From positions 79,386 through 143,385 of the forward strand of contig NIVC01002260.1 in NCBI GenBank assembly GCA_002269645.1: a DNA stretch of 64,000 nt. Reading direction: 5' to 3'. The notes under the pieces were generated by a model, which ran no database searches, was not told the DNA's origin, and was given only the letters and a program-made list of their open reading frames with translations. Below, in pieces: positions 1 through 64,000 of the stretch (positions are counted from its first letter, which is position 1; each line of letters starts with the position of its first letter). This stretch comes from Macrostomum lignano (lineage: Eukaryota). Made by a program: the position numbers and the translations under genes.

Positions 1-257
1 TCGAAGTTATCAGTGAATTTGTACTACTTATATAATTCAACACTCACACCAAAACAGGTAGAGTAAAAAGTCACACAAAGCAGTTATAACATAATCAATT
101 TCTTAGGCAAGTCAGTACCAGTGTCTATGAAAGTTAACAATATGGTTACGTATTGAATAATATAAATTGAGTACTGCACTATGCTTTCATACTCAAAGCT
201 GTGACGCAATTCAATTGAGTGTCAAATTCAGCCAGTACACAGACGATAAATAAAGTG

Positions 258-768
258 TATTGTGATGCAATCTATTTTAGAATCAGAATTCAACCAGTCA
301 GTTTTTCTGCTAGCATTCTTACAATTCATTTTAATGCTTGACCTTTGCAGAAAAGCATGTTTTTCGAATATTTAATCCCTTTAGCATCGAGCAATTTCTT
401 AGCCACAATGCATGTACTGTTACGGAAAAATTTCTTATCAAATGGTGCAAGTTCGAACAAAATTGGTTGAGCCATCCTTCCTATATACTAAAAATGAGTT
501 GTCTGTATCTATCTAGCTATGCGATAGATTTCAGAAAAATTGGCTCAACCAATTTTCTTCAAACTTGCACCATTCGATCAGAAATTTTCCTGGGACGGTA
601 CATGCATCTTGGCTAAGAAATTGCTCAATTTTAAAGGGATTAAATATTCGAAAAACATGCTTTTTTGCAAAGGTCAAGCAGCTCTTTCGACCTAAAATGC
701 ATTGTAAGAATGCTAGAGAAAAAACTGAATGACTGAATTCCAATTGTGATAAAGATTACATCACAACC
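258..768. mobile_element. Foldback/MITE-like element with about 220 bp inverted arms (258-476 and 541-768) around a 65 bp spacer
   Basis: gacctttgcagaaaagcatgtttttcgaatatttaatccc... recurs as its reverse complement at about 630-680; the ORFs 338..616(+) and 531..743(-) are near-identical mirror peptides. Confidence 0.6.
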
Positions 769-1084
769 AGTTGAAAACAGTTCCGAACGAATGCACACAA
801 AACTTGATTTAAATTGCGTAACAATATTGCTAACTTAAATTGACACTGATACTGGCTGACTGAAAAATTGATTATGTCATAACTTTTTACTCTAACCGAT
901 TTGCTATAAGAATTGAATTATAAGGGCCACAATTCATGTTCTCCAATTGACAAGAGATAGCATAGATGCGAACAGACTGGACTGCTAATGCAGCGACCTG
1001 GGTTCGAATCTTAGTAGTGCAAAGATTTTTTTATTCAAAAACCTTAAAAACACAAAATGCTAAACACAAAAAAGCACAATTTCA

Positions 1085-2790
1085 AACATTAAAGAGCCAC
1101 CATGGCGAACATATATGTGACTCCATGTCTAACATTAAAAAGCCACCATGTCAAATATTATAGAGCCACCATTTCAAACCTAAAAGAGCCACCATGTCGA
1201 AAATTAAAGAGCCACCATGTCAAACATTAAACAGCCACCATGTCGAACATGCAAGAGCCACCTTGTCAAACATAAAAGACCCACCATATCAAACATAAAA
1301 GAGTTACCATGTCAAACATTAAAGAGCCACCATGTCAAACATTAAAGAGCCACCATGTAGAATATTAAAGAGCCACTAAGTCAAACATTAAAAAACCACC
1401 ATGTCAAACATTAAAGAGCCACCATTTCAAACCTAAAAGAGCCACCTTATCAAACATTAAAGAGCCACCATGTCAAACACTAAAGAGCCACCATGTCAAA
1501 CATAAAATAGCCACCATATCAAACATAAAAGAGTTCCCATGTCAAACATTAAAGAGCCACCATGTCAAACATGAAAGAGCCACCATTTCGAACATAAAAC
1601 AGCCACCATGAAGAACATTAAAGAGCCACCATGTCAAACATTAAAAGAGCCACCATATCAAACATAAAAGAGTTCCCGTGTCAAACATTAAAGAGCCACC
1701 ATGTCAAACATTAAAGAGCCACCATGTCGAACATTAAAAGAGCCACCATGTAGAATATTAAAGAGCCACCATGTCGAACATTAAGAAGCCACCATGTCCA
1801 ACATTAAAGAGCCACCTTGTCAAATATTAAAAAGCCACCATTTCAAACCTAAAAGAGCCACCATGTCGAACATACAAGAGCCACCTCATCAAACATTAAA
1901 GAGCCACCATGTCGAACATAAAAGAGCCACCATGCCAAACATAAAAGAGCCACCATGTCGAACATTAAAAAGCCACCATGCCAAAAATAAAAGAGCCGCC
2001 ATGTCAAACGTAAAAGAGCCACCATGTCAAACATAAAAGAGCCACTATGTCGAACATAAAAGAGCCACAATGTCAAACATTAAAGAGCCACCATGTCGAA
2101 CAATAAAGAGCCACCATGTCGAACATTAAAGAGCCACCATGTCAAACATTAAAGAGCCACCATGTCGAACATTAAAGAGCCACCATGCCAAAAATAAAAG
2201 AGCCACCATGTCAAACATAAAAAAGCCACCATGTCGAACATTAAAGAGCCACCATGCCAAAAATAAAAGAGCCACCATGTCAAATGTAAAAGAGCCACCA
2301 TGTCGAACATAAAAGAGCCACAATGTCAAACATTAAAGAGCCACCATGTCGAACAATAAAGAGCCACCATGTCGAACATTAAAGAGCCACCATGTCAAAC
2401 ATTAAAGAGCCACCATGTCGAACATTAAAGAGCCACCATGCCAAAATTAAAAGAGCCACCATGTCAAACATAAAAGAGCCACCATGTCGAACATAAAAGA
2501 GCCACAATGTCAAACATTAAAGAGCCACCATGTCGAACAATAAAGAGCCACCATGTCGAACATTAAAGAGCCACCATGTCAAACATTAAAGAGCCACCAT
2601 GTCAAACACTAAAGAGCCACCATGTCAAACATTATAAAGAGCCACCATGTCGAACATTAAAGAGCCACCATGTCAAACATAAAAGAGCCACCATGTTGAA
2701 CATAAAAGAGCCACCATGTCGAACATTAAAGAGCCACCATGTCAAACGTAAAAGAGCCACTATGCCAAACATAAAAGATACACAATTTCA
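1085..2790. repeat. Minisatellite, 23-24 bp unit aaacattaaagagccaccatgtc
   Basis: Direct tandem reiteration with small variants. Confidence 0.95.
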
Positions 2791-2872
2791 AATGTAAAAG
2801 TAAGCGTCATGCCAATTTTAAAGGAGCCACTATAGAGCTAAGGAAATTGTTGCACTAGCTACTTATTATCTG

Positions 2873-3160
2873 GTGGATGCTTACTATTTGGGGATGCTTG
2901 CTATCTGGGAGGGGATGCTTCCTATCTGGGGGATGCTTGCTATTTGGGGGATGCTTGCTATCTGGGGGATGCTTGCTATCGGGGGGATGCTTGCTATCTG
3001 GGGGATGCTTGCTATCTGGGGGATGCTTGCTATTTGGGGGATGCTTGCTATTTGGGGGATGCTTGCTATCTCGGGGATGCTTGCTATCTGGGGGATGCTT
3101 GCTATCTGGGGGATGCTTGCTATCTGGGGGATGCTTGCAATCTGGGGATGCTTGCTGTCT
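2873..3160. repeat. Minisatellite, 18 bp unit gatgcttgctatctgggg
   Basis: Tandem copies; 6-aa periodic ORFs in all frames. Confidence 0.95.
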
Positions 3161-5068
3161 TGGGATGATTTCTTTTTGCATTACACTTTATTTGAGTAGT
3201 TTATCTGTTGTCTTTGTGAAGGCTTTATTTGGCTGTCTTTTTGTTACTTGTAGAGAACAGAGATTCTATCCAGATGTCCCCCAATGGGGGGCGAAGATTG
3301 CTAGTTTTTGCTAAAATCGATCACATAGACACAGACAGACCATTTTTAGTATATTGGATTGGATAAAATAGTACAAAATAAATGGCTTAAATGTACAATC
3401 ACAATAATATATATATATATCTATATATATATATATATATGCAGCAATATGCAAAAGTAAGACACTAACTCTGGCTGCGCCGCTATATGTCACTATAAAA
3501 TTCATAAATAGGTTGAAGGTTGGTAATGGCCTACTGGGTAAGCCATAGTCAGGATCATGGCATACGTGTGCCAGAACAAATCCTATCAAAATTATTTGAT
3601 TGCACCATGTGCTAAGACTTTTTTGCAAAAAAACACAAGCACAAAAATCTGTATTTTCCCTTTAAAAATACTAGTAAAACTTGTATTTGAATTTGTTTTG
3701 TAGAAATACAATGTTAACATATTTTAATTGAAAAAGCCACCAATATACCAGCAAATGAAAAAGTGCTAATTATGCATTAGACAATGCATTATTTGTTTTT
3801 TATTTGGCACTTCACAATATTTTTACACCTATATTGAATTCAATCTCGCTTGACTGTTCTCAAATTCCAAGCCCATTCTCAAAATTTTGAGAATTTCTCA
3901 AAATGACCAAAAAAGGCCAAGTCTCAAAATTTTGAGATTGAGATTGAGATCTCAGTTGGACTCTATCCTATATACTAAAAATGGTCTTAATAACAAAAGA
4001 TTGATCCTAGGTATATAGCTATATAAGATCTATAGCTTTTATAGCTTTCAAGTTTTTATTCTTTAAGTAGTAGAATTAGGTTTTTTATAATTTAAATATG
4101 AAGTCTATTTTTTAAAGTATTAATCAATTTAACAAGATGAAATTTTAAAGAAGAAAGGAATAAGTTTTGATATGCTTTGCATATTGAGTACAACACATAG
4201 TTTAGGGTAGTTCTATAAGAACTGAATACATTCAAAGAAATGAAAATTGCTATACTTGGCTAAACTAATAGAGCCTATTTATGATTCTAGATTGATTTCT
4301 AATTGCCAAACAATTGTTTTATAGCATTTTTGTTTAAAGTAGCTAAAATTAGCTCTAAATTTATGCAAAAATTATAATGTTGACTAAATATTACTACTTA
4401 TTACTTTTAGCCCTTGTGTTCAAACTTTAGCAAAAAAACAACACAGAGCATTGAAGAAATCAATCACAACTGGGATATTAGAAAAAATATCATAAATTAT
4501 AATACTAATAGCCATAGACTTAATATGGTGCCTCTGAAACAGTTTAATTATTTGTGTCCTATTGCTTCTCTTTGGTTACAACTGGGATCATGGTTGATCA
4601 AGCTACTGCTTATTTAGAAACAAAACAATAGTTCCATTAGCAACAAGACAGTTCCATTTTTTCTAAATAAACTGCATTCAGCATTTTTATTTTTCATATG
4701 TCATTTTTGGTACAGGCTTTCTGTCTGCCTTTAATTAACAGTAATAGTTTCTAATGTTACAACTGTTTTTAACTGGGACTACCCATTAGATTTTACCTAC
4801 TTAGGAAATAAATCACTTTCATAAAATACATTTTTATAAACTTTCATACTTTCAAGGTTTAAATATGAGTGAATATTAGCCAAATTATCTTATATCCTTG
4901 TAAAATAATTCCAATTGTGGCATCAAATATATTGGACTTGGATAGTCACTGAAATTGATAAAACTTAATGATCTGCTTTGGTTTTAGCAAAATTTATATA
5001 AAAAGGTTAGGGTGAAGGTATGTATTAAAGGCAAATATCATATAATAATCTGTGAAGTTTGGATTGCA

Positions 5069-5176
5069 ATGATGAGTGCGCAGGGGTCCAGAACCCAGGC
5101 CAGCATGTGGGCCTGGCACCCAGGAGACTGCTCTTGGGTGTGACAACCATTGCTGCCTGTTGCTTGTAGCATCTGA
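5069..5176 (+). ncRNA. Box C/D snoRNA/scaRNA-like RNA, copy 1, in the putative 5'UTR intron of PRP8 (5018-5272)
   Basis: Box C ATGATGA 5069-5075, D'-like CAGA, box D CTGA 5173-5176, flanking stem tggatt/agtcca, internal hairpins ccaggcc/ggcctgg and cacccagga/tcttgggtg; paralog at 6984-7096. Confidence 0.75.
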
Positions 5177-5312
5177 GAAAGTCCATCCCTATTTCAATTG
5201 GTTCAAGCTGATATTAAAGTACACGTACCAGTAGCCCAGCTTATACCAGCTGCAACCTGTCTCCTGTTGCAGCGTATTGAATAACAATCCAGCGCCAGCA
5301 GTCAATCCCGCC

Positions 5313-19687
<14,375 letters not shown>

Positions 19688-19884
19688 CCTGAGCCCCCGC
19701 TGTTGCCATCAACTCATCCTGTGCGCTCAACTGTCTCATTAATAGCGCACCAACCTGACCAAGGGCCATTGTGCAGTAGTGAAGAGAGCTGCGGGATTCT
19801 AGATAATAGACTTTGGCTTGCAAGTTGCGCATTCAATTTCCATGCACTTTTTCTTTACTAACAGCGGCCCTTCACAATATTGCT

Positions 19885-20152
19885 GGCTAGTGGAGCAGCA
19901 GTGCTCTAGTGGAGCAGCAGTGCTCTATTGGAGCAGCAGTGCTCTAGTGGAGCAGCAGTGCTCTAGTGGAGCAGCAGTGCTCTAGTGGAGCAGCAGTGCT
20001 CTAGTGGAGCAGCAGTGCTCTAGTGGAGCAGCAGTGCTCTAGTGGAGCAGCAGTGCTCTAGTGGAGCAGCAGTGCTCTAGTGGAGCAGCAGTGCTCTAGT
20101 GGGGCAGCAGTGCTCTAGTGGAGCAGCACTGCTCTAGTGGAGCAGCAGTGCT
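19885..20152. repeat. Minisatellite, 19 bp unit ctagtggagcagcagtgct, downstream of the PRP8 stop
   Basis: About 14 copies. Confidence 0.95.
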
Positions 20153-20819
20153 TTGCTAAATTTTGATGAGTCTATTAAAAACTGATTCTAGTTCTGACAA
20201 TAAATTAGTTTAAATATAAAAAACTGGGGTTATTCAGTTGACTCTTATTGTTGTTATTATTCGATTTTGACCTTCATTTGTCCGGTTCGTTCACCACCAC
20301 CACCAACCCCGACTGTGTTTTTTGTTTTAATGTAATTTATTATGCAGTTCCCTCTGTTGCACCGGCCGCCTCCTGTTGCCCTCGCCTACCCAGCACTCTC
20401 TGCTTGTTCGTGTACAAACTCGAATGCCCCCCCCCCAGCTGAGCAATCCGGTGCGGCCAGCATTGCTGTTGAGGCCGAACTTTTTATAACAACTCTCTGT
20501 GCGCTGGGCCTCGGCCGCCTCTGCGTTCATCGGTGTCATATTTTACTCTATTAATTCTGTAGCCTCTGCTTACTCTGCTCGGAGTTTCTCGATATAAATA
20601 AAATGACCTTGTTTGTCCCCAGCACCCACTGAGTGCCCCCTGCTGGCACCGACTGTGTCTGTCCGTTTAAACTGCTGCAAGGACTGGCTTTGCTCAGCTG
20701 ATTGCTCATTTTGTCTGCGACAGCCGGCGAGGGCATTGAGACCAATGCTTATGGATACTGAGGCCAATGCTTATGGATGCTGAGGCCAATGCTTATGGAT
20801 ACTGAGGCTAATCTAAATA

Positions 20820-21330
20820 CAGACACTACTTAGACGCTATGACAGACACTACTTAGACGCTATGACAGACACTACTTAGACATTAAGACAGACACTACTT
20901 AGACGCTATGACAGACACTACTTAGACACTAAGACAGACACTACTTAGACGCTATGACAGACACTACTTAGACGCTATGACAGACACTACTTAGACGCTA
21001 TGACAGACACTACTTAGACGCTATGACAGACACTACTTAGACGCTATGACAGACACTACTTAGACGCTATGACAGACACTACTTAGACGCTATGACAGAC
21101 ACTACTTAGACGCTATGACAGACACTACTTAGACGCTAAGACAGACACTACTTAGACGCTAAGACAGACACTACTTAGACACTAAGACAGACACTACTTA
21201 GACGCTATGACAGACACTACTTAGACGCTATGACAGACACTACTTAGACGCTATGACAGACACTACTTAGACGCTATGACAGACACTACTTAGGCGCTAT
21301 GACAGACACTACTTAGACGCTATGACAGAC
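20820..21330. repeat. Minisatellite, 23 bp unit gacagacactacttagacgctat
   Basis: About 22 copies. Confidence 0.95.
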
Positions 21331-21392
21331 GCTATGAGACGGGCATGTACTTATCAAACTAATACTTAAGCTACAGAAAGGAAGGAAAGGCA

Positions 21393-21548
21393 GACAGTCT
21401 GGCGCAGATATGCATTAGAAAAACAGTCTGGCGCAGATATTCATTAGCAAAACAGTCTCGCGCAGATATGCATTAGCAAAACAGTCTGGCGCAGATATGC
21501 ATTAGCAAAACAGTCTGGCGCAGATATGCATTAGCAAAACAGTCTCGC
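21393..21548. repeat. 29 bp tandem repeat agcaaaacagtctggcgcagatatgcatt
   Basis: About 5 copies. Confidence 0.9.
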
Positions 21549-21759
21549 TCAAATGTCGAGTTGGGAAAATGAGTCAGGCTTATCGTGAAGAGGCTTAGCA
21601 GTTGCTGATAGCACGGATTAAGGCATGCACTGGAGTGTAATATGCTTTTATATTTTACTGCTTCTTTGGCCAAAGGAAGGCAGCGGCGGAGTGGGCTTAA
21701 AGTAGAGATGCGTGCTGGGTTATGTACATGCGGGCAGTCAGTGCTGGGTGTCTGTGGCG

Positions 21760-22071
21760 TCACCAGATGCCCGGCGGCTTCCTCGGCGGCACCTTCTTGG
21801 GCCACCGGCTGCGCCGCCGCTTCGAGCGGGCCGCCGCTGCCCTGCTGGCTCGGCGGTGGACCTCGGCGGCTGACAGCGGAGCGGCGTCAGCTTCGACGGC
21901 AAGGCGCTGGCGGATCAGAGGCCAACGCTGGGCGGCCGTCATCAGGGAGGCCCCGTCAGCCGGAGCTGCATCGGCGGCGGGCGCGAAGGCGGCCAGCAGG
22001 GCGCAGAGGCAGCAGCAGGCGAAGACGGGCAGGAGCGGGGAGCAGTCGGAGAGTCAGTGCTGGGAGCGCAT
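21760..22071 (-). pseudogene. Possible secreted peptide precursor with an in-frame TGA at codon 6
   Basis: gccaccgacATG at 22071 reads MRSQH*LSDCSPLLPVFACCCLCALLAAFAPAADA (signal-peptide-like) ...SKRRRSRWPKKVPPRKPPGIW*; TATA-like tatttat about 95 nt upstream. Confidence 0.35.
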
Positions 22072-22846
22072 GTCGGTGGCCTTGAAGTGTCAGCGGCTCA
22101 GTGGCTTCAGGCGGCTGGCTCGGCGAGTTGTCGATGCGAGTTCTGCCGCTCGCCTGCCACGCATAAATAGAGAAATCCAGAGCTGCCCTCCCCCCGCCGC
22201 CAGTGGTTGCTGGCCTGAGTCACTGGCGCGCCAAGATTTGAAATCTGAGTCAGGCCTGGGGAGGGAGGGGAAGAGGCGGGATGGAGAATCAAGGACGCGG
22301 ATCTGGAGTCAGGCGAGTGCGGGGGCTGGCTGGCTCCGTGACTCATCCGCCGCGTGTGCGCTTAAAAGTCCGCGTCCTTGATCACGTGACGGCTGCTTAG
22401 TAGGAGTCGCCAAAAATAGTCGGGCGGGCGCACACTTGGCCTTATGAGACGGGGCAGCTCAGCCTGGACGAGCAAAGTGAGCAGGTTGTGACACACCTGC
22501 GATAAGGGCCAGCTCGCCCACGCAGGTCCCAAATTCGTGCAGAACTGCGTGGTCGCCCTGCCAAGAGGATCCTTGATCGCCAACAGTGGAACTTTCAACA
22601 GCGAATGCATTTTGACAAAGATTTTTGACTTGAACAAGTTAAGAGCCAACTTGAAAAACTGAGCTCAAATGTGTGGTAGGACGGTTTTTAAAAATGCTTA
22701 GTTTAGATTATAAGCTGATTTTTATGTAGCTTTAAGCCGATCGATATGATCAATAATTAATGACTAATTAATTATATTATTAGTTTTTAATTGTAAAAAT
22801 CGTACGAGCTAAGAATATAAGTAAACTCGTAAAAGTAAAATCGAAA

Positions 22847-23160
22847 GGATTGTTGCCTAGTGGTGAGTGTCGGACTCACGACTTGAAGGTCGGGGGCTCG
22901 ATTCCCGATCCCACAGGAACAGTTTGTGTCCTTGAGCAAGACACTTAACTCTGCATTGCTTCAGTTCACCCAGCTGTAAAATGCCAGCATTAACTGGGGT
23001 AATTGAGGGTGTGTGGTGACCACCCCCCCCCCCCCAGTCCTTGGACTGAACAGCCGTACGCAGCCTTCAGATGGGCTGCGCAATAGCTGCAGCTGAGCTG
23101 TCGGTTGCACATCTGGCCGTCAGGACAGGTGTTATCAATTATTAATAATTATTATTAATC
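22847..23160 (+). mobile_element. tRNA-derived SINE with CORE-like central domain
   Basis: A-box tgcctagtgg (22854), B-box ggctcgattcc (22895), then tgtgtccttgagcaagacacttaactctgcattgcttcagttcacccagctgtaaaatg (22924-22983), which resembles the MIR/CORE consensus as recalled; AT-rich tail. Confidence 0.65.
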
Positions 23161-23554
23161 GTAAGTATATTTTTTCAACGAGACAACAGTAAACACGCGC
23201 CACGAGCCCAGCTTCAATGTCCTTTATAAGCCAGAAAGGCAGTTGAAGTCGTTTCCGTAAATTAAAAGTGCACCCACTCAAAGTTCCGTGAAAGTCTCAA
23301 TAATTCTAGGCCTCCAACGCTCGGTACACAGGCTAACAGACAAGGTTAATATCATCAAACACGTCGTCCTCAGTGTCGTTTCCACCCCAAATGCTAATTA
23401 TAGATCTCCTTGGCTTTATCGCGTTGTTATCGTCTATGGCACTCGTGCAATCGTCCCGAGACGTTAACAACGCTCAGAATTCGGGGTAATCCCCCATTTT
23501 CATGCACGCTAAACCGCACGGGCACTCAGCACTCCTATCGGACACCGCGCACTC

Positions 23555-23851
23555 ATGGCGACTCCGCAGCGCTCCTGGCTGCTGGCTGTCGCCTTCTGCT
23601 GCCTGGCCGCTCTCGGCTCGCTGCAGCCGCTGCCGCAGAACTCCAGCAGCCTCCAGCGCAACGGCACCCTCCATCTGGCTCCGACTCCAGCCAGCGGCGT
23701 CAAAAATTTCATCGGTCGCGACTTCCGCCTGCCGGAGAGCCGGTCGATGAACACCAGCTGGTACATCATTCTGCTGTGGACCGTTTCTGTCCTGCTGGCC
23801 AGCCTCGTCATTCTGGTGGCTTTCGTCTTCGTGCAGCAGTTCCTGCTGTAG
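23555..23851 (+). CDS. Small predicted single-pass membrane protein (98 aa), unknown family
   Basis: N-terminal hydrophobic signal (SWLLAVAFCCLAALG), N-x-S/T sequons (NSS, NGT, NTS), C-terminal TM segment WYIILLWTVSVLLASLVILVAFVFV; GC-rich codon usage like PRP8 exons. Confidence 0.5.
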   Translation: MATPQRSWLLAVAFCCLAALGSLQPLPQNSSSLQRNGTLHLAPTPASGVKNFIGRDFRLPESRSMNTSWYIILLWTVSVLLASLVILVAFVFVQQFLL

Positions 23852-23858
23852 CCATCTA

Positions 23859-25227
23859 CGGGTCACGCCTGTGTCAGACTGGGTCACGCCTGTGTCAGAC
23901 TGGGTCACGCCTGTGTCAGACTGGGCCACGCCTGTGTCAGACTGGGTCACGCCTGTGTCAGACTGGGTCACGCCTGTGTCAGACTGGGTCACGCCTGTGT
24001 CAGACTGGGCCACGCCTGTGTCAGACTGGGTCACGCCTGTGTCAGACTGGGTCACGCCTGTGTCAGACTGGGTCACGCCTGTGTCAGACTGGGTCACGCC
24101 TGTGTCAGACTGGGTCACGCCTGTGTCAGACTGGGCCACGCCTGTGTCAGACTGGGCCACGCCTGTGTCAGACTGGGTCACGCCTGTGTCAGACTGGGCC
24201 ATGCCTGTGTCAGACTGGGTCACGCCTGTGTCAGACTGGGCCACGCCTGTGTCAGACTGGGTCATGCCTGTGTCAGACAAGGCCACGCCTGTGTCAGACT
24301 GGGTCACGCCTGTGTCAGACTAGGTCAAGCCTGTGTCAGACTGGGTCACGCCTGTGTCAGACTGGGCCACGCCTGTGTCAGACTGGGTCACGCCTGTGTC
24401 AGACTAGGTCAAGCCTGTGTCAGACTGGGTCACGCCTGTGTCAGACTAGGTCAAGCCTGTGTCAGACTGGGTCACGCCTGTGTCAGACTGGGCCACGCCT
24501 GTGTCAGACTGGGTCACGCCTGTGTCAGACTAGGTCAAGCCTGTGTCAGACTGGGTCACGCCTGTGTCAGACTGGGTCACGCCTGTGTCAGACTGGGTCA
24601 CGCCTGTGTCAGACTGGGTCACGCCTGTGTCAGACTGGGTCACGCCTGTGTCAGACTGGGTCACGCCTGTGTCAGACTGGGTCACGCCTGTGTCAGACTG
24701 GGCCACGCCTGTGTCAGACTGGGCCACGCCTGTGTCAGACTGGGCCACGCCTGTGTCAGACTGGGTCACGCCTGTGTCAGACTAGGTCAAGCCTGTGTCA
24801 GACTGGGTCACGCCTGTGTCAGACTGGATCACGCCTGTGTCAGACTGGGCCACGCCTGTGTCAGACTGGGTCACGCCTGTGTCAGACTGGGTCACGCCTG
24901 TGTCAGACTGGGCCACGCCTGTGTCAGACTGGGTCACGCCTGTGTCAGACTGGGCCACGCCTGTGTCAGACTGGGTCATGCCTGTGTCAGACTGGGCCAC
25001 GCCTGTGTCAGACTAGGTCAAGCCTGTGTCAGACTGGGTCACGCCTGTGTCAGACTGGGCCACGCCTGTGTCAGACTGGGTCACGCCTGTGTCAGACTGG
25101 GTCACGCCTGTGTCAGACTGGGTCACGCCTGTGTCAGACTAGGTCACGCCTGTGTCAGACTGGGTCACGCCTGTGTCAGACTGGGTCACGCCTGTGTCAG
25201 ACTGGGTCAAGCCTGTGTCAGACTGGA
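23859..25227. repeat. Minisatellite, 21 bp unit gggtcacgcctgtgtcagact
   Basis: About 65 near-identical copies. Confidence 0.97.
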
Positions 25228-25575
25228 CCTATTTACTATCTACTACTTACTACCAGTCTTGTACGAGCTAATCAGTTTAAATTTATGCATGCTAAAATAA
25301 TTTATCATTTTTATCAGTAAACGTGTATCTGGTTCTGCACCCACATCCGGTATCAACCGTCTGATTTACGCTTATTAATGAATTGCACTAAAGTAAGAAA
25401 GTAAATTGCTACTCACCAGATGCTATTTATAGCACTCCCAGCCAGCCAGGTCTCCTACTGTCTATGGCCAAGCCTGCGTGAAAACTGCCAGGCCCCAGGC
25501 TTCATAAAGCAAAACTGTAGGCAGCATATTGAAGGCACTGAGGTCTCGGCGCTCCTTGATTTTCTTCGAATTCAG

Positions 25576-28475
25576 ACCTGCCAAGCTCCACTACCGATCG
25601 ACATCACGGATGCCGCGGCTGCGTCCACCGTCCTCGGCCAGGCGGACCTGGTGCCCGGCCAGGTCCCGCCAGCTTGCCATGCCCGGTGAGTCTGCGTGAG
25701 TCTGTGAGTGAATCTGAGTCTGCCCTGCTCTGCGTCATGTAAAATAATGAGCTGCTCATTCATACTCAGCTCTGCCCCATGTCCGTATTTGCTTTTCTCC
25801 CCAATCCCAATTGTATTTTCTGAGGGATGCTGAAGAGAGTGAACACACTGGCACACAGCAGACTGGCACACTTCAGACTGGCACACAGCAGACTGGCACA
25901 CAGCAGACTGACATACAGCAGACTGGCACACAGATCAGACTGGCATGCAGCAGACTGGCACACAGCAGACTGGCACACAGCAGACTGGCACACAGCAGAC
26001 TGGCACACAGCAGACTGGCATGCAGCAGACTGGCACACAGCAGACTGGCATGCAGCAGACTGGCATGCAACACTCTCACAACTGCAGAAATTTCCTCGGA
26101 GGAGCCGCTGCCCGCCCTGTCCAGCAACCGGCACTGCAGTTCCAAGCCGCAGAAGCCGGTTAACCCCCCGCCGCCAGTTGAGCCCAGCATCTCGCCGGCT
26201 GCCGAGGAGGCGCTGCAGGAGGAGCCGTCACTGTCGGAAATTCCCGAGGAGTCGCCTCAGCCGCCACCGCCGCCGAGAAAGAAACCTGCGAAAAAGGAGG
26301 GCCTGGACTTCTCCTACCTGAAAGACGGCCTGACGGCTGACGGCCCGCAGGATCCGGAGGAGAAGGAAGCGCGGAAGTGAGATGGCCGCAGATGAGCTGG
26401 AACCTGACCCACTCAGTCCTGACCCACTCAGTCCTGACCCACTCACCCCTGACCCACTCACCCCTGACCCACTCACCCCTGACCCACTCACCCCTGACCC
26501 ACTCACCCTTGACCCACTCACCCCTGACCCACTCACCCCTGACCCACTCACCCCAAACCCACTTACCCCTGACCCACTCACCCCTGACCCACTCACCCCT
26601 GACCCACTCACCCCTGACCCACTCACCCCTGACCCACTCACCCATAACCCACTCACCCATGACCCACTCACCCCTGACCCACTCACCCCTGACCCAATCA
26701 CCCTGACCCAATCACCCCTGACCCACTCACCCCTGACCCACTCACCCCTGACCCACACACTCCCAACCCACTCACCCCTGACCCACTCACCCCTGACCCA
26801 CACACTCCCAACCCACTCACCCATGACCCACTCACTCCCAACCCACTCACCCATGACCCACTCACCCCGACCCACTCACCCTGACCCACTCACCCTAACC
26901 CACTCAGTCCTATCTCACTCAGTCCTAACTCACTCAGTCCTAACCCACTCACCCCTGACCCACTCACCCCTGACCCACTCACCCCTGACCCACTCACCCA
27001 TAACCCACTCACCCATGACCCACACACTCCCAACCCACTCACCCATAACCCACTCACCCCTGACCCACACACTCCCAACCCACTCACCAATGACCCACTC
27101 ACTCCCAACCCACTCACCCATGACCCACTCACTCCCAACCCACTCACCCATGACCCACACACTCCCAACCCACTCACCCATAACCCACTCACCCATGACC
27201 CACACACTCCCAACCCACTCACCCATGACCCACTCACTCCCAACCCACTCACCCCTGACCCACTCACCCCTGACCCACTCACCCCTGACCCACTCACCCC
27301 TGACCCACTCACCCCTGACCCACTCACCCCTGACCCACTCACCCCAAACCCACTTACCCCTGACCCACACACTCCCAACCCACTCACCCCTGACCCACAC
27401 ACTTCCAACCCACTCACCCCTGACCCACTCACCCCTTACCCACTCACCCCTGACCCACTCACCCTGACCCACTCACCCCTAACCCACTCACCCCTGACCC
27501 ACTCACCCCTGACCCACTCACCCCTGACCCACACACTCCCAACCCACTCACTCATGACCCACTCACTCCCAACCCACTCACCCCTGACCCACTCACCCAT
27601 GACCCACTCACTCCCAACCCACTCACCCATGACCCACACACTCCCAACCCACTCACCCATAACCCACTCACCCATGACCCACTCACCCCTTACCCACTCA
27701 CCCCTGACCCACTCACCCCTGACCCACTCACCCCTAACCCACTCACCCCTGACCCACTCACCCCTGACCCACTCACCCCTGACCCACACACTCCCAACCC
27801 ACTCACCCATGACCCACTCACTCCCAACCCACTCACCCCTGACCCACTCACCCATGACCCACTCACTCCCAACCCACTCACCCATGACCCACTCACTCCC
27901 AACCCACTCACCCCTGACCCACACACTCCCAACCCACTCACCCCTGACCCACTCACCCCTGACCCACTCACCCCTGACCCACTCACCCCTGACCCACTCA
28001 CCCCTGACCCACTCACCCCTTACCCACTCACCCCTGACCCACTCACCCATAACCCACTCACCCCTGACCCACTCACCCATAACCCACTCACCCATAACCC
28101 ACTCACCCATGACCCACTCACTCCCAACCCAATCGCACCGACCCGCAGAGCAGCGCTGGGGTCGGTGGAGGCCGCACTCAAGGTCGCGCAGGCCCGAGCC
28201 GATCGCCTCGCCGAGTTGGCGGCGGATTCGACCGGTGACGCTCGCGGCCGCTGCGCCACGCTGGAGGAGGCCCGCAAGCTCAAGCAGTGCATCGCCGGCC
28301 TGGGCGAGATTTTGAGCTGCCTCCGCCGCAGGCAGCCAGCCGTCTTGAGTCACAGGGAGACCGGGCGGTGCTGCGGCCCGCGGCTGGCCGACTGTCCGCA
28401 CAGCGGCCGAGACCGCCTGGCCGAGCTGCGGAGCCGCTACGAACGGAGCCTCCTGCTGACACCGGCTGACGTCAG
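25576..28475 (+). CDS. Partial multi-exon gene of unknown function (Pro/Glu-rich then helical region)
   Basis: Exons 25576-25685, 26088-26376, 28149-28475 have AG/GT borders and consistent phases (1, then 2); peptide ...EISSEEPLPALS...KKEGLDFSYLKDG...EAALKVAQARADRLAEL...; start and end not located. Confidence 0.45.
25850..26068. repeat. Intronic minisatellite, 15 bp unit cagactggcacacag
   Basis: About 14 copies. Confidence 0.92.
26400..28130. repeat. Intronic C-rich minisatellite, 15 bp unit acccactcacccctg
   Basis: More than 100 copies with variants. Confidence 0.97.
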
Positions 28476-28857
28476 GTGAGCTTGGGGCTCAGCCTCATCC
28501 TTGGCTCAGCCTCTCCCGTGCCTCATCCTTGGCTCAGTCATTTTGTAGTGTAGACACAAGCCTATTCACTCGCAGATGCAATCGATGCAGCTCCAGCTCT
28601 GCATGTCAGGCCAGGCTCCTACTCTTAAAACTTGTGTAACAGCCAAAGTTTCAGAGGTCAAGGCAACCAAACTGGCAATGAAAAATTGTCTTAGCTGGTA
28701 TTGAAATCGCTCAGTTTAGCCTTCTAGACATTTGCGTTTCTTTCTAAATAAATGCAGATGCGTCAGCTCTGTCCTTCCGTGTCAGATCCCGCGCTTTTTC
28801 TGTTGCTACCTGGTTTCTGCGCCTCGCCCCCCGTCAGTAAGCGTTGAAACTGCTGGA

Positions 28858-29485
28858 GTCTCATAGGAGTCCCATAGGTGATTCATAGGAGTCCCATAGG
28901 AGTCCCATAGGAGTCCCATAGGAGTCCCATAGGAGTCCCATAGGAGTCCCATAGGTGATTCATAGGAGTCCCATAGGAGTCCCATAGGAGTCCCATAGGA
29001 GTCCCATAGGAGTCCCATAGGAGTCCCATAGGTGATTCATAGGAGTCCCATAGGAGTCCCATAGGAGTCCCATAGGAGTCCCATAGGAGTCTCATAGGAG
29101 TCTCATAGGAGTCCCATAGGAGTCTCATAGGAGTCTCACAGGAATCCCACAGGAGTCCCATAGGAGTCCCATAGGAGTCCCATAGGAGTCTCATAGGAGT
29201 ATCACAGGAATCCCACAGGAGTCCCATAGGAGTCCCATAGGAATCCCATAGGAGTCCCATAGGAGTTTCATAGGAGTCTCACAGGAATCCCACAGGAGTC
29301 CCATAGGAATCCCATAGGAGTCCCATAGGAGTTTCATAGGAGTCTCACAGGAATCCCACAGGAGTCCCATAGGAGTCTCATAGGAATCCCACAGAAGTCT
29401 CATAGGACTCCCAAAGGAGTCTCATAGGAGTCTCATAGGAGATTCATAGGTGTCTCATAGGAATCTCATAGGAGACTCATAGGAG
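28858..29485. repeat. Minisatellite, 11 bp unit ataggagtccc
   Basis: About 55 copies. Confidence 0.95.
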
Positions 29486-29803
29486 ACAGTGGGATGGCAG
29501 GTAGCAGAGTCCCACCGAAGAGAATGGGATGCTTCAGAAAGAACTTTTTGCTTCATGTAGCCAGCGTGTTGATTTTTCCCAGGGATTCTCGGAGATTTGC
29601 CAGAGAAAATTTCACTGGCCTGAGGTTGTAAAGAGACGACCCGAGTCAGAACTCTGTTTCCCTATACAGATTTCCAGCTTGAGGTGTCCATGGATTTTGA
29701 TGGTCTTTAGCAGTTGCTGACGGCCAACTGAATTTTAAAATAAGCGGGAAAAACTCGTGCAGACTGGAAGCTGACGATGATGGCGAGGCTCGGGGGAGGG
29801 GCA

Positions 29804-29873
29804 GAGCTGCTCAGCGGTTAAGGCGTCCGACTCTCGGGCCACAGTAGCCCGGGTTCGATTCCACGTGTGGTTC
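29804..29873 (+). other. tRNA-like pol III head (SINE head or tRNA pseudogene)
   Basis: A-box-like gctcagcggttaag, B-box gggttcgattcc, 7 bp gagctgc/gtggttc stem; anticodon loop non-canonical. Confidence 0.3.
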
Positions 29874-30976
29874 AATTAATTTTGTGCGGAGTGTGTACAG
29901 CCTGGCGATGAGAAAGTCGGGACGCCTGTACAACCCGACTATGAGAAAGTCGGGATGGCTGTGTACAGCCTGGCGATGAGAAAGTCGCCTCCTCGCTGGC
30001 TGCTGCCAACCGAGCTGAACCGCCCCCTCCCCGCCTTCCAGCTGGCCGTTCGTCCACCTGATCGCCCCGGCCTGGCCGGCTCCACCCAGCGCCGCGGAGG
30101 CCTGCCGCTCGTTGGCCAACGACTGCGGGAGCGCCTGACGACCGAGGCACCTCGGCAACCTGGCCGCCCAGAAACTGAATTTTTTACAGACTGAGAAGTT
30201 CATTGCCGAATTACACTCGATTAACGGCCTTGGTTGCCAAGGGCAAAGCTTGGTTGGGGGCGATTTCAGTTTTCTTCTTATGCAATCACAGAGTCTCCAA
30301 AATGTGTTAATTCTTTGGTTGAATGTCGCAGGAAAATGTGGCATGAATTCCCCTGCAAGACTGAGCTGGTCAGATTTGTTGATATTGCTGACTTCGAATG
30401 CAGTCGCTTTCCAAACCGCAGATAGAAAGAGTGAAAAATTAAAGAAAAGTGTTCGCGAAAAAACTTTGAATCTTCAAACTACTACAAACTACGGAGTGGG
30501 CGCGCGGCGACAGTTGCCGAGCGGCAGTTGGCCAAAAACTCCCCGCTTTCGTTTAGAGCACTCGAAAATGAAGAGGCAGAGAATTTCTGCAAAACACTTC
30601 AACGTCGAGGAGTAGCGCGAGCGCACTTGAAGTTTTTCTCGAGTGACTCTCCGCTCGTGAAACCCGTGGCCTCGGGGAGTTCACCTGCGCTCCGGGTTTC
30701 AAACCGGTCCAAACCTGTTGCTGCTGCGGACTCGCCGCTGGCCACTCCCGAAGCGGCGCTGCCGCAACTTCAAGAGGATCTGCATCGATGGCCCCGCAGC
30801 TCCTGAGTAGCGAAGTTGGGCTAACAGAGTTCAGGCTGTGCCCGACTCACACCGGGTTGCTAGGCTGCGCTGGGCAGGGGGATGTTGCCCAGCTCTTGAA
30901 GCTCCCCCCCCCCGCGATCCTCGGACCCAGCTTTGCCGGCAGGTGCAGACCGAAGGCAGCTGAGAGTGCCGCTTCA

Positions 30977-31106
30977 CACCTGTGCATCGATAACGGAGGA
31001 GTCAGGGGCAGCCCGGACCCGCATTGTCTATAAATGATGCCGCTCCGAGACCCTCGGTAACAGTCAATTTGGAAGAAATCTGAAGCACCGGATACGCCAG
31101 GTAAGT
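30977..31106 (+). promoter_or_regulatory. Core promoter and non-coding first exon of gene A
   Basis: E-box-containing cacctgtgcatc 30977-30988, TATAAA 31029-31034, Inr-like cagtc about 31061, donor GTAAGT at 31101, acceptor at 31243 upstream of ATG 31251. Confidence 0.6.
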
Positions 31107-31250
31107 GAGCTGCCGCTAAATTCTGGTCAGGTAGCTGTAGGATTCTGTAGCGAAAGTCTGGTCAGGTAGGTGTGGGATTCTGTAGCGAAAGTCTGGTCAG
31201 GTAGCTGTAGGATTCTGTAGCTAACTCTGCTCCTACATTTCAGACTCAAA

Positions 31251-34200
31251 ATGCGTCTGACGGTGCTGCTTCTGCTCTCCGTTGTGGTGCTTCTGGCTCT
31301 CACTAGCGATGTTAGCGACGCCCGAAGATCGAAGCCGTGAGTATAGACCGAATTAGCTTTGCCAGTTACACTACTTAAAGCAGGCTAGTGTCTCAACTTG
31401 CTTGGATCAAGTTTGCTCATGTCGGCTTTCGCGAATAAATTTTCAGTCGCTGGGCCAGACGATGTTTTCGAAAGCTCGGAAAGACGGTGAAGCGTCTGAA
31501 AAAGCTGGCGAAGATCAGGAAGATCCGCGCTAGGAGGGCCAAAAGGTCCTGGGCAAAGCGCATGGTCGCATGTGAGTGCAGTCCCTAATGTATCTGTGCA
31601 GTGCATTGTCTATGGAACAAACTGTAACAAGCGAATGATTCCCGGCTCGATGCTCGACTTTCAGCCATCAAAAAGTGCGGTCGGAGGCGCTGCGGGAGGC
31701 GGCAGCGATGCGTCGTTCGGCTATCCAGGAGGAAGATTGGCCGAATCTCCCGCCGAATCGCCCGGTTACGACGCCGCTACCGCAAGAAGAAGGCCAAGAT
31801 CAATCGAAAGTTTCGAGCTGCCATTCGCCGCAGCTTGAAACGAGTGAAAACGGCGGCCGGTCGCAAAGCGCTCTCCAGCAAAAAGTCCAAGGCCAGAAAG
31901 GTTGTCAACAAGAGGAAGAAAAAGCTTCGCAGGCGAACTAGAAAACGACTGGTATCCCTGAAGCGGAAATTGCGCCGGGCTCGACGAGGGTCGAAGAGGT
32001 GCGTGTCCAGGAGACGCCGCAGCTCGCGAAGGAGACGTGGTGAGTATTCACTTTGTCGGCTGTATGAAAATACGGTGCAGTCTATGTGGCCCAATTCATA
32101 AAAAACATCGCTTTTACTTCCGATCCTACAGGCGTGCGGTGCGGCCGAAGACGCTGCAGCATTCGTCAGCGATGCGTCGCCCGACGATCCAGAAGACGAA
32201 TCCGACGAATCCGCCGCCGAATCTCCAAGCTGGGACGATCGTATCGCAAGAAGCGGGCTAAAATTAGCCGCAAGTTGCGCGCCGCCATTCGCCGCAGCTC
32301 TCGACGCGTCAAATCGCTGGCCGCATGCCAAAGGCTCTCCAAGAAGCGATCCAAGATCAGAAGGGCAGCCAATAAGCGAGTAAAGAAAGTTCGCAGGCGT
32401 TTTAGAAAGCGACTGGTATCCTTGAGACGCCGACTGAGAAGAGCACGAAGAGGATCAAGACGTTGCGTGTCTCGAAGGAGAAGACGCGGTAAGCCATGGA
32501 ATCTTTTTCGAGTAATAGACTAAAGTCACACACAGACACACATATATATATTTGCTCCTAAAGGTGTTCAATGTGGCCGAAGACGCTGCGGAAGACGTCA
32601 GCGATGCATTTCCCGACGATCGAGCAGAAGAATCCGCCGAATCCGAAACCGAATCTCCAAGGTAAGACGATCCTATCGAAAGAGACAGGCCAAAATCAGC
32701 CGAAAATTCCGCGCCGCCATTCGCCGGTATTCGCGATCGGTAAAGTCAGCAGCAGCACGTCAAAAACAAGCCAAAAAGAGGGCTAAGGCCAGAAAAATTG
32801 TCCGCAAGCGAACTAGAAAGCTTCGAAATCAAACTAAAAGAAGACTGCGATCTCTGAAGCGCAAATTGAGTAGAGCTCGGCGACAATCAAGAAGGTGCGT
32901 TTCACGAAGACTAATTAGATCCAGAAAAAGACGCTCCTTGAAACGCCGTGCCAACCAAAGAAGACGCTCAGCGAGAAGACGTGCCAACCGAAAGAGACGT
33001 GGCAGCAAGAGACGATCGAGGAGAAGCCGAAGACGTGCCAACCGAAAGAGACGTGGCAGCAAGAGACGATCGAGGAGAAGCCGAAGACGTGCCAACCGAA
33101 AGAGACGTGGCAGCAAGAGACGATCGAGGAGAAGCCGAAGACGCGCCAACCGAAAGAGACGTGGCAGCAAGAGACGATCTAGAAGAAGCCGAAGACGTGC
33201 GAACCGAAAGAGACGTGGCAGCAAGAGACGATCTAGGAGAAGCCGAAGACGTGCCACCCGAAGAAGTCGAAGAGCGAGAAGACGCGCCAACCGAAAGAGA
33301 CGTGGCAGCAAGAGACGATCGAGGAGAAGCCGAAGACGTGCCACCCGAAGAAGTCGAAGAGCGAGAAGACGCGCCAACCGAAAGAGACGTGGCAGCAAGA
33401 GACGATCTAGGAGAAGCCGAAGACGTGCCACCCGAAGAAGTCGAAGAGCGAGAAGACGCGCCAACCGAAAGAGACGTGGCAGCAAGAGACGATCTAGGAG
33501 AAGCCGAAGACGTGCCACCCGAAGAAGTCGAAGAGCGAGAAGACGCGCCAACCGAAAGAGACGTGGCAGCAAGAGACGATCGAGGAGAAGCCGAAGACGT
33601 GCCACCCGAAGAAGTCGAAGAGCGAGAAGACGCGCCAACCGAAAGAGACGTGGCAGCAAGAGGCGACCTAGAAGAAGAAGACGTGCGACCCGAAGAAGTC
33701 GAAGAGCGAGAAGACGCGCCAACCGAAAGAGACGTGGCAGTAGGAGACGATCTAGAAGAAGCAGAAAACGTGCCACTCGAAGAAGTCGAAGAGCGAGAAG
33801 ACGCGCCAACCGAAAGAGACGTGGCAGCAAGAGACGATTAAGGAGAAGCCGAAGACGTGCCAACCGAAAGAGACGTGGCAGCAAGAGACGATCTAGGAGA
33901 AGCCGAAGACGTGCCACCCGAAGAAGTCGAAGAGCGAGAAGACGCGCCAACCGAAAGAGACGTGGCAGCAAGAGACGATCGAGGAGAAGCCGAAGACGTG
34001 CCACCCGAAGAAGTCGAAGAGCGAGAAGACGCGCCAACCGAAAGAGACGTGGCAGCAAGAGGCGACCTAGAAGAAGAAGACGTGCGACCCGAAGAAGTCG
34101 AAGAGCGAGAAGACGCGCCAACCGAAAGAGACGTGGCAGCAAGAGACGATCTAGGAGAAGCCGAAGACGTGCCACCCGAAGAAGTCGAAGAGCGAGAAGA

Positions 34201-37200
34201 CGCGCCAACCGAAAGAGACGTGGCAGCAAGAGACGACCTAGAAGAAGAAGACGTGCGACCCGAAGAAGTCAAAGAGCGAGAAGACGCGCCAACCGAAAGA
34301 GACGTGGCAGCAAGAGACGATCGAGGAGAAGCCGAAGACGTGCCACCCGAAGAAGTCGAAGAGCGAGAAGACGCGCCAACCGAAAGAGACGTGGCACCAA
34401 GAGACGATCGAGGAGAAGCCGAAGACGTGCCACCCGAAGAAGTCGAAGAGCGAGAAGACGCGCCAACCGAAAGAGACGTGGCAGCAAGAGACGATCTAGG
34501 AGAAGCCGAAGACGTGCCACCCGAAGAAGTCGAAGAGCGAGAAGACGCGCCAACCGAAAGAGACGTGGCAGCAAGAGACGATCGAGGAGAAGCCGAAGAC
34601 GTGCCACCCGAAGAAGTCGAAGAGCGAGAAGACGCGCCAACCGAAAGAGACGTGGCAGCAAGAGGCGACCTAGAAGAAGAAGACGTGCGACCCGAAGAAG
34701 TCGAAGAGCGAGAAGACGCGCCAACCGAAAGAGACGTGGCAGTAGGAGACGATCTAGAAGAAGCAGAAAACGTGCCACTCGAAGAAGTCGAAGAGCGAGA
34801 AGACGCGCCAACCGAAAGACACGTGGCAGCAAGAGACGATTAAGGAGAAGCCGAAGACGTGCCAACCGAAAGAGACGTGGCAGCAAGAGACGATCTAGGA
34901 GAAGCCGAAGACGTGCCACCCGAAGAAGTCGAAGAGCGAGAAGACGCGCCAACCGAAAGAGACGTGGCAGCAAGAGACGATCGAGGAGAAGCCGAAGACG
35001 TGCCACCCGAAGAAGTCGAAGAGCGAGAAGACGCGCCAACCGAAAGAGACGTGGCAGCAAGAGGCGACCTAGAAGAAGAAGACGTGCGACCCGAAGAAGT
35101 CGAAGAGCGAGAAGACGTGCCAACCGAAAGAGACGTGGCAGCAAGAGACGATCGAGGAGAAGCCGAAGACGTGCCAACCGAAAGAGACGTGGCAGCAAGA
35201 GACGATCGAGGAGAAGCCGAAGACGTGCCAACCGAAAGAGACGTGGCAGCAAGAGACGATCGAGGAGAAGCCGAAGACGCGCCAACCGAAAGAGACGTGG
35301 CAGCAAGAGACGATCTAGAAGAAGCCGAAGACGTGCGAACCGAAAGAGACGTGGCAGCAAGAGACGATCTAGGAGAAGCCGAAGACGTGCCACCCGAAGA
35401 AGTCGAAGAGCGAGAAGACGCGCCAACCGAAAGAGACGTGGCAGCAAGAGACGATCGAGGAGAAGCCGAAGACGTGCCACCCGAAGAAGTCGAAGAGCGA
35501 GAAGACGCGCCAACCGAAAGAGACGTGGCAGCAAGAGGCGACCTAGAAGAAGAAGACGTGCGACCCGAAGAAGTCGAAGAGCGAGAAGACGCGCCAACCG
35601 AAAGAGACGTGGCAGTAGGAGACGATCTAGAAGAAGCAGAAAACGTGCCACTCGAAGAAGTCGAAGAGCGAGAAGACGCGCCAACCGAAAGACACGTGGC
35701 AGCAAGAGACGATTAAGGAGAAGCCGAAGACGTGCCAACCGAAAGAGACGTGGCAGCAAGAGACGATCTAGGAGAAGCCGAAGACGTGCCACCCGAAGAA
35801 GTCGAAGAGCGAGAAGACGCGCCAACCGAAAGAGACGTGGCAGCAAGAGACGATCGAGGAGAAGCCGAAGACGTGCCACCCGAAGAAGTCGAAGAGCGAG
35901 AAGACGCGCCAACCGAAAGAGACGTGGCAGCAAGAGGCGACCTAGAAGAAGAAGACGTGCGACCCGAAGAAGTCGAAGAGCGAGAAGACGCGCCAACCGA
36001 AAGAGACGTGGCACCAAGAGACGATCGAGGAGAAGCCGAAGACGTGCCACCCGAAGAAGTCGAAGAGCGAGAAGACGCGCCAACCGAAAGAGACGTGGCA
36101 CCAAGAGACGATCGAGGAGAAGCCGAAGACGTGCCACCCGAAGAAGTCGAAGAGCGAGAAGACGCGCCAACCGAAAGAGACGTGGCAGCAAGAGACGATC
36201 TAGGAGAAGCCGAAGACGTGCCACCCGAAGAAGTCGAAGAGCGAGAAGACGCGCCAACCGAAAGAGACGTGGCAGCAAGAGACGATCGAGGAGAAGCCGA
36301 AGACGTGCCACCCGAAGAAGTCGAAGAGCGAGAAGACGCGCCAACCGAAAGAGACGTGGCAGTAGGAGACGATCTAGAAGAAGCAGAAAACGTGCCACTC
36401 GAAGAAGTCGAAGAGCGAGAAGACGCGCCAACCGAAAGAGACGTGGCAGCAAGAGACGATTAAGGAGAAGCCGAAGACGTGCCAACCGAAAGAGACGTGG
36501 CAGCAAGAGACGATCGAGGAGAAGCCGAAGACGTGCCACCCGAAGAAGTCGAAGAGCGAGAAGACGCGCCAACCGAAAGAGACGTGGCAGCAAGAGACGA
36601 TCTAGGAGAAGCCGAAGACGTGCCACCCGAAGAAGTCGAAGAGCGAGAAGACGCGCCAACCGAAAGAGACGTGGCAGCAAGAGACGATCGAGGAGAAGCC
36701 GAAGACGTGCCACCCGAAGAAGTCGAAGAGCGAGAAGACGCGCCAACCGAAAGAGACGTGGCAGCAAGAGGCGACCTAGAAGAAGAAGACGTGCGACCCG
36801 AAGAAGTCGAAGAGCGAGAAGACGCGCCAACCGAAAGAGACGTGGCAGTAGGAGACGATCTAGAAGAAGCAGAAAACGTGCCACTCGAAGAAGTCGAAGA
36901 GCGAGAAGACGCGCCAACCGAAAGAGACGTGGCAGCAAGAGACGATTAAGGAGAAGCCGAAGACGTGCCAACCGAAAGAGACGTGGCAGCAAGAGACGAT
37001 CTAGGAGAAGCCGAAGACGTGCCACCCGAAGAAGTCGAAGAGCGAGAAGACGCGCCAACCGAAAGAGACGTGGCAGCAAGAGACGATCGAGGAGAAGCCG
37101 AAGACGTGCCACCCGAAGAAGTCGAAGAGCGAGAAGACGCGCCAACCGAAAGAGACGTGGCAGCAAGAGACGATCTAGGAGAAGCCGAAGACGTGCCAAC

Positions 37201-40200
37201 CGAAAGAGACGTGGCAGCAAGAGACGATCGAGGAGAAGCCGAAGACGTGCCACCCGAAGAAGTCGAAGAGCGAGAAGACGCGCCAACCGAAAGAGACGTG
37301 GCAGCAAGAGGCGACCTAGAAGAAGAAGACGTGCGACCCGAAGAAGTCAAAGAGCGAGAAGACGCGCCAACCGAAAGAGACGTGGCAGCAAGAGACGATC
37401 GAGGAGAAGCCGAAGACGTGCCACCCGAAGAAGTCGAAGAGCGAGAAGACGCGCCAACCGAAAGAGACGTGGCAGCAAGAGGCGACCTAGAAGAAGAAGA
37501 CGTGCGACCCGAAGAAGTCGAAGAGCGAGAAGACGCGCCAACCGAAAGAGACGTGGCAGCAAGAGACGATCTAGGAGAAGCCGAAGACGTGCCAACCGAA
37601 AGAGACGTGGCAGCAAGAGACGATCTAGGAGAAGCCGAAGACGTGCCACCCGAAGAAGTCGAAGAGCGAGAAGACGCGCCAACCGAAAGAGACGTGGCAG
37701 CAAGAGACGATCTAGGAGAAGCCGAAGACGTGCCACCCGAAGAAGTCGAAGAGCGAGAAGACGCGCCAACCGAAAGAGACGTGGCAGCAAGAGACGATCG
37801 AGGAGAAGCCGAAGACGTGCCACCCGAAGAAGTCGAAGAGCGAGAAGACGCGCCAACCGAAAGAGACGTGGCAGCAAGAGGCGACCTAGAAGAAGAAGAC
37901 GTGCGACCCGAAGAAGTCGAAGAGCGAGAAGACGCGCCAACCGAAAGAGACGTGGCAGCAAGAGACGATCTAGGAGAAGCCGAAGACGTGCCACCCGAAG
38001 AAGTCGAAGAGCGAGAAGACGCGCCAACCGAAAGAGACGTGGCAGCAAGAGACGATTAAGGAGAAGCCGAAGACGTGCCAACCGAAAGAGACGTGGCAGC
38101 AAGAGACGATCTAGGAGAAGCCGAAGACGTGCCACCCGAAGAAGTCGAAGAGCGAGAAGACGCGCCAACCGAAAGAGAAGTGGCAGCAAGAGGCGACCTA
38201 GAAGAAGAAGACGTGCGACCCGAAGAAGTCAAAGAGCGAGAAGACGCGCCAACCGAAAGAGACGTGGCAGCAAGAGACGATCGAGGAGAAGCCGAAGACG
38301 TGCCACCCGAAGAAGTCGAAGAGCGAGAAGACGCGCCAACCGAAAGAGACGTGGCAGCAAGAGGCGACCTAGAAGAAAAAGACGTGCGACCCGAAGAAGT
38401 CGAAGAGCGAGAAGACGCGCCAACCGAAAGAGACGTGGCAGCAAGAGACGACCTAGAAGAAGAAGACGTGCGACCCGAAGAAGTCGAAGAGCGAGAAGAC
38501 GCGCCAACCGAAAGAGACGTGGCAGCAAGAGACGATCTAGGAGAAGCCGAAGACGTGCCAACCGAAAGAGACGTGGCAGCAAGAGACGATCGAGGAGAAG
38601 CCGAGGACGCGCCAACCGAAAGAGACGTGGCAGCAAGAGACGATCTAGGAGAAGCCGAAGACGTGCCACCCGAAGAAGTCGAAGAGCGAGAAGACGCGCC
38701 AACCGAAGAAGACGCTCAGCGAGAAGACGTGCCAACCGAAGAAGACGCTCAGCGAGACGTGCCAACAAAAGAAGACGCTCAATGAGAAGACGCGCCAATC
38801 GTAGAAAACCTGGCAGTAAGAGACGATCTAGAAAAAGCAGAAGACGTGCCAACCGACGAAGGCGTAGAGTGAGAAGACGTGCCAACCGAAGGAGACGTGG
38901 CGGTAAGAGACGATCTAGAAGAAGCAGAAGGCGCGCCAACAGAAGAAGACGCTGGTTGAGAAGACGTGCTGACAGAAGGCGAAAACGCATTTACAGACAT
39001 AAGAGACGGATTTCTAGGAGAAAAGGTAAATATTTAATTTGAATTCTGTTGTCTTTTACTTAGGAACTTATTGGTGATCCCGTAAAAAACTTTTGCAGCA
39101 CAAAGAAGGAAACGTAGATCCTTAACCAAATGTGGCAAATTCCGTTGCGGCCGAGGTACATCGTGCTTCCGTAGGTATCGCTATTCGTCTCGGGTTAGAG
39201 CAGCCGCCACCAGGGCTTTTAGAAGCCGATCAGCTAGCGCACTGAAGCAGTTCAAAGCCAAGAAGGCAAAGGCAAATGCAAAATTTAGTGCGTACTTGAG
39301 AAGGCGAGTTGCTTCCTACACAGGTAAGTTTCATTTACCTTTCATAAATTTATTTCCTTATTCAATATTTACTTTAATTGAAAAAATCTCAACACTCATG
39401 CTTCCAACATGGAAATCGACATGCAAATTAAATTAAAACAGTATTTGATTTTTAGGTAGAAGCAACAGACAGGCTTGTGAGCACTCTTCAATCTCTATCA
39501 GATGTCCCAAAGGATACAAAATTGACATTCTGTCCGGATTCTACGGCCGCACCAACAAGACTGTCTGCCGTAATAAGGCGATGAAGTCGACGCGCTGCTC
39601 AGCAGCATCGGCAACCCCGAGAGTGAAGAAGGCATGCCAGGGTAGGCGATCCTGCCGGGTCAGCAGCAGCAACTCCGTCTTTGGAGACCCCTGCGTTGGT
39701 ACATACAAGTATCTGAAGATTTCCTACAGGTGCAAGACGTACAAACCCACCCGAAAGTTGCTGAAGGAGCGAGCTGTCAGACGGCGCCGTCACCTTGCAG
39801 TTCTGGCCCGTTTGGCTAAGCGATATGCTCAGCGACAGGCCCGAATCAAGAGAGCGTTCATCAGATACCATTCAACAGTTGGTCGATGCGCTTTCGCCAG
39901 AGCCAGTTCAGGTATCTCTCTTCATTTTAAATTAAAACCAATTTTTTCCGATTAGAGTTGCTGGACTTGATGCATCAGTGATTTTCACCACATGAATATT
40001 TCAGCCATCTGCAAACGAATCAGCTGCGGAAGAAGACGCCGCTGTGTGCTAAGAAGAAAGCGCTTTATCGGCAAGGTGGCTTATCGCCCAGCCTGCGTCC
40101 GAAGACCGCGCCGTAAGTGATTGAATCATTTAGTATGTACTGCTTATAAAGTACAGCAGAACTCACTTTAGTCCGTCCCCATGCAACTCAACACCAGGAC

Positions 40201-43200
40201 GGTGCGGCAAGGCGGTTTGCAAGCGAGGCCAGCGATGCGTCATTCGCACAGTCAAGCGTCGAGTTGGTTCCGTCTTTAGAAGTGTGCGAATTGCCAGCTG
40301 TAGAAAAATTAAGTGTAAGTGCGAGCTAGTCTTAAAATATTTTAACAGGTAGTCGTAATATCTGTTGTTGTATGAATTTTTTCTGGTGTTCTTTGTAACA
40401 TTTTTTTTAAATTCGCATAACATGTTATCCATGATCATACACATTTGTTAATAATATTCCCACCTATTGCAGCTCCATGCGAAGTCGTTCGCTGTAGCCG
40501 CAGCAGGCGCTGTGTAGCTCGATTCCGCTTCTCCAAGTCCATCAGACTGAGGGCTTCCAGGCGGTACGGTCGCCTAGTTGCCAAGGCTAGGGCCAACTAC
40601 AATAAGCGCAAGGCTGCGTCCATCAAGCGCATCAACTCCTACCTGCGCAATTTTGCCAGAAAAACGCCGAGATACAAAAGTAAGTGAATATTTTGTACAG
40701 CAGACATCTTTTTGATTTTATGTATACTTGCCATTCTTCAATACTAGTCCATATTTCTGTGCCTGTCTTTACTTTAACTTCTGTACGAGTATCTTGATGC
40801 CTAGCAGCATTGCAAGAAAGTTAATATTTCGCCTGATACCAGATGCCAGCCCGAAACTTTCCTGTGAGCACGGATCGTCGAGCCTCAGCTGTACATCTGG
40901 CTCCACCATCGATGTGCTTTCCGCATTCTACGGCCGCACCTCCGGCAGCGTGTGCAAGAGAGGCCCCATCAAAACTACCAAATGCCGGTCGGGCAGCGCC
41001 AACAGTGCGGTCAGGCGCATTTGCCAGGGCAAATCCTCTTGCTCAGTTCGGGCCAGCAACTCCGTATTCGGCGATCCTTGCGTTGGAACATTCAAGTACA
41101 TGCGAATCAACTACCGATGCAAGTCCACCACCCCGACTGCAGCTGAAAGGAGAAAGAGACAAAAGAGGATCCAAAAGCACAGAAGCTACCTGGCGAAGCT
41201 GGGCAGCATGTACAGGCGTACCAGAGCATATCTGCAGCGCAAGCTGAAGCGAGCTACCGGCCTGAAAGCTCGATGTGTCAGGCGTAGACGAAGTGAGACG
41301 CTCTTTAAGCTAGAAATTTTAGCATACCGGATTTCTTTTATCACAAGCAAAACCGACACCTTCCACTCGCACAGGTGTTTGCCACAAACGACGATGCCGC
41401 AGAGGACGCGTCTGTGTTGCTCGCAGAGTTTCTCGCCGACGAGTTGTTGCCCGTTGCGTGAGGCCCCGGGGTACGTTTTGTATCATATTGTGTATCATTC
41501 AAGTTATAAAAAGAAATCAGGAAAATAGCTTTCAATTAACTCTGCTCATTCCAGCTCTATGCTCAAGAAAACGATGCGCGAGAGGCTCCCGCTGCGTTGT
41601 TCGTCGCACCATCTCAAAGGCTTTACGCAAATTCCGCTCGGTTAGGCGCAAGATGTACCGCCACTATCGTGCCAGAAGAAGCGCCCTGAAAGCTAGCTAC
41701 AGAAGAAGCAGGCGCAATGCCCGAGCGGCTTTCAAGCTGGCTGCCAAGGCCAGCAGGAAAGCAATTGCTAGAGCAATTAGGGCAAAGAATGCCAAGAAAG
41801 CAAAGAGCCTGAAGAAGGCGTGGAGCCGTCGCAGAGGTTTGCTAAAAGCAAGACTTCGCAGGCAGAGAAGAAAATACAAGAAAGCTAGTCACCGCCTCAG
41901 ACTGAGCTTCAGAAAGAGCTCTTCGCGTCTGTCTCGTCGTTACAAAAAGCTCAGATTTGTCAAGTATTCGGCTAGGTGTACCGTCAATCGATGCTACCGA
42001 GTCAGGTGCAAGTCAGGCTTCTCCTGCAGAAATGTTAGGCGATTCTCTAAGAAATTTGCTGCTTACATCCAGCAGAGACGCGTCTTGTCGAAGTCCTACC
42101 GCGCAGTCCGCCGAAGACTGCTCCGATCGCTGTATGCCAAGGCCCGCAAGGCCACAAAGCTTTTCCGAAAGCATCTGGCCAGACACCGCTCCGGCATTAG
42201 ACGCGCGAAGACCGCATCCGCTAGAAGATCACTTAGATCGGCTCTACGACGCAAGGTGAGACGTCTCCGACGTGCTAGACGTGCTGCTCATCTGAAGTAC
42301 CGACGTGCCGTGAAGCTTGCTAGAAGAAACTACCAGCTGAGGCGCAAGGCGCTGCGTAGAAAGCATGCAAATAAATCGGCTTTCAAGAACCGAGTCAGGA
42401 CTGTAGCTCGTTGCATCCGCAGAGTGAGAAGTAAGCTGCTTTGTTGACTGAAAATCATACATTTTTAAACAAGAGCAGTAACAGACCTCTCATTCGCAAT
42501 TTCTGACTTTGCTTTCAGGATCTTGCAAGAATGTCAAGTGTTCAGCCGGCAAGCGTTGCGTCTCGACTGTTGTTTCTCGCAGATGGTTCAGGCGGTACAG
42601 GCGAAGTCTGAAGAGAGGCAACAGACGAAAACGCTCTCGTCTAGTGCGGTCTATTCGGAAGCTTCGTTATCTCCGCAGGCAGTACAGAAGACGTTTGAAC
42701 CGTCGTAGGAGGCGTGCCATCAAATCATTTAGACGCTGGTTTGGACGCGCCGTTAGGCGTCTTGGCGGAAAGAGGCGTTACAGAAGGAGGGCTGGAAGAC
42801 GCAGTCGCAAATCCGGGTCCCGTTCTGCTCGACGAAACAGAGGAGCTGGATCGTTCCTCTGGGGCAGGTACAGACGTGCCGCTCGCCGGTACCGAAGAAA
42901 GTTTAGGAAGACCATTCGAAGGGTTTCTAAGCGCAGACTGAAGAAATACGCTAAATCGAAGAAGCGTGCCCGAAAGTCAGTTTTCAGAAGGTTCAAAAGA
43001 AATGCGCGAAAGTTTGCACGTCGCGTTCGTTTCCTGAAGAGACGAGTCGCGAAGCAGTTCCGACAGCTAAAGTCGGCCTACAAGAGAGGTAAGAAAGCAA
43101 CAGCTGCCGACTGGAAGAAGCTGAAGAAGAAGATCTTGAGAAGATACAAAAAGATCAAAAAAGCCTACAGAAAGATGTTGAAGCGAGCAGTTGTTTCCTA

Positions 43201-45136
43201 CTACAAACGGAGGGTTAATGTCGTGAGATCATTGAAGAAACGGCTAAGAAAGTTCAAGCGGAGACCAAGAAGCTTCAGAAGACGCTACACACGCCGAGCC
43301 ATCTGCGTTGCAGTAAATCCATGCCGGAGAAAGCGTTGTAGTCGAGGGTTTATCTGCCGGGTGCGAAAGATCAAAGCAAAAAGTGGCCGAACCAGATCTG
43401 TCGCTCGATGCGAGAAGAAAGCCAGTAAGTACTCGTACTTTTTAATAACTTTAAATTTTCTGTCAAAAGTCATGGATTTTTTGCAACTTTCTCAGTCTAT
43501 ATACAGACCTACAAAGAGTAAAGCATCAAATTTCAGACAAGTGCAGCAAGGTGAACTGTTCCAAGGGCAAGCGATGCATCGTCAGGCGGGTGTCGACTCG
43601 TACTTTCAAAGGTTTCCGCTGGTTTGCCAGGGCAAACCGTAGACGCTTCAGGCGCAAGGCTCGACGACTTTTCAAACGTCTCCGCAACAAGAGGCGAAGA
43701 TTCGCGAGGCGAGTCGTAAAGAAGTACAAAAAGGTGCGCAAGTCTCTCAGGAAGCGTCTCCGCGGTCGGAAGCTCGCTAGGCGTGTCAAAGCCGTAAAAC
43801 GCTCTGTGAGGCGAAAACTGCGAAGATTCCGAAACCGATCGCGGAGGTCTTTCCGTCGACGGAGAGCCGCGCTGAAACGGCGATTTAGAAGCGCTGTGAG
43901 GCGTTTCTCCGCACGATACTTGAGCTACCGGAGGCGCTACAAGACCCGTGCAATTTGTGTCAAGAGGCTAAAAAGTGAGTTGAAAGCATTATATTTGATT
44001 AGATAGGATTTTTATTTTAATGTTTGCTGAAATTGCAGCAAGTATATCTAGATACGATATGTAATACGATCGATGATACACATGATAAAGTGCTTCCAAA
44101 TAAACGACATGTTTGTTGTAAATATTTCAGTAATATTTTTATTACTATTGTATTCATTTCAGACCCTTGCAGCAAGAAACGCTGTCGAAAAGGCACAAGG
44201 TGCGTTGTTAGAAGAAAGCAGTCCAGGCTTCAGAAGAAATTCATCAGAATCGCAAAACGCCAAATCAAGAAGTTCGTATCAGTCCGGCGTCGGTTGAGTA
44301 AGCTGCGTCGTCGCAAGCGCAAAGTCGCCGTTCGCAAACTGACTCGCAAACTCAAACGGAAGCTGAGAAAGCTGCACAGACTATACAGAAGACGCGGCGC
44401 TTTCCAACGAAGCCGAAAGCTCGTGGCTCGCTGCTCAAGCGTGAGGAGAAGAACCCGTCGCATTTCCTGGAGAAGGAGAGTCTATCGCTTTTCAAGGAGG
44501 GTTCGTCGACGCGTCTCAAAGAGAGCCCGCCGTGTATCTCGGAATGTTCGACGTTTTTGGGGTAAATCTCGTCGCTTTTCTAGGAGAGTTCGTCGACGCG
44601 TCTCAGGGAGAGTTCGTCGACGCGTCTCAGGGAGAGTTCGTCGTGCCTCAAAGAAAGTCCGTCGCTTCTGGGGTAAAGCTCGTCGCTTTTCAAGGAGAGT
44701 TCGTCGACGCGTCTCAAGGAGAGCTCGCCGTGTATCTCGGAAGGTTCGACGTTTTTGGGGTAAATCTCGTCGCTTTTCAAGGAGAGTTCGTCGACGCGTC
44801 TCAGGGAGAGTTCGTCGTGCCTCAAAGAAAGTCCGTCGCTTCTGGGGTAAATCTCGTCGCTTTTCAAGGAGACTTCGTCGACGCGTCTCAAGGAGAGCTC
44901 GCCGTGTATCTCGGAAGGTTCGACGTTTTTGGGGTAAATCTCGTCGCTTTTCAAGGAGACTTCGTCGACGCGTCTCAAGGAGAGTTCGTCGCCGCGTCTC
45001 AAGGAGAGTTCGTCGACGCGTCTCAAGGAGAGTTCGTCGACGCGTCTCAAGGAGAGTTCGTCGCCGCGTCTCAAGGAGAGTTCGTCGGCGCGTCTCAAGA
45101 AGGTCAAGAAAGAGCGGCAGATCCAGGAGGCGATGA
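31251..45136 (+). CDS. Gene A: giant secreted Arg/Lys-rich protein (about 4085 aa) with 14 FOLN-like cysteine modules, 2 SUEL/rhamnose-binding lectin domains and a long protamine-like repeat
   Basis: Signal peptide MRLTVLLLLSVVVLLALTSDVSDA. Exons 31251-31336, 31447-31571, 31665-32039, 32132-32488, 32564-39025, 39099-39323, 39456-39911, 40005-40112, 40198-40314, 40473-40679, 40843-41292, 41375-41470, 41555-42430, 42519-43424, 43537-43974, 44163-45136 join GT-AG in frame (12258 nt); AATAAA at 45217. Confidence 0.85.
32950..38800 (+). repeat. Coding tandem repeat in gene A (54, 84 and 87 bp units encoding RRRANRKRRGSKRRSRRS with or without RRRATRRSRRA)
   Basis: Stop-free Arg frame across the array; all unit variants are multiples of 3. 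Confidence 0.95.
39473..39733 (+). other. SUEL/Gal_lectin (rhamnose-binding lectin) domain 1 of gene A
   Basis: ACEHSSISIRC...FYGR...C...C...CQGRRSCRV...NSVFGDPCVGTYKYLKISYRC matches family motifs (ACE, YGR, FGDPC, KYL). Confidence 0.92.
40860..41120 (+). other. SUEL/Gal_lectin domain 2 of gene A
   Basis: SCEHGSSSLSC...AFYGR...CQGKSSCSV...NSVFGDPCVGTFKYMRINYRC. Confidence 0.92.
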
Positions 45137-47094
45137 TCAGCTTCCTCGTTGATAGACTAAGTGTGGTGATAGAATTTCCTCTCTCCCTCAAATGACGAGG
45201 ATTATGGGCTTTGGAAAATAAATATGGCTATTTAATTATCAAAACATCTTGCCACGCAAAAACAACTCAAATCAGCAAGAATGAATTGTCACCCGATGTT
45301 TTGCTTCCAAAACCACAGTTCGATGGGTAGAATGATCAAATAACGGAGGTATTAACTGGAGTTAATTCAATTGGGCCAAGAATATGAGCTAACTTATGCG
45401 ACTGAGAGAGCGCGCATCAATAAAATTTGCACAAAACTATGGTTAAAGATTGGTGACAGTTTCAACAAGCCTCCAACTTTTGAATTTAGCTTTGTTCCAC
45501 CGACACCGACTACTGATGAGCATATCAAGAGCATATCTTCTAAAAAACTATTCAATTACTTCTAATTAACATAATAGCCGTTTGATTTGTTGAATTCGCC
45601 TCTTTCGCATCTCTAGTTCGATTGCATTTTAAGCCTCGTGATGAGTATATGGGCAATGTAGTCAGGCATTGCTGCCAGTGCCTGCTGCAATGGCAGCTGT
45701 AAAGAGCGGAAAACAGACAGGCTGGTACAGGATAATACAGAATATTTCAGACGTGAACTTGCTCCAACTTTATGCACGTGTCATATTGCGCAGGTGAAGT
45801 CTAGCTAAGATGCAGTTATTGGGCTTTTTGGTATATTAGTCCTCAACTCAGCGCTTCCAAGGCCTTAACGACATGCTCTCGAGCTGCTGTGCCTTTTTGC
45901 GTCTTCGATGACTGAAAGTTCAAAACCACAGCTTCAATGAAGCTCCCCCTCAAGGAAGATCTCCAATCACCATCTCCAATGAAGACCCTGAAGGTAACAG
46001 GGGCCTCCGGAGCAGCTTGAGTCAGCTGGGTCATCGATGGCTGAATGCAAATGCAAAGGAGCATCTCAGTTGTGGAAACATAGAGAGGCGTATACGAATT
46101 CAATAACGAAGTTTAAACCCGATTGAAAAGTTCTATGGTTTGGTTTCGATCAGTTGCCTCACACCTGACGACTCAATTTTTCTTCGAAAAAATTTACCTA
46201 ACTTAAAAATTTGCTGACCGTCGCAGAATTTTCTCCCAGCGACCCTGCCGGGAGCCTGAGGGCTCCCTCCCTGCTCAGCACGCGACTCTGCTCCGCATGA
46301 AGCCGCCCCGAGCCGAGAGCAGCGCGGCTGACGGCCCTTGGCCAGTTGGCGCCCCAATCAACAACCTCCCCAAATCGAAGCCATGGGATCCATTTTTCCC
46401 TTTCTCGCTCCTCGCTTTGGCGAAAAAACTTTTTTTCACCACAGCCGTCTTCCAGTCTTCACCTTCTGCTGCTCACGGGGGCGAACAGCAACTGTTCAGC
46501 ATCGATTTTTGAGCAGCGTCAACAGCCTCGAGGAACCTTCCTGCCCGAGTGCCCCGGCCGCAGCTGCAGCTCCTGTCGGGAATTTTTTGCAGGGAAAAAG
46601 CTGAATTTTTGAAACGCTCAGCGAATTATTTTTGCTAGGATCTTTTTCAATCTTTTTCTGTCCCCGTATAGCCAGGAGAAACTGAAAGCGGAGATGAGCT
46701 TTGTCAAAGCTCTGACTTTCATTTGACTTGACTCAAAGTTCACACAAGCTTTAGTTAAATTGCTATTTCAGTATTTTAAACAAGCAAGCATAGCCTTGTT
46801 AAACAAGCGATAGTCTGGACAGTGACAACTAGAGGGACGCTTCACTGAATCTCGCCTTGATGCTTGGCTTTTTGGTCCTTCCTCCTTCCTTATAAATATT
46901 TTTATAACATAAGCGAAAGGGCTGTGTCACAAAGAAAAGCAAATAAAAAGTTTTCTTATTATTTAAGCAGTTTTATGTTTTTAGTTTCCCGCGTGTTATC
47001 AGTGAGAACTGACATCTTCTCACAGTCAGAACATTCGAATTTTAAATTTATCCTCCAAGGTTGATTCAAATTTTTGTCAAGCCAATGCTACCAA

Positions 47095-47740
47095 CTAAGC
47101 TACTGAGCTAGCTGCTGAGCTGCTGAGCTACTGAGCTACTGAGCTAGCTACTGAGCTACTGAGCTAGCTACTGAGCTACTGAGCTAGCTACTGAGCTACT
47201 GAGCTAGCTACTGAGCTAGCTACTGAGCTACTGAGCTAGCTACTGAGCTACTGAGCTACTGAGCTAGCTATTGAGCTACTGAGCTAGCTACTGAGCTACT
47301 GAGCTAGCTACTGAGCTACTGAGCTAGCTACTGAGCTACCGAGCTACTGAGCTAGCTACTGAGCTACTGAGCTACTGAGCTAGCTACTGAGCTACTTTGC
47401 TAGCTACTGAGCTACTGAGCTACTGAGATACTGAGCTACTGAGATACTGAGCTACTGAGATACTGAGCTACTGAGATACTGAGTTACTGAGATACTGAGC
47501 TACTGAGCTACTTAGCTAGCTACTGAGCTACTGAGCTACTGAGCTACTGAGCTACTGAGCTACTTAGCTAGCTACTGAGCTACTGAGCTACTGAGCTACT
47601 TAGCTAGCTACTGAGCTACTGAGCTACTGAGCTACTTAGCTAGCTACTGAGCTAGCTGCTGAGCTACTGAGCTTCTGAGCAACTGAGCTAGCTGCTGAGC
47701 TACTGAGCTTCTGAGCTACTGAGCTGCTGAGCTAGCTACT
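47095..47740. repeat. Simple repeat, 8/12 bp units gagctact and gagctagctact
   Basis: Direct reiteration. Confidence 0.95.
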
Positions 47741-48112
47741 GTCGATTAGTGCTAAAAAGCGGAATACTGCTAGTGCAGCGTCATTCTACTTGAGTTGGCC
47801 ACGAGTCTGGGCTGAGAGCCCACTCAGAACCACTGTGATGTAAATGCTTTCAGAGCGAGTGGAAGAGCTCGAGAGTTGCGGGTTTAGTGATCGTTGAGTT
47901 TTGAACAAGAATCATTCACTACCATCGGATATTCATTGAAGCGATTGGTTAATTCACCTCATGATTTCTGAGCCTAATTATTTTAAGCCCAGCCTTAGGT
48001 GCTGATAAGCGACAATCAGAAATTTTATGTAACATCAGTGGCGTACGTGACAGGAGCTCAACTTTGGCCACCTCTGGGACGAAGCAGCTACTGGCTTGAG
48101 ACAGGTCGAAAC

Positions 48113-49045
48113 GCCCACCAAGAGCCAGGGCCGCCCACCAAGAGCCAGAGGCGCCCACCAAGAGCCAGGGCCGCCGACCAAGAGCCAGGGCCGCCCACCA
48201 AGAGCCAGAGGCGCCCACCAAGAGCCAGGGCCGCCGACCAAGAGCCAGGGCCGCCCACCAAGAGCCAGAGGCGCCCACCAAGAGCCAGAGGCGCCCACCA
48301 AGAGCCAGAGGCGCCCACCAAGAGCCCGGGCCACCCACCAAGAGCCAGAGGCGCCCACCAAGAGCCAGGGCCGCCCACCAAGAGCCAGGGCCACCCACCA
48401 AGAGCCAGGGCCGCCCACCAAGAGCCAGGGCCGCCCACCAAGAGCCCGGGCCGCCCACCAAGAGCCAGGGCCGCCCACCAAGAGCCAGAGCCGCCCACCA
48501 AGAGCCCGGGCCGCCGACCAAGAGCCAGGGCCGCCCACCAAGAGCCAGGGCCGCCGACCAAGAGCCAGGGCCGCCGACCAAGAGCCCGGGCCACCCACCA
48601 AGAGCCAGAGGCGCCCACCAAGAGCCAGGGCCACCCACCAAGAGCCAGGGCCACCCACCAAGAGCCAGGGCCGCCGACCAAGAGCCCGGGCCACCCACCA
48701 AGAGCCAGGGCCGCCCACCAAGAGCCAGAGCCGCCCACCAAGAGCCAGGGCCGCCGACCAAGAGCCAGGGCCACCCACCAAGAGCCAGAGGCGCCGACCA
48801 AGAGACAGAGGCGCCCACCAAGAGCCAGAGGCGCCCACCAAGAGCCAGGGCCACCCACCAAGAGCCAGAGGCGCCGACCAAGAGACAGAGGCGCCCACCA
48901 AGAGCCAGAGGCGCCCACCAAGAGCCAGGGCCACCGACCAAGAGCCAGAGGCGCCCACCAAGAGCCAGGGCCGCCGACCAAGAGCCAGAGGCGCCCACCA
49001 AGAGCCAGAGGCGCCCACCAAGAGCCAGGGGCGCCCACCAAGAGA
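48113..49045. repeat. GC-rich minisatellite, 20 bp unit ccaagagccagggccgccca
   Basis: About 46 copies. Confidence 0.96.
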
Positions 49046-49626
49046 CAGCAGATATTTGCGCCCCTTGGGCCGGGGTTGCGGCCCCTTTAATACGCCACTG
49101 ACGCACAGTCGTGCTCGGTTGAAAATGGTGTTGCATGGCGAAGTCGCCACCTGGTCTGTAATCTGCATGCAGGGACCGCTGGTAGCGACCTGAGGACAAG
49201 ACAGTTGGTTTCTTGGAAAATGTCCCTAAAGTCTCAGATTGCCAGGAGAGCACACATGACTAATTTAGATCTGATAGCGACTAAACTATATTTTTTTACA
49301 TCCAGTCTGCCCTGTTGCTAAGTGTATTTCTTTCAAATCTTTATTTGTGAGGAGATTGATTTCATATTATTATTATATTTTCTGTTATGTAAAGCTTAAA
49401 TATTTTTTGTTTAAATGCCTTTGACCTTCTCCTCTTATCAAGCTCAGCTAAGGCATTGGATTGATATGCATGTCTGCATGTGCGCCATCGACTCCACACA
49501 CCTGCATACCATTGGATTTGGACAAAGCTGATTTTGTCCGGGTAACCACGTGCGTTTGCTTTACATGGTTTTACATACCTGAATTTCCACATGGACAAAC
49601 AGATTCAGTTTTCATTGACTGGCTGA

Positions 49627-49862
49627 AGCCAGAACGCCTATCACAACCAGAACGCCTATCACAACCAGAACGCCTATCACAACCAGAACGCCTATCACAA
49701 CCAGAACGCCTATCACAACCAGAACGCCTATCACAACCAGAACGCCTATCACAACCCGAACGCCTATCACAACCAGATCGCCTATCACAACCAGAACGCC
49801 TATCACAACCCGAACGCCTATCACAACCAGATCGCCTATCACAACCCGAGCGCCTATCACAA
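49627..49862. repeat. Minisatellite, 18 bp unit ccagaacgcctatcacaa
   Basis: About 13 copies. Confidence 0.95.
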
Positions 49863-50407
49863 CTAAGACCATTGTCAAGCACCTGCCTCTCCCACCAGAC
49901 TGTACGTACCGAACTTACCATCTGAGGATGTAAGAAGTTCATTTCCGCCAACACGAATGCTTAAAACAATATTGATGCGAAAAAATTGACCTGATTTATC
50001 CATAGTAAGCATATATGAGTTGATAGCTTATTCAACTTGACTGCTCTTCAATTTGAAAATAATGAAAATAGTATGAACTAATATACTTTTATTGCCCTCA
50101 CAAATAAAACTATGTACTTTACCATGTACTTACAAGTGACAATTCGATAAAAGAAAATTTTCTTTGATCTGTAGCGTAATTTTCGAAAAGCCTTTAGAAA
50201 AAAGTCGAAATGCCATGGCTAAAAAAATTAACGACCTGTCCAAATTAATTTTAGCGGTCATTTTGGTTACAGCAGCTCATCTACCCGGGCGGTCTGGTTC
50301 CCGGCATCCGTGAGGATCTTTTGCTTTGCTTGCTTTTCGTTCTGTGAGGGCAGTTCTGCAGTCCGAGGCCCTACCTGACCACCAGAGGGTGGCACTGTTT
50401 CAGGTTA

Positions 50408-50779
50408 GTGCTCGAGACCCTCCTGCTGTGCAACACCGAGACCTGGACGCTGACAGACTCACTTGAGCAGCTGCGCATCGCCTTCAAGATCGGCGACGAG
50501 CGAGTCACCAATGCGACACAGCATCGCCGCGCCGGCCGTGTCCGTCCAAGCCGCCTGTTGCGCCGTCAGCGACTCCAGCTGGCAGGCCACATCATCCGCG
50601 CCGAGTCGCACTGCCCGCAGCCGGTGCAGGAGGTGCTGCTGACGCTGCAGGCACCCTACTGGCAGGGACAGGCGCGGACTCGGCATTTCGTCGACTGCCT
50701 GCTGGCTGATGCCGGCGCCCCGGATTCGGTCGGCGGCGCGGCCTTCTTTCGCGAACCGGCTCAGAAGCGCGCCCTGTGA
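50408..50779 (+). mobile_element. 3' fragment of a non-LTR retrotransposon ORF (RTE-like, post-RT region)
   Basis: LLLCNTETWTLT...VTN...LRRQRLQLAGHIIR resembles the LLYGxETWTLT...RRLxWAGHVxR motif downstream of RT in RTE-type LINEs; internal deletion apparent. Confidence 0.7.
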
Positions 50780-50871
50780 CGCTGACTTCTAAAGACCCTG
50801 GCAGAGTATTTTGTTTTTTGTTGCAGTTTTAAATGGAACGGGGCTAACACTAAGGGGGGCGCCAGTATTTG

Positions 50872-51335
50872 GTGTCTTGGCGTCCCTGTGTCTTGGTTGG
50901 CGCCCTGTGTCTTGGTTGGCGCCCTGTGTCTTGGTTGGCGCCCTGTGTCTTGGTTGGCGCCCTGTGTCTTGATTGGCGTCCCTGTGTCTTGGTTGGCGCC
51001 CTGTGTCTTGATTGGCGTCCCTGTGTCTTGGTTGGCGTCCCTGTGTCTTGGTTGGCGCCCTTGTGTCTTGATTGGCGTCCCTGTGTCTTGGTTGGCGTCC
51101 CTGTGTCTTGGTTGGCGCCCTGTGTCTTGATTGGCGTCCCTATGTCTTGGTTGGCGTCCCTGTGTCTTGGTTGGCGCCCCTGTGTCTTGATTGGCGTCCC
51201 TGTGTCTTGATTGATGCCCCTGTGTCTTGATTGGCGTCCCTGTGTCTTGATTGATGCCCCTGTGTCTTGATTGGCGTCCCTGTGTCTTGACTGGCGTCCC
51301 TGTGTCTTGGTTGGCGCCCTGTGTCTTGGTGGGCG
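50872..51335. repeat. Minisatellite, 19-20 bp unit ttggcgtccctgtgtcttgg
   Basis: About 23 copies. Confidence 0.95.
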
Positions 51336-51977
51336 TCCCTGCCGCCCCCTGTCTCTTGGGCCGTTGAATGCCCCGTCCAAGATGTGACAAACCGTTCGCG
51401 ACTGCTTCGGTAGCAAGATGACTAGCTAACTGACTTGAGAATTTGATTGTTAGATAATGAAATAAGAAAAAAGGAAATATTTTTATTATCTTCTGAGCCA
51501 CATGTTTATACCCTTAGGTTACTTACCGGTACAAGGTCATCGACGCTAAAAAGTTCATGAAATACTGGCGACCAAACGGTTACGCTCGAGCAAACACGTA
51601 AATTGGGCCACTGCAATTCGTATTTCAGATGGACAGAATGAAATTTAAAAAAACACAACACGCGATCAAATTCCTGTGCAGTATCAAATTACGAGCGTAC
51701 GATAAAATCTTTCCAACTTTCTCCGGATTTCAGAGCCTTAAAATGCAAGTTCGTATTGGCATTTTTCTTTTTTTGTGAGCACAGAAACAGCTCAGACGTT
51801 CAATCTTGATATACGAGCTGCCACTTGGTTTCAATCGCAGTGGTTTCCGAATGTCCGTATGAATGATTCCCCAGAAGTCTGAGGCCTGGACCAATTGCAT
51901 CCCCATTTCCCACAGCTTGCAAAAGTCGGATGCTAAGTCCTAAACAGCTCAGGTAGCCTAGCAAAGTTTCAAAGCTA

Positions 51978-52690
51978 GTCAACTAATGTTCAAGGACTAC
52001 TCAAGTACGAGCTGGAAGGACGGGAAACTACGTTTCTTAGAAAAAGTTAAGGAGGCTGCAGTTTTCGCCGAAAAAAATACACTACGGAGATAGGAACTTT
52101 TCACGTTTTTTCATATTAAAATTGTTATTTCTTTTGATAGGAGGCAGAACTCATGCTCATCTTTTGATATGTTGTGCCTTTCTTATTGCTCTATTGATAT
52201 TCATAGAGCTTTTCGTTGAGAAAATCAGGATTCTATATTATTTTTTTTATTTTGCGTACATTTCCTGTACCTAAAAATCATAGAAACGCATGGCACAGTT
52301 TGACTCATTGGTTTTATGAACCTATTTTAGCATCTCTGTCACACATATTGCTACACAGTCAGCTAAGAATGATAGAATAGATTCATAACACCAATGAGCT
52401 GAGCCGAGATATGCAATTTGTACGTACAAGAAACATTTAACATGGAAGAATCCTAATTTTCTGAACGAAAAGCTTTATGAATGTCAATTGAGCTATAAGA
52501 AAGGCACAACATATCAAAAGATGAGCATTGGGTCTGTCTCCTATCGAAAGAAATAACAATTTTAATATGAAAGACGTGAAGAAAATCTCCGTAGTGTATT
52601 TTTTCGGCGAAAACCATGCAGCTCCTTAACTTTTTCTAAGAAACATAATTTCCCGTCCTTCTACTTGAGTTGTCCTTGACTTAACTTGAC
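51978..52690. mobile_element. Foldback/MITE-like element with about 255 bp inverted arms
   Basis: Left arm gtcaac...ttagaaaaagttaagga...atgctcatcttttgatatgttgtgcctttc... is the reverse complement of right arm 52443-52690. Confidence 0.7.
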
Positions 52691-53198
52691 TTGGCTGCAG
52701 GGCGTTCCGAAGACGCAGCGGGGAGGCGAGCGTCGCCCATTCCGCTAGCCCTGAAGTTGTCCCAGCTAATGTTGCGTTCAGTAGGAGTTGAGCAAAAGCA
52801 GACTTCTCGAAAAAAGAAACAGGCTCTCAAAAGTGACGCCTCGCCATGGTTTCGAGCGCTTCAGAGGCGCTGATCTGTGGAGGTGGGGTGGGTCAAAGAA
52901 ATTTGCAAGCAGAAGCAATTTCGACAAAAAATGCTGAGCGGACAGATTATTCAAGTGGGATCTCTGCCGCCCTGGCAACTGCTGCTGCGGCGGCCCGCTG
53001 CACTGCCTGCCAACTGAAGACTCGCTGTGGCGAGGATGAGAGGGGTGGGAGCCCAGTGCCAGTGTTTGGACAGCGAATGCGTCTCCCAGTCACCCAGAGC
53101 CCTGCGCGAGGCGAAGCCGTGGGTGGGGGGGGGACTGCAGCTCTTCGGCAACATGTGGAACTCGGGGCTCTCAAGAGCTGCGCCGTCGCCCCGCTATC

Positions 53199-53333
53199 CA
53201 CCTGTGGATCAACTGCTGCCCCCACCCTCCTCGGACACCCCGGCTTCTACAAGCTGATAAATTCGGGCCCCTTCCACGCTTGCTGTGTGGATCCAACTCT
53301 TTCCTGAGCGACACTGCTGACGTATCGGTAAGT
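53199..53333 (+). promoter_or_regulatory. Putative core promoter and non-coding first exon of gene B
   Basis: cacctgtggatc 53199-53210 (same motif as gene A), degenerate tctacaag at the TATA-equivalent position, donor GTAAGT at 53328, acceptor at 53416. Confidence 0.45.
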
Positions 53334-53424
53334 TTCAATGCTTTCACTGGAAGCATAACTCTGTCTCCTGAGTTCCCTTTGCTTGAGTCATGCCAAGTTT
53401 TTCCGTTGCTTTGCAGACAACAAG

Positions 53425-56400
53425 ATGCGTCTCACAGTGCTGTTTCTTCTTTCTGTTTGTCTTTTTCTTGCGCTAACCAGCGACGTTGGAGAGTCCTGGG
53501 GGTGAGTTTGAGTCATATTTTTGTCTTCGAATCATTCCTGCCCTTATTTTTAACAGCAGGCTTTTTCAATTAGCGTTGAAGGTGCTGAACAATCCTAACG
53601 CCTTTTTTCCACTCGCTTTCAGATGCGGATGGGCGTGCAAACGCATGCGTCGCATCCGAGCGAGAGCCGCCAGGCTGAGGCGGCTGGCGATTCAGAGGGC
53701 CAGGGCCCTCAGGCGCCGCATCTTGCTGGCTCGGCGGAGAGCAGCCAGAGCTGCGGCAAGAGCGCGGGCCAGAGCCAGAGCTTGGGCTCGAGCCAGGGCC
53801 AGAGCTGCTGCTAGAGCCAGGGCCAGAGCCAGGGCCATTGCTAGAGCCAGGGCTAGAGCTTTAGCCAAACGGTTGGCAAGAGCCCGCGCAAGAGCTCGCG
53901 CAATTGCAAGAGCCAGAGCTAGAGCTTTGGCCAGACGTGTGGCAAGAGCACGCGCAAGAGCTCGCGCAATCGCTAGAGCCAAGGCTAAAGCTTTGGCCAG
54001 GCGTGTGGCAAGAGCACGCGCAAGAGCTCGCGCCAAGGCAAGGGCTTTGGCCAGAGCAGCGGCTAGAGCAGCGGCCAGAGCAAGGGCCAGAGCTAAAGCT
54101 CGTGCCCGGGCCATCGCCAGGCGGTTGGCAAAAGCACGAGCCAGAGCTAGAGCAATCGCTAGAGCCAGGGCTAGAGCTTTGGCCAGACGTTTGGCAAGAG
54201 CTCGCGCAAGAGCTCGCGCAATCGCCAAAGCCAGGGCTAGGGCTTTGGCCAAGGCAGCGGCGAGAGCAAGGGCCAGAGCCAGAGCTCGTGCCCGGGCCGT
54301 CGCCAGAGCCTTGGCACGTGCTAAAGCTAGAGCCCGGGCTAAGGCAAGAGCTGTGGCTAGAGCATTGGCTAGAGCAAGAGCCAGAACGAGAGCACTGGCC
54401 CGAGCAAAAGCCAGAGCCCTGGCCAGGGCAGTGGCCAGAGCCAAAGCTAGAGCAAGAGCCAGAGCTAAAGCATTGGCCAGAGCCAAAGCCCTAATTCGTG
54501 CCCGAGCCCGATCTTTGGCGGCGGCGGCGGCGAGAGTAAAAGCAAGAGCCACAGCCCGAGCGAGAGCCTGGGCCAGGAGACGAGCTCTAGCCCTGAAGCG
54601 AGCCAAAGCCACAGCGAGACGAAGAGCCAGAGCTCTGGCCAGGGCCGTCGCTAAAGCAAGTAGAAGAGCAAAAGCTTTAGCTAGAGCCAAGGCTAGAAGA
54701 GTGGCCAGAGCGGCGGCAAGAGCGGCGAAGAAGATTCGAGACTGGTTCCGAAGGCGGGCCAAGCGCGGAAGAATCATCAAGAGATCAATCTACCGTCGTG
54801 TGAAGCGGCTCAAAACCCGTTTTGTCAAGTTCGTCAAGCGTCTGTTCCGCAAATGCCCACGAGGATACAAGAAGCGTGGAAATCGTTGCTACCGCCTTTA
54901 CTGCCCGAAGCCGTACGTCCGCCGAGGCGCCCGGTGCGTTCGCTACTACCGAATCTACAAGCCCCGAAAATGGTGCCCCAAAGGTTTCCGTCGAAGAGGC
55001 AGCCGGTGCATCAAGCGCATGCGCATCATCTGCGCAGCTGGCTATCGAGTTTACCGCGGCAGATGTCACCTGGTCCGGTGCCGTCGTGGATTCATCAAGA
55101 TCGGTAGAAGCTGCCGCCGCAGCTGCAAGCCCGGATTCCGACTCCGTGGCCGTTTTTGCGTTCGCTATCGCTTCCGATGCCCCAAGAACTTTTATTACCA
55201 TCGAAGGCGCTGCGTCCGATTCCGCCGAGGATCGACAAGGTAATTTTTGAAACTGCGAGTAGCATAGCATTTGAAATTGTTGCAATGCAAACCTAAGATG
55301 CGCGTGCAATTTTTTACTGTAGATGCCCGAGAGGATACCGCAGGAGAGGCAGAAAGTGCTTGCGCACCGTTCGATCGTGCCCGCTTAACTACCGCCGCCG
55401 AGGCAGGCGGTGTGTCAAGCGCTGTGCAAGCGGCCGGGTGCCTCGGCGCATTCGCCGCGGAGTGATCAGGTGCGTTGTCGTCACGTCCAAGTGCCCACTC
55501 GGTTACAGTCTGCGACGCGTGCGACGCGGAAGGCGCTACAGGTACTTTCCTTTAGTAGCAAATGTGAATACAAGATACTTTAAGAACAAAATAAATACTA
55601 AGTATTACATCTGCTTCAGGTTCCGCTGCGTCATCAATGCTGGAAGATGTGCACGTGGATTCAGACGAGTCAAGCGATACAGACGTGGCTTTTCTTGCGT
55701 TCGCATTGTCTGCCCGAGACACTACAGGAAACGCGGATCTCGATGCGTCTACCGACCACCCAAGGGTGGCAGCCGAAGATGTCCGGCAGGTTACAAAAAG
55801 GTGCGAGGCGTCTGCAAGAAGCTGAACTGCCCGGCCGGCTACGTGCGCAGGGGATCGCGCTGTGTGCACACCAGGTGCCCCCGTTTCTACCGCCGAGTGG
55901 GCAGATTCTGTGCCCGGATACGCTTTGTTGGCAAATGCCCAAGAGGCTGGCGCAGGACTGGCCGTCTCTGCCGCAGACGTGTGTGCCCGAGCGGCTTCAA
56001 GAAAGTTGGTCGCTACTGCATGCGTAAGTCCTTAACATAAATTGCAGTTCTCACTAAAGATGCAGTCACTTGAGCACTGGGTAATGCAGATAACCCACAA
56101 CGCTTTAGCGATTTGAATCAAATAGAAATAGAATTGCGGCTTGCGATTTGCGGATATTTTATCCGACCGAACCAATTTTTCAATAAATATTTACAGGAAA
56201 ATCCTGTCCATCTGGATTTGTCCGACGTGGTCGGGCTTGCTACAGAGGTGAGTTGATCCAAGCTCCTAATTGATGAATGATTCTCAGTTTTTCGAGTAAA
56301 GCGCGCAGCGACAGTTATTAAATATTGTTTTAATATTAAAATTTTAGCCCGATGCGCTCGCGGCTTCAAAAAGATGGGAAGCGTGTGCATCAGTGAGTGA

Positions 56401-59400
56401 CTGACGGTTTTGATTTAAGTTTTAGTTTTGAACCAGTGTACAGAACGCATTATTGTAACGAATTTAATTATTCGCCCTCCAGGACGCTGTCCAAGCGGCA
56501 CCAGAACGACGCGGTATTTCTGCATCCGCAAGCGTTGCCCGAAATTCTTCAGGCGCGTTGGGCAGAGCTGCGTTAGAGGTTTGATGATCTTGATGCTGAC
56601 TAGATATCTTAACAATGCTGGATTAGATCTGTGCAGACAATAGTTCAAGAAATTTTCACCTGTTCCTTATGATGACCTACTTCAGCTCGCTGTCCCTCCG
56701 GCTACGTGGCCCGCTCCTACCGCACTAGAGTGTATCTCAAGCATCGTGTTACCGGATACACCAAGAAGTGCACCTGCATTAATGGCAAATCAAGTGCCAA
56801 GCCACGGGCAAACTCCATCGATGTGGCTTTTGTAGTTGACGTGAGCGGCAGCATGGGCCGAGTCATCAGCGCCATCAAGAAAAACATTGTCAACGTCATC
56901 AACGTCAACGCTAAGTCCAGAGTGGTACGTAAAATAAAATCAGCGGAAATTCCCCCTCATCCATCAGGACAATTTGAAAATGATTAATCTTAACCTTCCA
57001 CTGTGTCTCCTCAATTCAGGTGGACAAATTCATTCTCGTGCCGTTCGCGGACCCAAAAGTGGGACCAGTGACAATCAGCAGAGGTCGGTCCCGCCTGCAC
57101 AAGAGCAGGCTTATCAAAGCGGTCAGGCGCATGCGAGCCAGCGGTGGCGGCGACTGTCCGGAGATGAGCCAGTCCGGCATGTACGAGGCGCTCCGGCGCG
57201 TCAAGCGAAACTCCATCGTCTACGTGTTCACTGATGCCAGTCCGTCGAGACGAGACAAACGGTTGGAAATTTCACTACTTGATTAAACAGTTATCTTTAA
57301 AATATTTGCTACAAATAAACAATCATGCAATAAACCCTTCTAGTCTAGTGCAACAAGAAAATGAAGTAAAAATAAACCATTTGAAACTCCTATTACAGAC
57401 GACAGGCCGACGTGCTCCGGCTGTCGAAGAGCAAAAACGTGCAGCTCAACTTCCTGCTCACCGGTCCAATGTGCGGCAAAAGGAATTCGTACAAAAACTT
57501 GTCAAAGAAATCGAAAGGTGCCTGGATCAAAATGAAAAGGTCGACAACGTACCGCGTTTTGCGCTTCCTCAGCAAGGCCATCCCCAAGGGCGCCACCGCT
57601 CTGAGGATGCTGAACCGGCGCGGACTATCCTCATTCATCAAAGCAAGGAAAACATGCACTTGCCACCGCATTGCCAGAATGAAGGCCCGTTACAAGTACG
57701 TCAGCTCGGTGAAATGCTTTGTCAGGCCTCGGCCAAGCACTGGCCGCTGCTCCAGAATCCTGAACCAGCGAAGGCGACTAAGACGCGCGGCCCAGCTTTA
57801 CCGGCGTCGCATGCGAATTGGCAGGCGGTCAGCGCGGCGAAGAAGCGCCAGGCGATTCCGGGCAGTCAGAAAGCAACTGCGAGCGATTGCAAGAAACCTG
57901 AGACGCTGCTACAGAAGCAAAACAAGAAGTAAGACGGGCAGCTTCAAAATTTTCAAAATATAAAATTATTTAAATGCTAAGGAAAATTCAGAATTAAAAA
58001 AACTATATTTTCGTCAAAGTACTCTCTTGCAAAAGGAACTAACAAAAAGTCACTAGGATTAAGTTCTAGAGTGGAGTGTATGAGACCAGTATATTATATA
58101 ATGCTGTGTCAATCTACAGAATAGTTGAAGCAAAGAGACTGATGAAGAAAACATAAAACTCGTTTCTTTTTAATAACCTTCAGATTTGTGCAGAAAGGTC
58201 AGATGCGGACGGGGTAGACGCTGTTTCGTCCGAAACATGCGCCGCCGTTTCGGATCTGTCTACCGCTACGTCAGAACCGCATCCTGCAGGCCTGTCAGGA
58301 GTAAGAATTTTTTTGTAATCCTTCTGGTTCATTCAAGTATTTTAAGGAGACAAATTCAGTCTCTGAATAACATCACTTTGTGGCAAAAACTGTTTTATAG
58401 ATCTGTGCAGAAGAGTCCGGTGCAAGTCGGGTTATCGGTGCCGAGTTTCATACCAGCGCAGAATAGTGACCCGCAGGGTGACTCGATTCGTCAGAAAGTG
58501 TCCATGCCGCAAGGTCCTGGTTAAGCCATCCGCCTCCAAAAAGAAGACAGGCCTGGTCGACATGGCGTTCGTTGTAGATACCACAGGAAGCATGGGCAGA
58601 GTCATCAAAGGAATCCGGTCAAGCATCAAGCAGATTGTGGCTGCAAACAGGCGTACAGTCAGTCGCTTCGTCATCTCTGCTTTCAATGATCCAAAGGTAA
58701 GGATTAAAACACAACAAGTGAAGTATGGACTCTCCAATCCCAATAACAGAAAATACAATGACACTTGGGATCAACGTCGTTTTTTTTCAGGTTGGTCCAA
58801 TTACTGTCAGCTCAAGAGCCAGAACAATTTTTGCCGCAGTGAACAGACTTAAACCCAGAGGAGGTGGCGACTGTCCTGAAAGGAGCATGAGCGGTATTCT
58901 TGCTGCCGCTAAGCGAGTGAAGTCCGGATCGGTCATCTACGTGTTCACGGATGCAAGCGCAAAAGACAGAGGAAGGAGGCGTCAAGTAAGCTAATGGATA
59001 AGTTATTGTGTTCAGTTTCTGATTAGTAGTCCTTGGCAACTGCACAAAAGGTTTCCTGTTTTTAAAAAAAATGCATACTTTCCACTACTTTCAGGTTCGA
59101 GAAATTGTGAAACGGAAGTCCCTCCAAGTGATGTTCATCATCACAGGTCGATTGTGCGGCCGAAGCTACCGCAAGGAGTACCAATATGTGTCGAGAGGCA
59201 ACGGCCGGGTTATAAAAACAACAAGTGGACGCATCAAGAAGGTGCTCAGCTTCATCCAAAAAGCGGTCAAGTTAGGAAGCCGCCGACTGAGGCGCTTGAA
59301 CCTCTCTCACCTGTCGAAGTTCATCCGCAAGTGCCACTGTCGCCGCGTCAAACAGAGGGTCACAAGAAGATACACTAGAACCAGGCGAGTGGCCAAGTGC

Positions 59401-62400
59401 ACAAAGAGACCAAAGGGAGCTTGCTCATCGCGAAGATGCAGTAAGGGCTACAAGTGTGTGCACTATCGAGTAAAAACACGTCGAGGCAGCGGACTTAAAA
59501 CACGATGTGTCAGCATCAATAGTGAGTATTTCTTCTCCAATATAACCCTGCCTCTTCACTAAACTTTAACCTTTGCTCAAAAACTCAACAAAACTTTCTC
59601 TAGACCCATGCAAGAAAATGCGTTGTCAGAAAGGACGCAAATGCATTGTGCGCTTCTTCGGAAGAGTCTACAAAAAAGGAAAACGGCGTGTTAAGTTGGT
59701 GCGCAAAAAAGCCGTCTGCGTCAAGCGAATATCAAGTAAGATATATTTAATAGGCTGAAAAACTTTGACCTGTAAGAATAATTGCAACACTTCAACATCA
59801 TCAAAAACCTGTAGACCTGTGCAGAAGAGTTCGTTGTGGAAGATACAGGCGCTGCATTGTCCGAAGACTGAGAAGAGGATCACGACGCATGGTAGCACGA
59901 TGTGTAGGTCCAAAGCCAAAAGGTAAGCTCTAAGCAGAAAAATTGGTATTTTAAATTCATCTTGAGCCAGCTAAAACTTTTGCCCCAGTGCGAGACTCCA
60001 CTCACTTGGTAGGCAAACGCCACTCAAAATATTAAAGACGAAAAACAATTATTGCACGATTATTCCTAGTAACAATCGAATAACTAGGTAGGCAGGCAAA
60101 GAAACAAAAAAAAATCAACTCCACTTTGCGCAGTGTAAAAACAAGAAAAAAACATTTTAAAAACTTACAGGTAAGTGCGGCCGACGAACCTGCCGAAGGA
60201 ACCAGAAGTGCGTGACACGAAGATCTAGCAGGCGAATCCGAAGCCTCAGAAGAAGCATCAACAAACTGCGACGAGCTCACAAGAGCAGGACTGTCGCCGA
60301 GAGACGACGACATGCAGCCTCCATCCGAAAGAGCCGAACACCAGCTCGCTACCGCCGTAAGCAATACTACTGAAACTGCTTTATTTATTTGCTTTCGGTT
60401 GTTTACGAGTATATCACGCTTTTACGAACGGTGCATTATTTACCGCTTCAGGAGTGCGAGTGAAGCACGCTTGCGAGGGCAAATCTCTGACCATCAGATG
60501 TCCATCCAGATACGTCATCCGGGTGCTGCGCGGATTCTATGGCAGAACATCGAACAAATACTGCGCTCGAGGACCCCGCAAGACATACAAGTGCAGCAGC
60601 GGCCGAGCCAACAAAGTCATCGCTTCCAAGTGCAACAACCGACGAGCGTGCAGGGTGCGAAGCAACAACGCCGTCTTCGGAGATCCTTGCCGCGGAACAT
60701 ACAAGTACATGACCGTGAGATACAGATGCCAGCTGGCTTCATCGGTTGTGTCTAGCTACGCGAAGCGCAGAGCTCGACTTGCACGACTGCACAAGAAACG
60801 ATTGAACGCTCTTCGATCGAGGCACAGGCGCAGAGTCGCTCGCTGATCCGACTGCTGAGACGAGCTAGACGAGGATCGAAGAGATGCGTCCGAAGGAGAC
60901 GACCTTCCAGAGGTTAGTCGGCTATTCGGTCGACCGTTTATTAAAATCAAAAAACTACAGAAGTAAACTATTGATGCCCCACCTAGTAAATTGCTTCCTC
61001 AAATATCTAGTGAGACTTTGAGCTACGGATTTTAGAGTTGAAGCACTTTCACCCAAGTTCATACGTTGCTCCTCACCGAAATACAACATACTCAGGCAAG
61101 AAATGCGGCCGACGAACCTGCCGAAGGAACCAGAAGTGCGTGACACGAAGATCTAGCAGGCGAATCCGAAGCCTCAGAAGAAGCATCAACAAACTGCGAC
61201 GAGCTCACAAGAGCAGGACTGTCGCCGAGAGACGACGACATGCAGCCTCCATCCGAAAGAGCCGAACACCAGCTCGCTACCGCCGTAAGCAATACTACTG
61301 AAACTGCTTTATTTATTTGCTTTCGGTTGTTTACGAGTATATCACGCTTTTACGAACGGTGCATTATTTACCGCTTCAGGAGTGCGAGTGAAGCACGCTT
61401 GCGAGGGCAAATCTCTGACCATCAGATGTCCATCCAGATACGTCATCCGGGTGCTGCGCGGATTCTATGGCAGAACATCGAACAAATACTGCGCTCGAGG
61501 ACCCCGCAAGACATACAAGTGCAGCAGCGGCCGAGCCAACAAAGTCATCGCTTCCAAGTGCAACAACCGACGAGCGTGCAGGGTGCGAAGCAACAACGCC
61601 GTCTTCGGAGATCCTTGCCGCGGAACATACAAGTACATGACCGTGAGTACAGATGCCAGCTGGCTTCATCGGTTGTGTCTAGCTACGCGAAGCGCAGAGC
61701 TCGACTTGCACGACTGCACAAGAAACGATTGAACGCTCTTCGATCGAGGCACAGGCGCAGAGTCGCTCGGCTGATCCGACTGCTGAGACGAGCTAGACGA
61801 GGATCGAAGAGATGCGTCCGAAGGAGACGACCTTCCAGAGGTTAGTCGGCTATTCGGTCGACCGTTTATTAAAATCAAAATAACTACAGAAGTAAACTAT
61901 TGATGCCCCACCTAGTAAATTGCTTCCTCAAATATCTAGTGAGACTTTGAGCTACGGATTTTAGAGTTGAAGCACTTTCACCCAAGTTCATACGTTGCTC
62001 CTCACCGAAATACAACATACTCAGGCAAGAAATGCGGCCGACGAACCTGCCGAAGGAACCAGAAGTGCGTGACACGAAGATCTAGCAGGCGAATCCGAAG
62101 CCTCAGAAGAAGCATCAACAAACTGCGACGAGCTCACAAGAGCAGGACTGTCGCCGAGAGACGACGACATGCAGCCTCCATCCGAAAGAGCCGAACACCA
62201 GCTCGCTACCGCCGTAAGCAATACTACTGAAACTGCTTTATTTATTTGCTTTCGGTTGTTTACGAGTATATCACGCTTTTACGAACGGTGCATTATTTAC
62301 CGCTTCAGGAGTGCGAGTGAAGCACGCTTGCGAGGGCAAATCTCTGACCATCAGATGTCCATCCAGATACGTCATCCGGGTGCTGCGCGGTTTCTATGGC

Positions 62401-64000
62401 AGAACATCGAACAAATACTGCGCTCGAGGACCCCGCAAGACATACAAGTGCAGCAGCGGCCGAGCCAACAAAGTCATCGCTTCCAAGTGCAACAACCGAC
62501 GAGCGTGCAGGGTGCGAAGCAACAACGCCGTCTTCGGAGATCCTTGCCGCGGAACATACAAGTACATGACCGTGAGGTACAGATGCCAGCTGGCTTCATC
62601 GGTTGTGTCTAGCTACGCGAAGCGCAGAGCTCGACTTGCACGACTGCACAAGAAACGATTGAACGCTCTTCGATCGAGGCACAGGCGCAGAGTCGCTCGC
62701 TGATCCGACTGCTGAGACGAGCTAGACGAGGATCGAAGAGATGCGTCCGAAGGAGACGACCTTCCAGAGGTTAGTCGGCTATTCGGTCGACCGTTTATTA
62801 AAATCAAAATAACTACAGAAGTAAACTATTGATGCCCCACCTAGTAAATTGCTTCCTCAAATATCTAGTGAGACTTTGAGCTACGGATTTTAGAGTTGAA
62901 GCACTTTCACCCAAGTTCATACGTTGCTCCTCACCGAAATACAACATACTCAGGCAAGAAATGCGGCCGACGAACCTGCCGAAGGAACCAGAAGTGCGTG
63001 ACACGAAGATCTAGCAGGCGAATCCGAAGCCTCAGAAGAAGCATCAACAAACTGCGACGAGCTCACAAGAGCAGGACTGTCGCCGAGAGACGACGACATG
63101 CAGCCTCCATCCGAAAGAGCCGAACACCAGCTCGCTACCGCCGTAAGCAATACTACTGAAACTGCATTACGTGATTGCTCAGGTTGTTTACGAGTATATC
63201 ACGCTTTACGAACGGTGCATTATTTACCGCTTCAGGAGTGCGAGTGAAGCACGCTTGCGAGGGCAAATCTCTGACCATCAGATGTCCATCCAGATACGTC
63301 ATCCGGGTGCTGCGCGGATTCTATGGCAGAACATCGAACAAATACTGCGCTCGAGGACCCCGCAAGACATACAAGTGCAGCAGCGGCCGAGCCAACAAAG
63401 TCATCGCTTCCAAGTGCAACAACCGACGAGCGTGCAGGGTGCGAAGCAACAACGCCGTCTTCGGAGATCCTTGCCGCGGAACATACAAGTACATGACCGT
63501 GAGATACAGATGCCAGCTGGCTTCATCGGTTGTGTCTAGCTACGCGAAGCGCAGAGCTCGACTTGCACGACTGCACAAGAAACGATTGAACGCTCTTCGA
63601 TCGAGGCACAGGCGCAGAGTCGCTCGGCTGATCGACTGCTGAGACGAGCTAGACGAGGATCGAAGAGATGCGTCCGAAGGAGACGACCTTCCAGAGGTTA
63701 GTCGGCTATTCGGTCGACCGTTTATTAAAATCAAAATAACTACAGAAGTAAACTATTGATGCCCCACCTAGTAAATTGCTTCCTCAAATATCTAGTGAGA
63801 CTTTGAGCTACGGATTTTAGAGTTGAAGCACTTTCACCCAAGTTCATACGTTGCTCCTCACCGAAATACAACATACTCAGGCAAGAAATGCGGCCGACGA
63901 ACCTGCCGAAGGAACCAGAAGTGCGTGACACGAAGATCTAGCAGCGCGAATCCGAAGCCTCAGAAGAAGCATCAACAAACTGCGACGAGCTCACAAGAGC
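53425..64000 (+). CDS. Gene B: giant secreted Arg-rich protein (Arg-Ala rod, about 23 CPxGY repeats, 2 hemicentin-type vWA domains, FOLN modules, 4+ tandem FOLN-SUEL units); continues beyond the window
   Basis: Signal peptide MRLTVLFLLSVCLFLALTSDVGES, paralogous to gene A. Exons 53425-53501, 53623-55239, 55323-55541, 55620-56023, 56197-56247, 56348-56392, 56483-56578, 56686-56924, 57020-57261, 57399-57928, 58184-58300, 58401-58696, 58791-58985, 59095-59521, 59604-59735, 59815-59922 join in frame, then repeat exon pairs from 60171; each SUEL exon carries a 1 nt deletion. Confidence 0.8.
56815..57590 (+). other. vWA domain 1 of gene B (hemicentin/VWA7 type), split by two introns
   Basis: DVAFVVDVSGSM (MIDAS DxSxS), FILVPFADPKVGP, GGGDCPEMS, IVYVFTDA, VQLNFLLTG. 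Confidence 0.9.
58555..59270 (+). other. vWA domain 2 of gene B (hemicentin/VWA7 type), split by two introns
   Basis: DMAFVVDTTGSM, FVISAFNDPKVGP, GGGDCPERS, IYVFTDASAKD, LQVMFIITG. Confidence 0.9.
60171..64000 (+). repeat. About 928 bp tandem duplication of a two-exon FOLN+SUEL lectin unit including introns (4 full copies plus a partial fifth)
   Basis: FOLN exons 60171-60356, 61096-61284, 62025-62213, 62954-63142, 63881-end; SUEL exons 60452-60912, 61380-61840, 62309-62769, 63236-63696; introns near-identical. Confidence 0.95.

What the first reader, a model, noticed from the sequence alone, without database searches (positions are those of the whole stretch)
32950..38800. 6.46 kb exon encoding about 1950 aa of protamine-like repeat in a secreted protein
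Seen: an uninterrupted array of 18/28/29-aa units, more than half Arg, made almost only of R, S, K, A, N, G and T. Diagnostic variants recur (KRRLRRS near 33838, 34840, 35713, 36460, 36946, 38056), showing higher-order duplications. Each unit has an RKRR furin-type site and RRxS motifs. Inference: either an intact polycation of more than +1000 charge for coacervation, or a polyprotein cut into about a hundred cationic (possibly antimicrobial) peptides; storage would need a counter-ion or phosphorylation.
Basis: partly seen in the sequence, partly recalled or inferred. Interest (0 to 1): 0.75.

Follow-up and report, generated by a model that had tools for sequence, protein, structure and literature searches.

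The report
Giant arginine-rich secreted flatworm protein
The repeat is real: one 6.46 kb exon of a gene of the flatworm Macrostomum lignano encodes about 2,000 residues that are 58% arginine, inside a 4,085-residue secreted lectin-bearing protein whose other parts were already detected by mass spectrometry in the worm's adhesive footprints, which makes it an unstudied relative of the known polycationic flatworm glue proteins rather than a peptide precursor.

Summary
Observation confirmed. Exon 32564-39025 (6,462 nt, phase 1-1, AG/GT) is open only in the Arg frame. It is built from an 18-aa unit (ANRKRRGSKRRSRRSRRR), a 17-aa Pro variant and an 11-aa unit (ATRRSRRARRR), in higher-order blocks marked by six KRRLRRS units. 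The window is Macrostomum lignano. The exon is exon 5 of 16 in a gene (ATG 31251, stop 45136) encoding a signal peptide, 14 small Cys-clasped basic helical-hairpin modules and two SUEL lectin domains: 4,085 aa, net +2211. A tandem paralogue starts at 53425. All five peptides of an unnamed 1,639-aa, pI 12.5 entry in the footprint proteome of Wunderer et al. 2019 map to this gene. That entry's length and mass fit a transcript contig that starts inside the 3' end of the array exon. Furin-type and RRxS motifs are no commoner than composition predicts, and there are no spacers or amidation signals, so the polyprotein reading is unsupported. Best reading: an intact extracellular polycation, analogous to the KR regions of Mlig-ap1 and to Tmed-ap3. 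The gland of origin and translation of the array itself remain unproven.

The parts
31029..31100 (+). TATAAAT box (31029-31035) and a short non-coding first exon that ends at CCAG|gtaagt (31100)
   Evidence: Read directly from the sequence. The paralogous gene 2 has the same layout, and both share an upstream CCGCT..CACCTGTG.ATC motif. The transcription start is inferred, not shown.
31251..31336 (+). Coding exon 1: ATG and signal peptide MRLTVLLLLSVVVLLALTSDVSDA|RRSKP
   Evidence: It is the only hydrophobic stretch of 16 or more residues in the protein. No SignalP run was available.
31447..31571 (+). Coding exon 2, a basic linker
   Evidence: AG/GT splice sites and reading frame continuity
31665..32039 (+). 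Exon 3 = basic module 1: CGRRRCGRRQRCV, about 95 aa of basic helices, then RCVSRR
   Evidence: A model of the paralogous module 2 has pLDDT 89.
32132..32488 (+). Exon 4 = basic module 2
   Evidence: The model shows a beta clasp plus a two-helix hairpin (H20-55, H62-106).
32564..39025 (+). Exon 5 (6,462 nt, phase 1-1): module 3 (32564 to about 32943), then the Arg-rich array (about 32944-39025; homogeneous core about 32983-38700; degenerate 11-aa units at both ends)
33805..38076 (+). Six KRRLRRS marker units (54 nt each, starting at 33805, 34807, 35680, 36427, 36913 and 38023) that delimit higher-order blocks of 1002, 873, 747, 486 and 1110 nt
   Evidence: Exact long duplicates confirm the blocks.
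39099..39323 (+). Exon 6, a basic module (CGKFRCGRGTSC...)
39456..39911 (+). Exon 7: SUEL lectin domain 1 plus a basic tail. It holds the published peptides IDILSGFYGR and VSSSNSVFGDPCVGTYK.
   Evidence: Pfam PF02140, E = 2e-23; peptide mapping
40005..40679 (+). Exons 8-10 (40005-40112, 40198-40314, 40473-40679): three short 4-Cys basic mini-modules
40843..41292 (+). Exon 11: SUEL lectin domain 2. It holds the peptides CTSGSTIDV[I/L]SAFYGR and ASNSVFGDPCVGTFK.
   Evidence: Pfam E = 2.1e-22
41375..43974 (+). Exons 12-15 (41375-41470, 41555-42430, 42519-43424, 43537-43974): further Cys-clasped basic modules. They hold the peptide GAGSFLWGR (42842).
44163..45136 (+). Terminal exon 16, with a second in-frame basic repeat (RRVSRRVRRRVS / RKVRRFWGKSRRFS) and the stop TGA at 45134-45136
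45217..45222 (+). AATAAA polyadenylation signal
   Evidence: Read from the sequence
53425..64000 (+). Tandem paralogue (gene 2): the same signal-peptide exon (MRLTVLFLLSVCLFLALTS...), an (AR)n Ala/Arg repeat exon, VWA_4 domains, and repeated basic-module + SUEL units. It runs off the window.

Best explanation
The array is a translated part of a secreted, hyperbasic, lectin-bearing protein of the free-living flatworm Macrostomum lignano. SHOWN: the gene has 16 coding exons. They encode a signal peptide, 14 copies of a small CxxxxCxxxxxC...C clasp that mostly holds a long basic helical hairpin, two SUEL (galactoside/rhamnose-binding) lectin domains, and no other known domain. The array is a roughly 2,030-residue expansion of the basic tail that follows the last Cys-strand of module 3. 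The predicted product has 4,085 aa, 513 kDa, 54% R+K, 0.3% D+E and net charge +2211. Peptides from the non-array parts were detected by mass spectrometry in published M. lignano footprint samples. INFERRED: the protein is exported intact. Outside the cell it acts as a giant polycation that binds polyanionic partners electrostatically; candidates are sulfated or carboxylated glycans of mucus, the glycocalyx, the substrate film, or the worm's unidentified negatively charged releasing substance. The SUEL domains would add specific binding to galactosyl glycans. This would be a cohesive or matrix role in the secreted adhesive or mucus material, reversible by competing polyanions, as proposed for the KR regions of Mlig-ap1 and for Tmed-ap3. 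The Pro- and Gly-Ser-containing units probably break the array into segments. Those segments may become helical only when their charge is neutralised.
For: Organism: a UniRef M. lignano protein shares identical stretches with the window. Gene model: every junction is AG/GT, every exon from exon 3 to exon 15 is phase 1-1, and the 12,258-nt CDS has no stop. Coding constraint on the array: only 1 of 6 frames is open. All unit-length variants differ by 3 nt and all long self-matches have offsets that are multiples of 3. Codon differences from the unit consensus are 57 synonymous against 28 non-synonymous in the 18-mer and 26 against 14 in the 11-mer, and most replacements keep the charge. About 880 CGA and AGA codons lie one step from TGA, yet no stop has arisen. 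Array edges are degenerate and the centre is homogenised, as in a genuine evolving array. Protein evidence: 5 of 5 peptides of the 1,639-aa, 199.74-kDa, pI 12.48 'Galactose binding lectin' entry of Dataset S2 (footprints) of PMC6410801 map to exons 7, 11 and 14. 8 of 9 peptides of the 3,863-aa entry map to the neighbouring paralogue. The MS database consists of whole-transcript frame translations. The reported 1,639 aa / 199.74 kDa is reproduced to 0.004 kDa only if the 4,920-nt contig begins 64 nt inside the 3' end of exon 5 spliced to exon 6. Skipping exon 5 gives a difference of 0.076 kDa and intron retention gives 0.61 kDa. Precedent: Mlig-ap1 carries more than 3,600 aa of KR-rich regions, detected in footprints by antibodies to the repeats. 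Heparin blocks attachment and polycations block release. Tmed-ap3 is a 3,700-aa secreted protein that is 88% G/R/K/H/S. Family context: a paralogue (A0A1I8I5M9) joins the same modules and a SUEL domain to VWD, TIL, VWA, EGF_CA and fn2 domains, an adhesive or mucin-type architecture.
Against: No peptide from the array itself has been seen. None can be expected: tryptic fragments are at most 4 aa. The footprint dataset also contains tubulin, actin and ribosomal proteins, so presence there does not prove secretion onto the substrate. The peptides are shared by 3-4 database entries, so they could come from a homeologous copy rather than this locus. The authors report that double knock-down of Mlig-ap1 and Mlig-ap2 removes the adhesive vesicles completely. 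That argues this protein is not a major adhesive-vesicle component and may come from another gland. The tissue of expression is unknown. Exon 5 is symmetric, so skipping it would keep the frame. The transcript inference rests on matching two published numbers. Array length cannot be verified without reads.
Confidence: 0.55

Rival explanations
1. Storage role. The polycation works mainly inside the secretory vesicle. It would be a condensing counter-ion that packs an acidic cargo (acid mucopolysaccharide of mucus or rhabdite-type glands, or the negatively charged releasing substance), as protamine packs DNA. It would be shed with the cargo at exocytosis.
For: A +2211 protein needs a counter-ion during storage. 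The releasing vesicles hold PAS-positive polysaccharide, and the releasing factor is proposed to be negatively charged. The protein is probably not a major part of the adhesive vesicle, because the ap1+ap2 double knock-down removes those vesicles. From my own knowledge, not tested here: rhabdites are classically acidophilic, meaning rich in basic protein.
Against: Releasing vesicles were reported to have a low protein density. The lectin domains and Cys-clasped modules suggest binding functions beyond charge neutralisation. No localisation data exist. This rival overlaps with the best explanation rather than excluding it.
Confidence: 0.2
2. Polyprotein. Convertases cut the array into about a hundred short cationic (antimicrobial) peptides.
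For: RKRR occurs once per 18/17-aa unit, 71 times in all. Arginine-rich peptides such as protamines can be antimicrobial (my own knowledge).
Against: R-x-[KR]-R is rarer than expected from composition (342 against 449 +/- 12). Basic pairs are everywhere (861 of them), so cleavage plus carboxypeptidase trimming would leave only AN, GS, S, AT and A fragments. There are no spacers, and only one G-[KR]-[KR] amidation-type site against 34 expected. The same basic density runs through the structured modules, whose peptides survive into the footprint sample. The KR repeats of Mlig-ap1 survive secretion in this animal.
Confidence: 0.07
3. Not what it seems. The array is skipped or only partly included in the mature mRNA, or its length is an assembly artefact of a much shorter (or longer) repeat.
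For: Exon 5 is phase 1-1, so skipping it keeps the frame. Exact 653-nt duplicates make mis-assembly possible. Short-read transcriptomes cannot span it; the published contig breaks at its edge. The window is full of non-coding minisatellites.
Against: Unlike most minisatellites in the window (periods 11, 19, 20, 23, 29, 32, 35, 44), every period here is a multiple of 3 and the frame is continuous with unique coding sequence on both sides. The published contig's length and mass fit a start inside the 3' end of exon 5. An independent older assembly's gene model (A0A1I8FTR7) also runs from module 3 into the array. Other exons of this gene and its paralogue carry smaller in-frame basic repeats.
Confidence: 0.12
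4. A sperm nuclear basic protein: a true protamine or protamine-like protein.
For: Composition only: 58% Arg with Ser/Ala/Lys.
Against: It has an N-terminal signal peptide, extracellular SUEL lectin domains and disulfide-type Cys modules, and it is 513 kDa. Peptides were found in footprint samples.
Confidence: 0.02

Closest known systems
[quoted passage not shown] 2019, PMC6410801)
   Same: Same animal. Secreted. Thousands of residues of repetitive, extremely basic low-complexity sequence. Combined with carbohydrate-binding and protein-binding domains. Detected in footprints. Proposed to work by charge, with polyanions as antagonists.
   Different: Mlig-ap1 is described as Lys/Arg/Gly-rich ('GRK'), with repeat peptides such as SRKPRRKNRKSRKP and KSRKVN, none of which occurs in this window. 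Its core has a C-type lectin, vWD-C8-TIL and 17 EGF domains, whereas this gene has only SUEL domains and novel Cys-clasped helical modules. Here Arg alone is 58% and Gly 4%. Expression and function are untested.
Adhesion protein 3 of other flatworms (Tmed-ap3 of Theama mediterranea, Mile-ap3a/b of Minona ileanae; PMC9229212, PMC6745481)
   Same: A stand-alone giant secreted polycation: Tmed-ap3 has 3,700 aa, a signal peptide and 88% G/R/K/H/S. Assembly is only possible with long reads.
   Different: Those are Lys-dominated GRK(HS) repeats with no lectin domains reported. No sequence similarity was detectable: array and module searches hit only M. lignano proteins.
Sea star footprint protein 1 (Sfp1) and similar multi-domain cohesive proteins
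   Same: Galactose-binding (SUEL-type) lectin domains combined, in the paralogue A0A1I8I5M9, with vWD, TIL, VWA and EGF_CA domains. Footprint localisation.
   Different: To my knowledge Sfp1 has no polycationic low-complexity arrays. The gene holding the array lacks vWD and EGF.
Protamines and protamine-like sperm nuclear basic proteins
   Same: Arg content above 50% with Ser/Ala/Lys. Likely disordered until bound to a polyanion.
   Different: Protamines are small, nuclear, lack a signal peptide and bind DNA. This protein is about 100 times longer, secreted and carries lectin domains.
Polybasic cement proteins of the sandcastle worm (Phragmatopoma Pc-1, -2, -4, -5); complex-coacervate adhesives (my own knowledge, not checked here)
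   Same: Secreted polycations thought to pair with polyanions in granules and set by charge interactions.
   Different: Those are small, Gly/Lys/His/Tyr-rich and DOPA-modified, and they pair with polyphosphoserine proteins. No such partner or modification is indicated here.

Membership tests
Flatworm polycationic (KR/GRK-rich) adhesion proteins (Mlig-ap1 KR regions, Mile-ap3, Tmed-ap3) | N-terminal signal peptide | tested here: met
   MRLTVLLLLSVVVLLALTSDVSDA at 31251 is the only long hydrophobic stretch. Judged by eye; SignalP was not available.
Flatworm polycationic (KR/GRK-rich) adhesion proteins (Mlig-ap1 KR regions, Mile-ap3, Tmed-ap3) | Very long repetitive low-complexity region dominated by Lys/Arg (with Gly, Ser, His) | tested here: met
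   About 2,030 aa, 66% R+K and net +1331. The balance differs, however: R 58%, K 8%, G 4%.
Flatworm polycationic (KR/GRK-rich) adhesion proteins (Mlig-ap1 KR regions, Mile-ap3, Tmed-ap3) | Sequence relationship to Mlig-ap1 (repeat peptides; C-lectin/vWD/C8/TIL/EGF core) | tested here: not met
   SRKPRRKNRKSRKP, KSRKVN and CRKSRKVNEEAWPRSP are absent from all six frames. Pfam finds only SUEL_Lectin x2 in the gene.
Flatworm polycationic (KR/GRK-rich) adhesion proteins (Mlig-ap1 KR regions, Mile-ap3, Tmed-ap3) | Protein present in adhesive footprints | tested here: inconclusive
   5 of 5 published footprint-sample peptides map to the gene. However, the sample also holds cytosolic proteins, and the peptides are shared with paralogous entries.
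Flatworm polycationic (KR/GRK-rich) adhesion proteins (Mlig-ap1 KR regions, Mile-ap3, Tmed-ap3) | Expression restricted to adhesive gland cells; RNAi gives a non-adhesive or non-releasing phenotype | not testable with these tools
   No expression or knock-down data were found. Lengerer et al. 2018 is not held.
SUEL / rhamnose-binding lectin domain proteins (Pfam PF02140) | Domain match above Pfam's gathering score, with the conserved Cys framework and the YGR and DPC..KYL motifs | tested here: met
   Scores of 83 and 79.7 bits against a cut-off of 31.4; together 138.5 bits. The motifs ILSGFYGRT and VFGDPCVGTYKYL are visible in the translation. Sugar binding itself was not tested.
Protamines / sperm nuclear basic proteins | Small nuclear protein without a signal peptide, expressed in spermatids | tested here: not met
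   A signal peptide and extracellular domains are present, and the protein has 4,085 aa. Expression was not testable.
Peptide polyprotein precursors (neuropeptide or antimicrobial type) | Defined peptide units separated by spacers and flanked by dibasic sites, often with Gly for amidation | tested here: not met
   No spacers. Basic pairs are ubiquitous (861). R-x-[KR]-R is below the composition expectation. G-[KR]-[KR] occurs once against 34 expected.

The most novel reading that the evidence does not exclude
The protein is an overlooked functional component of the flatworm's attach-and-release system: an extracellular 'protamine for glycans'. It would either form a charge-driven condensate with sulfated or acidic glycans at the moment of secretion, or be the stored partner or target of the still unidentified negatively charged releasing factor. 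On this reading, expansion of the Arg array tunes how fast the worm sticks and lets go. With 58% Arg over about 2,000 residues, it would be among the most highly charged secreted polypeptides described.
Probability: 0.15. Interest if true: 0.75.

Novelty: new variant of a known kind. Interest (0 to 1): 0.5.

Why it matters
Temporary adhesion in Macrostomum lignano is the best-worked molecular model of reversible underwater glue. [quoted passage not shown] This locus shows that the published footprint proteome also contains at least two further hyperbasic, lectin-bearing proteins from a lineage-restricted gene family. One of them carries an Arg-dominated array of about +1300 charge that short-read transcriptomes could not assemble. 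If it takes part in adhesion, release or mucus formation, it changes the parts list of that model. It would also offer a natural, genetically tractable polyarginine for studying charge-driven condensation with glycans. If it does not, it is still an extreme example of in-frame minisatellite expansion building a secreted polycation. It is also a caution that trypsin-based proteomics is blind to such domains.

Tried and rejected
1. Homologue searches. The N-terminal modules hit only one fragmentary M. lignano model. The SUEL-containing query was swamped by fish and echinoderm rhamnose-binding lectins and gave only one M. lignano fragment. A 334-aa stretch of the array gave no hit at E <= 0.001 among 8,000 candidates. 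An exhaustive phmmer search of exon 13 against 1.84 billion representatives gave only two M. lignano paralogues.

2. Identity with Mlig-ap1: rejected. Its repeat and antigen peptides are absent, and the domain content differs.

3. Tissue of expression. Searches of the supplements of Weber 2018 and Arbore 2015 for lectin, hemicentin or latrophilin annotations found nothing. No M. lignano cell atlas turned up. Lengerer 2018 is not held. A search for the histochemistry of rhabdites gave nothing usable.

4. The Cys mini-domain. There is no Pfam match even at E = 10. I had recalled a follistatin-N/EGF-like pattern, but it stays an untested resemblance. The module model has no significant PDB fold neighbour; the best E-value is 0.59, against generic helical hairpins.

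5. Structure of the array. A single-sequence AlphaFold2 run on 145 aa of the array gives two long helices broken at the Pro unit (pLDDT 85.7, pTM 0.37). I do not take this as evidence of a stable fold for an uncompensated polycation, only of helical propensity.

6. ORF length as evidence of coding: discounted. The strand has only 5.5% T and the units are few, so I relied instead on frame continuity, 3-nt indels and the synonymous excess.

7. No tRNA genes were found in the window.

Full report
WHAT IS THERE

Tandem Repeats Finder reports one continuous array between about 32.95 and 38.95 kb, with periods of 54, 84 and 87 nt and higher-order periods of 171-399 nt. Translation in one + frame gives an uninterrupted Arg-rich sequence.

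The array sits in an exon bounded by a canonical acceptor (ctcctaaag|GT, exon start 32564) and donor (AAG|gtaaat, exon end 39025).

The + strand has only 5.5% T. The five other frames carry 9-60 stops.

ANATOMY OF THE ARRAY

Cutting the protein at every A[NT][RK] gives 135 sub-units of two kinds:
- an 18-aa unit, ANRKRRGSKRRSRRSRRR (61 copies including variants), with a 17-aa Pro variant, ANRKRRGSKRRPRRRRR (14 copies);
- an 11-aa unit, ATRRSRRARRR (58 copies).

Six KRRLRRS units start at 33805, 34807, 35680, 36427, 36913 and 38023. They split the array into blocks of 1002, 873, 747, 486 and 1110 nt whose unit order is related. Exact duplicates of up to 653 nt occur at offsets of 873 and 3108 nt, and all of the 200 best self-match offsets are multiples of three.

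Both ends of the array are degenerate 11-aa units (ANQRRRSARRR ... ANRRRRSARRR, ANKRRRSMRRR), while the centre is homogenised. This is the usual picture of an array evolving by unequal exchange.

IS IT CODING?

ORF length alone is weak evidence, because the strand is T-poor and the units are few. Better evidence is the following.
- The frame is continuous with unique coding sequence on both sides, and the exon is phase 1-1 like its neighbours.
- Every length variant differs by 3 nt.
- Codon differences from the unit consensus are mostly synonymous: 57 against 28 in the 18-mer and 26 against 14 in the 11-mer. These counts are of copies, not independent events. Replacements mostly keep the charge: K/R, S/P/L, S/T.
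- About 880 CGA and AGA codons are one step from TGA, and none has become a stop.
- By contrast, most other minisatellites in the window have periods that are not multiples of three: 11, 19, 20, 23, 29, 32, 35, 44.

THE GENE

The window is eukaryotic DNA with short GT-AG introns.

A TATAAAT box lies at 31029. It is followed by a short non-coding exon and an intron. The start ATG is at 31251 and encodes MRLTVLLLLSVVVLLALTSDVSDA|RRSKP, a textbook signal peptide and the only long hydrophobic stretch in the protein.

I chained 16 coding exons by AG/GT sites and frame: 31251-31336, 31447-31571, 31665-32039, 32132-32488, 32564-39025, 39099-39323, 39456-39911, 40005-40112, 40198-40314, 40473-40679, 40843-41292, 41375-41470, 41555-42430, 42519-43424, 43537-43974 and 44163-45136.

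The stop is TGA at 45134-45136 and an AATAAA signal lies at 45217. Exons 3 to 15 are all phase 1-1.

The product has 4,085 aa and 513 kDa: 44% R, 10% K, 0.3% D+E, net +2211. The array is therefore the extreme part of a protein that is hyperbasic throughout.

Pfam finds only two SUEL lectin domains (exons 7 and 11; 83 and 80 bits, 138.5 bits together).

The rest is built from 14 copies of a CxxxxCxxxxxC motif, each followed at a variable distance by a fourth Cys. AlphaFold2 on module 2, using an alignment of three paralogous modules, gives pLDDT 89. The N-terminal Cys hairpin and the C-terminal RCVSRR strand form a small beta clasp, from which a two-helix, roughly 45-residue antiparallel basic hairpin projects. 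This fold has no Pfam match and no significant PDB neighbour.

The alignment of modules 1-3 shows where the array came from. After the conserved RCVSRR strand, modules 1 and 2 have 3-8 basic residues, whereas module 3 runs on for about 2,030 residues.

A second, smaller in-frame basic repeat fills the last exon.

ORGANISM, FAMILY AND NEIGHBOUR

The N-terminal query hit a single protein, UniRef A0A1I8FTR7 of Macrostomum lignano. It shares identical stretches with the window, interrupted by frame errors.

An exhaustive search with exon 13 against 1.84 billion representative proteins found only two further M. lignano proteins:
- A0A1I8I5M9: 2,640 aa with SUEL, basic modules, VWD, TIL, VWA, five EGF_CA domains and fn2;
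- A0A1I8GDF5, with its cluster mate A0A1I8JAD7: SUEL, VWA_4 and basic modules.

The family therefore looks lineage-restricted within what the databases hold.

In the window, a tandem paralogue starts at 53425 with a near-identical signal-peptide exon and a shared upstream CACCTG-containing motif. It encodes about 340 aa of (AR)n repeat, VWA_4 domains and at least four copies of a roughly 929-bp genomic unit, each holding a basic-module exon and a SUEL exon. It then runs off the window.

Upstream, at 5-25 kb, lies a PRP8 gene.

PUBLISHED PROTEIN EVIDENCE

Wunderer et al. 2019 (PMC6410801) analysed M. lignano footprints by mass spectrometry; this is their Dataset S2.

That table contains an unnamed entry annotated only as 'Galactose binding lectin domain, score 143.8': 1,639 aa, 199.74 kDa, pI 12.48. 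It has five peptides, and all five map to exons 7, 11 and 14 of this gene, allowing for I/L.

A second entry (3,863 aa, pI 12.13, annotated as lectin and hemicentin) has nine peptides, of which eight map to the neighbouring paralogue.

I found no discussion of either entry in the main text.

Caveats. The dataset also lists tubulin, actin and ribosomal proteins. The peptides are shared by several database entries, and M. lignano carries duplicated genome copies. The stored parts of the pull-down and tail datasets did not contain these peptides, but those files are truncated.

IS THE ARRAY IN THE mRNA?

The entries in that MS database are frame translations of whole transcript contigs: the protein length equals the contig length divided by 3 throughout.

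I slid a 4,920-nt window along my spliced model. The reported 1,639 aa / 199.74 kDa is reproduced to 0.004 kDa only when the contig starts 64 nt inside the 3' end of exon 5, is spliced to exon 6, and ends 3 nt after the stop. Skipping exon 5 gives at best a difference of 0.076 kDa, and retaining intron 5 gives 0.61 kDa.

This is indirect. It fits a short-read contig that breaks where the repeat begins, and it argues against the exon being skipped.

Translation of the array cannot be seen by standard proteomics, because its tryptic fragments are at most 4 aa.

- R-x-[KR]-R occurs 342 times against 449 +/- 12 in shuffles. RRxS occurs 77 times against 84.5 +/- 6.4. Both motifs are by-products of composition.
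- There are no spacers. Basic pairs occur 861 times. G-[KR]-[KR] occurs once against 34 expected. S-x-[DE] sites number 0. N-x-[ST] sequons number 0 against 12.7 expected.
- Convertase cleavage followed by trimming would leave nothing but di- and tripeptides. RRxS is a motif of cytosolic kinases, which do not meet a luminal protein (established knowledge).
- The polyprotein reading therefore has no specific support.
- The intact-polycation reading has a precedent in the same worm. Mlig-ap1 carries more than 3,600 aa of KR-rich regions. Antibodies to its repeats stain footprints. Heparin and fondaparinux block attachment. Lysine, arginine, Mg2+ or a polybasic peptide block release.
- Other flatworms carry the polycation as a separate protein: Mile-ap3, and Tmed-ap3 with 3,700 aa that is 88% G/R/K/H/S.

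MOST LIKELY MECHANISM

Shown: a secreted-type, hyperbasic, lectin-bearing gene product whose non-array parts are present in footprint samples.

Inferred: it is exported intact and acts as a giant polycation that binds polyanionic glycans or surfaces. The SUEL domains would add galactoside recognition. That gives a cohesive or matrix role in secreted adhesive or mucus material, reversible by competing polyanions.

A storage role, as counter-ion for an acidic cargo, is a close and partly overlapping rival.

Double knock-down of Mlig-ap1 and Mlig-ap2 abolishes the adhesive vesicles, so this protein may well come from another gland. I could not determine which one.

A single-sequence AlphaFold2 run on 145 aa of the array predicts long helices broken at the Pro unit (pLDDT 85.7, pTM 0.37). 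I read this only as helical propensity that might be realised once the charge is neutralised.

COMPARISON AND NOVELTY

The protein works like the KR/GRK-rich flatworm adhesion proteins, but it is not Mlig-ap1. The Mlig-ap1 repeat peptides are absent, the domain content differs, and the composition is Arg-dominated rather than Lys/Gly-rich.

It is a genuine SUEL-domain protein by Pfam criteria. It is not a protamine and not a peptide precursor.

I rate it a new variant of a known kind. It is an extreme, undescribed member of the class of secreted flatworm polycations, from a lineage-restricted family with a previously undescribed Cys-clasped helical-hairpin module.

Interest is moderate (0.5). 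A bioadhesion specialist would want to test it, and the tests are simple in this model animal. But giant secreted polycations are already known in the same species.

LIMITS

- There were no reads to verify the array length.
- There is no direct transcript sequence.
- There are no expression data.
- The signal peptide was judged by eye.
- The exon chain is my own prediction.

Noticed in passing
window 44500-45136: The last exon of the same gene holds a second in-frame basic repeat (periods 24/87/174 nt) encoding RRVSRRVRRRVS and RKVRRFWGKSRRFS units up to the stop codon.
   Followed up: partly
window 53621-54700: Exon 2 of the tandem paralogue encodes about 340 aa of near-pure Ala/Arg repeat (ARARARAIARA...). 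This is a different kind of polycationic low-complexity array in the same gene family.
   Followed up: partly
window 60000-64000: At least four tandem genomic copies of a roughly 929-bp unit, over 90% identical. Each carries a basic-module exon and a SUEL-lectin exon of the paralogue. The published peptides CQLASSVVSSYAK and SNNAVFGDPCR each map four times here.
   Followed up: partly
window 30969-30990 and 53190-53212: The two paralogues share an upstream motif, CCGCT..CACCTGTG.ATC (containing an E-box-like CACCTG), roughly 40-70 nt before their TATA-like boxes. They also share near-identical signal-peptide exons. This is a possible common regulatory element.
   Followed up: no
window 31665-32488 and throughout genes 1 and 2: A recurring module: an N-terminal CxxxxCxxxxxC hairpin plus a C-terminal RC[VI] strand clasp a roughly 45-residue basic two-helix hairpin (AlphaFold2 pLDDT 89). 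It has no Pfam match and no PDB fold neighbour, so it is possibly an undescribed extracellular domain.
   Followed up: partly
window 5000-25300: A PRP8 (pre-mRNA processing factor 8) gene on the + strand. Its introns are packed with long minisatellites of 11-44 nt periods and with CTA/TAC microsatellites.
   Followed up: no
window 26403-28476: A 1.7-kb 15-nt minisatellite (CCTGACCCACTCACC, GC skew -0.68) is open in two frames (PLTPD/PLTHN-type). It runs directly into a coiled-coil-like coding stretch that ends at a GT donor near 28476. It may be a coding repeat of another gene.
   Followed up: no
UniRef A0A1I8I5M9 (P0107), not in the window: This M. lignano paralogue combines the same basic modules and a SUEL domain with VWD, TIL, VWA, five EGF_CA domains and fn2. 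That architecture is close to sea star Sfp1 and to the core of Mlig-ap1, and it is probably the continuation of a gene like the window's gene 2.
   Followed up: partly
window 32564-39025, array codons: The array contains no N-x-S/T sequon (0 against 12.7 expected) and almost no G-[KR]-[KR] (1 against 34 expected), despite 79 Asn and 75 Gly. This depletion is stronger than composition predicts, though it follows from the few unit types.
   Followed up: partly

What the first reader, a model, noticed from the sequence alone, without database searches (positions are those of the whole stretch)
39099..41292. Lectin on a stalk: SUEL domains inserted inside the FOLN loop between two cationic arms
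Seen: exon 39099-39323 gives C1-C3 (CGKFRCGRGTSC) plus a basic arm. The next exon gives SUEL, a returning basic arm and the missing C4 (TVGRC). The same split occurs at 40473-41292 (closing LKARCV) and in every gene B repeat (CGRRTCRRNQKC...SUEL...RRGSKRCV). Modules without SUEL have the same two arms joined directly. Inference: antiparallel coiled-coil stalks presenting a sugar-binding head, a domain-insertion architecture that linear domain annotation would miss.
Basis: partly seen in the sequence, partly recalled or inferred. Interest (0 to 1): 0.88.

Follow-up and report, generated by a model that had tools for sequence, protein, structure and literature searches.

The report
Sugar-binding head on a cationic stalk
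Two giant, extremely arginine-rich secreted proteins of the flatworm Macrostomum lignano are built from small four-cysteine clasps that close a long positively charged helical hairpin, and in some copies a galactose/rhamnose-binding lectin domain sits at the hairpin tip; peptides from both proteins are already present, unremarked, in published mass spectrometry of the worm's adhesive footprints.

Summary
Exons 39099-39323 and 39456-39911, and again 40473-40679 and 40843-41292, encode C-x4-C-x5-C, a basic arm, a full SUEL lectin domain (Pfam E about 1e-23), a second basic arm and one closing cysteine. Removing SUEL gives 123-130 aa sequences that align end to end with the 118-aa SUEL-less modules of the same gene.

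AlphaFold2 models both forms confidently (pLDDT 89-91, pTM 0.70-0.71). Each is a beta clasp holding C3 and C4, two roughly 40-residue antiparallel helices, and SUEL or a short turn at the tip.

Three caveats apply:
- The "FOLN" label is a pattern resemblance only (best Pfam E=0.063).
- Every gene B copy carries a 1-nt deletion as assembled.
- The stalk is shown only in models.

The window is Macrostomum lignano. Gene A has 16 exons and encodes 4085 aa with a signal peptide, 44% Arg and net charge +2211. Gene B is its tandem paralogue. An exhaustive profile search of 1.84 billion proteins finds the module only in M. lignano.

Peptides from both genes occur in the footprint proteome of Wunderer et al. 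2019. I propose multivalent lectin-tipped polycations acting as cohesive cross-linkers.

The nearest precedent is laminin L4, inserted between Cys3 and Cys4 of an EGF-like module. This is a new variant of a known kind.

The parts
31251..45136 (+). Gene A. It has 16 exons and encodes a 4085-aa secreted protein with signal peptide MRLTVLLLLSVVVLLALTSDVSDA. Composition is 44% Arg and 10% Lys, with only 8 Asp and 6 Glu (net charge +2211). It holds 14 four-cysteine modules.
   Evidence: The gene model has GT-AG introns throughout and no internal stop. Five published tryptic peptides map to it.
39099..39323 (+). Unit 1, first exon. It holds C1-C3 (CGKFRCGRGTSC, 39131-39166) and arm A (modelled helix 39188-39301).
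   Evidence: Translation; AlphaFold2 helix 21-58.
39324..39455 (+). Phase-1 intron, placed 6 codons before the first SUEL cysteine. Unit 2 and the gene B units have an intron at the same position and phase. The SUEL-less modules have none.
39456..39911 (+). Unit 1, second exon. It holds the SUEL lectin domain (39476-39733), arm B (modelled helix 39752-39877) and the closing Cys C4 (39887-39889).
   Evidence: Pfam PF02140, E=2.8e-23. Foldseek matches SUL-I, CSL3 and latrophilin lectin domains at rmsd 1.1-1.6 A. Footprint peptides IDILSGFYGR and VSSSNSVFGDPCVGTYK map here.
40005..40112 (+). Short four-cysteine module with a 16-residue C3-C4 loop. One exon equals one module.
40198..40314 (+). Short four-cysteine module with a 20-residue C3-C4 loop. 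One exon equals one module.
40473..40679 (+). Unit 2, first exon. It holds C1-C3 (CEVVRCSRSRRC, 40478-40513) and arm A.
40843..41292 (+). Unit 2, second exon. It holds SUEL (40863-41120), arm B (41121-41273) and the closing Cys (41274-41276).
   Evidence: Pfam E=5.8e-23. Footprint peptides CTSGSTIDV[I/L]SAFYGR and ASNSVFGDPCVGTFK map here.
31665..32039 (+). SUEL-less module 1 (C1 to C4 at 31676-32002). The two arms are joined by a short turn. Modules 2 (exon 32132-32488) and 3 (start of exon 32564-39025) are alike.
   Evidence: Alignments. AlphaFold2 gives strand-helix-turn-helix-strand with pLDDT 90.6 and pTM 0.71.
32975..38928 (+). An Arg-rich tandem-repeat tract inside exon 5, with units of 54 and 87 nt (18 and 29 aa: RRANRKRRGSKRRSRRSRRRATRRSRRA). 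It is the polycationic bulk of gene A.
53425..64000 (+). Gene B, a tandem paralogue that runs off the window. In order it has a paralogous signal peptide, an Ala/Arg-rich tract, CPxGYxRRGxxC repeats, two hemicentin-type VWA domains, short four-cysteine modules, and then the array of nested units.
   Evidence: Eight of nine published peptides of a 3863-aa, pI 12.1 protein map here.
60171..63696 (+). Gene B array of nested units, period about 929 bp. Exon pairs are 60171-60356/60452-60912, 61096-61284/61380-61840, 62025-62213/62309-62769 and 62954-63142/63236-63696. A fifth copy starts at 63881. Each second exon is 461 nt, with one missing base.
   Evidence: SUEL E=9.2e-20. An intact homologous unit is present in P0241.

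Best explanation
**What it is**
- This is a lineage-specific extracellular module of Macrostomum lignano.
- A small four-cysteine beta clasp (C-x4-C-x5-C ... C), EGF- or FOLN-like in pattern, closes a loop of very variable length.
- In the 96-residue form, the loop folds into two roughly 40-residue Arg/Lys-rich helices running antiparallel. That makes a stalk about 6 nm long.
- In the nested form, a complete SUEL (galactose/rhamnose-binding) lectin domain sits at the turn, encoded together with a phase-1 intron.
- The sugar-contact residues of the SUEL head are intact.

**Where it occurs**
- Many such modules are strung together with thousands of residues of Arg-rich repeat.
- They form two tandem paralogous secreted giants, gene A and gene B.

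**Proposed mechanism (inferred)**
- The proteins act as multivalent cohesive cross-linkers in material the worm deposits on surfaces.
- The cationic hairpins and repeats bind polyanions such as sulfated or acidic glycans, glycocalyx and conditioned surfaces.
- The heads, held out on the stalks, bind galactose-terminated glycans. One candidate is the Gal-beta1,3-GalNAc that decorates adhesion protein Mlig-ap2.

**My probability for each step**
- Nested architecture: about 0.9 (shown directly by the sequence).
- Paired helical stalk: about 0.6 (models only).
- Secretion and deposition in footprints: about 0.75 (signal peptide plus published peptides).
- Role as a cohesive component of temporary adhesion: about 0.35 (inference).
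For: **Architecture**
- Every module has four cysteines (module 2 has one extra), and the exons of the short modules each delimit exactly C1 to C4.
- SUEL forms a single clean block between arms of matched length. SUEL-deleted units of 123-130 aa align end to end with the 118-aa modules.
- All nested units share an intron at the same position and phase.

**Fold**
- AlphaFold2 gives pLDDT 89.0 / pTM 0.70 for unit 1 and 90.6 / 0.71 for the SUEL-less module. The C3 and C4 strands lie adjacent.
- Conserved hydrophobic columns in the arms are spaced 4, 3, 4, 11, 4 and 11, 4.
- The closest PDB shapes to the SUEL-less module are antiparallel coiled-coil hairpins.

**Head**
- It passes Pfam.
- Foldseek E=2e-10 to SUL-I, with matches also to latrophilin lectin domains and CSL3.
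- The SUL-I rhamnose ligands Glu7, Asn71 and Asp76 (PMC10377782) align to identical residues in unit 1.

**Organism and distribution**
- M. lignano, from a 100%-identical hit.
- Only three proteins of 1.84 billion match the module profile, and all three are from M. lignano.

**Expression and secretion**
- Both genes start with a signal peptide.
- Dataset S2 of PMC6410801, sheet footprints_Trypsin_intact_1, holds 5 peptides of a 1639-aa, pI 12.48 lectin protein. All five map to gene A, four of them inside the two nested SUEL heads.
- The same sheet holds 8 of 9 peptides of a 3863-aa, pI 12.13 protein that map to gene B.

**Context**
- In this species, adhesion depends on the polycationic protein Mlig-ap1 and the Gal-beta1,3-GalNAc-bearing Mlig-ap2. 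Heparin blocks attachment (PMC6410801).
Against: - No coordinates, disulfide map or experiment exists, so the stalk rests on AlphaFold2 with only 3-6 informative sequences.
- The helices carry +12 and +15 net charge with almost no acidic partners. They may therefore fold only at seawater ionic strength or on a polyanion.
- Heptad periodicity is significant in only 4 of the 9 sequences tested. Helix A of unit 1 has no significant hydrophobic moment.
- The clasp region of unit 1 has lower confidence (pLDDT 53-74).
- The footprint samples also contain vitellogenin-like protein, actin, tubulin and ribosomal proteins. Presence there does not prove origin in the adhesive gland.
- The tissue of expression is unknown.
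Confidence: 0.55

Rival explanations
1. Nested, but with no stalk. The arms are intrinsically disordered polycationic tethers. SUEL simply sits in a disulfide-closed floppy loop. Any helicity appears only on binding a polyanion, in a coacervate-type mechanism.
For: - The arms carry extreme net charge (+12 and +15) with almost no Asp or Glu.
- Periodicity is non-significant in 5 of the 9 sequences tested.
- Helix A of unit 1 has a hydrophobic moment at z = -0.1.
- The alignments behind the models are shallow.
Against: - The arms reach pLDDT 91-98 and the models pTM 0.70-0.71, in two independent contexts.
- Arm lengths stay matched across paralogues that are only 30-40% identical.
- The conserved positions are the hydrophobic ones, at heptad-compatible spacing.
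- The animal lives in seawater, which screens charge (my own knowledge).
Confidence: 0.2
2. The structure is the same but the job differs. The proteins belong to epidermal or rhabdite mucus, to egg cement or shell, or act as an antimicrobial agglutinin in which polycation plus lectin traps and kills microbes. On this reading they enter footprint preparations as bystanders.
For: - The footprint sheets are full of non-adhesive proteins.
- The authors did not flag these proteins.
- Rhamnose-binding lectins agglutinate bacteria (PMC8350385).
- Galactose and PNA did not disturb attachment.
Against: - The design closely parallels the known cohesive proteins: the Lys/Arg-rich regions plus lectin of Mlig-ap1, and the ap3 polycations of other flatworms.
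- The gene-B-like protein P0241 carries the VWD, TIL and EGF_CA repertoire typical of cohesive adhesive proteins.
- The peptides were not found in the stored parts of the pull-down or tail sheets, but those files were cut when stored.
Confidence: 0.3
3. There is no nesting. The reading is linear: a three-cysteine motif, a linker, SUEL, another linker. The "closing" Cys belongs to the next module or forms intermolecular bonds.
For: - C4 lies only 4-16 residues before the next C1.
- Disulfide connectivity was not determined.
Against: - Phase-1 exons delimit exactly C1 to C4.
- The last module keeps its C4 although no module follows it. The first module has no nearby upstream Cys.
- AlphaFold2 pairs the C4 strand with the C3 strand.
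- The closing motif RRARRGSKRCV is shared between SUEL-less and SUEL-bearing modules.
Confidence: 0.05
4. Artefact: a non-coding low-complexity repeat, or a pseudogene cluster.
For: - Every gene B copy is frameshifted as assembled.
- The composition is extremely biased.
Against: - Gene A gives a 12.3-kb spliced open reading frame across 16 exons with canonical splice sites.
- All repeat periods in exon 5 are multiples of 3.
- Tryptic peptides from both genes appear in a published proteome.
- An intact gene-B-type unit exists in P0241.
Confidence: 0.02

Closest known systems
Laminin L4 (domain IV) inserted into a laminin-type EGF-like (LE) module; perlecan domain III has the same arrangement (from my own knowledge)
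   Same: A globular, carbohydrate-binding-module-like domain is inserted between Cys3 and Cys4 of an EGF-like module whose first disulfides are 1-3 and 2-4 (PMC5338690). This is the same topological site as here.
   Different: - Laminin has no long helical stalk between the clasp and the insert.
- Its host module has 8 cysteines.
- Its insert is not a SUEL domain.
- There is no polycationic composition and no sequence relationship.
SUEL / rhamnose-binding lectins (SUL-I, CSL3, latrophilin lectin domain)
   Same: The head is a bona fide member of this family. It has the Pfam domain, 8 cysteines, a matching fold at rmsd 1.1-1.6 A, and conserved Glu/Asn/Asp sugar ligands.
   Different: - The known lectins are tandem arrays joined by short linkers, or an N-terminal domain of a receptor.
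- None of the public proteins whose sequences I read in full shows SUEL nested in a disulfide-closed loop on helical arms. I read six of the hits.
Flatworm cohesive adhesion proteins: Mlig-ap1 (Lys/Arg-rich regions with pI above 14, plus C-type lectin, vWD, C8, TIL and EGF) and the ap3 polycations of Minona and Theama
   Same: - They are giant secreted proteins with a signal peptide and huge Lys/Arg-rich low-complexity tracts.
- They carry lectin and matrix domains, and Mlig-ap1 is from the same species.
- They are found in footprints, and their function is sensitive to polyanions.
   Different: - This is not Mlig-ap1 or Mlig-ap2. Their epitope peptides are absent from the window, and the domain sets differ (SUEL and VWA_4 here, against a C-type lectin there).
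- Here the cationic parts are organised into cysteine-clasped modules.
- No expression or RNAi data exist for these genes.
Follistatin/osteonectin N-terminal EGF-like hairpin (FOLN, PF09289)
   Same: The motif C-x4-C-x2-G-x2-C-[VI] matches profile positions 1-12 of 22. Nine of the 14 gene A modules carry the Gly.
   Different: - The match is below the Pfam threshold.
- No Kazal half follows.
- The CxC ending is absent.
- The loop is 13-248 residues instead of about 8.
- A PDB profile search finds no follistatin, SPARC or agrin.
Antiparallel coiled-coil stalks or towers (LSD1 tower, SMC/Rad50 and JetC arms, MacA hairpin)
   Same: The shape is the same: a two-helix antiparallel hairpin projecting from a base. 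TM-score normalised to the query is 0.4-0.6 over about 80-115 alignment columns.
   Different: - The matches are not significant (E of 0.33 or more).
- Those stalks are cytoplasmic or periplasmic, are not disulfide-clasped and are not polycationic.
- There is no homology.

Membership tests
SUEL / rhamnose-binding lectin domain (PF02140) | Profile match above Pfam's gathering score over the full domain | tested here: met
   Scores are 82.5, 81.5 and 71.3 bits against a cut-off of 31.4, covering profile positions 1-80 of 80.
SUEL / rhamnose-binding lectin domain (PF02140) | Eight conserved cysteines and the YGR and (V)FGDPC..KY motifs | tested here: met
   (near-invariant columns).
SUEL / rhamnose-binding lectin domain (PF02140) | Alpha/beta lectin fold | tested here: met
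   The AlphaFold2 head matches 5H4S, 2ZX0, 2JX9 and 6SKE at E=2e-10 to 1e-8 and rmsd 1.1-1.6 A.
SUEL / rhamnose-binding lectin domain (PF02140) | Sugar-contact residues (SUL-I Glu7, Asn71, Asp76) | tested here: met
   A gap-free alignment to SUL-I domain 1 places E, N and D at those positions. The ligand list comes from PMC10377782.
SUEL / rhamnose-binding lectin domain (PF02140) | Actual binding of galactose or rhamnose | not testable with these tools
   This needs recombinant protein and a glycan array.
FOLN (follistatin/osteonectin-like EGF, PF09289) | Profile match above the gathering score | tested here: not met
   The best score is 13.9 bits (E=0.063) against a cut-off of 21.1. Only 1 of 9 short modules gives any match.
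FOLN (follistatin/osteonectin-like EGF, PF09289) | Sequence relationship to solved FS-domain proteins (follistatin, SPARC, agrin) | tested here: not met
   A profile of 9 modules against PDB sequences gives no such hit at E up to 10.
FOLN (follistatin/osteonectin-like EGF, PF09289) | C-x4-C-x2-G-x2-C spacing and a beta hairpin with 1-3 and 2-4 disulfides | tested here: inconclusive
   The spacing is present in 14 of 14 modules and the Gly in 9 of 14. AlphaFold2 gives strands around C3 and C4. Connectivity could not be read because no coordinates were returned.
FOLN (follistatin/osteonectin-like EGF, PF09289) | Followed by a Kazal-like half, as in FS domains | tested here: not met
   No Kazal match appears in any Pfam scan.
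Mlig-ap1 / Mlig-ap2 (M. lignano adhesion proteins) | Contains the published epitope or repeat peptides (SRKPRRKNRKSRKP, KNNKRRVRKARKNN, KSRKVN; TSRKSTGRTTRQKK, VNRETPKEPKKALS) | tested here: not met
   There are no occurrences in any of the six reading frames of the window.
Mlig-ap1 / Mlig-ap2 (M. lignano adhesion proteins) | Domain set (ap1: C-type lectin, vWD, C8, TIL, 17 EGF; ap2: LDL, TSP1, and 255- and 221-aa repeats) | tested here: not met
   Genes A and B have SUEL, VWA_4 and four-cysteine modules. The gene-B-like P0241 has VWD, TIL, VWA, EGF_CA and fn2 but no C-type lectin.
Flatworm footprint or adhesive secretome (functional class, not a homology family) | Signal peptide and detection in footprint material | tested here: met
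   Peptides in Dataset S2 of PMC6410801 map to both genes.
Flatworm footprint or adhesive secretome (functional class, not a homology family) | Expression in adhesive gland cells and an adhesion phenotype on knock-down | not testable with these tools
   No expression or RNAi data were found for these genes.

The most novel reading that the evidence does not exclude
- Genes A and B are undescribed third and fourth structural components of the M. lignano temporary adhesive.
- Their stalk-mounted SUEL heads dock onto the Gal-beta1,3-GalNAc glycans of the surface-bound Mlig-ap2.
- Their cysteine-clasped polycationic hairpins are a charge-gated element. They are folded and cohesive when paired with anionic partners, and they are displaced when the releasing gland secretes its small polyanion.
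- The module would then be a dedicated lectin-plus-polycation cross-linker with no homologue outside Macrostomum.
Probability: 0.2. Interest if true: 0.85.

Novelty: new variant of a known kind. Interest (0 to 1): 0.66.

Why it matters
**For flatworm adhesion**
- The current two-protein model for M. lignano has no partner that reads the glycans on Mlig-ap2.
- Two giant proteins that combine lectin heads with polycation are already present in the published footprint proteome.
- They are obvious and directly testable candidates for that role, through in situ hybridisation, RNAi and glycan binding.

**For protein architecture**
- A secreted protein with 44% arginine appears to be organised into disulfide-clasped helical hairpins rather than being structureless. 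That is unusual.
- It offers a simple design for biomimetic glues: a rigid cationic spacer with a glycan-binding tip.
- It is a clean example of exon-level domain insertion at the Cys3-Cys4 site also used by laminin L4.

**For annotation**
- Public gene models for this locus are fragmented or mis-spliced. One is named as an SR-matrix protein.
- Domain tables report only "SUEL".

Tried and rejected
1. **First homology search.** I searched with 555 aa of the finding region. It returned only tandem-SUEL lectins from Hydra, jellyfish, fish and echinoderms. The six I read in full were plain tandem arrays, so it told me nothing about the module.
2. **Early guesses about origin.** I considered a cnidarian nematocyst or echinoderm source. 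The 100%-identical M. lignano hit ruled these out.
3. **Are these Mlig-ap1 or Mlig-ap2?** I tested this and rejected it, because the epitope peptides are absent and the domains differ.
4. **FOLN membership.** I tested it with Pfam on nine modules and with a profile against PDB sequences. Neither gave support.
5. **Alignment for the AlphaFold2 run on unit 1.** Adding SUEL-less modules or arm-only rows misaligned them onto SUEL. Those alignments were discarded.
6. **Rejected submissions.** Each time one row contained residues not found as an exact stretch in the window: a splice-junction residue, or a piece too short to be matched. I fixed this by dropping those residues.
7. **Heptad and amphipathicity tests.** Fourier tests of heptad periodicity and helical-moment tests gave mixed results. 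They cannot decide the coiled-coil question on their own.
8. **Expression data.** Literature searches for expression of SUEL or arginine-rich genes in Macrostomum found none.
9. **Unused search.** I left the third word-index homology search unused, because the exhaustive profile search had already answered the distribution question.

Full report
**1. What is in the sequence**

The window is eukaryotic, with short GT-AG introns. A PRP8 gene occupies roughly 5.2-19.7 kb on the + strand.

- Exon 39099-39323 encodes ..SLTKCGKFRCGRGTSC followed by a basic stretch.
- After a 132-nt phase-1 intron, exon 39456-39911 encodes a complete SUEL lectin domain, a second basic stretch and ..STVGRC.
- The same layout recurs on exons 40473-40679 and 40843-41292, closing with ..LKARCV.
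- Two short one-exon modules lie between the two units: ICKRISCGRRRRC..ACV and RCGKAVCKRGQRC..SC.
- Pfam recognises only the SUEL domains (E=2.8e-23 and 5.8e-23).

**2. The gene**

Chaining the open frames through canonical splice sites gives a 16-exon model at 31251-45136 with no internal stop. All introns between module exons are phase 1.

The product is 4085 aa. It starts with a clear signal peptide (MRLTVLLLLSVVVLLALTSDVSDA). It is 44% Arg and 10% Lys, with only 8 Asp and 6 Glu, giving a net charge of +2211. Exon 5 alone (6.5 kb) is mostly 54- and 87-nt tandem repeats that encode RRANRKRRGSKRRSRRSRRRA-type units.

The protein contains 14 modules of the form C-x4-C-x5-C-x(n)-C, each with exactly one closing cysteine. 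The loop lengths n are 96, 96, 96, 196, 16, 20, 199, 13, 127, 128, 248, 17, 126 and 76. The two loops near 200 residues are the ones that carry SUEL and its 8 cysteines.

Several facts place the fourth cysteine in the module upstream of it:
- The exons of the short modules each delimit C1 to C4.
- The last module keeps its C4 although nothing follows it.

A second gene starts at about 53.4 kb with a paralogous signal peptide. In order it carries:
- an Ala/Arg-rich tract;
- CPxGYxRRGxxC repeats;
- two hemicentin-type VWA domains;
- short four-cysteine modules;
- from 60.2 kb, a 929-bp tandem array of nested units (KCGRRTCRRNQKC .. SUEL .. RRARRGSKRCV) that runs off the window.

**3. Is it an insertion?**

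Yes, on four grounds:
- Aligning the three SUEL-less 118-aa modules of gene A with the three kinds of nested unit puts SUEL in one uninterrupted block of about 95 columns. It sits between arms of about 50 residues each.
- Deleting SUEL in silico gives sequences of 123-130 aa that align end to end with the SUEL-less modules.
- The gene B unit shares both the opening motif (KCGRR.CRR.QKCV.RRS.RRIR) and the closing motif (LRRARRGSKRCV.RRRR) with gene A module 1.
- All nested units carry a phase-1 intron six codons before the first SUEL cysteine, and the SUEL-less modules have none. This indicates one origin followed by duplication.

**4. A caveat on gene B**

All four complete second exons in the array are 461 nt, which is 2 mod 3. 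Each lacks one base relative to a 462-nt in-frame consensus, at three different sites. A fifth, partial copy has an extra base.

As assembled, every copy is therefore frameshifted between the SUEL domain and the closing cysteine, or at the end of SUEL. The copies otherwise differ by only a handful of substitutions and by some differences in the intron, which points to assembly indel errors. A public protein, UniProt A0A1I8I5M9 (P0241), contains an intact in-frame unit of the same type. Peptides spanning this region have been observed.

**5. Fold**

*Unit 1.* AlphaFold2 was run on an alignment of the three nested unit types plus 26 SUEL domains. It gave mean pLDDT 89.0 and pTM 0.70. The model has:
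- strands 4-8 and 11-17 (C3 is residue 13);
- helix 21-58;
- the SUEL domain at 68-160;
- helix 165-206;
- strand 210-213 (C4 is residue 210).

The helices score pLDDT 91-98 and the clasp 53-74.

*SUEL-less module 1.* This gave pLDDT 90.6 and pTM 0.71. The layout is strand 11-16, helix 19-54, a six-residue turn, helix 61-105, and strand 107-112. The turn is exactly where SUEL sits in the nested units.

*Structure comparison.*
- The head matches solved SUEL-type domains at E=2e-10 to 1e-8 and rmsd 1.1-1.6 A: SUL-I (5H4S), the latrophilin lectin domains and CSL3.
- The SUEL-less model has no significant match. Its closest shapes are antiparallel coiled-coil hairpins such as the LSD1 tower, JetC/SMC, Rad50 and MacA, with query-normalised TM-scores of 0.4-0.6.

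*Sequence signals in the arms.*
- Conserved hydrophobic columns are spaced 4, 3, 4, 11, 4 and 11, 4, which is compatible with heptads.
- Whole-arm Fourier tests are significant in only some arms.
- Helix A of unit 1 is Ala-rich with no significant hydrophobic moment.

The stalk is therefore well supported by models but not proven. With +12 and +15 net charge on the two helices, folding may need seawater ionic strength or a polyanionic partner.

**6. The head looks functional**

A gap-free alignment to SUL-I domain 1 places Glu, Asn and Asp of unit 1 at the positions of Glu7, Asn71 and Asp76. Those residues hydrogen-bond rhamnose in the crystal structure (PMC10377782). Unit 2 and the gene B unit keep the same motifs (CE.., N.VFGDPC).

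**7. Is the clasp a FOLN domain?**

This is not demonstrated.
- The motif C-x4-C-x2-G-x2-C-[VI] resembles the first 12 of the 22 FOLN profile positions.
- Only one of nine short modules matches PF09289, and it is below threshold (E=0.063).
- A profile of the modules finds no follistatin, SPARC or agrin among PDB sequences.
- No Kazal half follows.

I call it an EGF- or FOLN-like four-cysteine clasp and do not file it as FOLN.

**8. Organism and distribution**

A search with SUEL-free parts of both genes returned Macrostomum lignano proteins:
- P0122 is 100% identical over its match. It is a mis-predicted fragment of gene A named "Serine/arginine repetitive matrix protein 2".
- P0123 is PAA50029.1, BOX15_Mlig000911g8, and corresponds to part of gene B.

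An exhaustive HMMER search with the SUEL-deleted module profile covered 1.84 billion representative proteins. It found three hits at E of 0.001 or better, and all three are M. lignano predictions from this locus or its paralogue.

One of them, P0241, continues after a nested unit into long-loop modules, CPxGY repeats, VWD, TIL, VWA, five EGF_CA domains and fn2. That is the domain repertoire typical of cohesive adhesive proteins. Public names mention only "SUEL-type lectin domain", so the nested architecture is indeed invisible to linear annotation.

**9. Evidence that the proteins are made and deposited**

Dataset S2 of Wunderer et al. 2019 (PMC6410801), sheet footprints_Trypsin_intact_1, lists two relevant entries:
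- A 1639-aa, pI 12.48 "Galactose binding lectin domain" protein with five peptides. All five map to gene A with tryptic flanks, at 39521-39550, 39659-39709, 40890-40937, 41052-41096 and 42842-42868. Four of them lie inside the two nested SUEL heads of this finding.
- A 3863-aa, pI 12.13 protein with nine peptides, eight of which map to gene B. Peptides from the C-terminal part of P0241 are also listed.

The paper does not discuss these proteins. The same sheets contain vitellogenin-like protein, actin, tubulin and ribosomal proteins, so presence in the sheet does not prove an origin in the adhesive gland.

**10. Mechanism proposed**

In M. lignano, attachment needs two proteins:
- Mlig-ap2, which binds the surface and carries Gal-beta1,3-GalNAc;
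- Mlig-ap1, which is cohesive, has Lys/Arg-rich regions with pI above 14, and carries a C-type lectin.

Heparin and other polyanions block attachment, and cations block release. Other flatworms have separate "ap3" polycations, which were reported as not found in macrostomids (PMC9229212).

Genes A and B are not ap1 or ap2, but they combine the same two chemistries in one modular design. The most likely reading is a multivalent cohesive cross-linker:
- cationic hairpins and repeats bind polyanions;
- stalk-mounted heads bind galactose-terminated glycans.

The main rival is a role in mucus, egg cement or antimicrobial agglutination. The report that free galactose and PNA did not affect attachment counts against a simple lectin-dependent step. 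Multivalent binding is, however, often insensitive to monosaccharides (my own knowledge).

**11. Comparison with what is known, and novelty**

Insertion of a globular domain between Cys3 and Cys4 of an EGF-like module is established for laminin L4 (PMC5338690). Heads on antiparallel coiled-coil stalks are also known. Lectin-bearing polycationic cohesive proteins are known in this very animal.

What appears to be new:
- the cysteine-clasped polycationic helical hairpin as a repeated extracellular module, with no homologue outside M. lignano in 1.84 billion representative proteins;
- SUEL nested at its tip;
- the two genes as unrecognised footprint-associated proteins.

I rate this a new variant of a known kind, of solid interest and readily testable.

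Noticed in passing
window 60452-63696 (second exons of the gene B units): All four near-identical copies are 461 nt. Each is missing one base, at three different sites, relative to a 462-nt in-frame consensus. The fifth, partial copy (63881-) has an extra C. The pattern looks like indel errors in an assembled tandem array rather than decay.
   Followed up: partly
window 32975-38928: About 6 kb of 54- and 87-nt tandem repeats lie inside one 6.5-kb exon and encode nearly pure Arg/Ser/Lys/Ala/Asn. The coding strand is extremely purine-rich (AT skew up to 0.75). All repeat periods are multiples of 3.
   Followed up: partly
PMC6410801 Dataset S2, sheet footprints_Trypsin_intact_1; maps to window 39521-42868 and 56883-63549: Published footprint mass spectrometry contains peptides of both giant lectin-polycation proteins (1639 aa at pI 12.48; 3863 aa at pI 12.13). 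The paper does not mention them.
   Followed up: yes
window 53425-53501 and 31251-31322: Genes A and B begin with near-identical signal peptides (MRLTVLFLLSVCLFLALTSDV and MRLTVLLLLSVVVLLALTSDV). They are therefore tandem paralogues about 22 kb apart.
   Followed up: partly
window 53600-54700: Gene B has an Ala/Arg-rich tract (ARARARA.., 186-nt repeat). It is open in several frames on both strands and has no Pfam match.
   Followed up: no
window 54800-56640: There are about 20 repeats of a basic CPxGYxRRGxxC motif in tandem. They have no Pfam match. The same repeats occur in M. lignano proteins P0121, P0123 and P0241.
   Followed up: no
window 56686-57283 and 58500-58991: Two hemicentin/VWA7-type VWA domains (VWA_4, GGGDCPE motif) lie inside gene B. 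Related basic VWA proteins of M. lignano are abundant in the same footprint and tail proteome sheets.
   Followed up: partly
window about 5200-19700 (+): This is a PRP8 spliceosome gene (PRO8NT, PROCN and U6-snRNA-binding domains). Its introns are packed with minisatellites that are open in several frames.
   Followed up: partly
window 23800-28500, 47100-51400: Long minisatellite arrays occupy the intergenic space, with periods of 8-28 nt. One stretch at 26-28 kb has a GC skew of -0.68.
   Followed up: no
public proteins P0122 (A0A1I8FTR7) and P0242 (A0A1I8FSQ9): Public gene predictions for this locus are mis-spliced or out of frame. One is named "Serine/arginine repetitive matrix protein 2". 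P0242 did not appear in the first word-index search, although long stretches of it are identical to the query. That search can therefore miss close relatives.
   Followed up: partly
gene A module 2, window 32132-32488: This module has one extra, unpaired cysteine in the middle of its loop (..KSLAACQRLS..). It is the only module with an odd cysteine count and is a possible site for an intermolecular disulfide.
   Followed up: no

Follow-up and report, generated by a model that had tools for sequence, protein, structure and literature searches.

The window, as we call the whole stretch of 64,000 nucleotides of Macrostomum lignano DNA analysed here, contains two three-exon cassettes that belong to a single very large gene on the plus strand. 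Each encodes a complete vWA domain in place of the turn of a small host module, which is a two-cysteine CPxGY hairpin in cassette 1 and a four-cysteine EGF/FOLN-like knot in cassette 2. The paired cysteine motifs are a conserved feature, and the nesting of the vWA domains within small disulfide modules is supported. In our judgement it is fairly probable that the cassettes form ribbon stalks with a three-rung disulfide clamp, which would display vWA binding heads from a polycationic secreted matrix.

Gene structure and cassette layout

The gene begins at about 31.25 kb and runs beyond the end of the window (Table 1). It contains a putative signal peptide, a Lys/Arg repeat of 2058 amino acids, EGF/FOLN-like knots, plain CPxGY hairpins, SUEL lectins and the vWA cassettes, and its product would be a secreted, extremely basic, modular M. 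lignano protein. The hydrophobic leader is followed by an intron and then by the first FOLN-like Lys/Arg modules; the long repeat exon consists of tandem repeats with a base period of 87 bp, and its AT skew reaches 0.75. The annotated M. lignano protein PAA50029.1 (BOX15_Mlig000911g8; gene model P0130) is 97–99% identical to the window and has the same splice junctions, and in its gene model the plain hairpins are joined to cassette 1. A frameshift lies within vWA1 of this near-identical annotated copy. A literature search on the locus found no paper mentioning it.

In the splice model both vWA domains are encoded by three exons each, with GT/AG introns, and the limits proposed by the sequence-only reading, 56686–57928 and 58401–59521, agree with it. 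The model is backed by PAA50029.1, by the paralogue A0A1I8GDF5 and by a related genomic contig, L001, in which the intron at the NDPK/VGP junction of cassette 2 is absent and the homologous sequence is read through. The phase-1 acceptor of cassette 1 gives ...CVR-A-RCPSGY, identical in P0130, and the junctions SRV/VDKF and DKR/RQAD are common to both. P0001 is 71% identical to cassette 2.

The order of elements is base Cys, N-arm, CxC, a linker of about 20 residues, vWA, a linker of about 18 residues, CxC, C-arm and base Cys, and hand counts gave even numbers of cysteines, 8 for module 1 and 10 for module 2. All motifs claimed for vWA1, from the KKCTC and KTCTC flanks to the CPSGY module closing at SSVKC, were found at their places. 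Those of vWA2 (RKCPC, RKCHC and the closing RVAKC) were also in place, but the FOLN label given to its host is sub-threshold, the Pfam match scoring 13.4 bits against a cut-off of 21.1 and covering profile positions 1–12 of 22.

Table 1. Features of the gene, in positions of the window
Feature	Position	Strand	Content	Basis
Gene start	31251..31322	+	Met and putative signal peptide MRLTVLLLLSVVVLLALTSDVSDA	translation
2058-aa open exon	32866..39042	+	Lys/Arg repeats (RRANRKRRGSKRRSRRSRRR...)	ORF list
Plain two-Cys hairpin run	55360..56643	+	C-P-x-G-[YFW]-x-[KR]-x-G-x-x-C, directly 5' of cassette 1	ORFs
Cassette 1 exon 1	56686..56924	+	base Cys 56691-56693; 25-residue N-arm 56694-56768; CTC clamp 56769-56777; linker; vWA strand 1	
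Cassette 1 exon 2	57020..57261	+	vWA core; GGGDCPE 57143-57163; FTDAS 57227-57241	
Cassette 1 exon 3	57399..57928	+	vWA C-terminal half (GPMCG 57463-57477); CTC clamp 57655-57663	
Cassette 1 exon 3, distal part		+	17-residue C-arm 57664-57714; base Cys 57715-57717; then Cys-closed Lys/Arg loop	
Module 1 motifs			CPSGY 56691-56705; KKCTC 56763-56777; DVSGS 56838-56852; KTCTC 57649-57663; SSVKC 57703-57717	
Small four-Cys EGF/FOLN-like module	58184..58300	+	LCRKVRCGRGRRC-x20-C; between both cassettes; one phase-1 exon; Pfam FOLN 13.4 bits, cut-off 21.1	
Cassette 2 exon 1	58401..58696	+	C1-x4-C2-x5-C3 head 58406-58441; 19-residue N-arm 58442-58498; CPC clamp 58499-58507; linker; vWA strand 1	
Cassette 2 exon 2	58791..58985	+	vWA core; GGGDCPE 58860-58880; FTDAS 58944-58958	
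Cassette 2 exon 3	59095..59521	+	vWA C-terminal half (GRLCG 59146-59160); CHC clamp 59332-59340	
Cassette 2 exon 3, distal part		+	19-residue C-arm 59341-59397; base Cys 59398-59400; then four-Cys module 59422-59521	
Module 2 N-side motifs			CRRVRCKSGYRC 58406-58441; RRIVTRRVTRFVR 58457-58495; RKCPC 58493-58507; DTTGS 58577-58591	
Module 2 C-side motifs			RKCHC 59326-59340; RVKQRVTRRYTRTRR 59344-59388; RVAKC 59386-59400	
Repeats spaced by about 929 bp	60000..64000	+	four-Cys head; Lys/Arg arm; SUEL lectin; Lys/Arg arm; closing Cys	

Both vWA domains belong to Pfam PF25106 (hemicentin/VWA7-type, VWA_4), with scores of 119 and 133 bits against a cut-off of 27 and E-values of 1.9e-34 for cassette 1 and 1.1e-38 for cassette 2. 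The AlphaFold2 model of module 2 had a pLDDT above 90 in the vWA core, which AlphaFold2 and Foldseek together identify as a canonical vWA fold; Foldseek matches at E ~1e-8 were integrin I and beta-I domains, collagen VI N5 and mussel PTMP1, and VWF A1 was also among the matches. MIDAS residues had been described as retained, and this holds for motif 1 (DxSGS/DxTGS) and motif 3 (the Asp of FTDAS) in both heads, whereas in motif 2 the usual Thr is replaced by Asp (GGGDCPE), as it is throughout PF25106. The heads keep the metal-site residues of their family (DxSGS or DxTGS, GGGD, TDA) and may bind metal.

The downstream repeats of the same gene show an ORF periodicity of 60312 / 61240 / 62169 and match Pfam SUEL_Lectin at 2.6e-20. 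A parallel between the vWA cassettes and a lectin-on-stalk design is borne out in topology only, both domains being placed in a C3–C4 loop, but the lectin arms are Ala/Leu/Arg-rich and helical-looking and have no CxC pair.

Distribution of the paired cysteine motifs

The Lys/Arg-rich reading frames beyond 32 kb contain five real CxC motifs, namely three vWA flanks and one each at 40314 and 55318. One further match (58636) is in an off-frame segment, and the fourth vWA flank, KKCTC (56763), stands outside this count because its segment is below the Lys+Arg filter. The flank motifs are kept in orthologous, paralogous and other homologous modules, and the cassette layout is common to about 18 modules (in P0002/3, P0009, P0011, P0017, P0048, P0125-P0129, P0137, P0147 and P0264), the named ones all being from M. 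lignano. On the C side, P0129 and P0147 match cassette 1 (CRC, 17 residues, Cys), and P0129 matches cassette 2 (CKC, 19 residues, Cys); the small four-Cys module between the cassettes is kept in L001 and P0129. Among paralogues the clamp spacing is CC, CxC, CxxC, Cx3C, Cx5C or Cx7C, and the residue inside CxC may be T, P, H, S, R, K, G, I or E.

Hemicentin-1 and VWA7-type domains are of the same family and have DxTGSM, GGGDCPE, FTDASAKD and an internal Cys pair in common with the cassettes. However, the hemicentin/VWA7-like and bacterial-type members of PF25106 that we inspected (e.g. P0131, P0132, P0134 and P0217) had no CxC flanks, arms or enclosing Cys module, and their vWA domain was N-terminal or free-standing, not nested.

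Arms and disulfide topology

From base Cys to clamp, the N- and C-arms measure 13 and 7 residues in at least nine short modules, 25 and 19 in module 2 and its paralogue, and 25 and 17 in module 1 and its paralogues; a difference of 6 is the length of the 'PxGYxx' head. The two lengths change together, both being about 12 residues longer in the window than in the short form, and this coupled lengthening was probably a single evolutionary event. The fraction of V/I/Y/F/W/T in the arms is 0.36–0.47 and that of Ala+Leu at most 0.08, against 0.10–0.21 and 0.14–0.29 in other Lys/Arg loops of the gene, and aligning the arms antiparallel brings out repeated V-V, V-Y and V-I pairs, both in the window and in the paralogue.

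We propose that the arms pair into an antiparallel, two-stranded beta-ribbon rich in Arg, Val and Thr, with three disulfide rungs, two CxC-to-CxC bonds beside the head and one bond at the base. Because the N and C termini of the vWA fold are adjacent, the domain can sit at the tip. The stalk would have about 7 residues per strand in most paralogues and about 19 in this gene and its paralogue, or roughly 6 nm at an estimated ~3.3 Å per residue. The disulfide connectivity, the rigidity of a long-arm ribbon, and any ligand or tissue are features that we infer.

The beta-ribbon stalks of the sequence-only reading fared differently in short and long arms. In the AlphaFold2 model of the short-arm homologue P0011, unbroken strands of 11 residues each (28–38 and 245–255, pLDDT 76–82) adjoin the clamp cysteines, which, with the coupled lengths, the beta-forming composition and the lack of a turn Gly, argues for a ribbon. 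In module 2, on the other hand, arms and clamps were modelled as coil with a pLDDT of 39–56 and no confident ribbon, and because AlphaFold2 leaves these arms as coil the long stalk is without direct support.

In a different topology, which we hold to be rather unlikely, local disulfides would close each arm into a hairpin of its own (on the N side between base Cys and first clamp Cys, on the C side between second clamp Cys and base Cys), and one disulfide between the inner CxC cysteines would tie the two sides, in the pattern of VWF A1/A3. Under this scheme an ordinary FOLN/EGF-like unit of the follistatin type, with C-x-C at its end, would make up the N side of module 2. Local disulfides are possible because this side has the full pattern C-x4-C-x5-C-x19-C-x-C, which we take to be that of FOLN (PF09289) with a longer loop, Pfam covering profile positions 1–12, and which aligns with a neighbouring small module of similar composition (C-x4-C-x5-C-x20-C). 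Moreover, a regular two-rung ladder fits poorly because clamp spacing varies among paralogues, and such variation is easier with a single cross-link; cysteine parity fits equally well, and the long arms lack a confident ribbon. Against this topology, the arms of P0011 are unbroken, and in the same model its plain C-terminal hairpin shows strand-turn-strand (EE-----EE). The plain CPxGY hairpins (at least 18 just upstream of cassette 1, the cassette 1 module among them) have a loop of 10 residues in 18/18 and a turn Gly in 16/18, and a central Gly is present in the 20-residue C3–C4 loops of two neighbouring four-Cys modules; the N-arms of the cassettes have no such turn Gly, with 0/12 in short arms and, in 3/6 long arms, a Gly that adjoins the clamp. 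Joint lengthening of both arms also speaks against separate hairpins.

That the CxC motifs are reactive thiol or disulfide-exchange sites cross-linking (curing) secreted molecules, or a four-thiolate metal site, seems improbable. Reactive parallels are known in the CGLC motifs of VWF multimerisation and the redox-active CPC of Mia40, and one clamp (58499–58507) is literally CPC; in addition, the variable spacings include CxxC, the cysteine count of the homologue P0264 is odd, and covalent curing would be useful in a candidate secreted matrix or glue. However, the motifs always occur as one pair per side of the same domain, at the ends of length-matched arms and with an even Cys count per cassette, while the changing residue between the cysteines argues against a catalytic motif, and spacings ranging from CC to Cx7C would be incompatible with a metal site. 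Least probable of all is that the arms are flexible charged tethers with merely loop-closing cysteines and that the vWA, lacking a specific ligand, is a spacer or packing element in a protein of storage granules: the low AlphaFold2 confidence in the long arms, their Lys+Arg content of 36–47%, the low-complexity Lys/Arg repeats dominating the rest of the gene and the PAA50029.1 frameshift (weak constraint, or an assembly error) would suit it, but the metal-site motifs, and the vWA core as a whole, have been conserved in paralogues that are only about 40–70% identical, exact arm lengths (19/19, 25/17) are kept despite sequence change, and the arms are rich in beta-forming residues.

Comparison with known systems

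The clamped stalk that we favour would be a variant of arrangements that are all known, namely the disulfide loops of VWF A1/A3, inserted integrin I-domains and cystine-ladder hairpins. In VWF A1 and A3 one disulfide joins the N and C termini, and the integrin alpha I-domain is a vWA that another domain accommodates in one of its loops. As in the cassettes, adjacent vWA termini are tied or used for nesting, with the metal-site face away from the host; the cassettes differ in having two cysteines per side and a third base pair, and, compared with integrins, in having a tiny hairpin module instead of a beta-propeller as host and a proposed long stalk of two strands that differs in length from paralogue to paralogue.

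In follistatin-type domains a FOLN hairpin ends in C-x-C and a globular Kazal unit follows. Module 2 similarly has C-x4-C-x5-C ... C-x-C followed by a globular unit, but its hairpin has about four times the length, a vWA takes the place of the Kazal unit and the returning chain passes through a second CxC. With the two 19-residue arms counted, C3 of module 2 would stand opposite C4, just as these two cysteines do in the major EGF hairpin. Protegrin-1 has a CxC...CxC pattern bonded 6–15 and 8–13, and theta-defensins are likewise cystine-ladder hairpins; an Arg-rich antiparallel hairpin with two neighbouring cross-strand CxC disulfides is the geometry proposed for the clamp, although these peptides are free, have 16–18 residues and show no sequence homology, whereas the putative ladder of the cassette is at the neck of a 170-residue domain.

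The cassette is present in many M. lignano proteins, and with its vWA domain at the end of a small cysteine hairpin it resembles a stalk for the display of a binding head. From a polycationic secreted matrix, such stalks would probably expose heads that bind proteins or ligands. In M. lignano, Mlig-ap1 is a giant secreted protein with Lys/Arg-rich regions of pI above 14 and lectin and von Willebrand-type domains, and has a cohesive glue role in temporary adhesion (PMC6410801). By analogy with this Lys/Arg-rich cohesive protein, which the window gene resembles in species, size, secretion, composition and these domain types, the matrix may be an adhesive or cohesive secretion, and an adhesive role may be considered. 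The lectins and von Willebrand-type domains are of different kinds, SUEL lectins and vWA in the window gene and C-type lectin, vWD, C8, TIL and EGF in Mlig-ap1. None of the antibody and repeat peptides of Mlig-ap1 and Mlig-ap2 was found in the window, and the gene is neither of the two. Another likeness is PTMP1 of mussel, a matrix protein of a bioadhesive with two vWA domains, which is a structural match to the vWA of the window.

Gene model and identity of the vWA domains

The window is eukaryotic: GT/AG introns interrupt its open reading frames, and minisatellites are abundant. Between 56.6 and 59.6 kb, fragments of two vWA domains are spread over all three frames of the + strand, and joining the exons at canonical splice sites gave two complete units, module 1 and module 2, with phase 1 as the intron phase at module boundaries. 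The exon limits claimed in the sequence-only reading coincide exactly with those of the splice model, and every motif it quoted was found in the translation where it had been placed. The model is backed by the protein PAA50029.1 (P0130; BOX15_Mlig000911g8, Macrostomum lignano), which is 97-99% identical to the window and has its exon joins, among them that of the upstream hairpin exon to 'A-RCPSGY'; by the related genomic contig L001, in which FNDPR-VGP is uninterrupted where the window has an intron; and by the paralogue A0A1I8GDF5 / A0A1I8JAD7, in which the entire module 2 lies within one protein. These matches identify the window as DNA of M. lignano.

At 57520-57545, inside vWA1, the annotated PAA50029.1 changes frame after ...AWIKMK, and the window continues in the frame to which all homologues align. 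The switch reflects either a fault of the older assembly (misassembly or a homopolymer error) or a broken second copy.

Features of the vWA-bearing gene and their positions in the window
Feature	Position	Strand	Description
Lys/Arg repeat exon	32866-39042	+	single open exon, 2058 aa, almost wholly Arg, Lys, Ser, Ala and Asn repeats
(Ala-Arg)n / ARARAKA block	53600-54750	+	low-complexity coding block of the same gene, immediately upstream of the CPxGY hairpin run
Module 1	56686-56924 / 57020-57261 / 57399-57928	+	336 aa, exons joined at canonical splice sites
Four-Cys module between the cassettes	58184-58300	+	one exon
Module 2	58401-58696 / 58791-58985 / 59095-59521	+	305 aa, exons joined at canonical splice sites
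Four-Cys head exon + SUEL-lectin exon unit	60000-64000	+	at least 4 near-identical copies, about 929 bp apart, to the window end

Both modules matched the Pfam family PF25106 (VWA_4, hemicentin/VWA7 type; gathering cut-off 27 bits), module 1 with 119.1 bits (1.9e-34) and module 2 with 132.9 bits (1.1e-38). The family motifs are present in both, DVSGSM in one and DTTGSM in the other, GGGDCPE and FTDAS in each, and the columns DxTGSM, GGGDCPE and FTDAS are invariant or nearly so in the family alignments. The earlier statement that the MIDAS residues are retained is correct at the motif level, with DxSGS or DxTGS after strand 1 and the Asp of FTDAS; the MIDAS Thr position is occupied by Asp (GGGD) in both modules, as across the whole PF25106 family.

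AlphaFold2 of module 2, run with an alignment of 97 sequences, gave a vWA core (residues ~50-222) of 6 strands and 7 helices with pLDDT >90. The model has the predicted alpha/beta Rossmann-like vWA fold, a central sheet with flanking helices, and with Foldseek it matched integrin I and beta-I domains, collagen VI N5, Rpn10 and the mussel byssus protein PTMP1 (E ~1e-8). Searches of PDB sequences with module 2 and with a profile returned a chance match and a weak match to a collagen VI vWA domain, and no close relative of solved structure.

Module 2, which had been given the label FOLN (PF09289), shows the cysteine spacing C-x4-C-x5-C ... C(-x-C), for which 1-3 and 2-4 bonds would be expected. 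The Pfam FOLN score stayed below its cut-off, at 13.4 bits against 21.1 (E 0.091), with only profile positions 1-12 of 22 matched. Pfam EGF on a neighbouring module likewise remained below threshold (15.3 bits, cut-off 21.5). The FOLN cysteine pattern also occurs in many other modules of the gene, and module 1 is without C1 and C3. The two-Cys CPxGY hairpins upstream of module 1 matched no Pfam family.

The clamped cassette and its relatives

PF25106 proteins number thousands in profile searches (563 matches in one, 7094 in another), and cysteines on both sides of the domain were found in a small group only among these matches. The named members of this group are all from M. lignano (A0A1I8JEG0, JEL7, GPA0, GGX9, I2M0, I8N4, GUE1, GDF5, PAA86075.1 and BOX15_Mlig029053g1); the remaining members are short contigs from four sequencing runs. 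When aligned, these cassettes follow one plan: a base Cys, an arm, two Cys, a linker, the vWA domain, a conserved G-x2-SF-x2-FP linker, two Cys, an arm and a second base Cys.

The two Cys on each side, which we call the clamp, are spaced as CxC in most modules, with CC, CxxC, Cx3C, Cx5C and Cx7C also found. A census of CxC in the Lys/Arg-rich frames from 32 kb onward gave the vWA flanks and just two other real sites, at 40314 and 55318; the KKCTC flank was located separately. The site at 40314 (CKC, + strand) is at the end of the four-Cys module that immediately precedes the first SUEL lectin; the one at 55318 (CRC, + strand) is at the start of a CPRGY hairpin.

The arms fall into length classes. 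In the short cassettes (at least 9 modules), 13 residues separate the base Cys from the clamp on the N side and 7 separate the clamp from the base Cys on the C side. The corresponding lengths are 25 and 19 in window module 2 and its paralogue, and 25 and 17 in window module 1 and its paralogues, so that the long cassettes exceed the short ones by 12 residues on the N side and by 12 or 10 on the C side. Module 2 conforms to the rule that the N-arm equals the C-arm plus 6, and module 1 is off by 2; the difference of 6 is the length of the 'PxGYxx' head of a plain hairpin. The short-form cassette of about 230 residues is self-contained.

Short cassettes are also found in PAA86075.1 (P0127), another giant secreted Lys-rich and Cys-rich protein of M. 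lignano (4112 aa), which has two of them at its start. Read by eye, this protein also seems to contain a vWD/C8/TIL-like unit (CFAIGDPHYKTFD...) and ShK-like motifs.

Arrangement of the arms

The cysteine parity of the cassettes is compatible with two topologies. In one, the N-arm and C-arm pair antiparallel into a ribbon in which three disulfide rungs are nested; in the other, each arm folds back and is closed by its own local disulfide, with one bond between the two sides. We consider the ribbon reasonably probable. It is favoured by the coupling of arm lengths across short and long cassettes, and by the lack in cassette arms of the turn Gly seen in plain hairpins. In the latter, the loop is exactly 10 residues and the turn Gly is present in 16 of 18, whereas Gly is absent after the head from all 12 short-cassette N-arms, and in the three long arms that carry one it lies only five residues from the clamp. 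Fisher's test of this contrast gave p 3e-5, a value that overstates independence since the modules compared are related.

The ribbon is also favoured by the composition of the arms, in which V/I/Y/F/W/T make up 0.36-0.47 and Ala and Leu are scarce; the gene's remaining Lys/Arg loops have a helix-like composition. In addition, with the arms in the register that the clamps impose, V-V, V-Y and V-I pairs fall repeatedly on one face, in the paralogue as well as in the window, which again argues for a ribbon.

The sequence-only reading had proposed beta-ribbon stalks, to be checked with AlphaFold. AlphaFold2 of a complete short-arm homologue (P0011) had a mean pLDDT of 86 and gave two continuous strands, each of 11 residues with pLDDT 76-82: residues 28-38, which run up to the first clamp Cys of the N side, and residues 245-255, which begin at the second clamp Cys of the C side and take in the base Cys. 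A plain CPDGY hairpin in the same model was EE-----EE, so the two unbroken arm strands favour the ribbon. If these strands were paired end to end, the base Cys would lie opposite the head Tyr+2, as in the plain hairpin of this model. The model of the window's long-arm module 2, in contrast, left arms and clamps as low-confidence coil (pLDDT 39-56), which would suit arms folded separately. The two-hairpin arrangement also gains from the variable clamp spacing and from the N side of module 2, where the FOLN cysteine pattern is also complete, its loop being long, and which can be aligned with the small module next to it; we nevertheless hold it to be unlikely and prefer the ribbon.

A disulfide tying both ends of a vWA domain (VWF A1 and A3) and a vWA domain inserted into a host-domain loop (integrin I-domains) are classical designs, and protegrins are known to carry CxC...CxC ladders on Arg-rich hairpins. 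The cassettes would share tied vWA ends with VWF A1/A3, but have two Cys per side and a pair of base Cys; they share nesting with integrin I-domains, but the nested domain is a vWA of hemicentin type and its host a hairpin, EGF-like or CPxGY. The combination seems to be undescribed: a hemicentin-type vWA at a hairpin tip, two Cys per side plus a pair of base Cys, and a stalk length that differs between paralogues. It also defines a multigene family in one flatworm lineage. Such a natural display of a domain on a predicted disulfide-stapled stalk whose length varies may be of use to those who engineer proteins or study bioadhesion, and the short cassette is easy to test directly because it is small and self-contained.

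The surrounding gene and comparison with adhesive proteins

A putative signal peptide begins at 31251 and is followed by four-Cys modules with Lys/Arg loops and then by the large repeat exon, whose repeats have a base period of 87 bp, a higher-order period of 171-399 bp and an AT skew up to 0.75. These repeats also produce spurious long ORFs in other frames and on the opposite strand. Further four-Cys modules and a SUEL lectin are found at 39-45 kb, and at least 18 plain hairpins of the form C-P-x-G-[YFW]-x-[KR]-x-G-x-x-C lie in the 53.5-56.6 kb region before both vWA cassettes. In the head-and-lectin units downstream of the cassettes, the lectin is within the C3-C4 loop, between two Lys/Arg arms of helical look and without a CxC clamp; one SUEL-lectin copy (~61.6 kb) differs at the lectin end. 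By the design rule of the gene, a small cystine module bears in its hairpin loop a stretch of charged filler or else a globular domain (SUEL lectin or vWA). The gene product is a secreted, extremely basic, modular protein bearing lectin and vWA heads, and is a second giant and polycationic secreted protein of M. lignano, as yet uncharacterised.

Identity with Mlig-ap1 or Mlig-ap2, the published adhesion proteins of M. lignano, was rejected, as their repeat peptides are absent from the window and the domain set differs. None of six published antibody-target peptides of the two proteins was found in any frame of the window, which covers part of the gene only. Their domains are C-type lectin, vWD, C8, TIL and EGF, or TSP-1 and LDL (PMC6410801, PMC8621496), whereas those found in the window part of this gene are SUEL lectin and vWA. 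A literature search on the locus tag, or on Macrostomum with SUEL, hemicentin or cement gland, found no paper on the gene.

The temporary adhesion of flatworms ranks among the few reversible biological glues in which proteins have been identified, and vWA proteins occur in other bioadhesives, PTMP1 (among the Foldseek matches) being an example. The flatworm glue has as its cohesive component a giant protein, rich in Lys/Arg, and the authors term the charged regions of this protein enigmatic (PMC8621496). The positively charged regions of Mlig-ap1, together with its binding domains, make the glue cohesive, and negatively charged molecules counteract them (PMC6410801, PMC9229212); within this animal, Mlig-ap1 is the closest precedent by function. 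By analogy, we favour a role for the vWA domains as binding or cross-linking heads that would be displayed from a polycationic secretion, because of the Mlig-ap1 precedent and the vWA proteins of bioadhesives.

A wider proposal is possible, if rather doubtful: the cassette may be a lineage-specific macrostomid invention, a cystine-ladder Arg-rich beta-ribbon tunable to ~7 or ~19 residues per strand with a metal-site vWA head, multiplied into a secreted-protein family, and the long-stalk form may belong to an undescribed giant polycationic protein of the reversible glue or other gland secretion, its heads cross-linking partners beyond the charged brush. If the gene were expressed elsewhere (e.g. 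in rhabdite, shell or prostate glands), the link to adhesion would fall and the structural point would stand.

A prokaryotic reading of the window was rejected, as its ORFs are split by GT/AG introns and PRPF8 lies upstream. This putative PRPF8-like pre-mRNA splicing factor gene (5277-18172, + strand), identified by eye only, has highly conserved exon translations and introns full of 20-44-bp minisatellites. Large minisatellite arrays, intergenic and intronic, were also seen at 1075-2792, 23860-25226, 26403-28121, 47094-49048 and 50877-51341; they consist of 20-115 copies of 11-28-bp units and give many long false ORFs on both strands.
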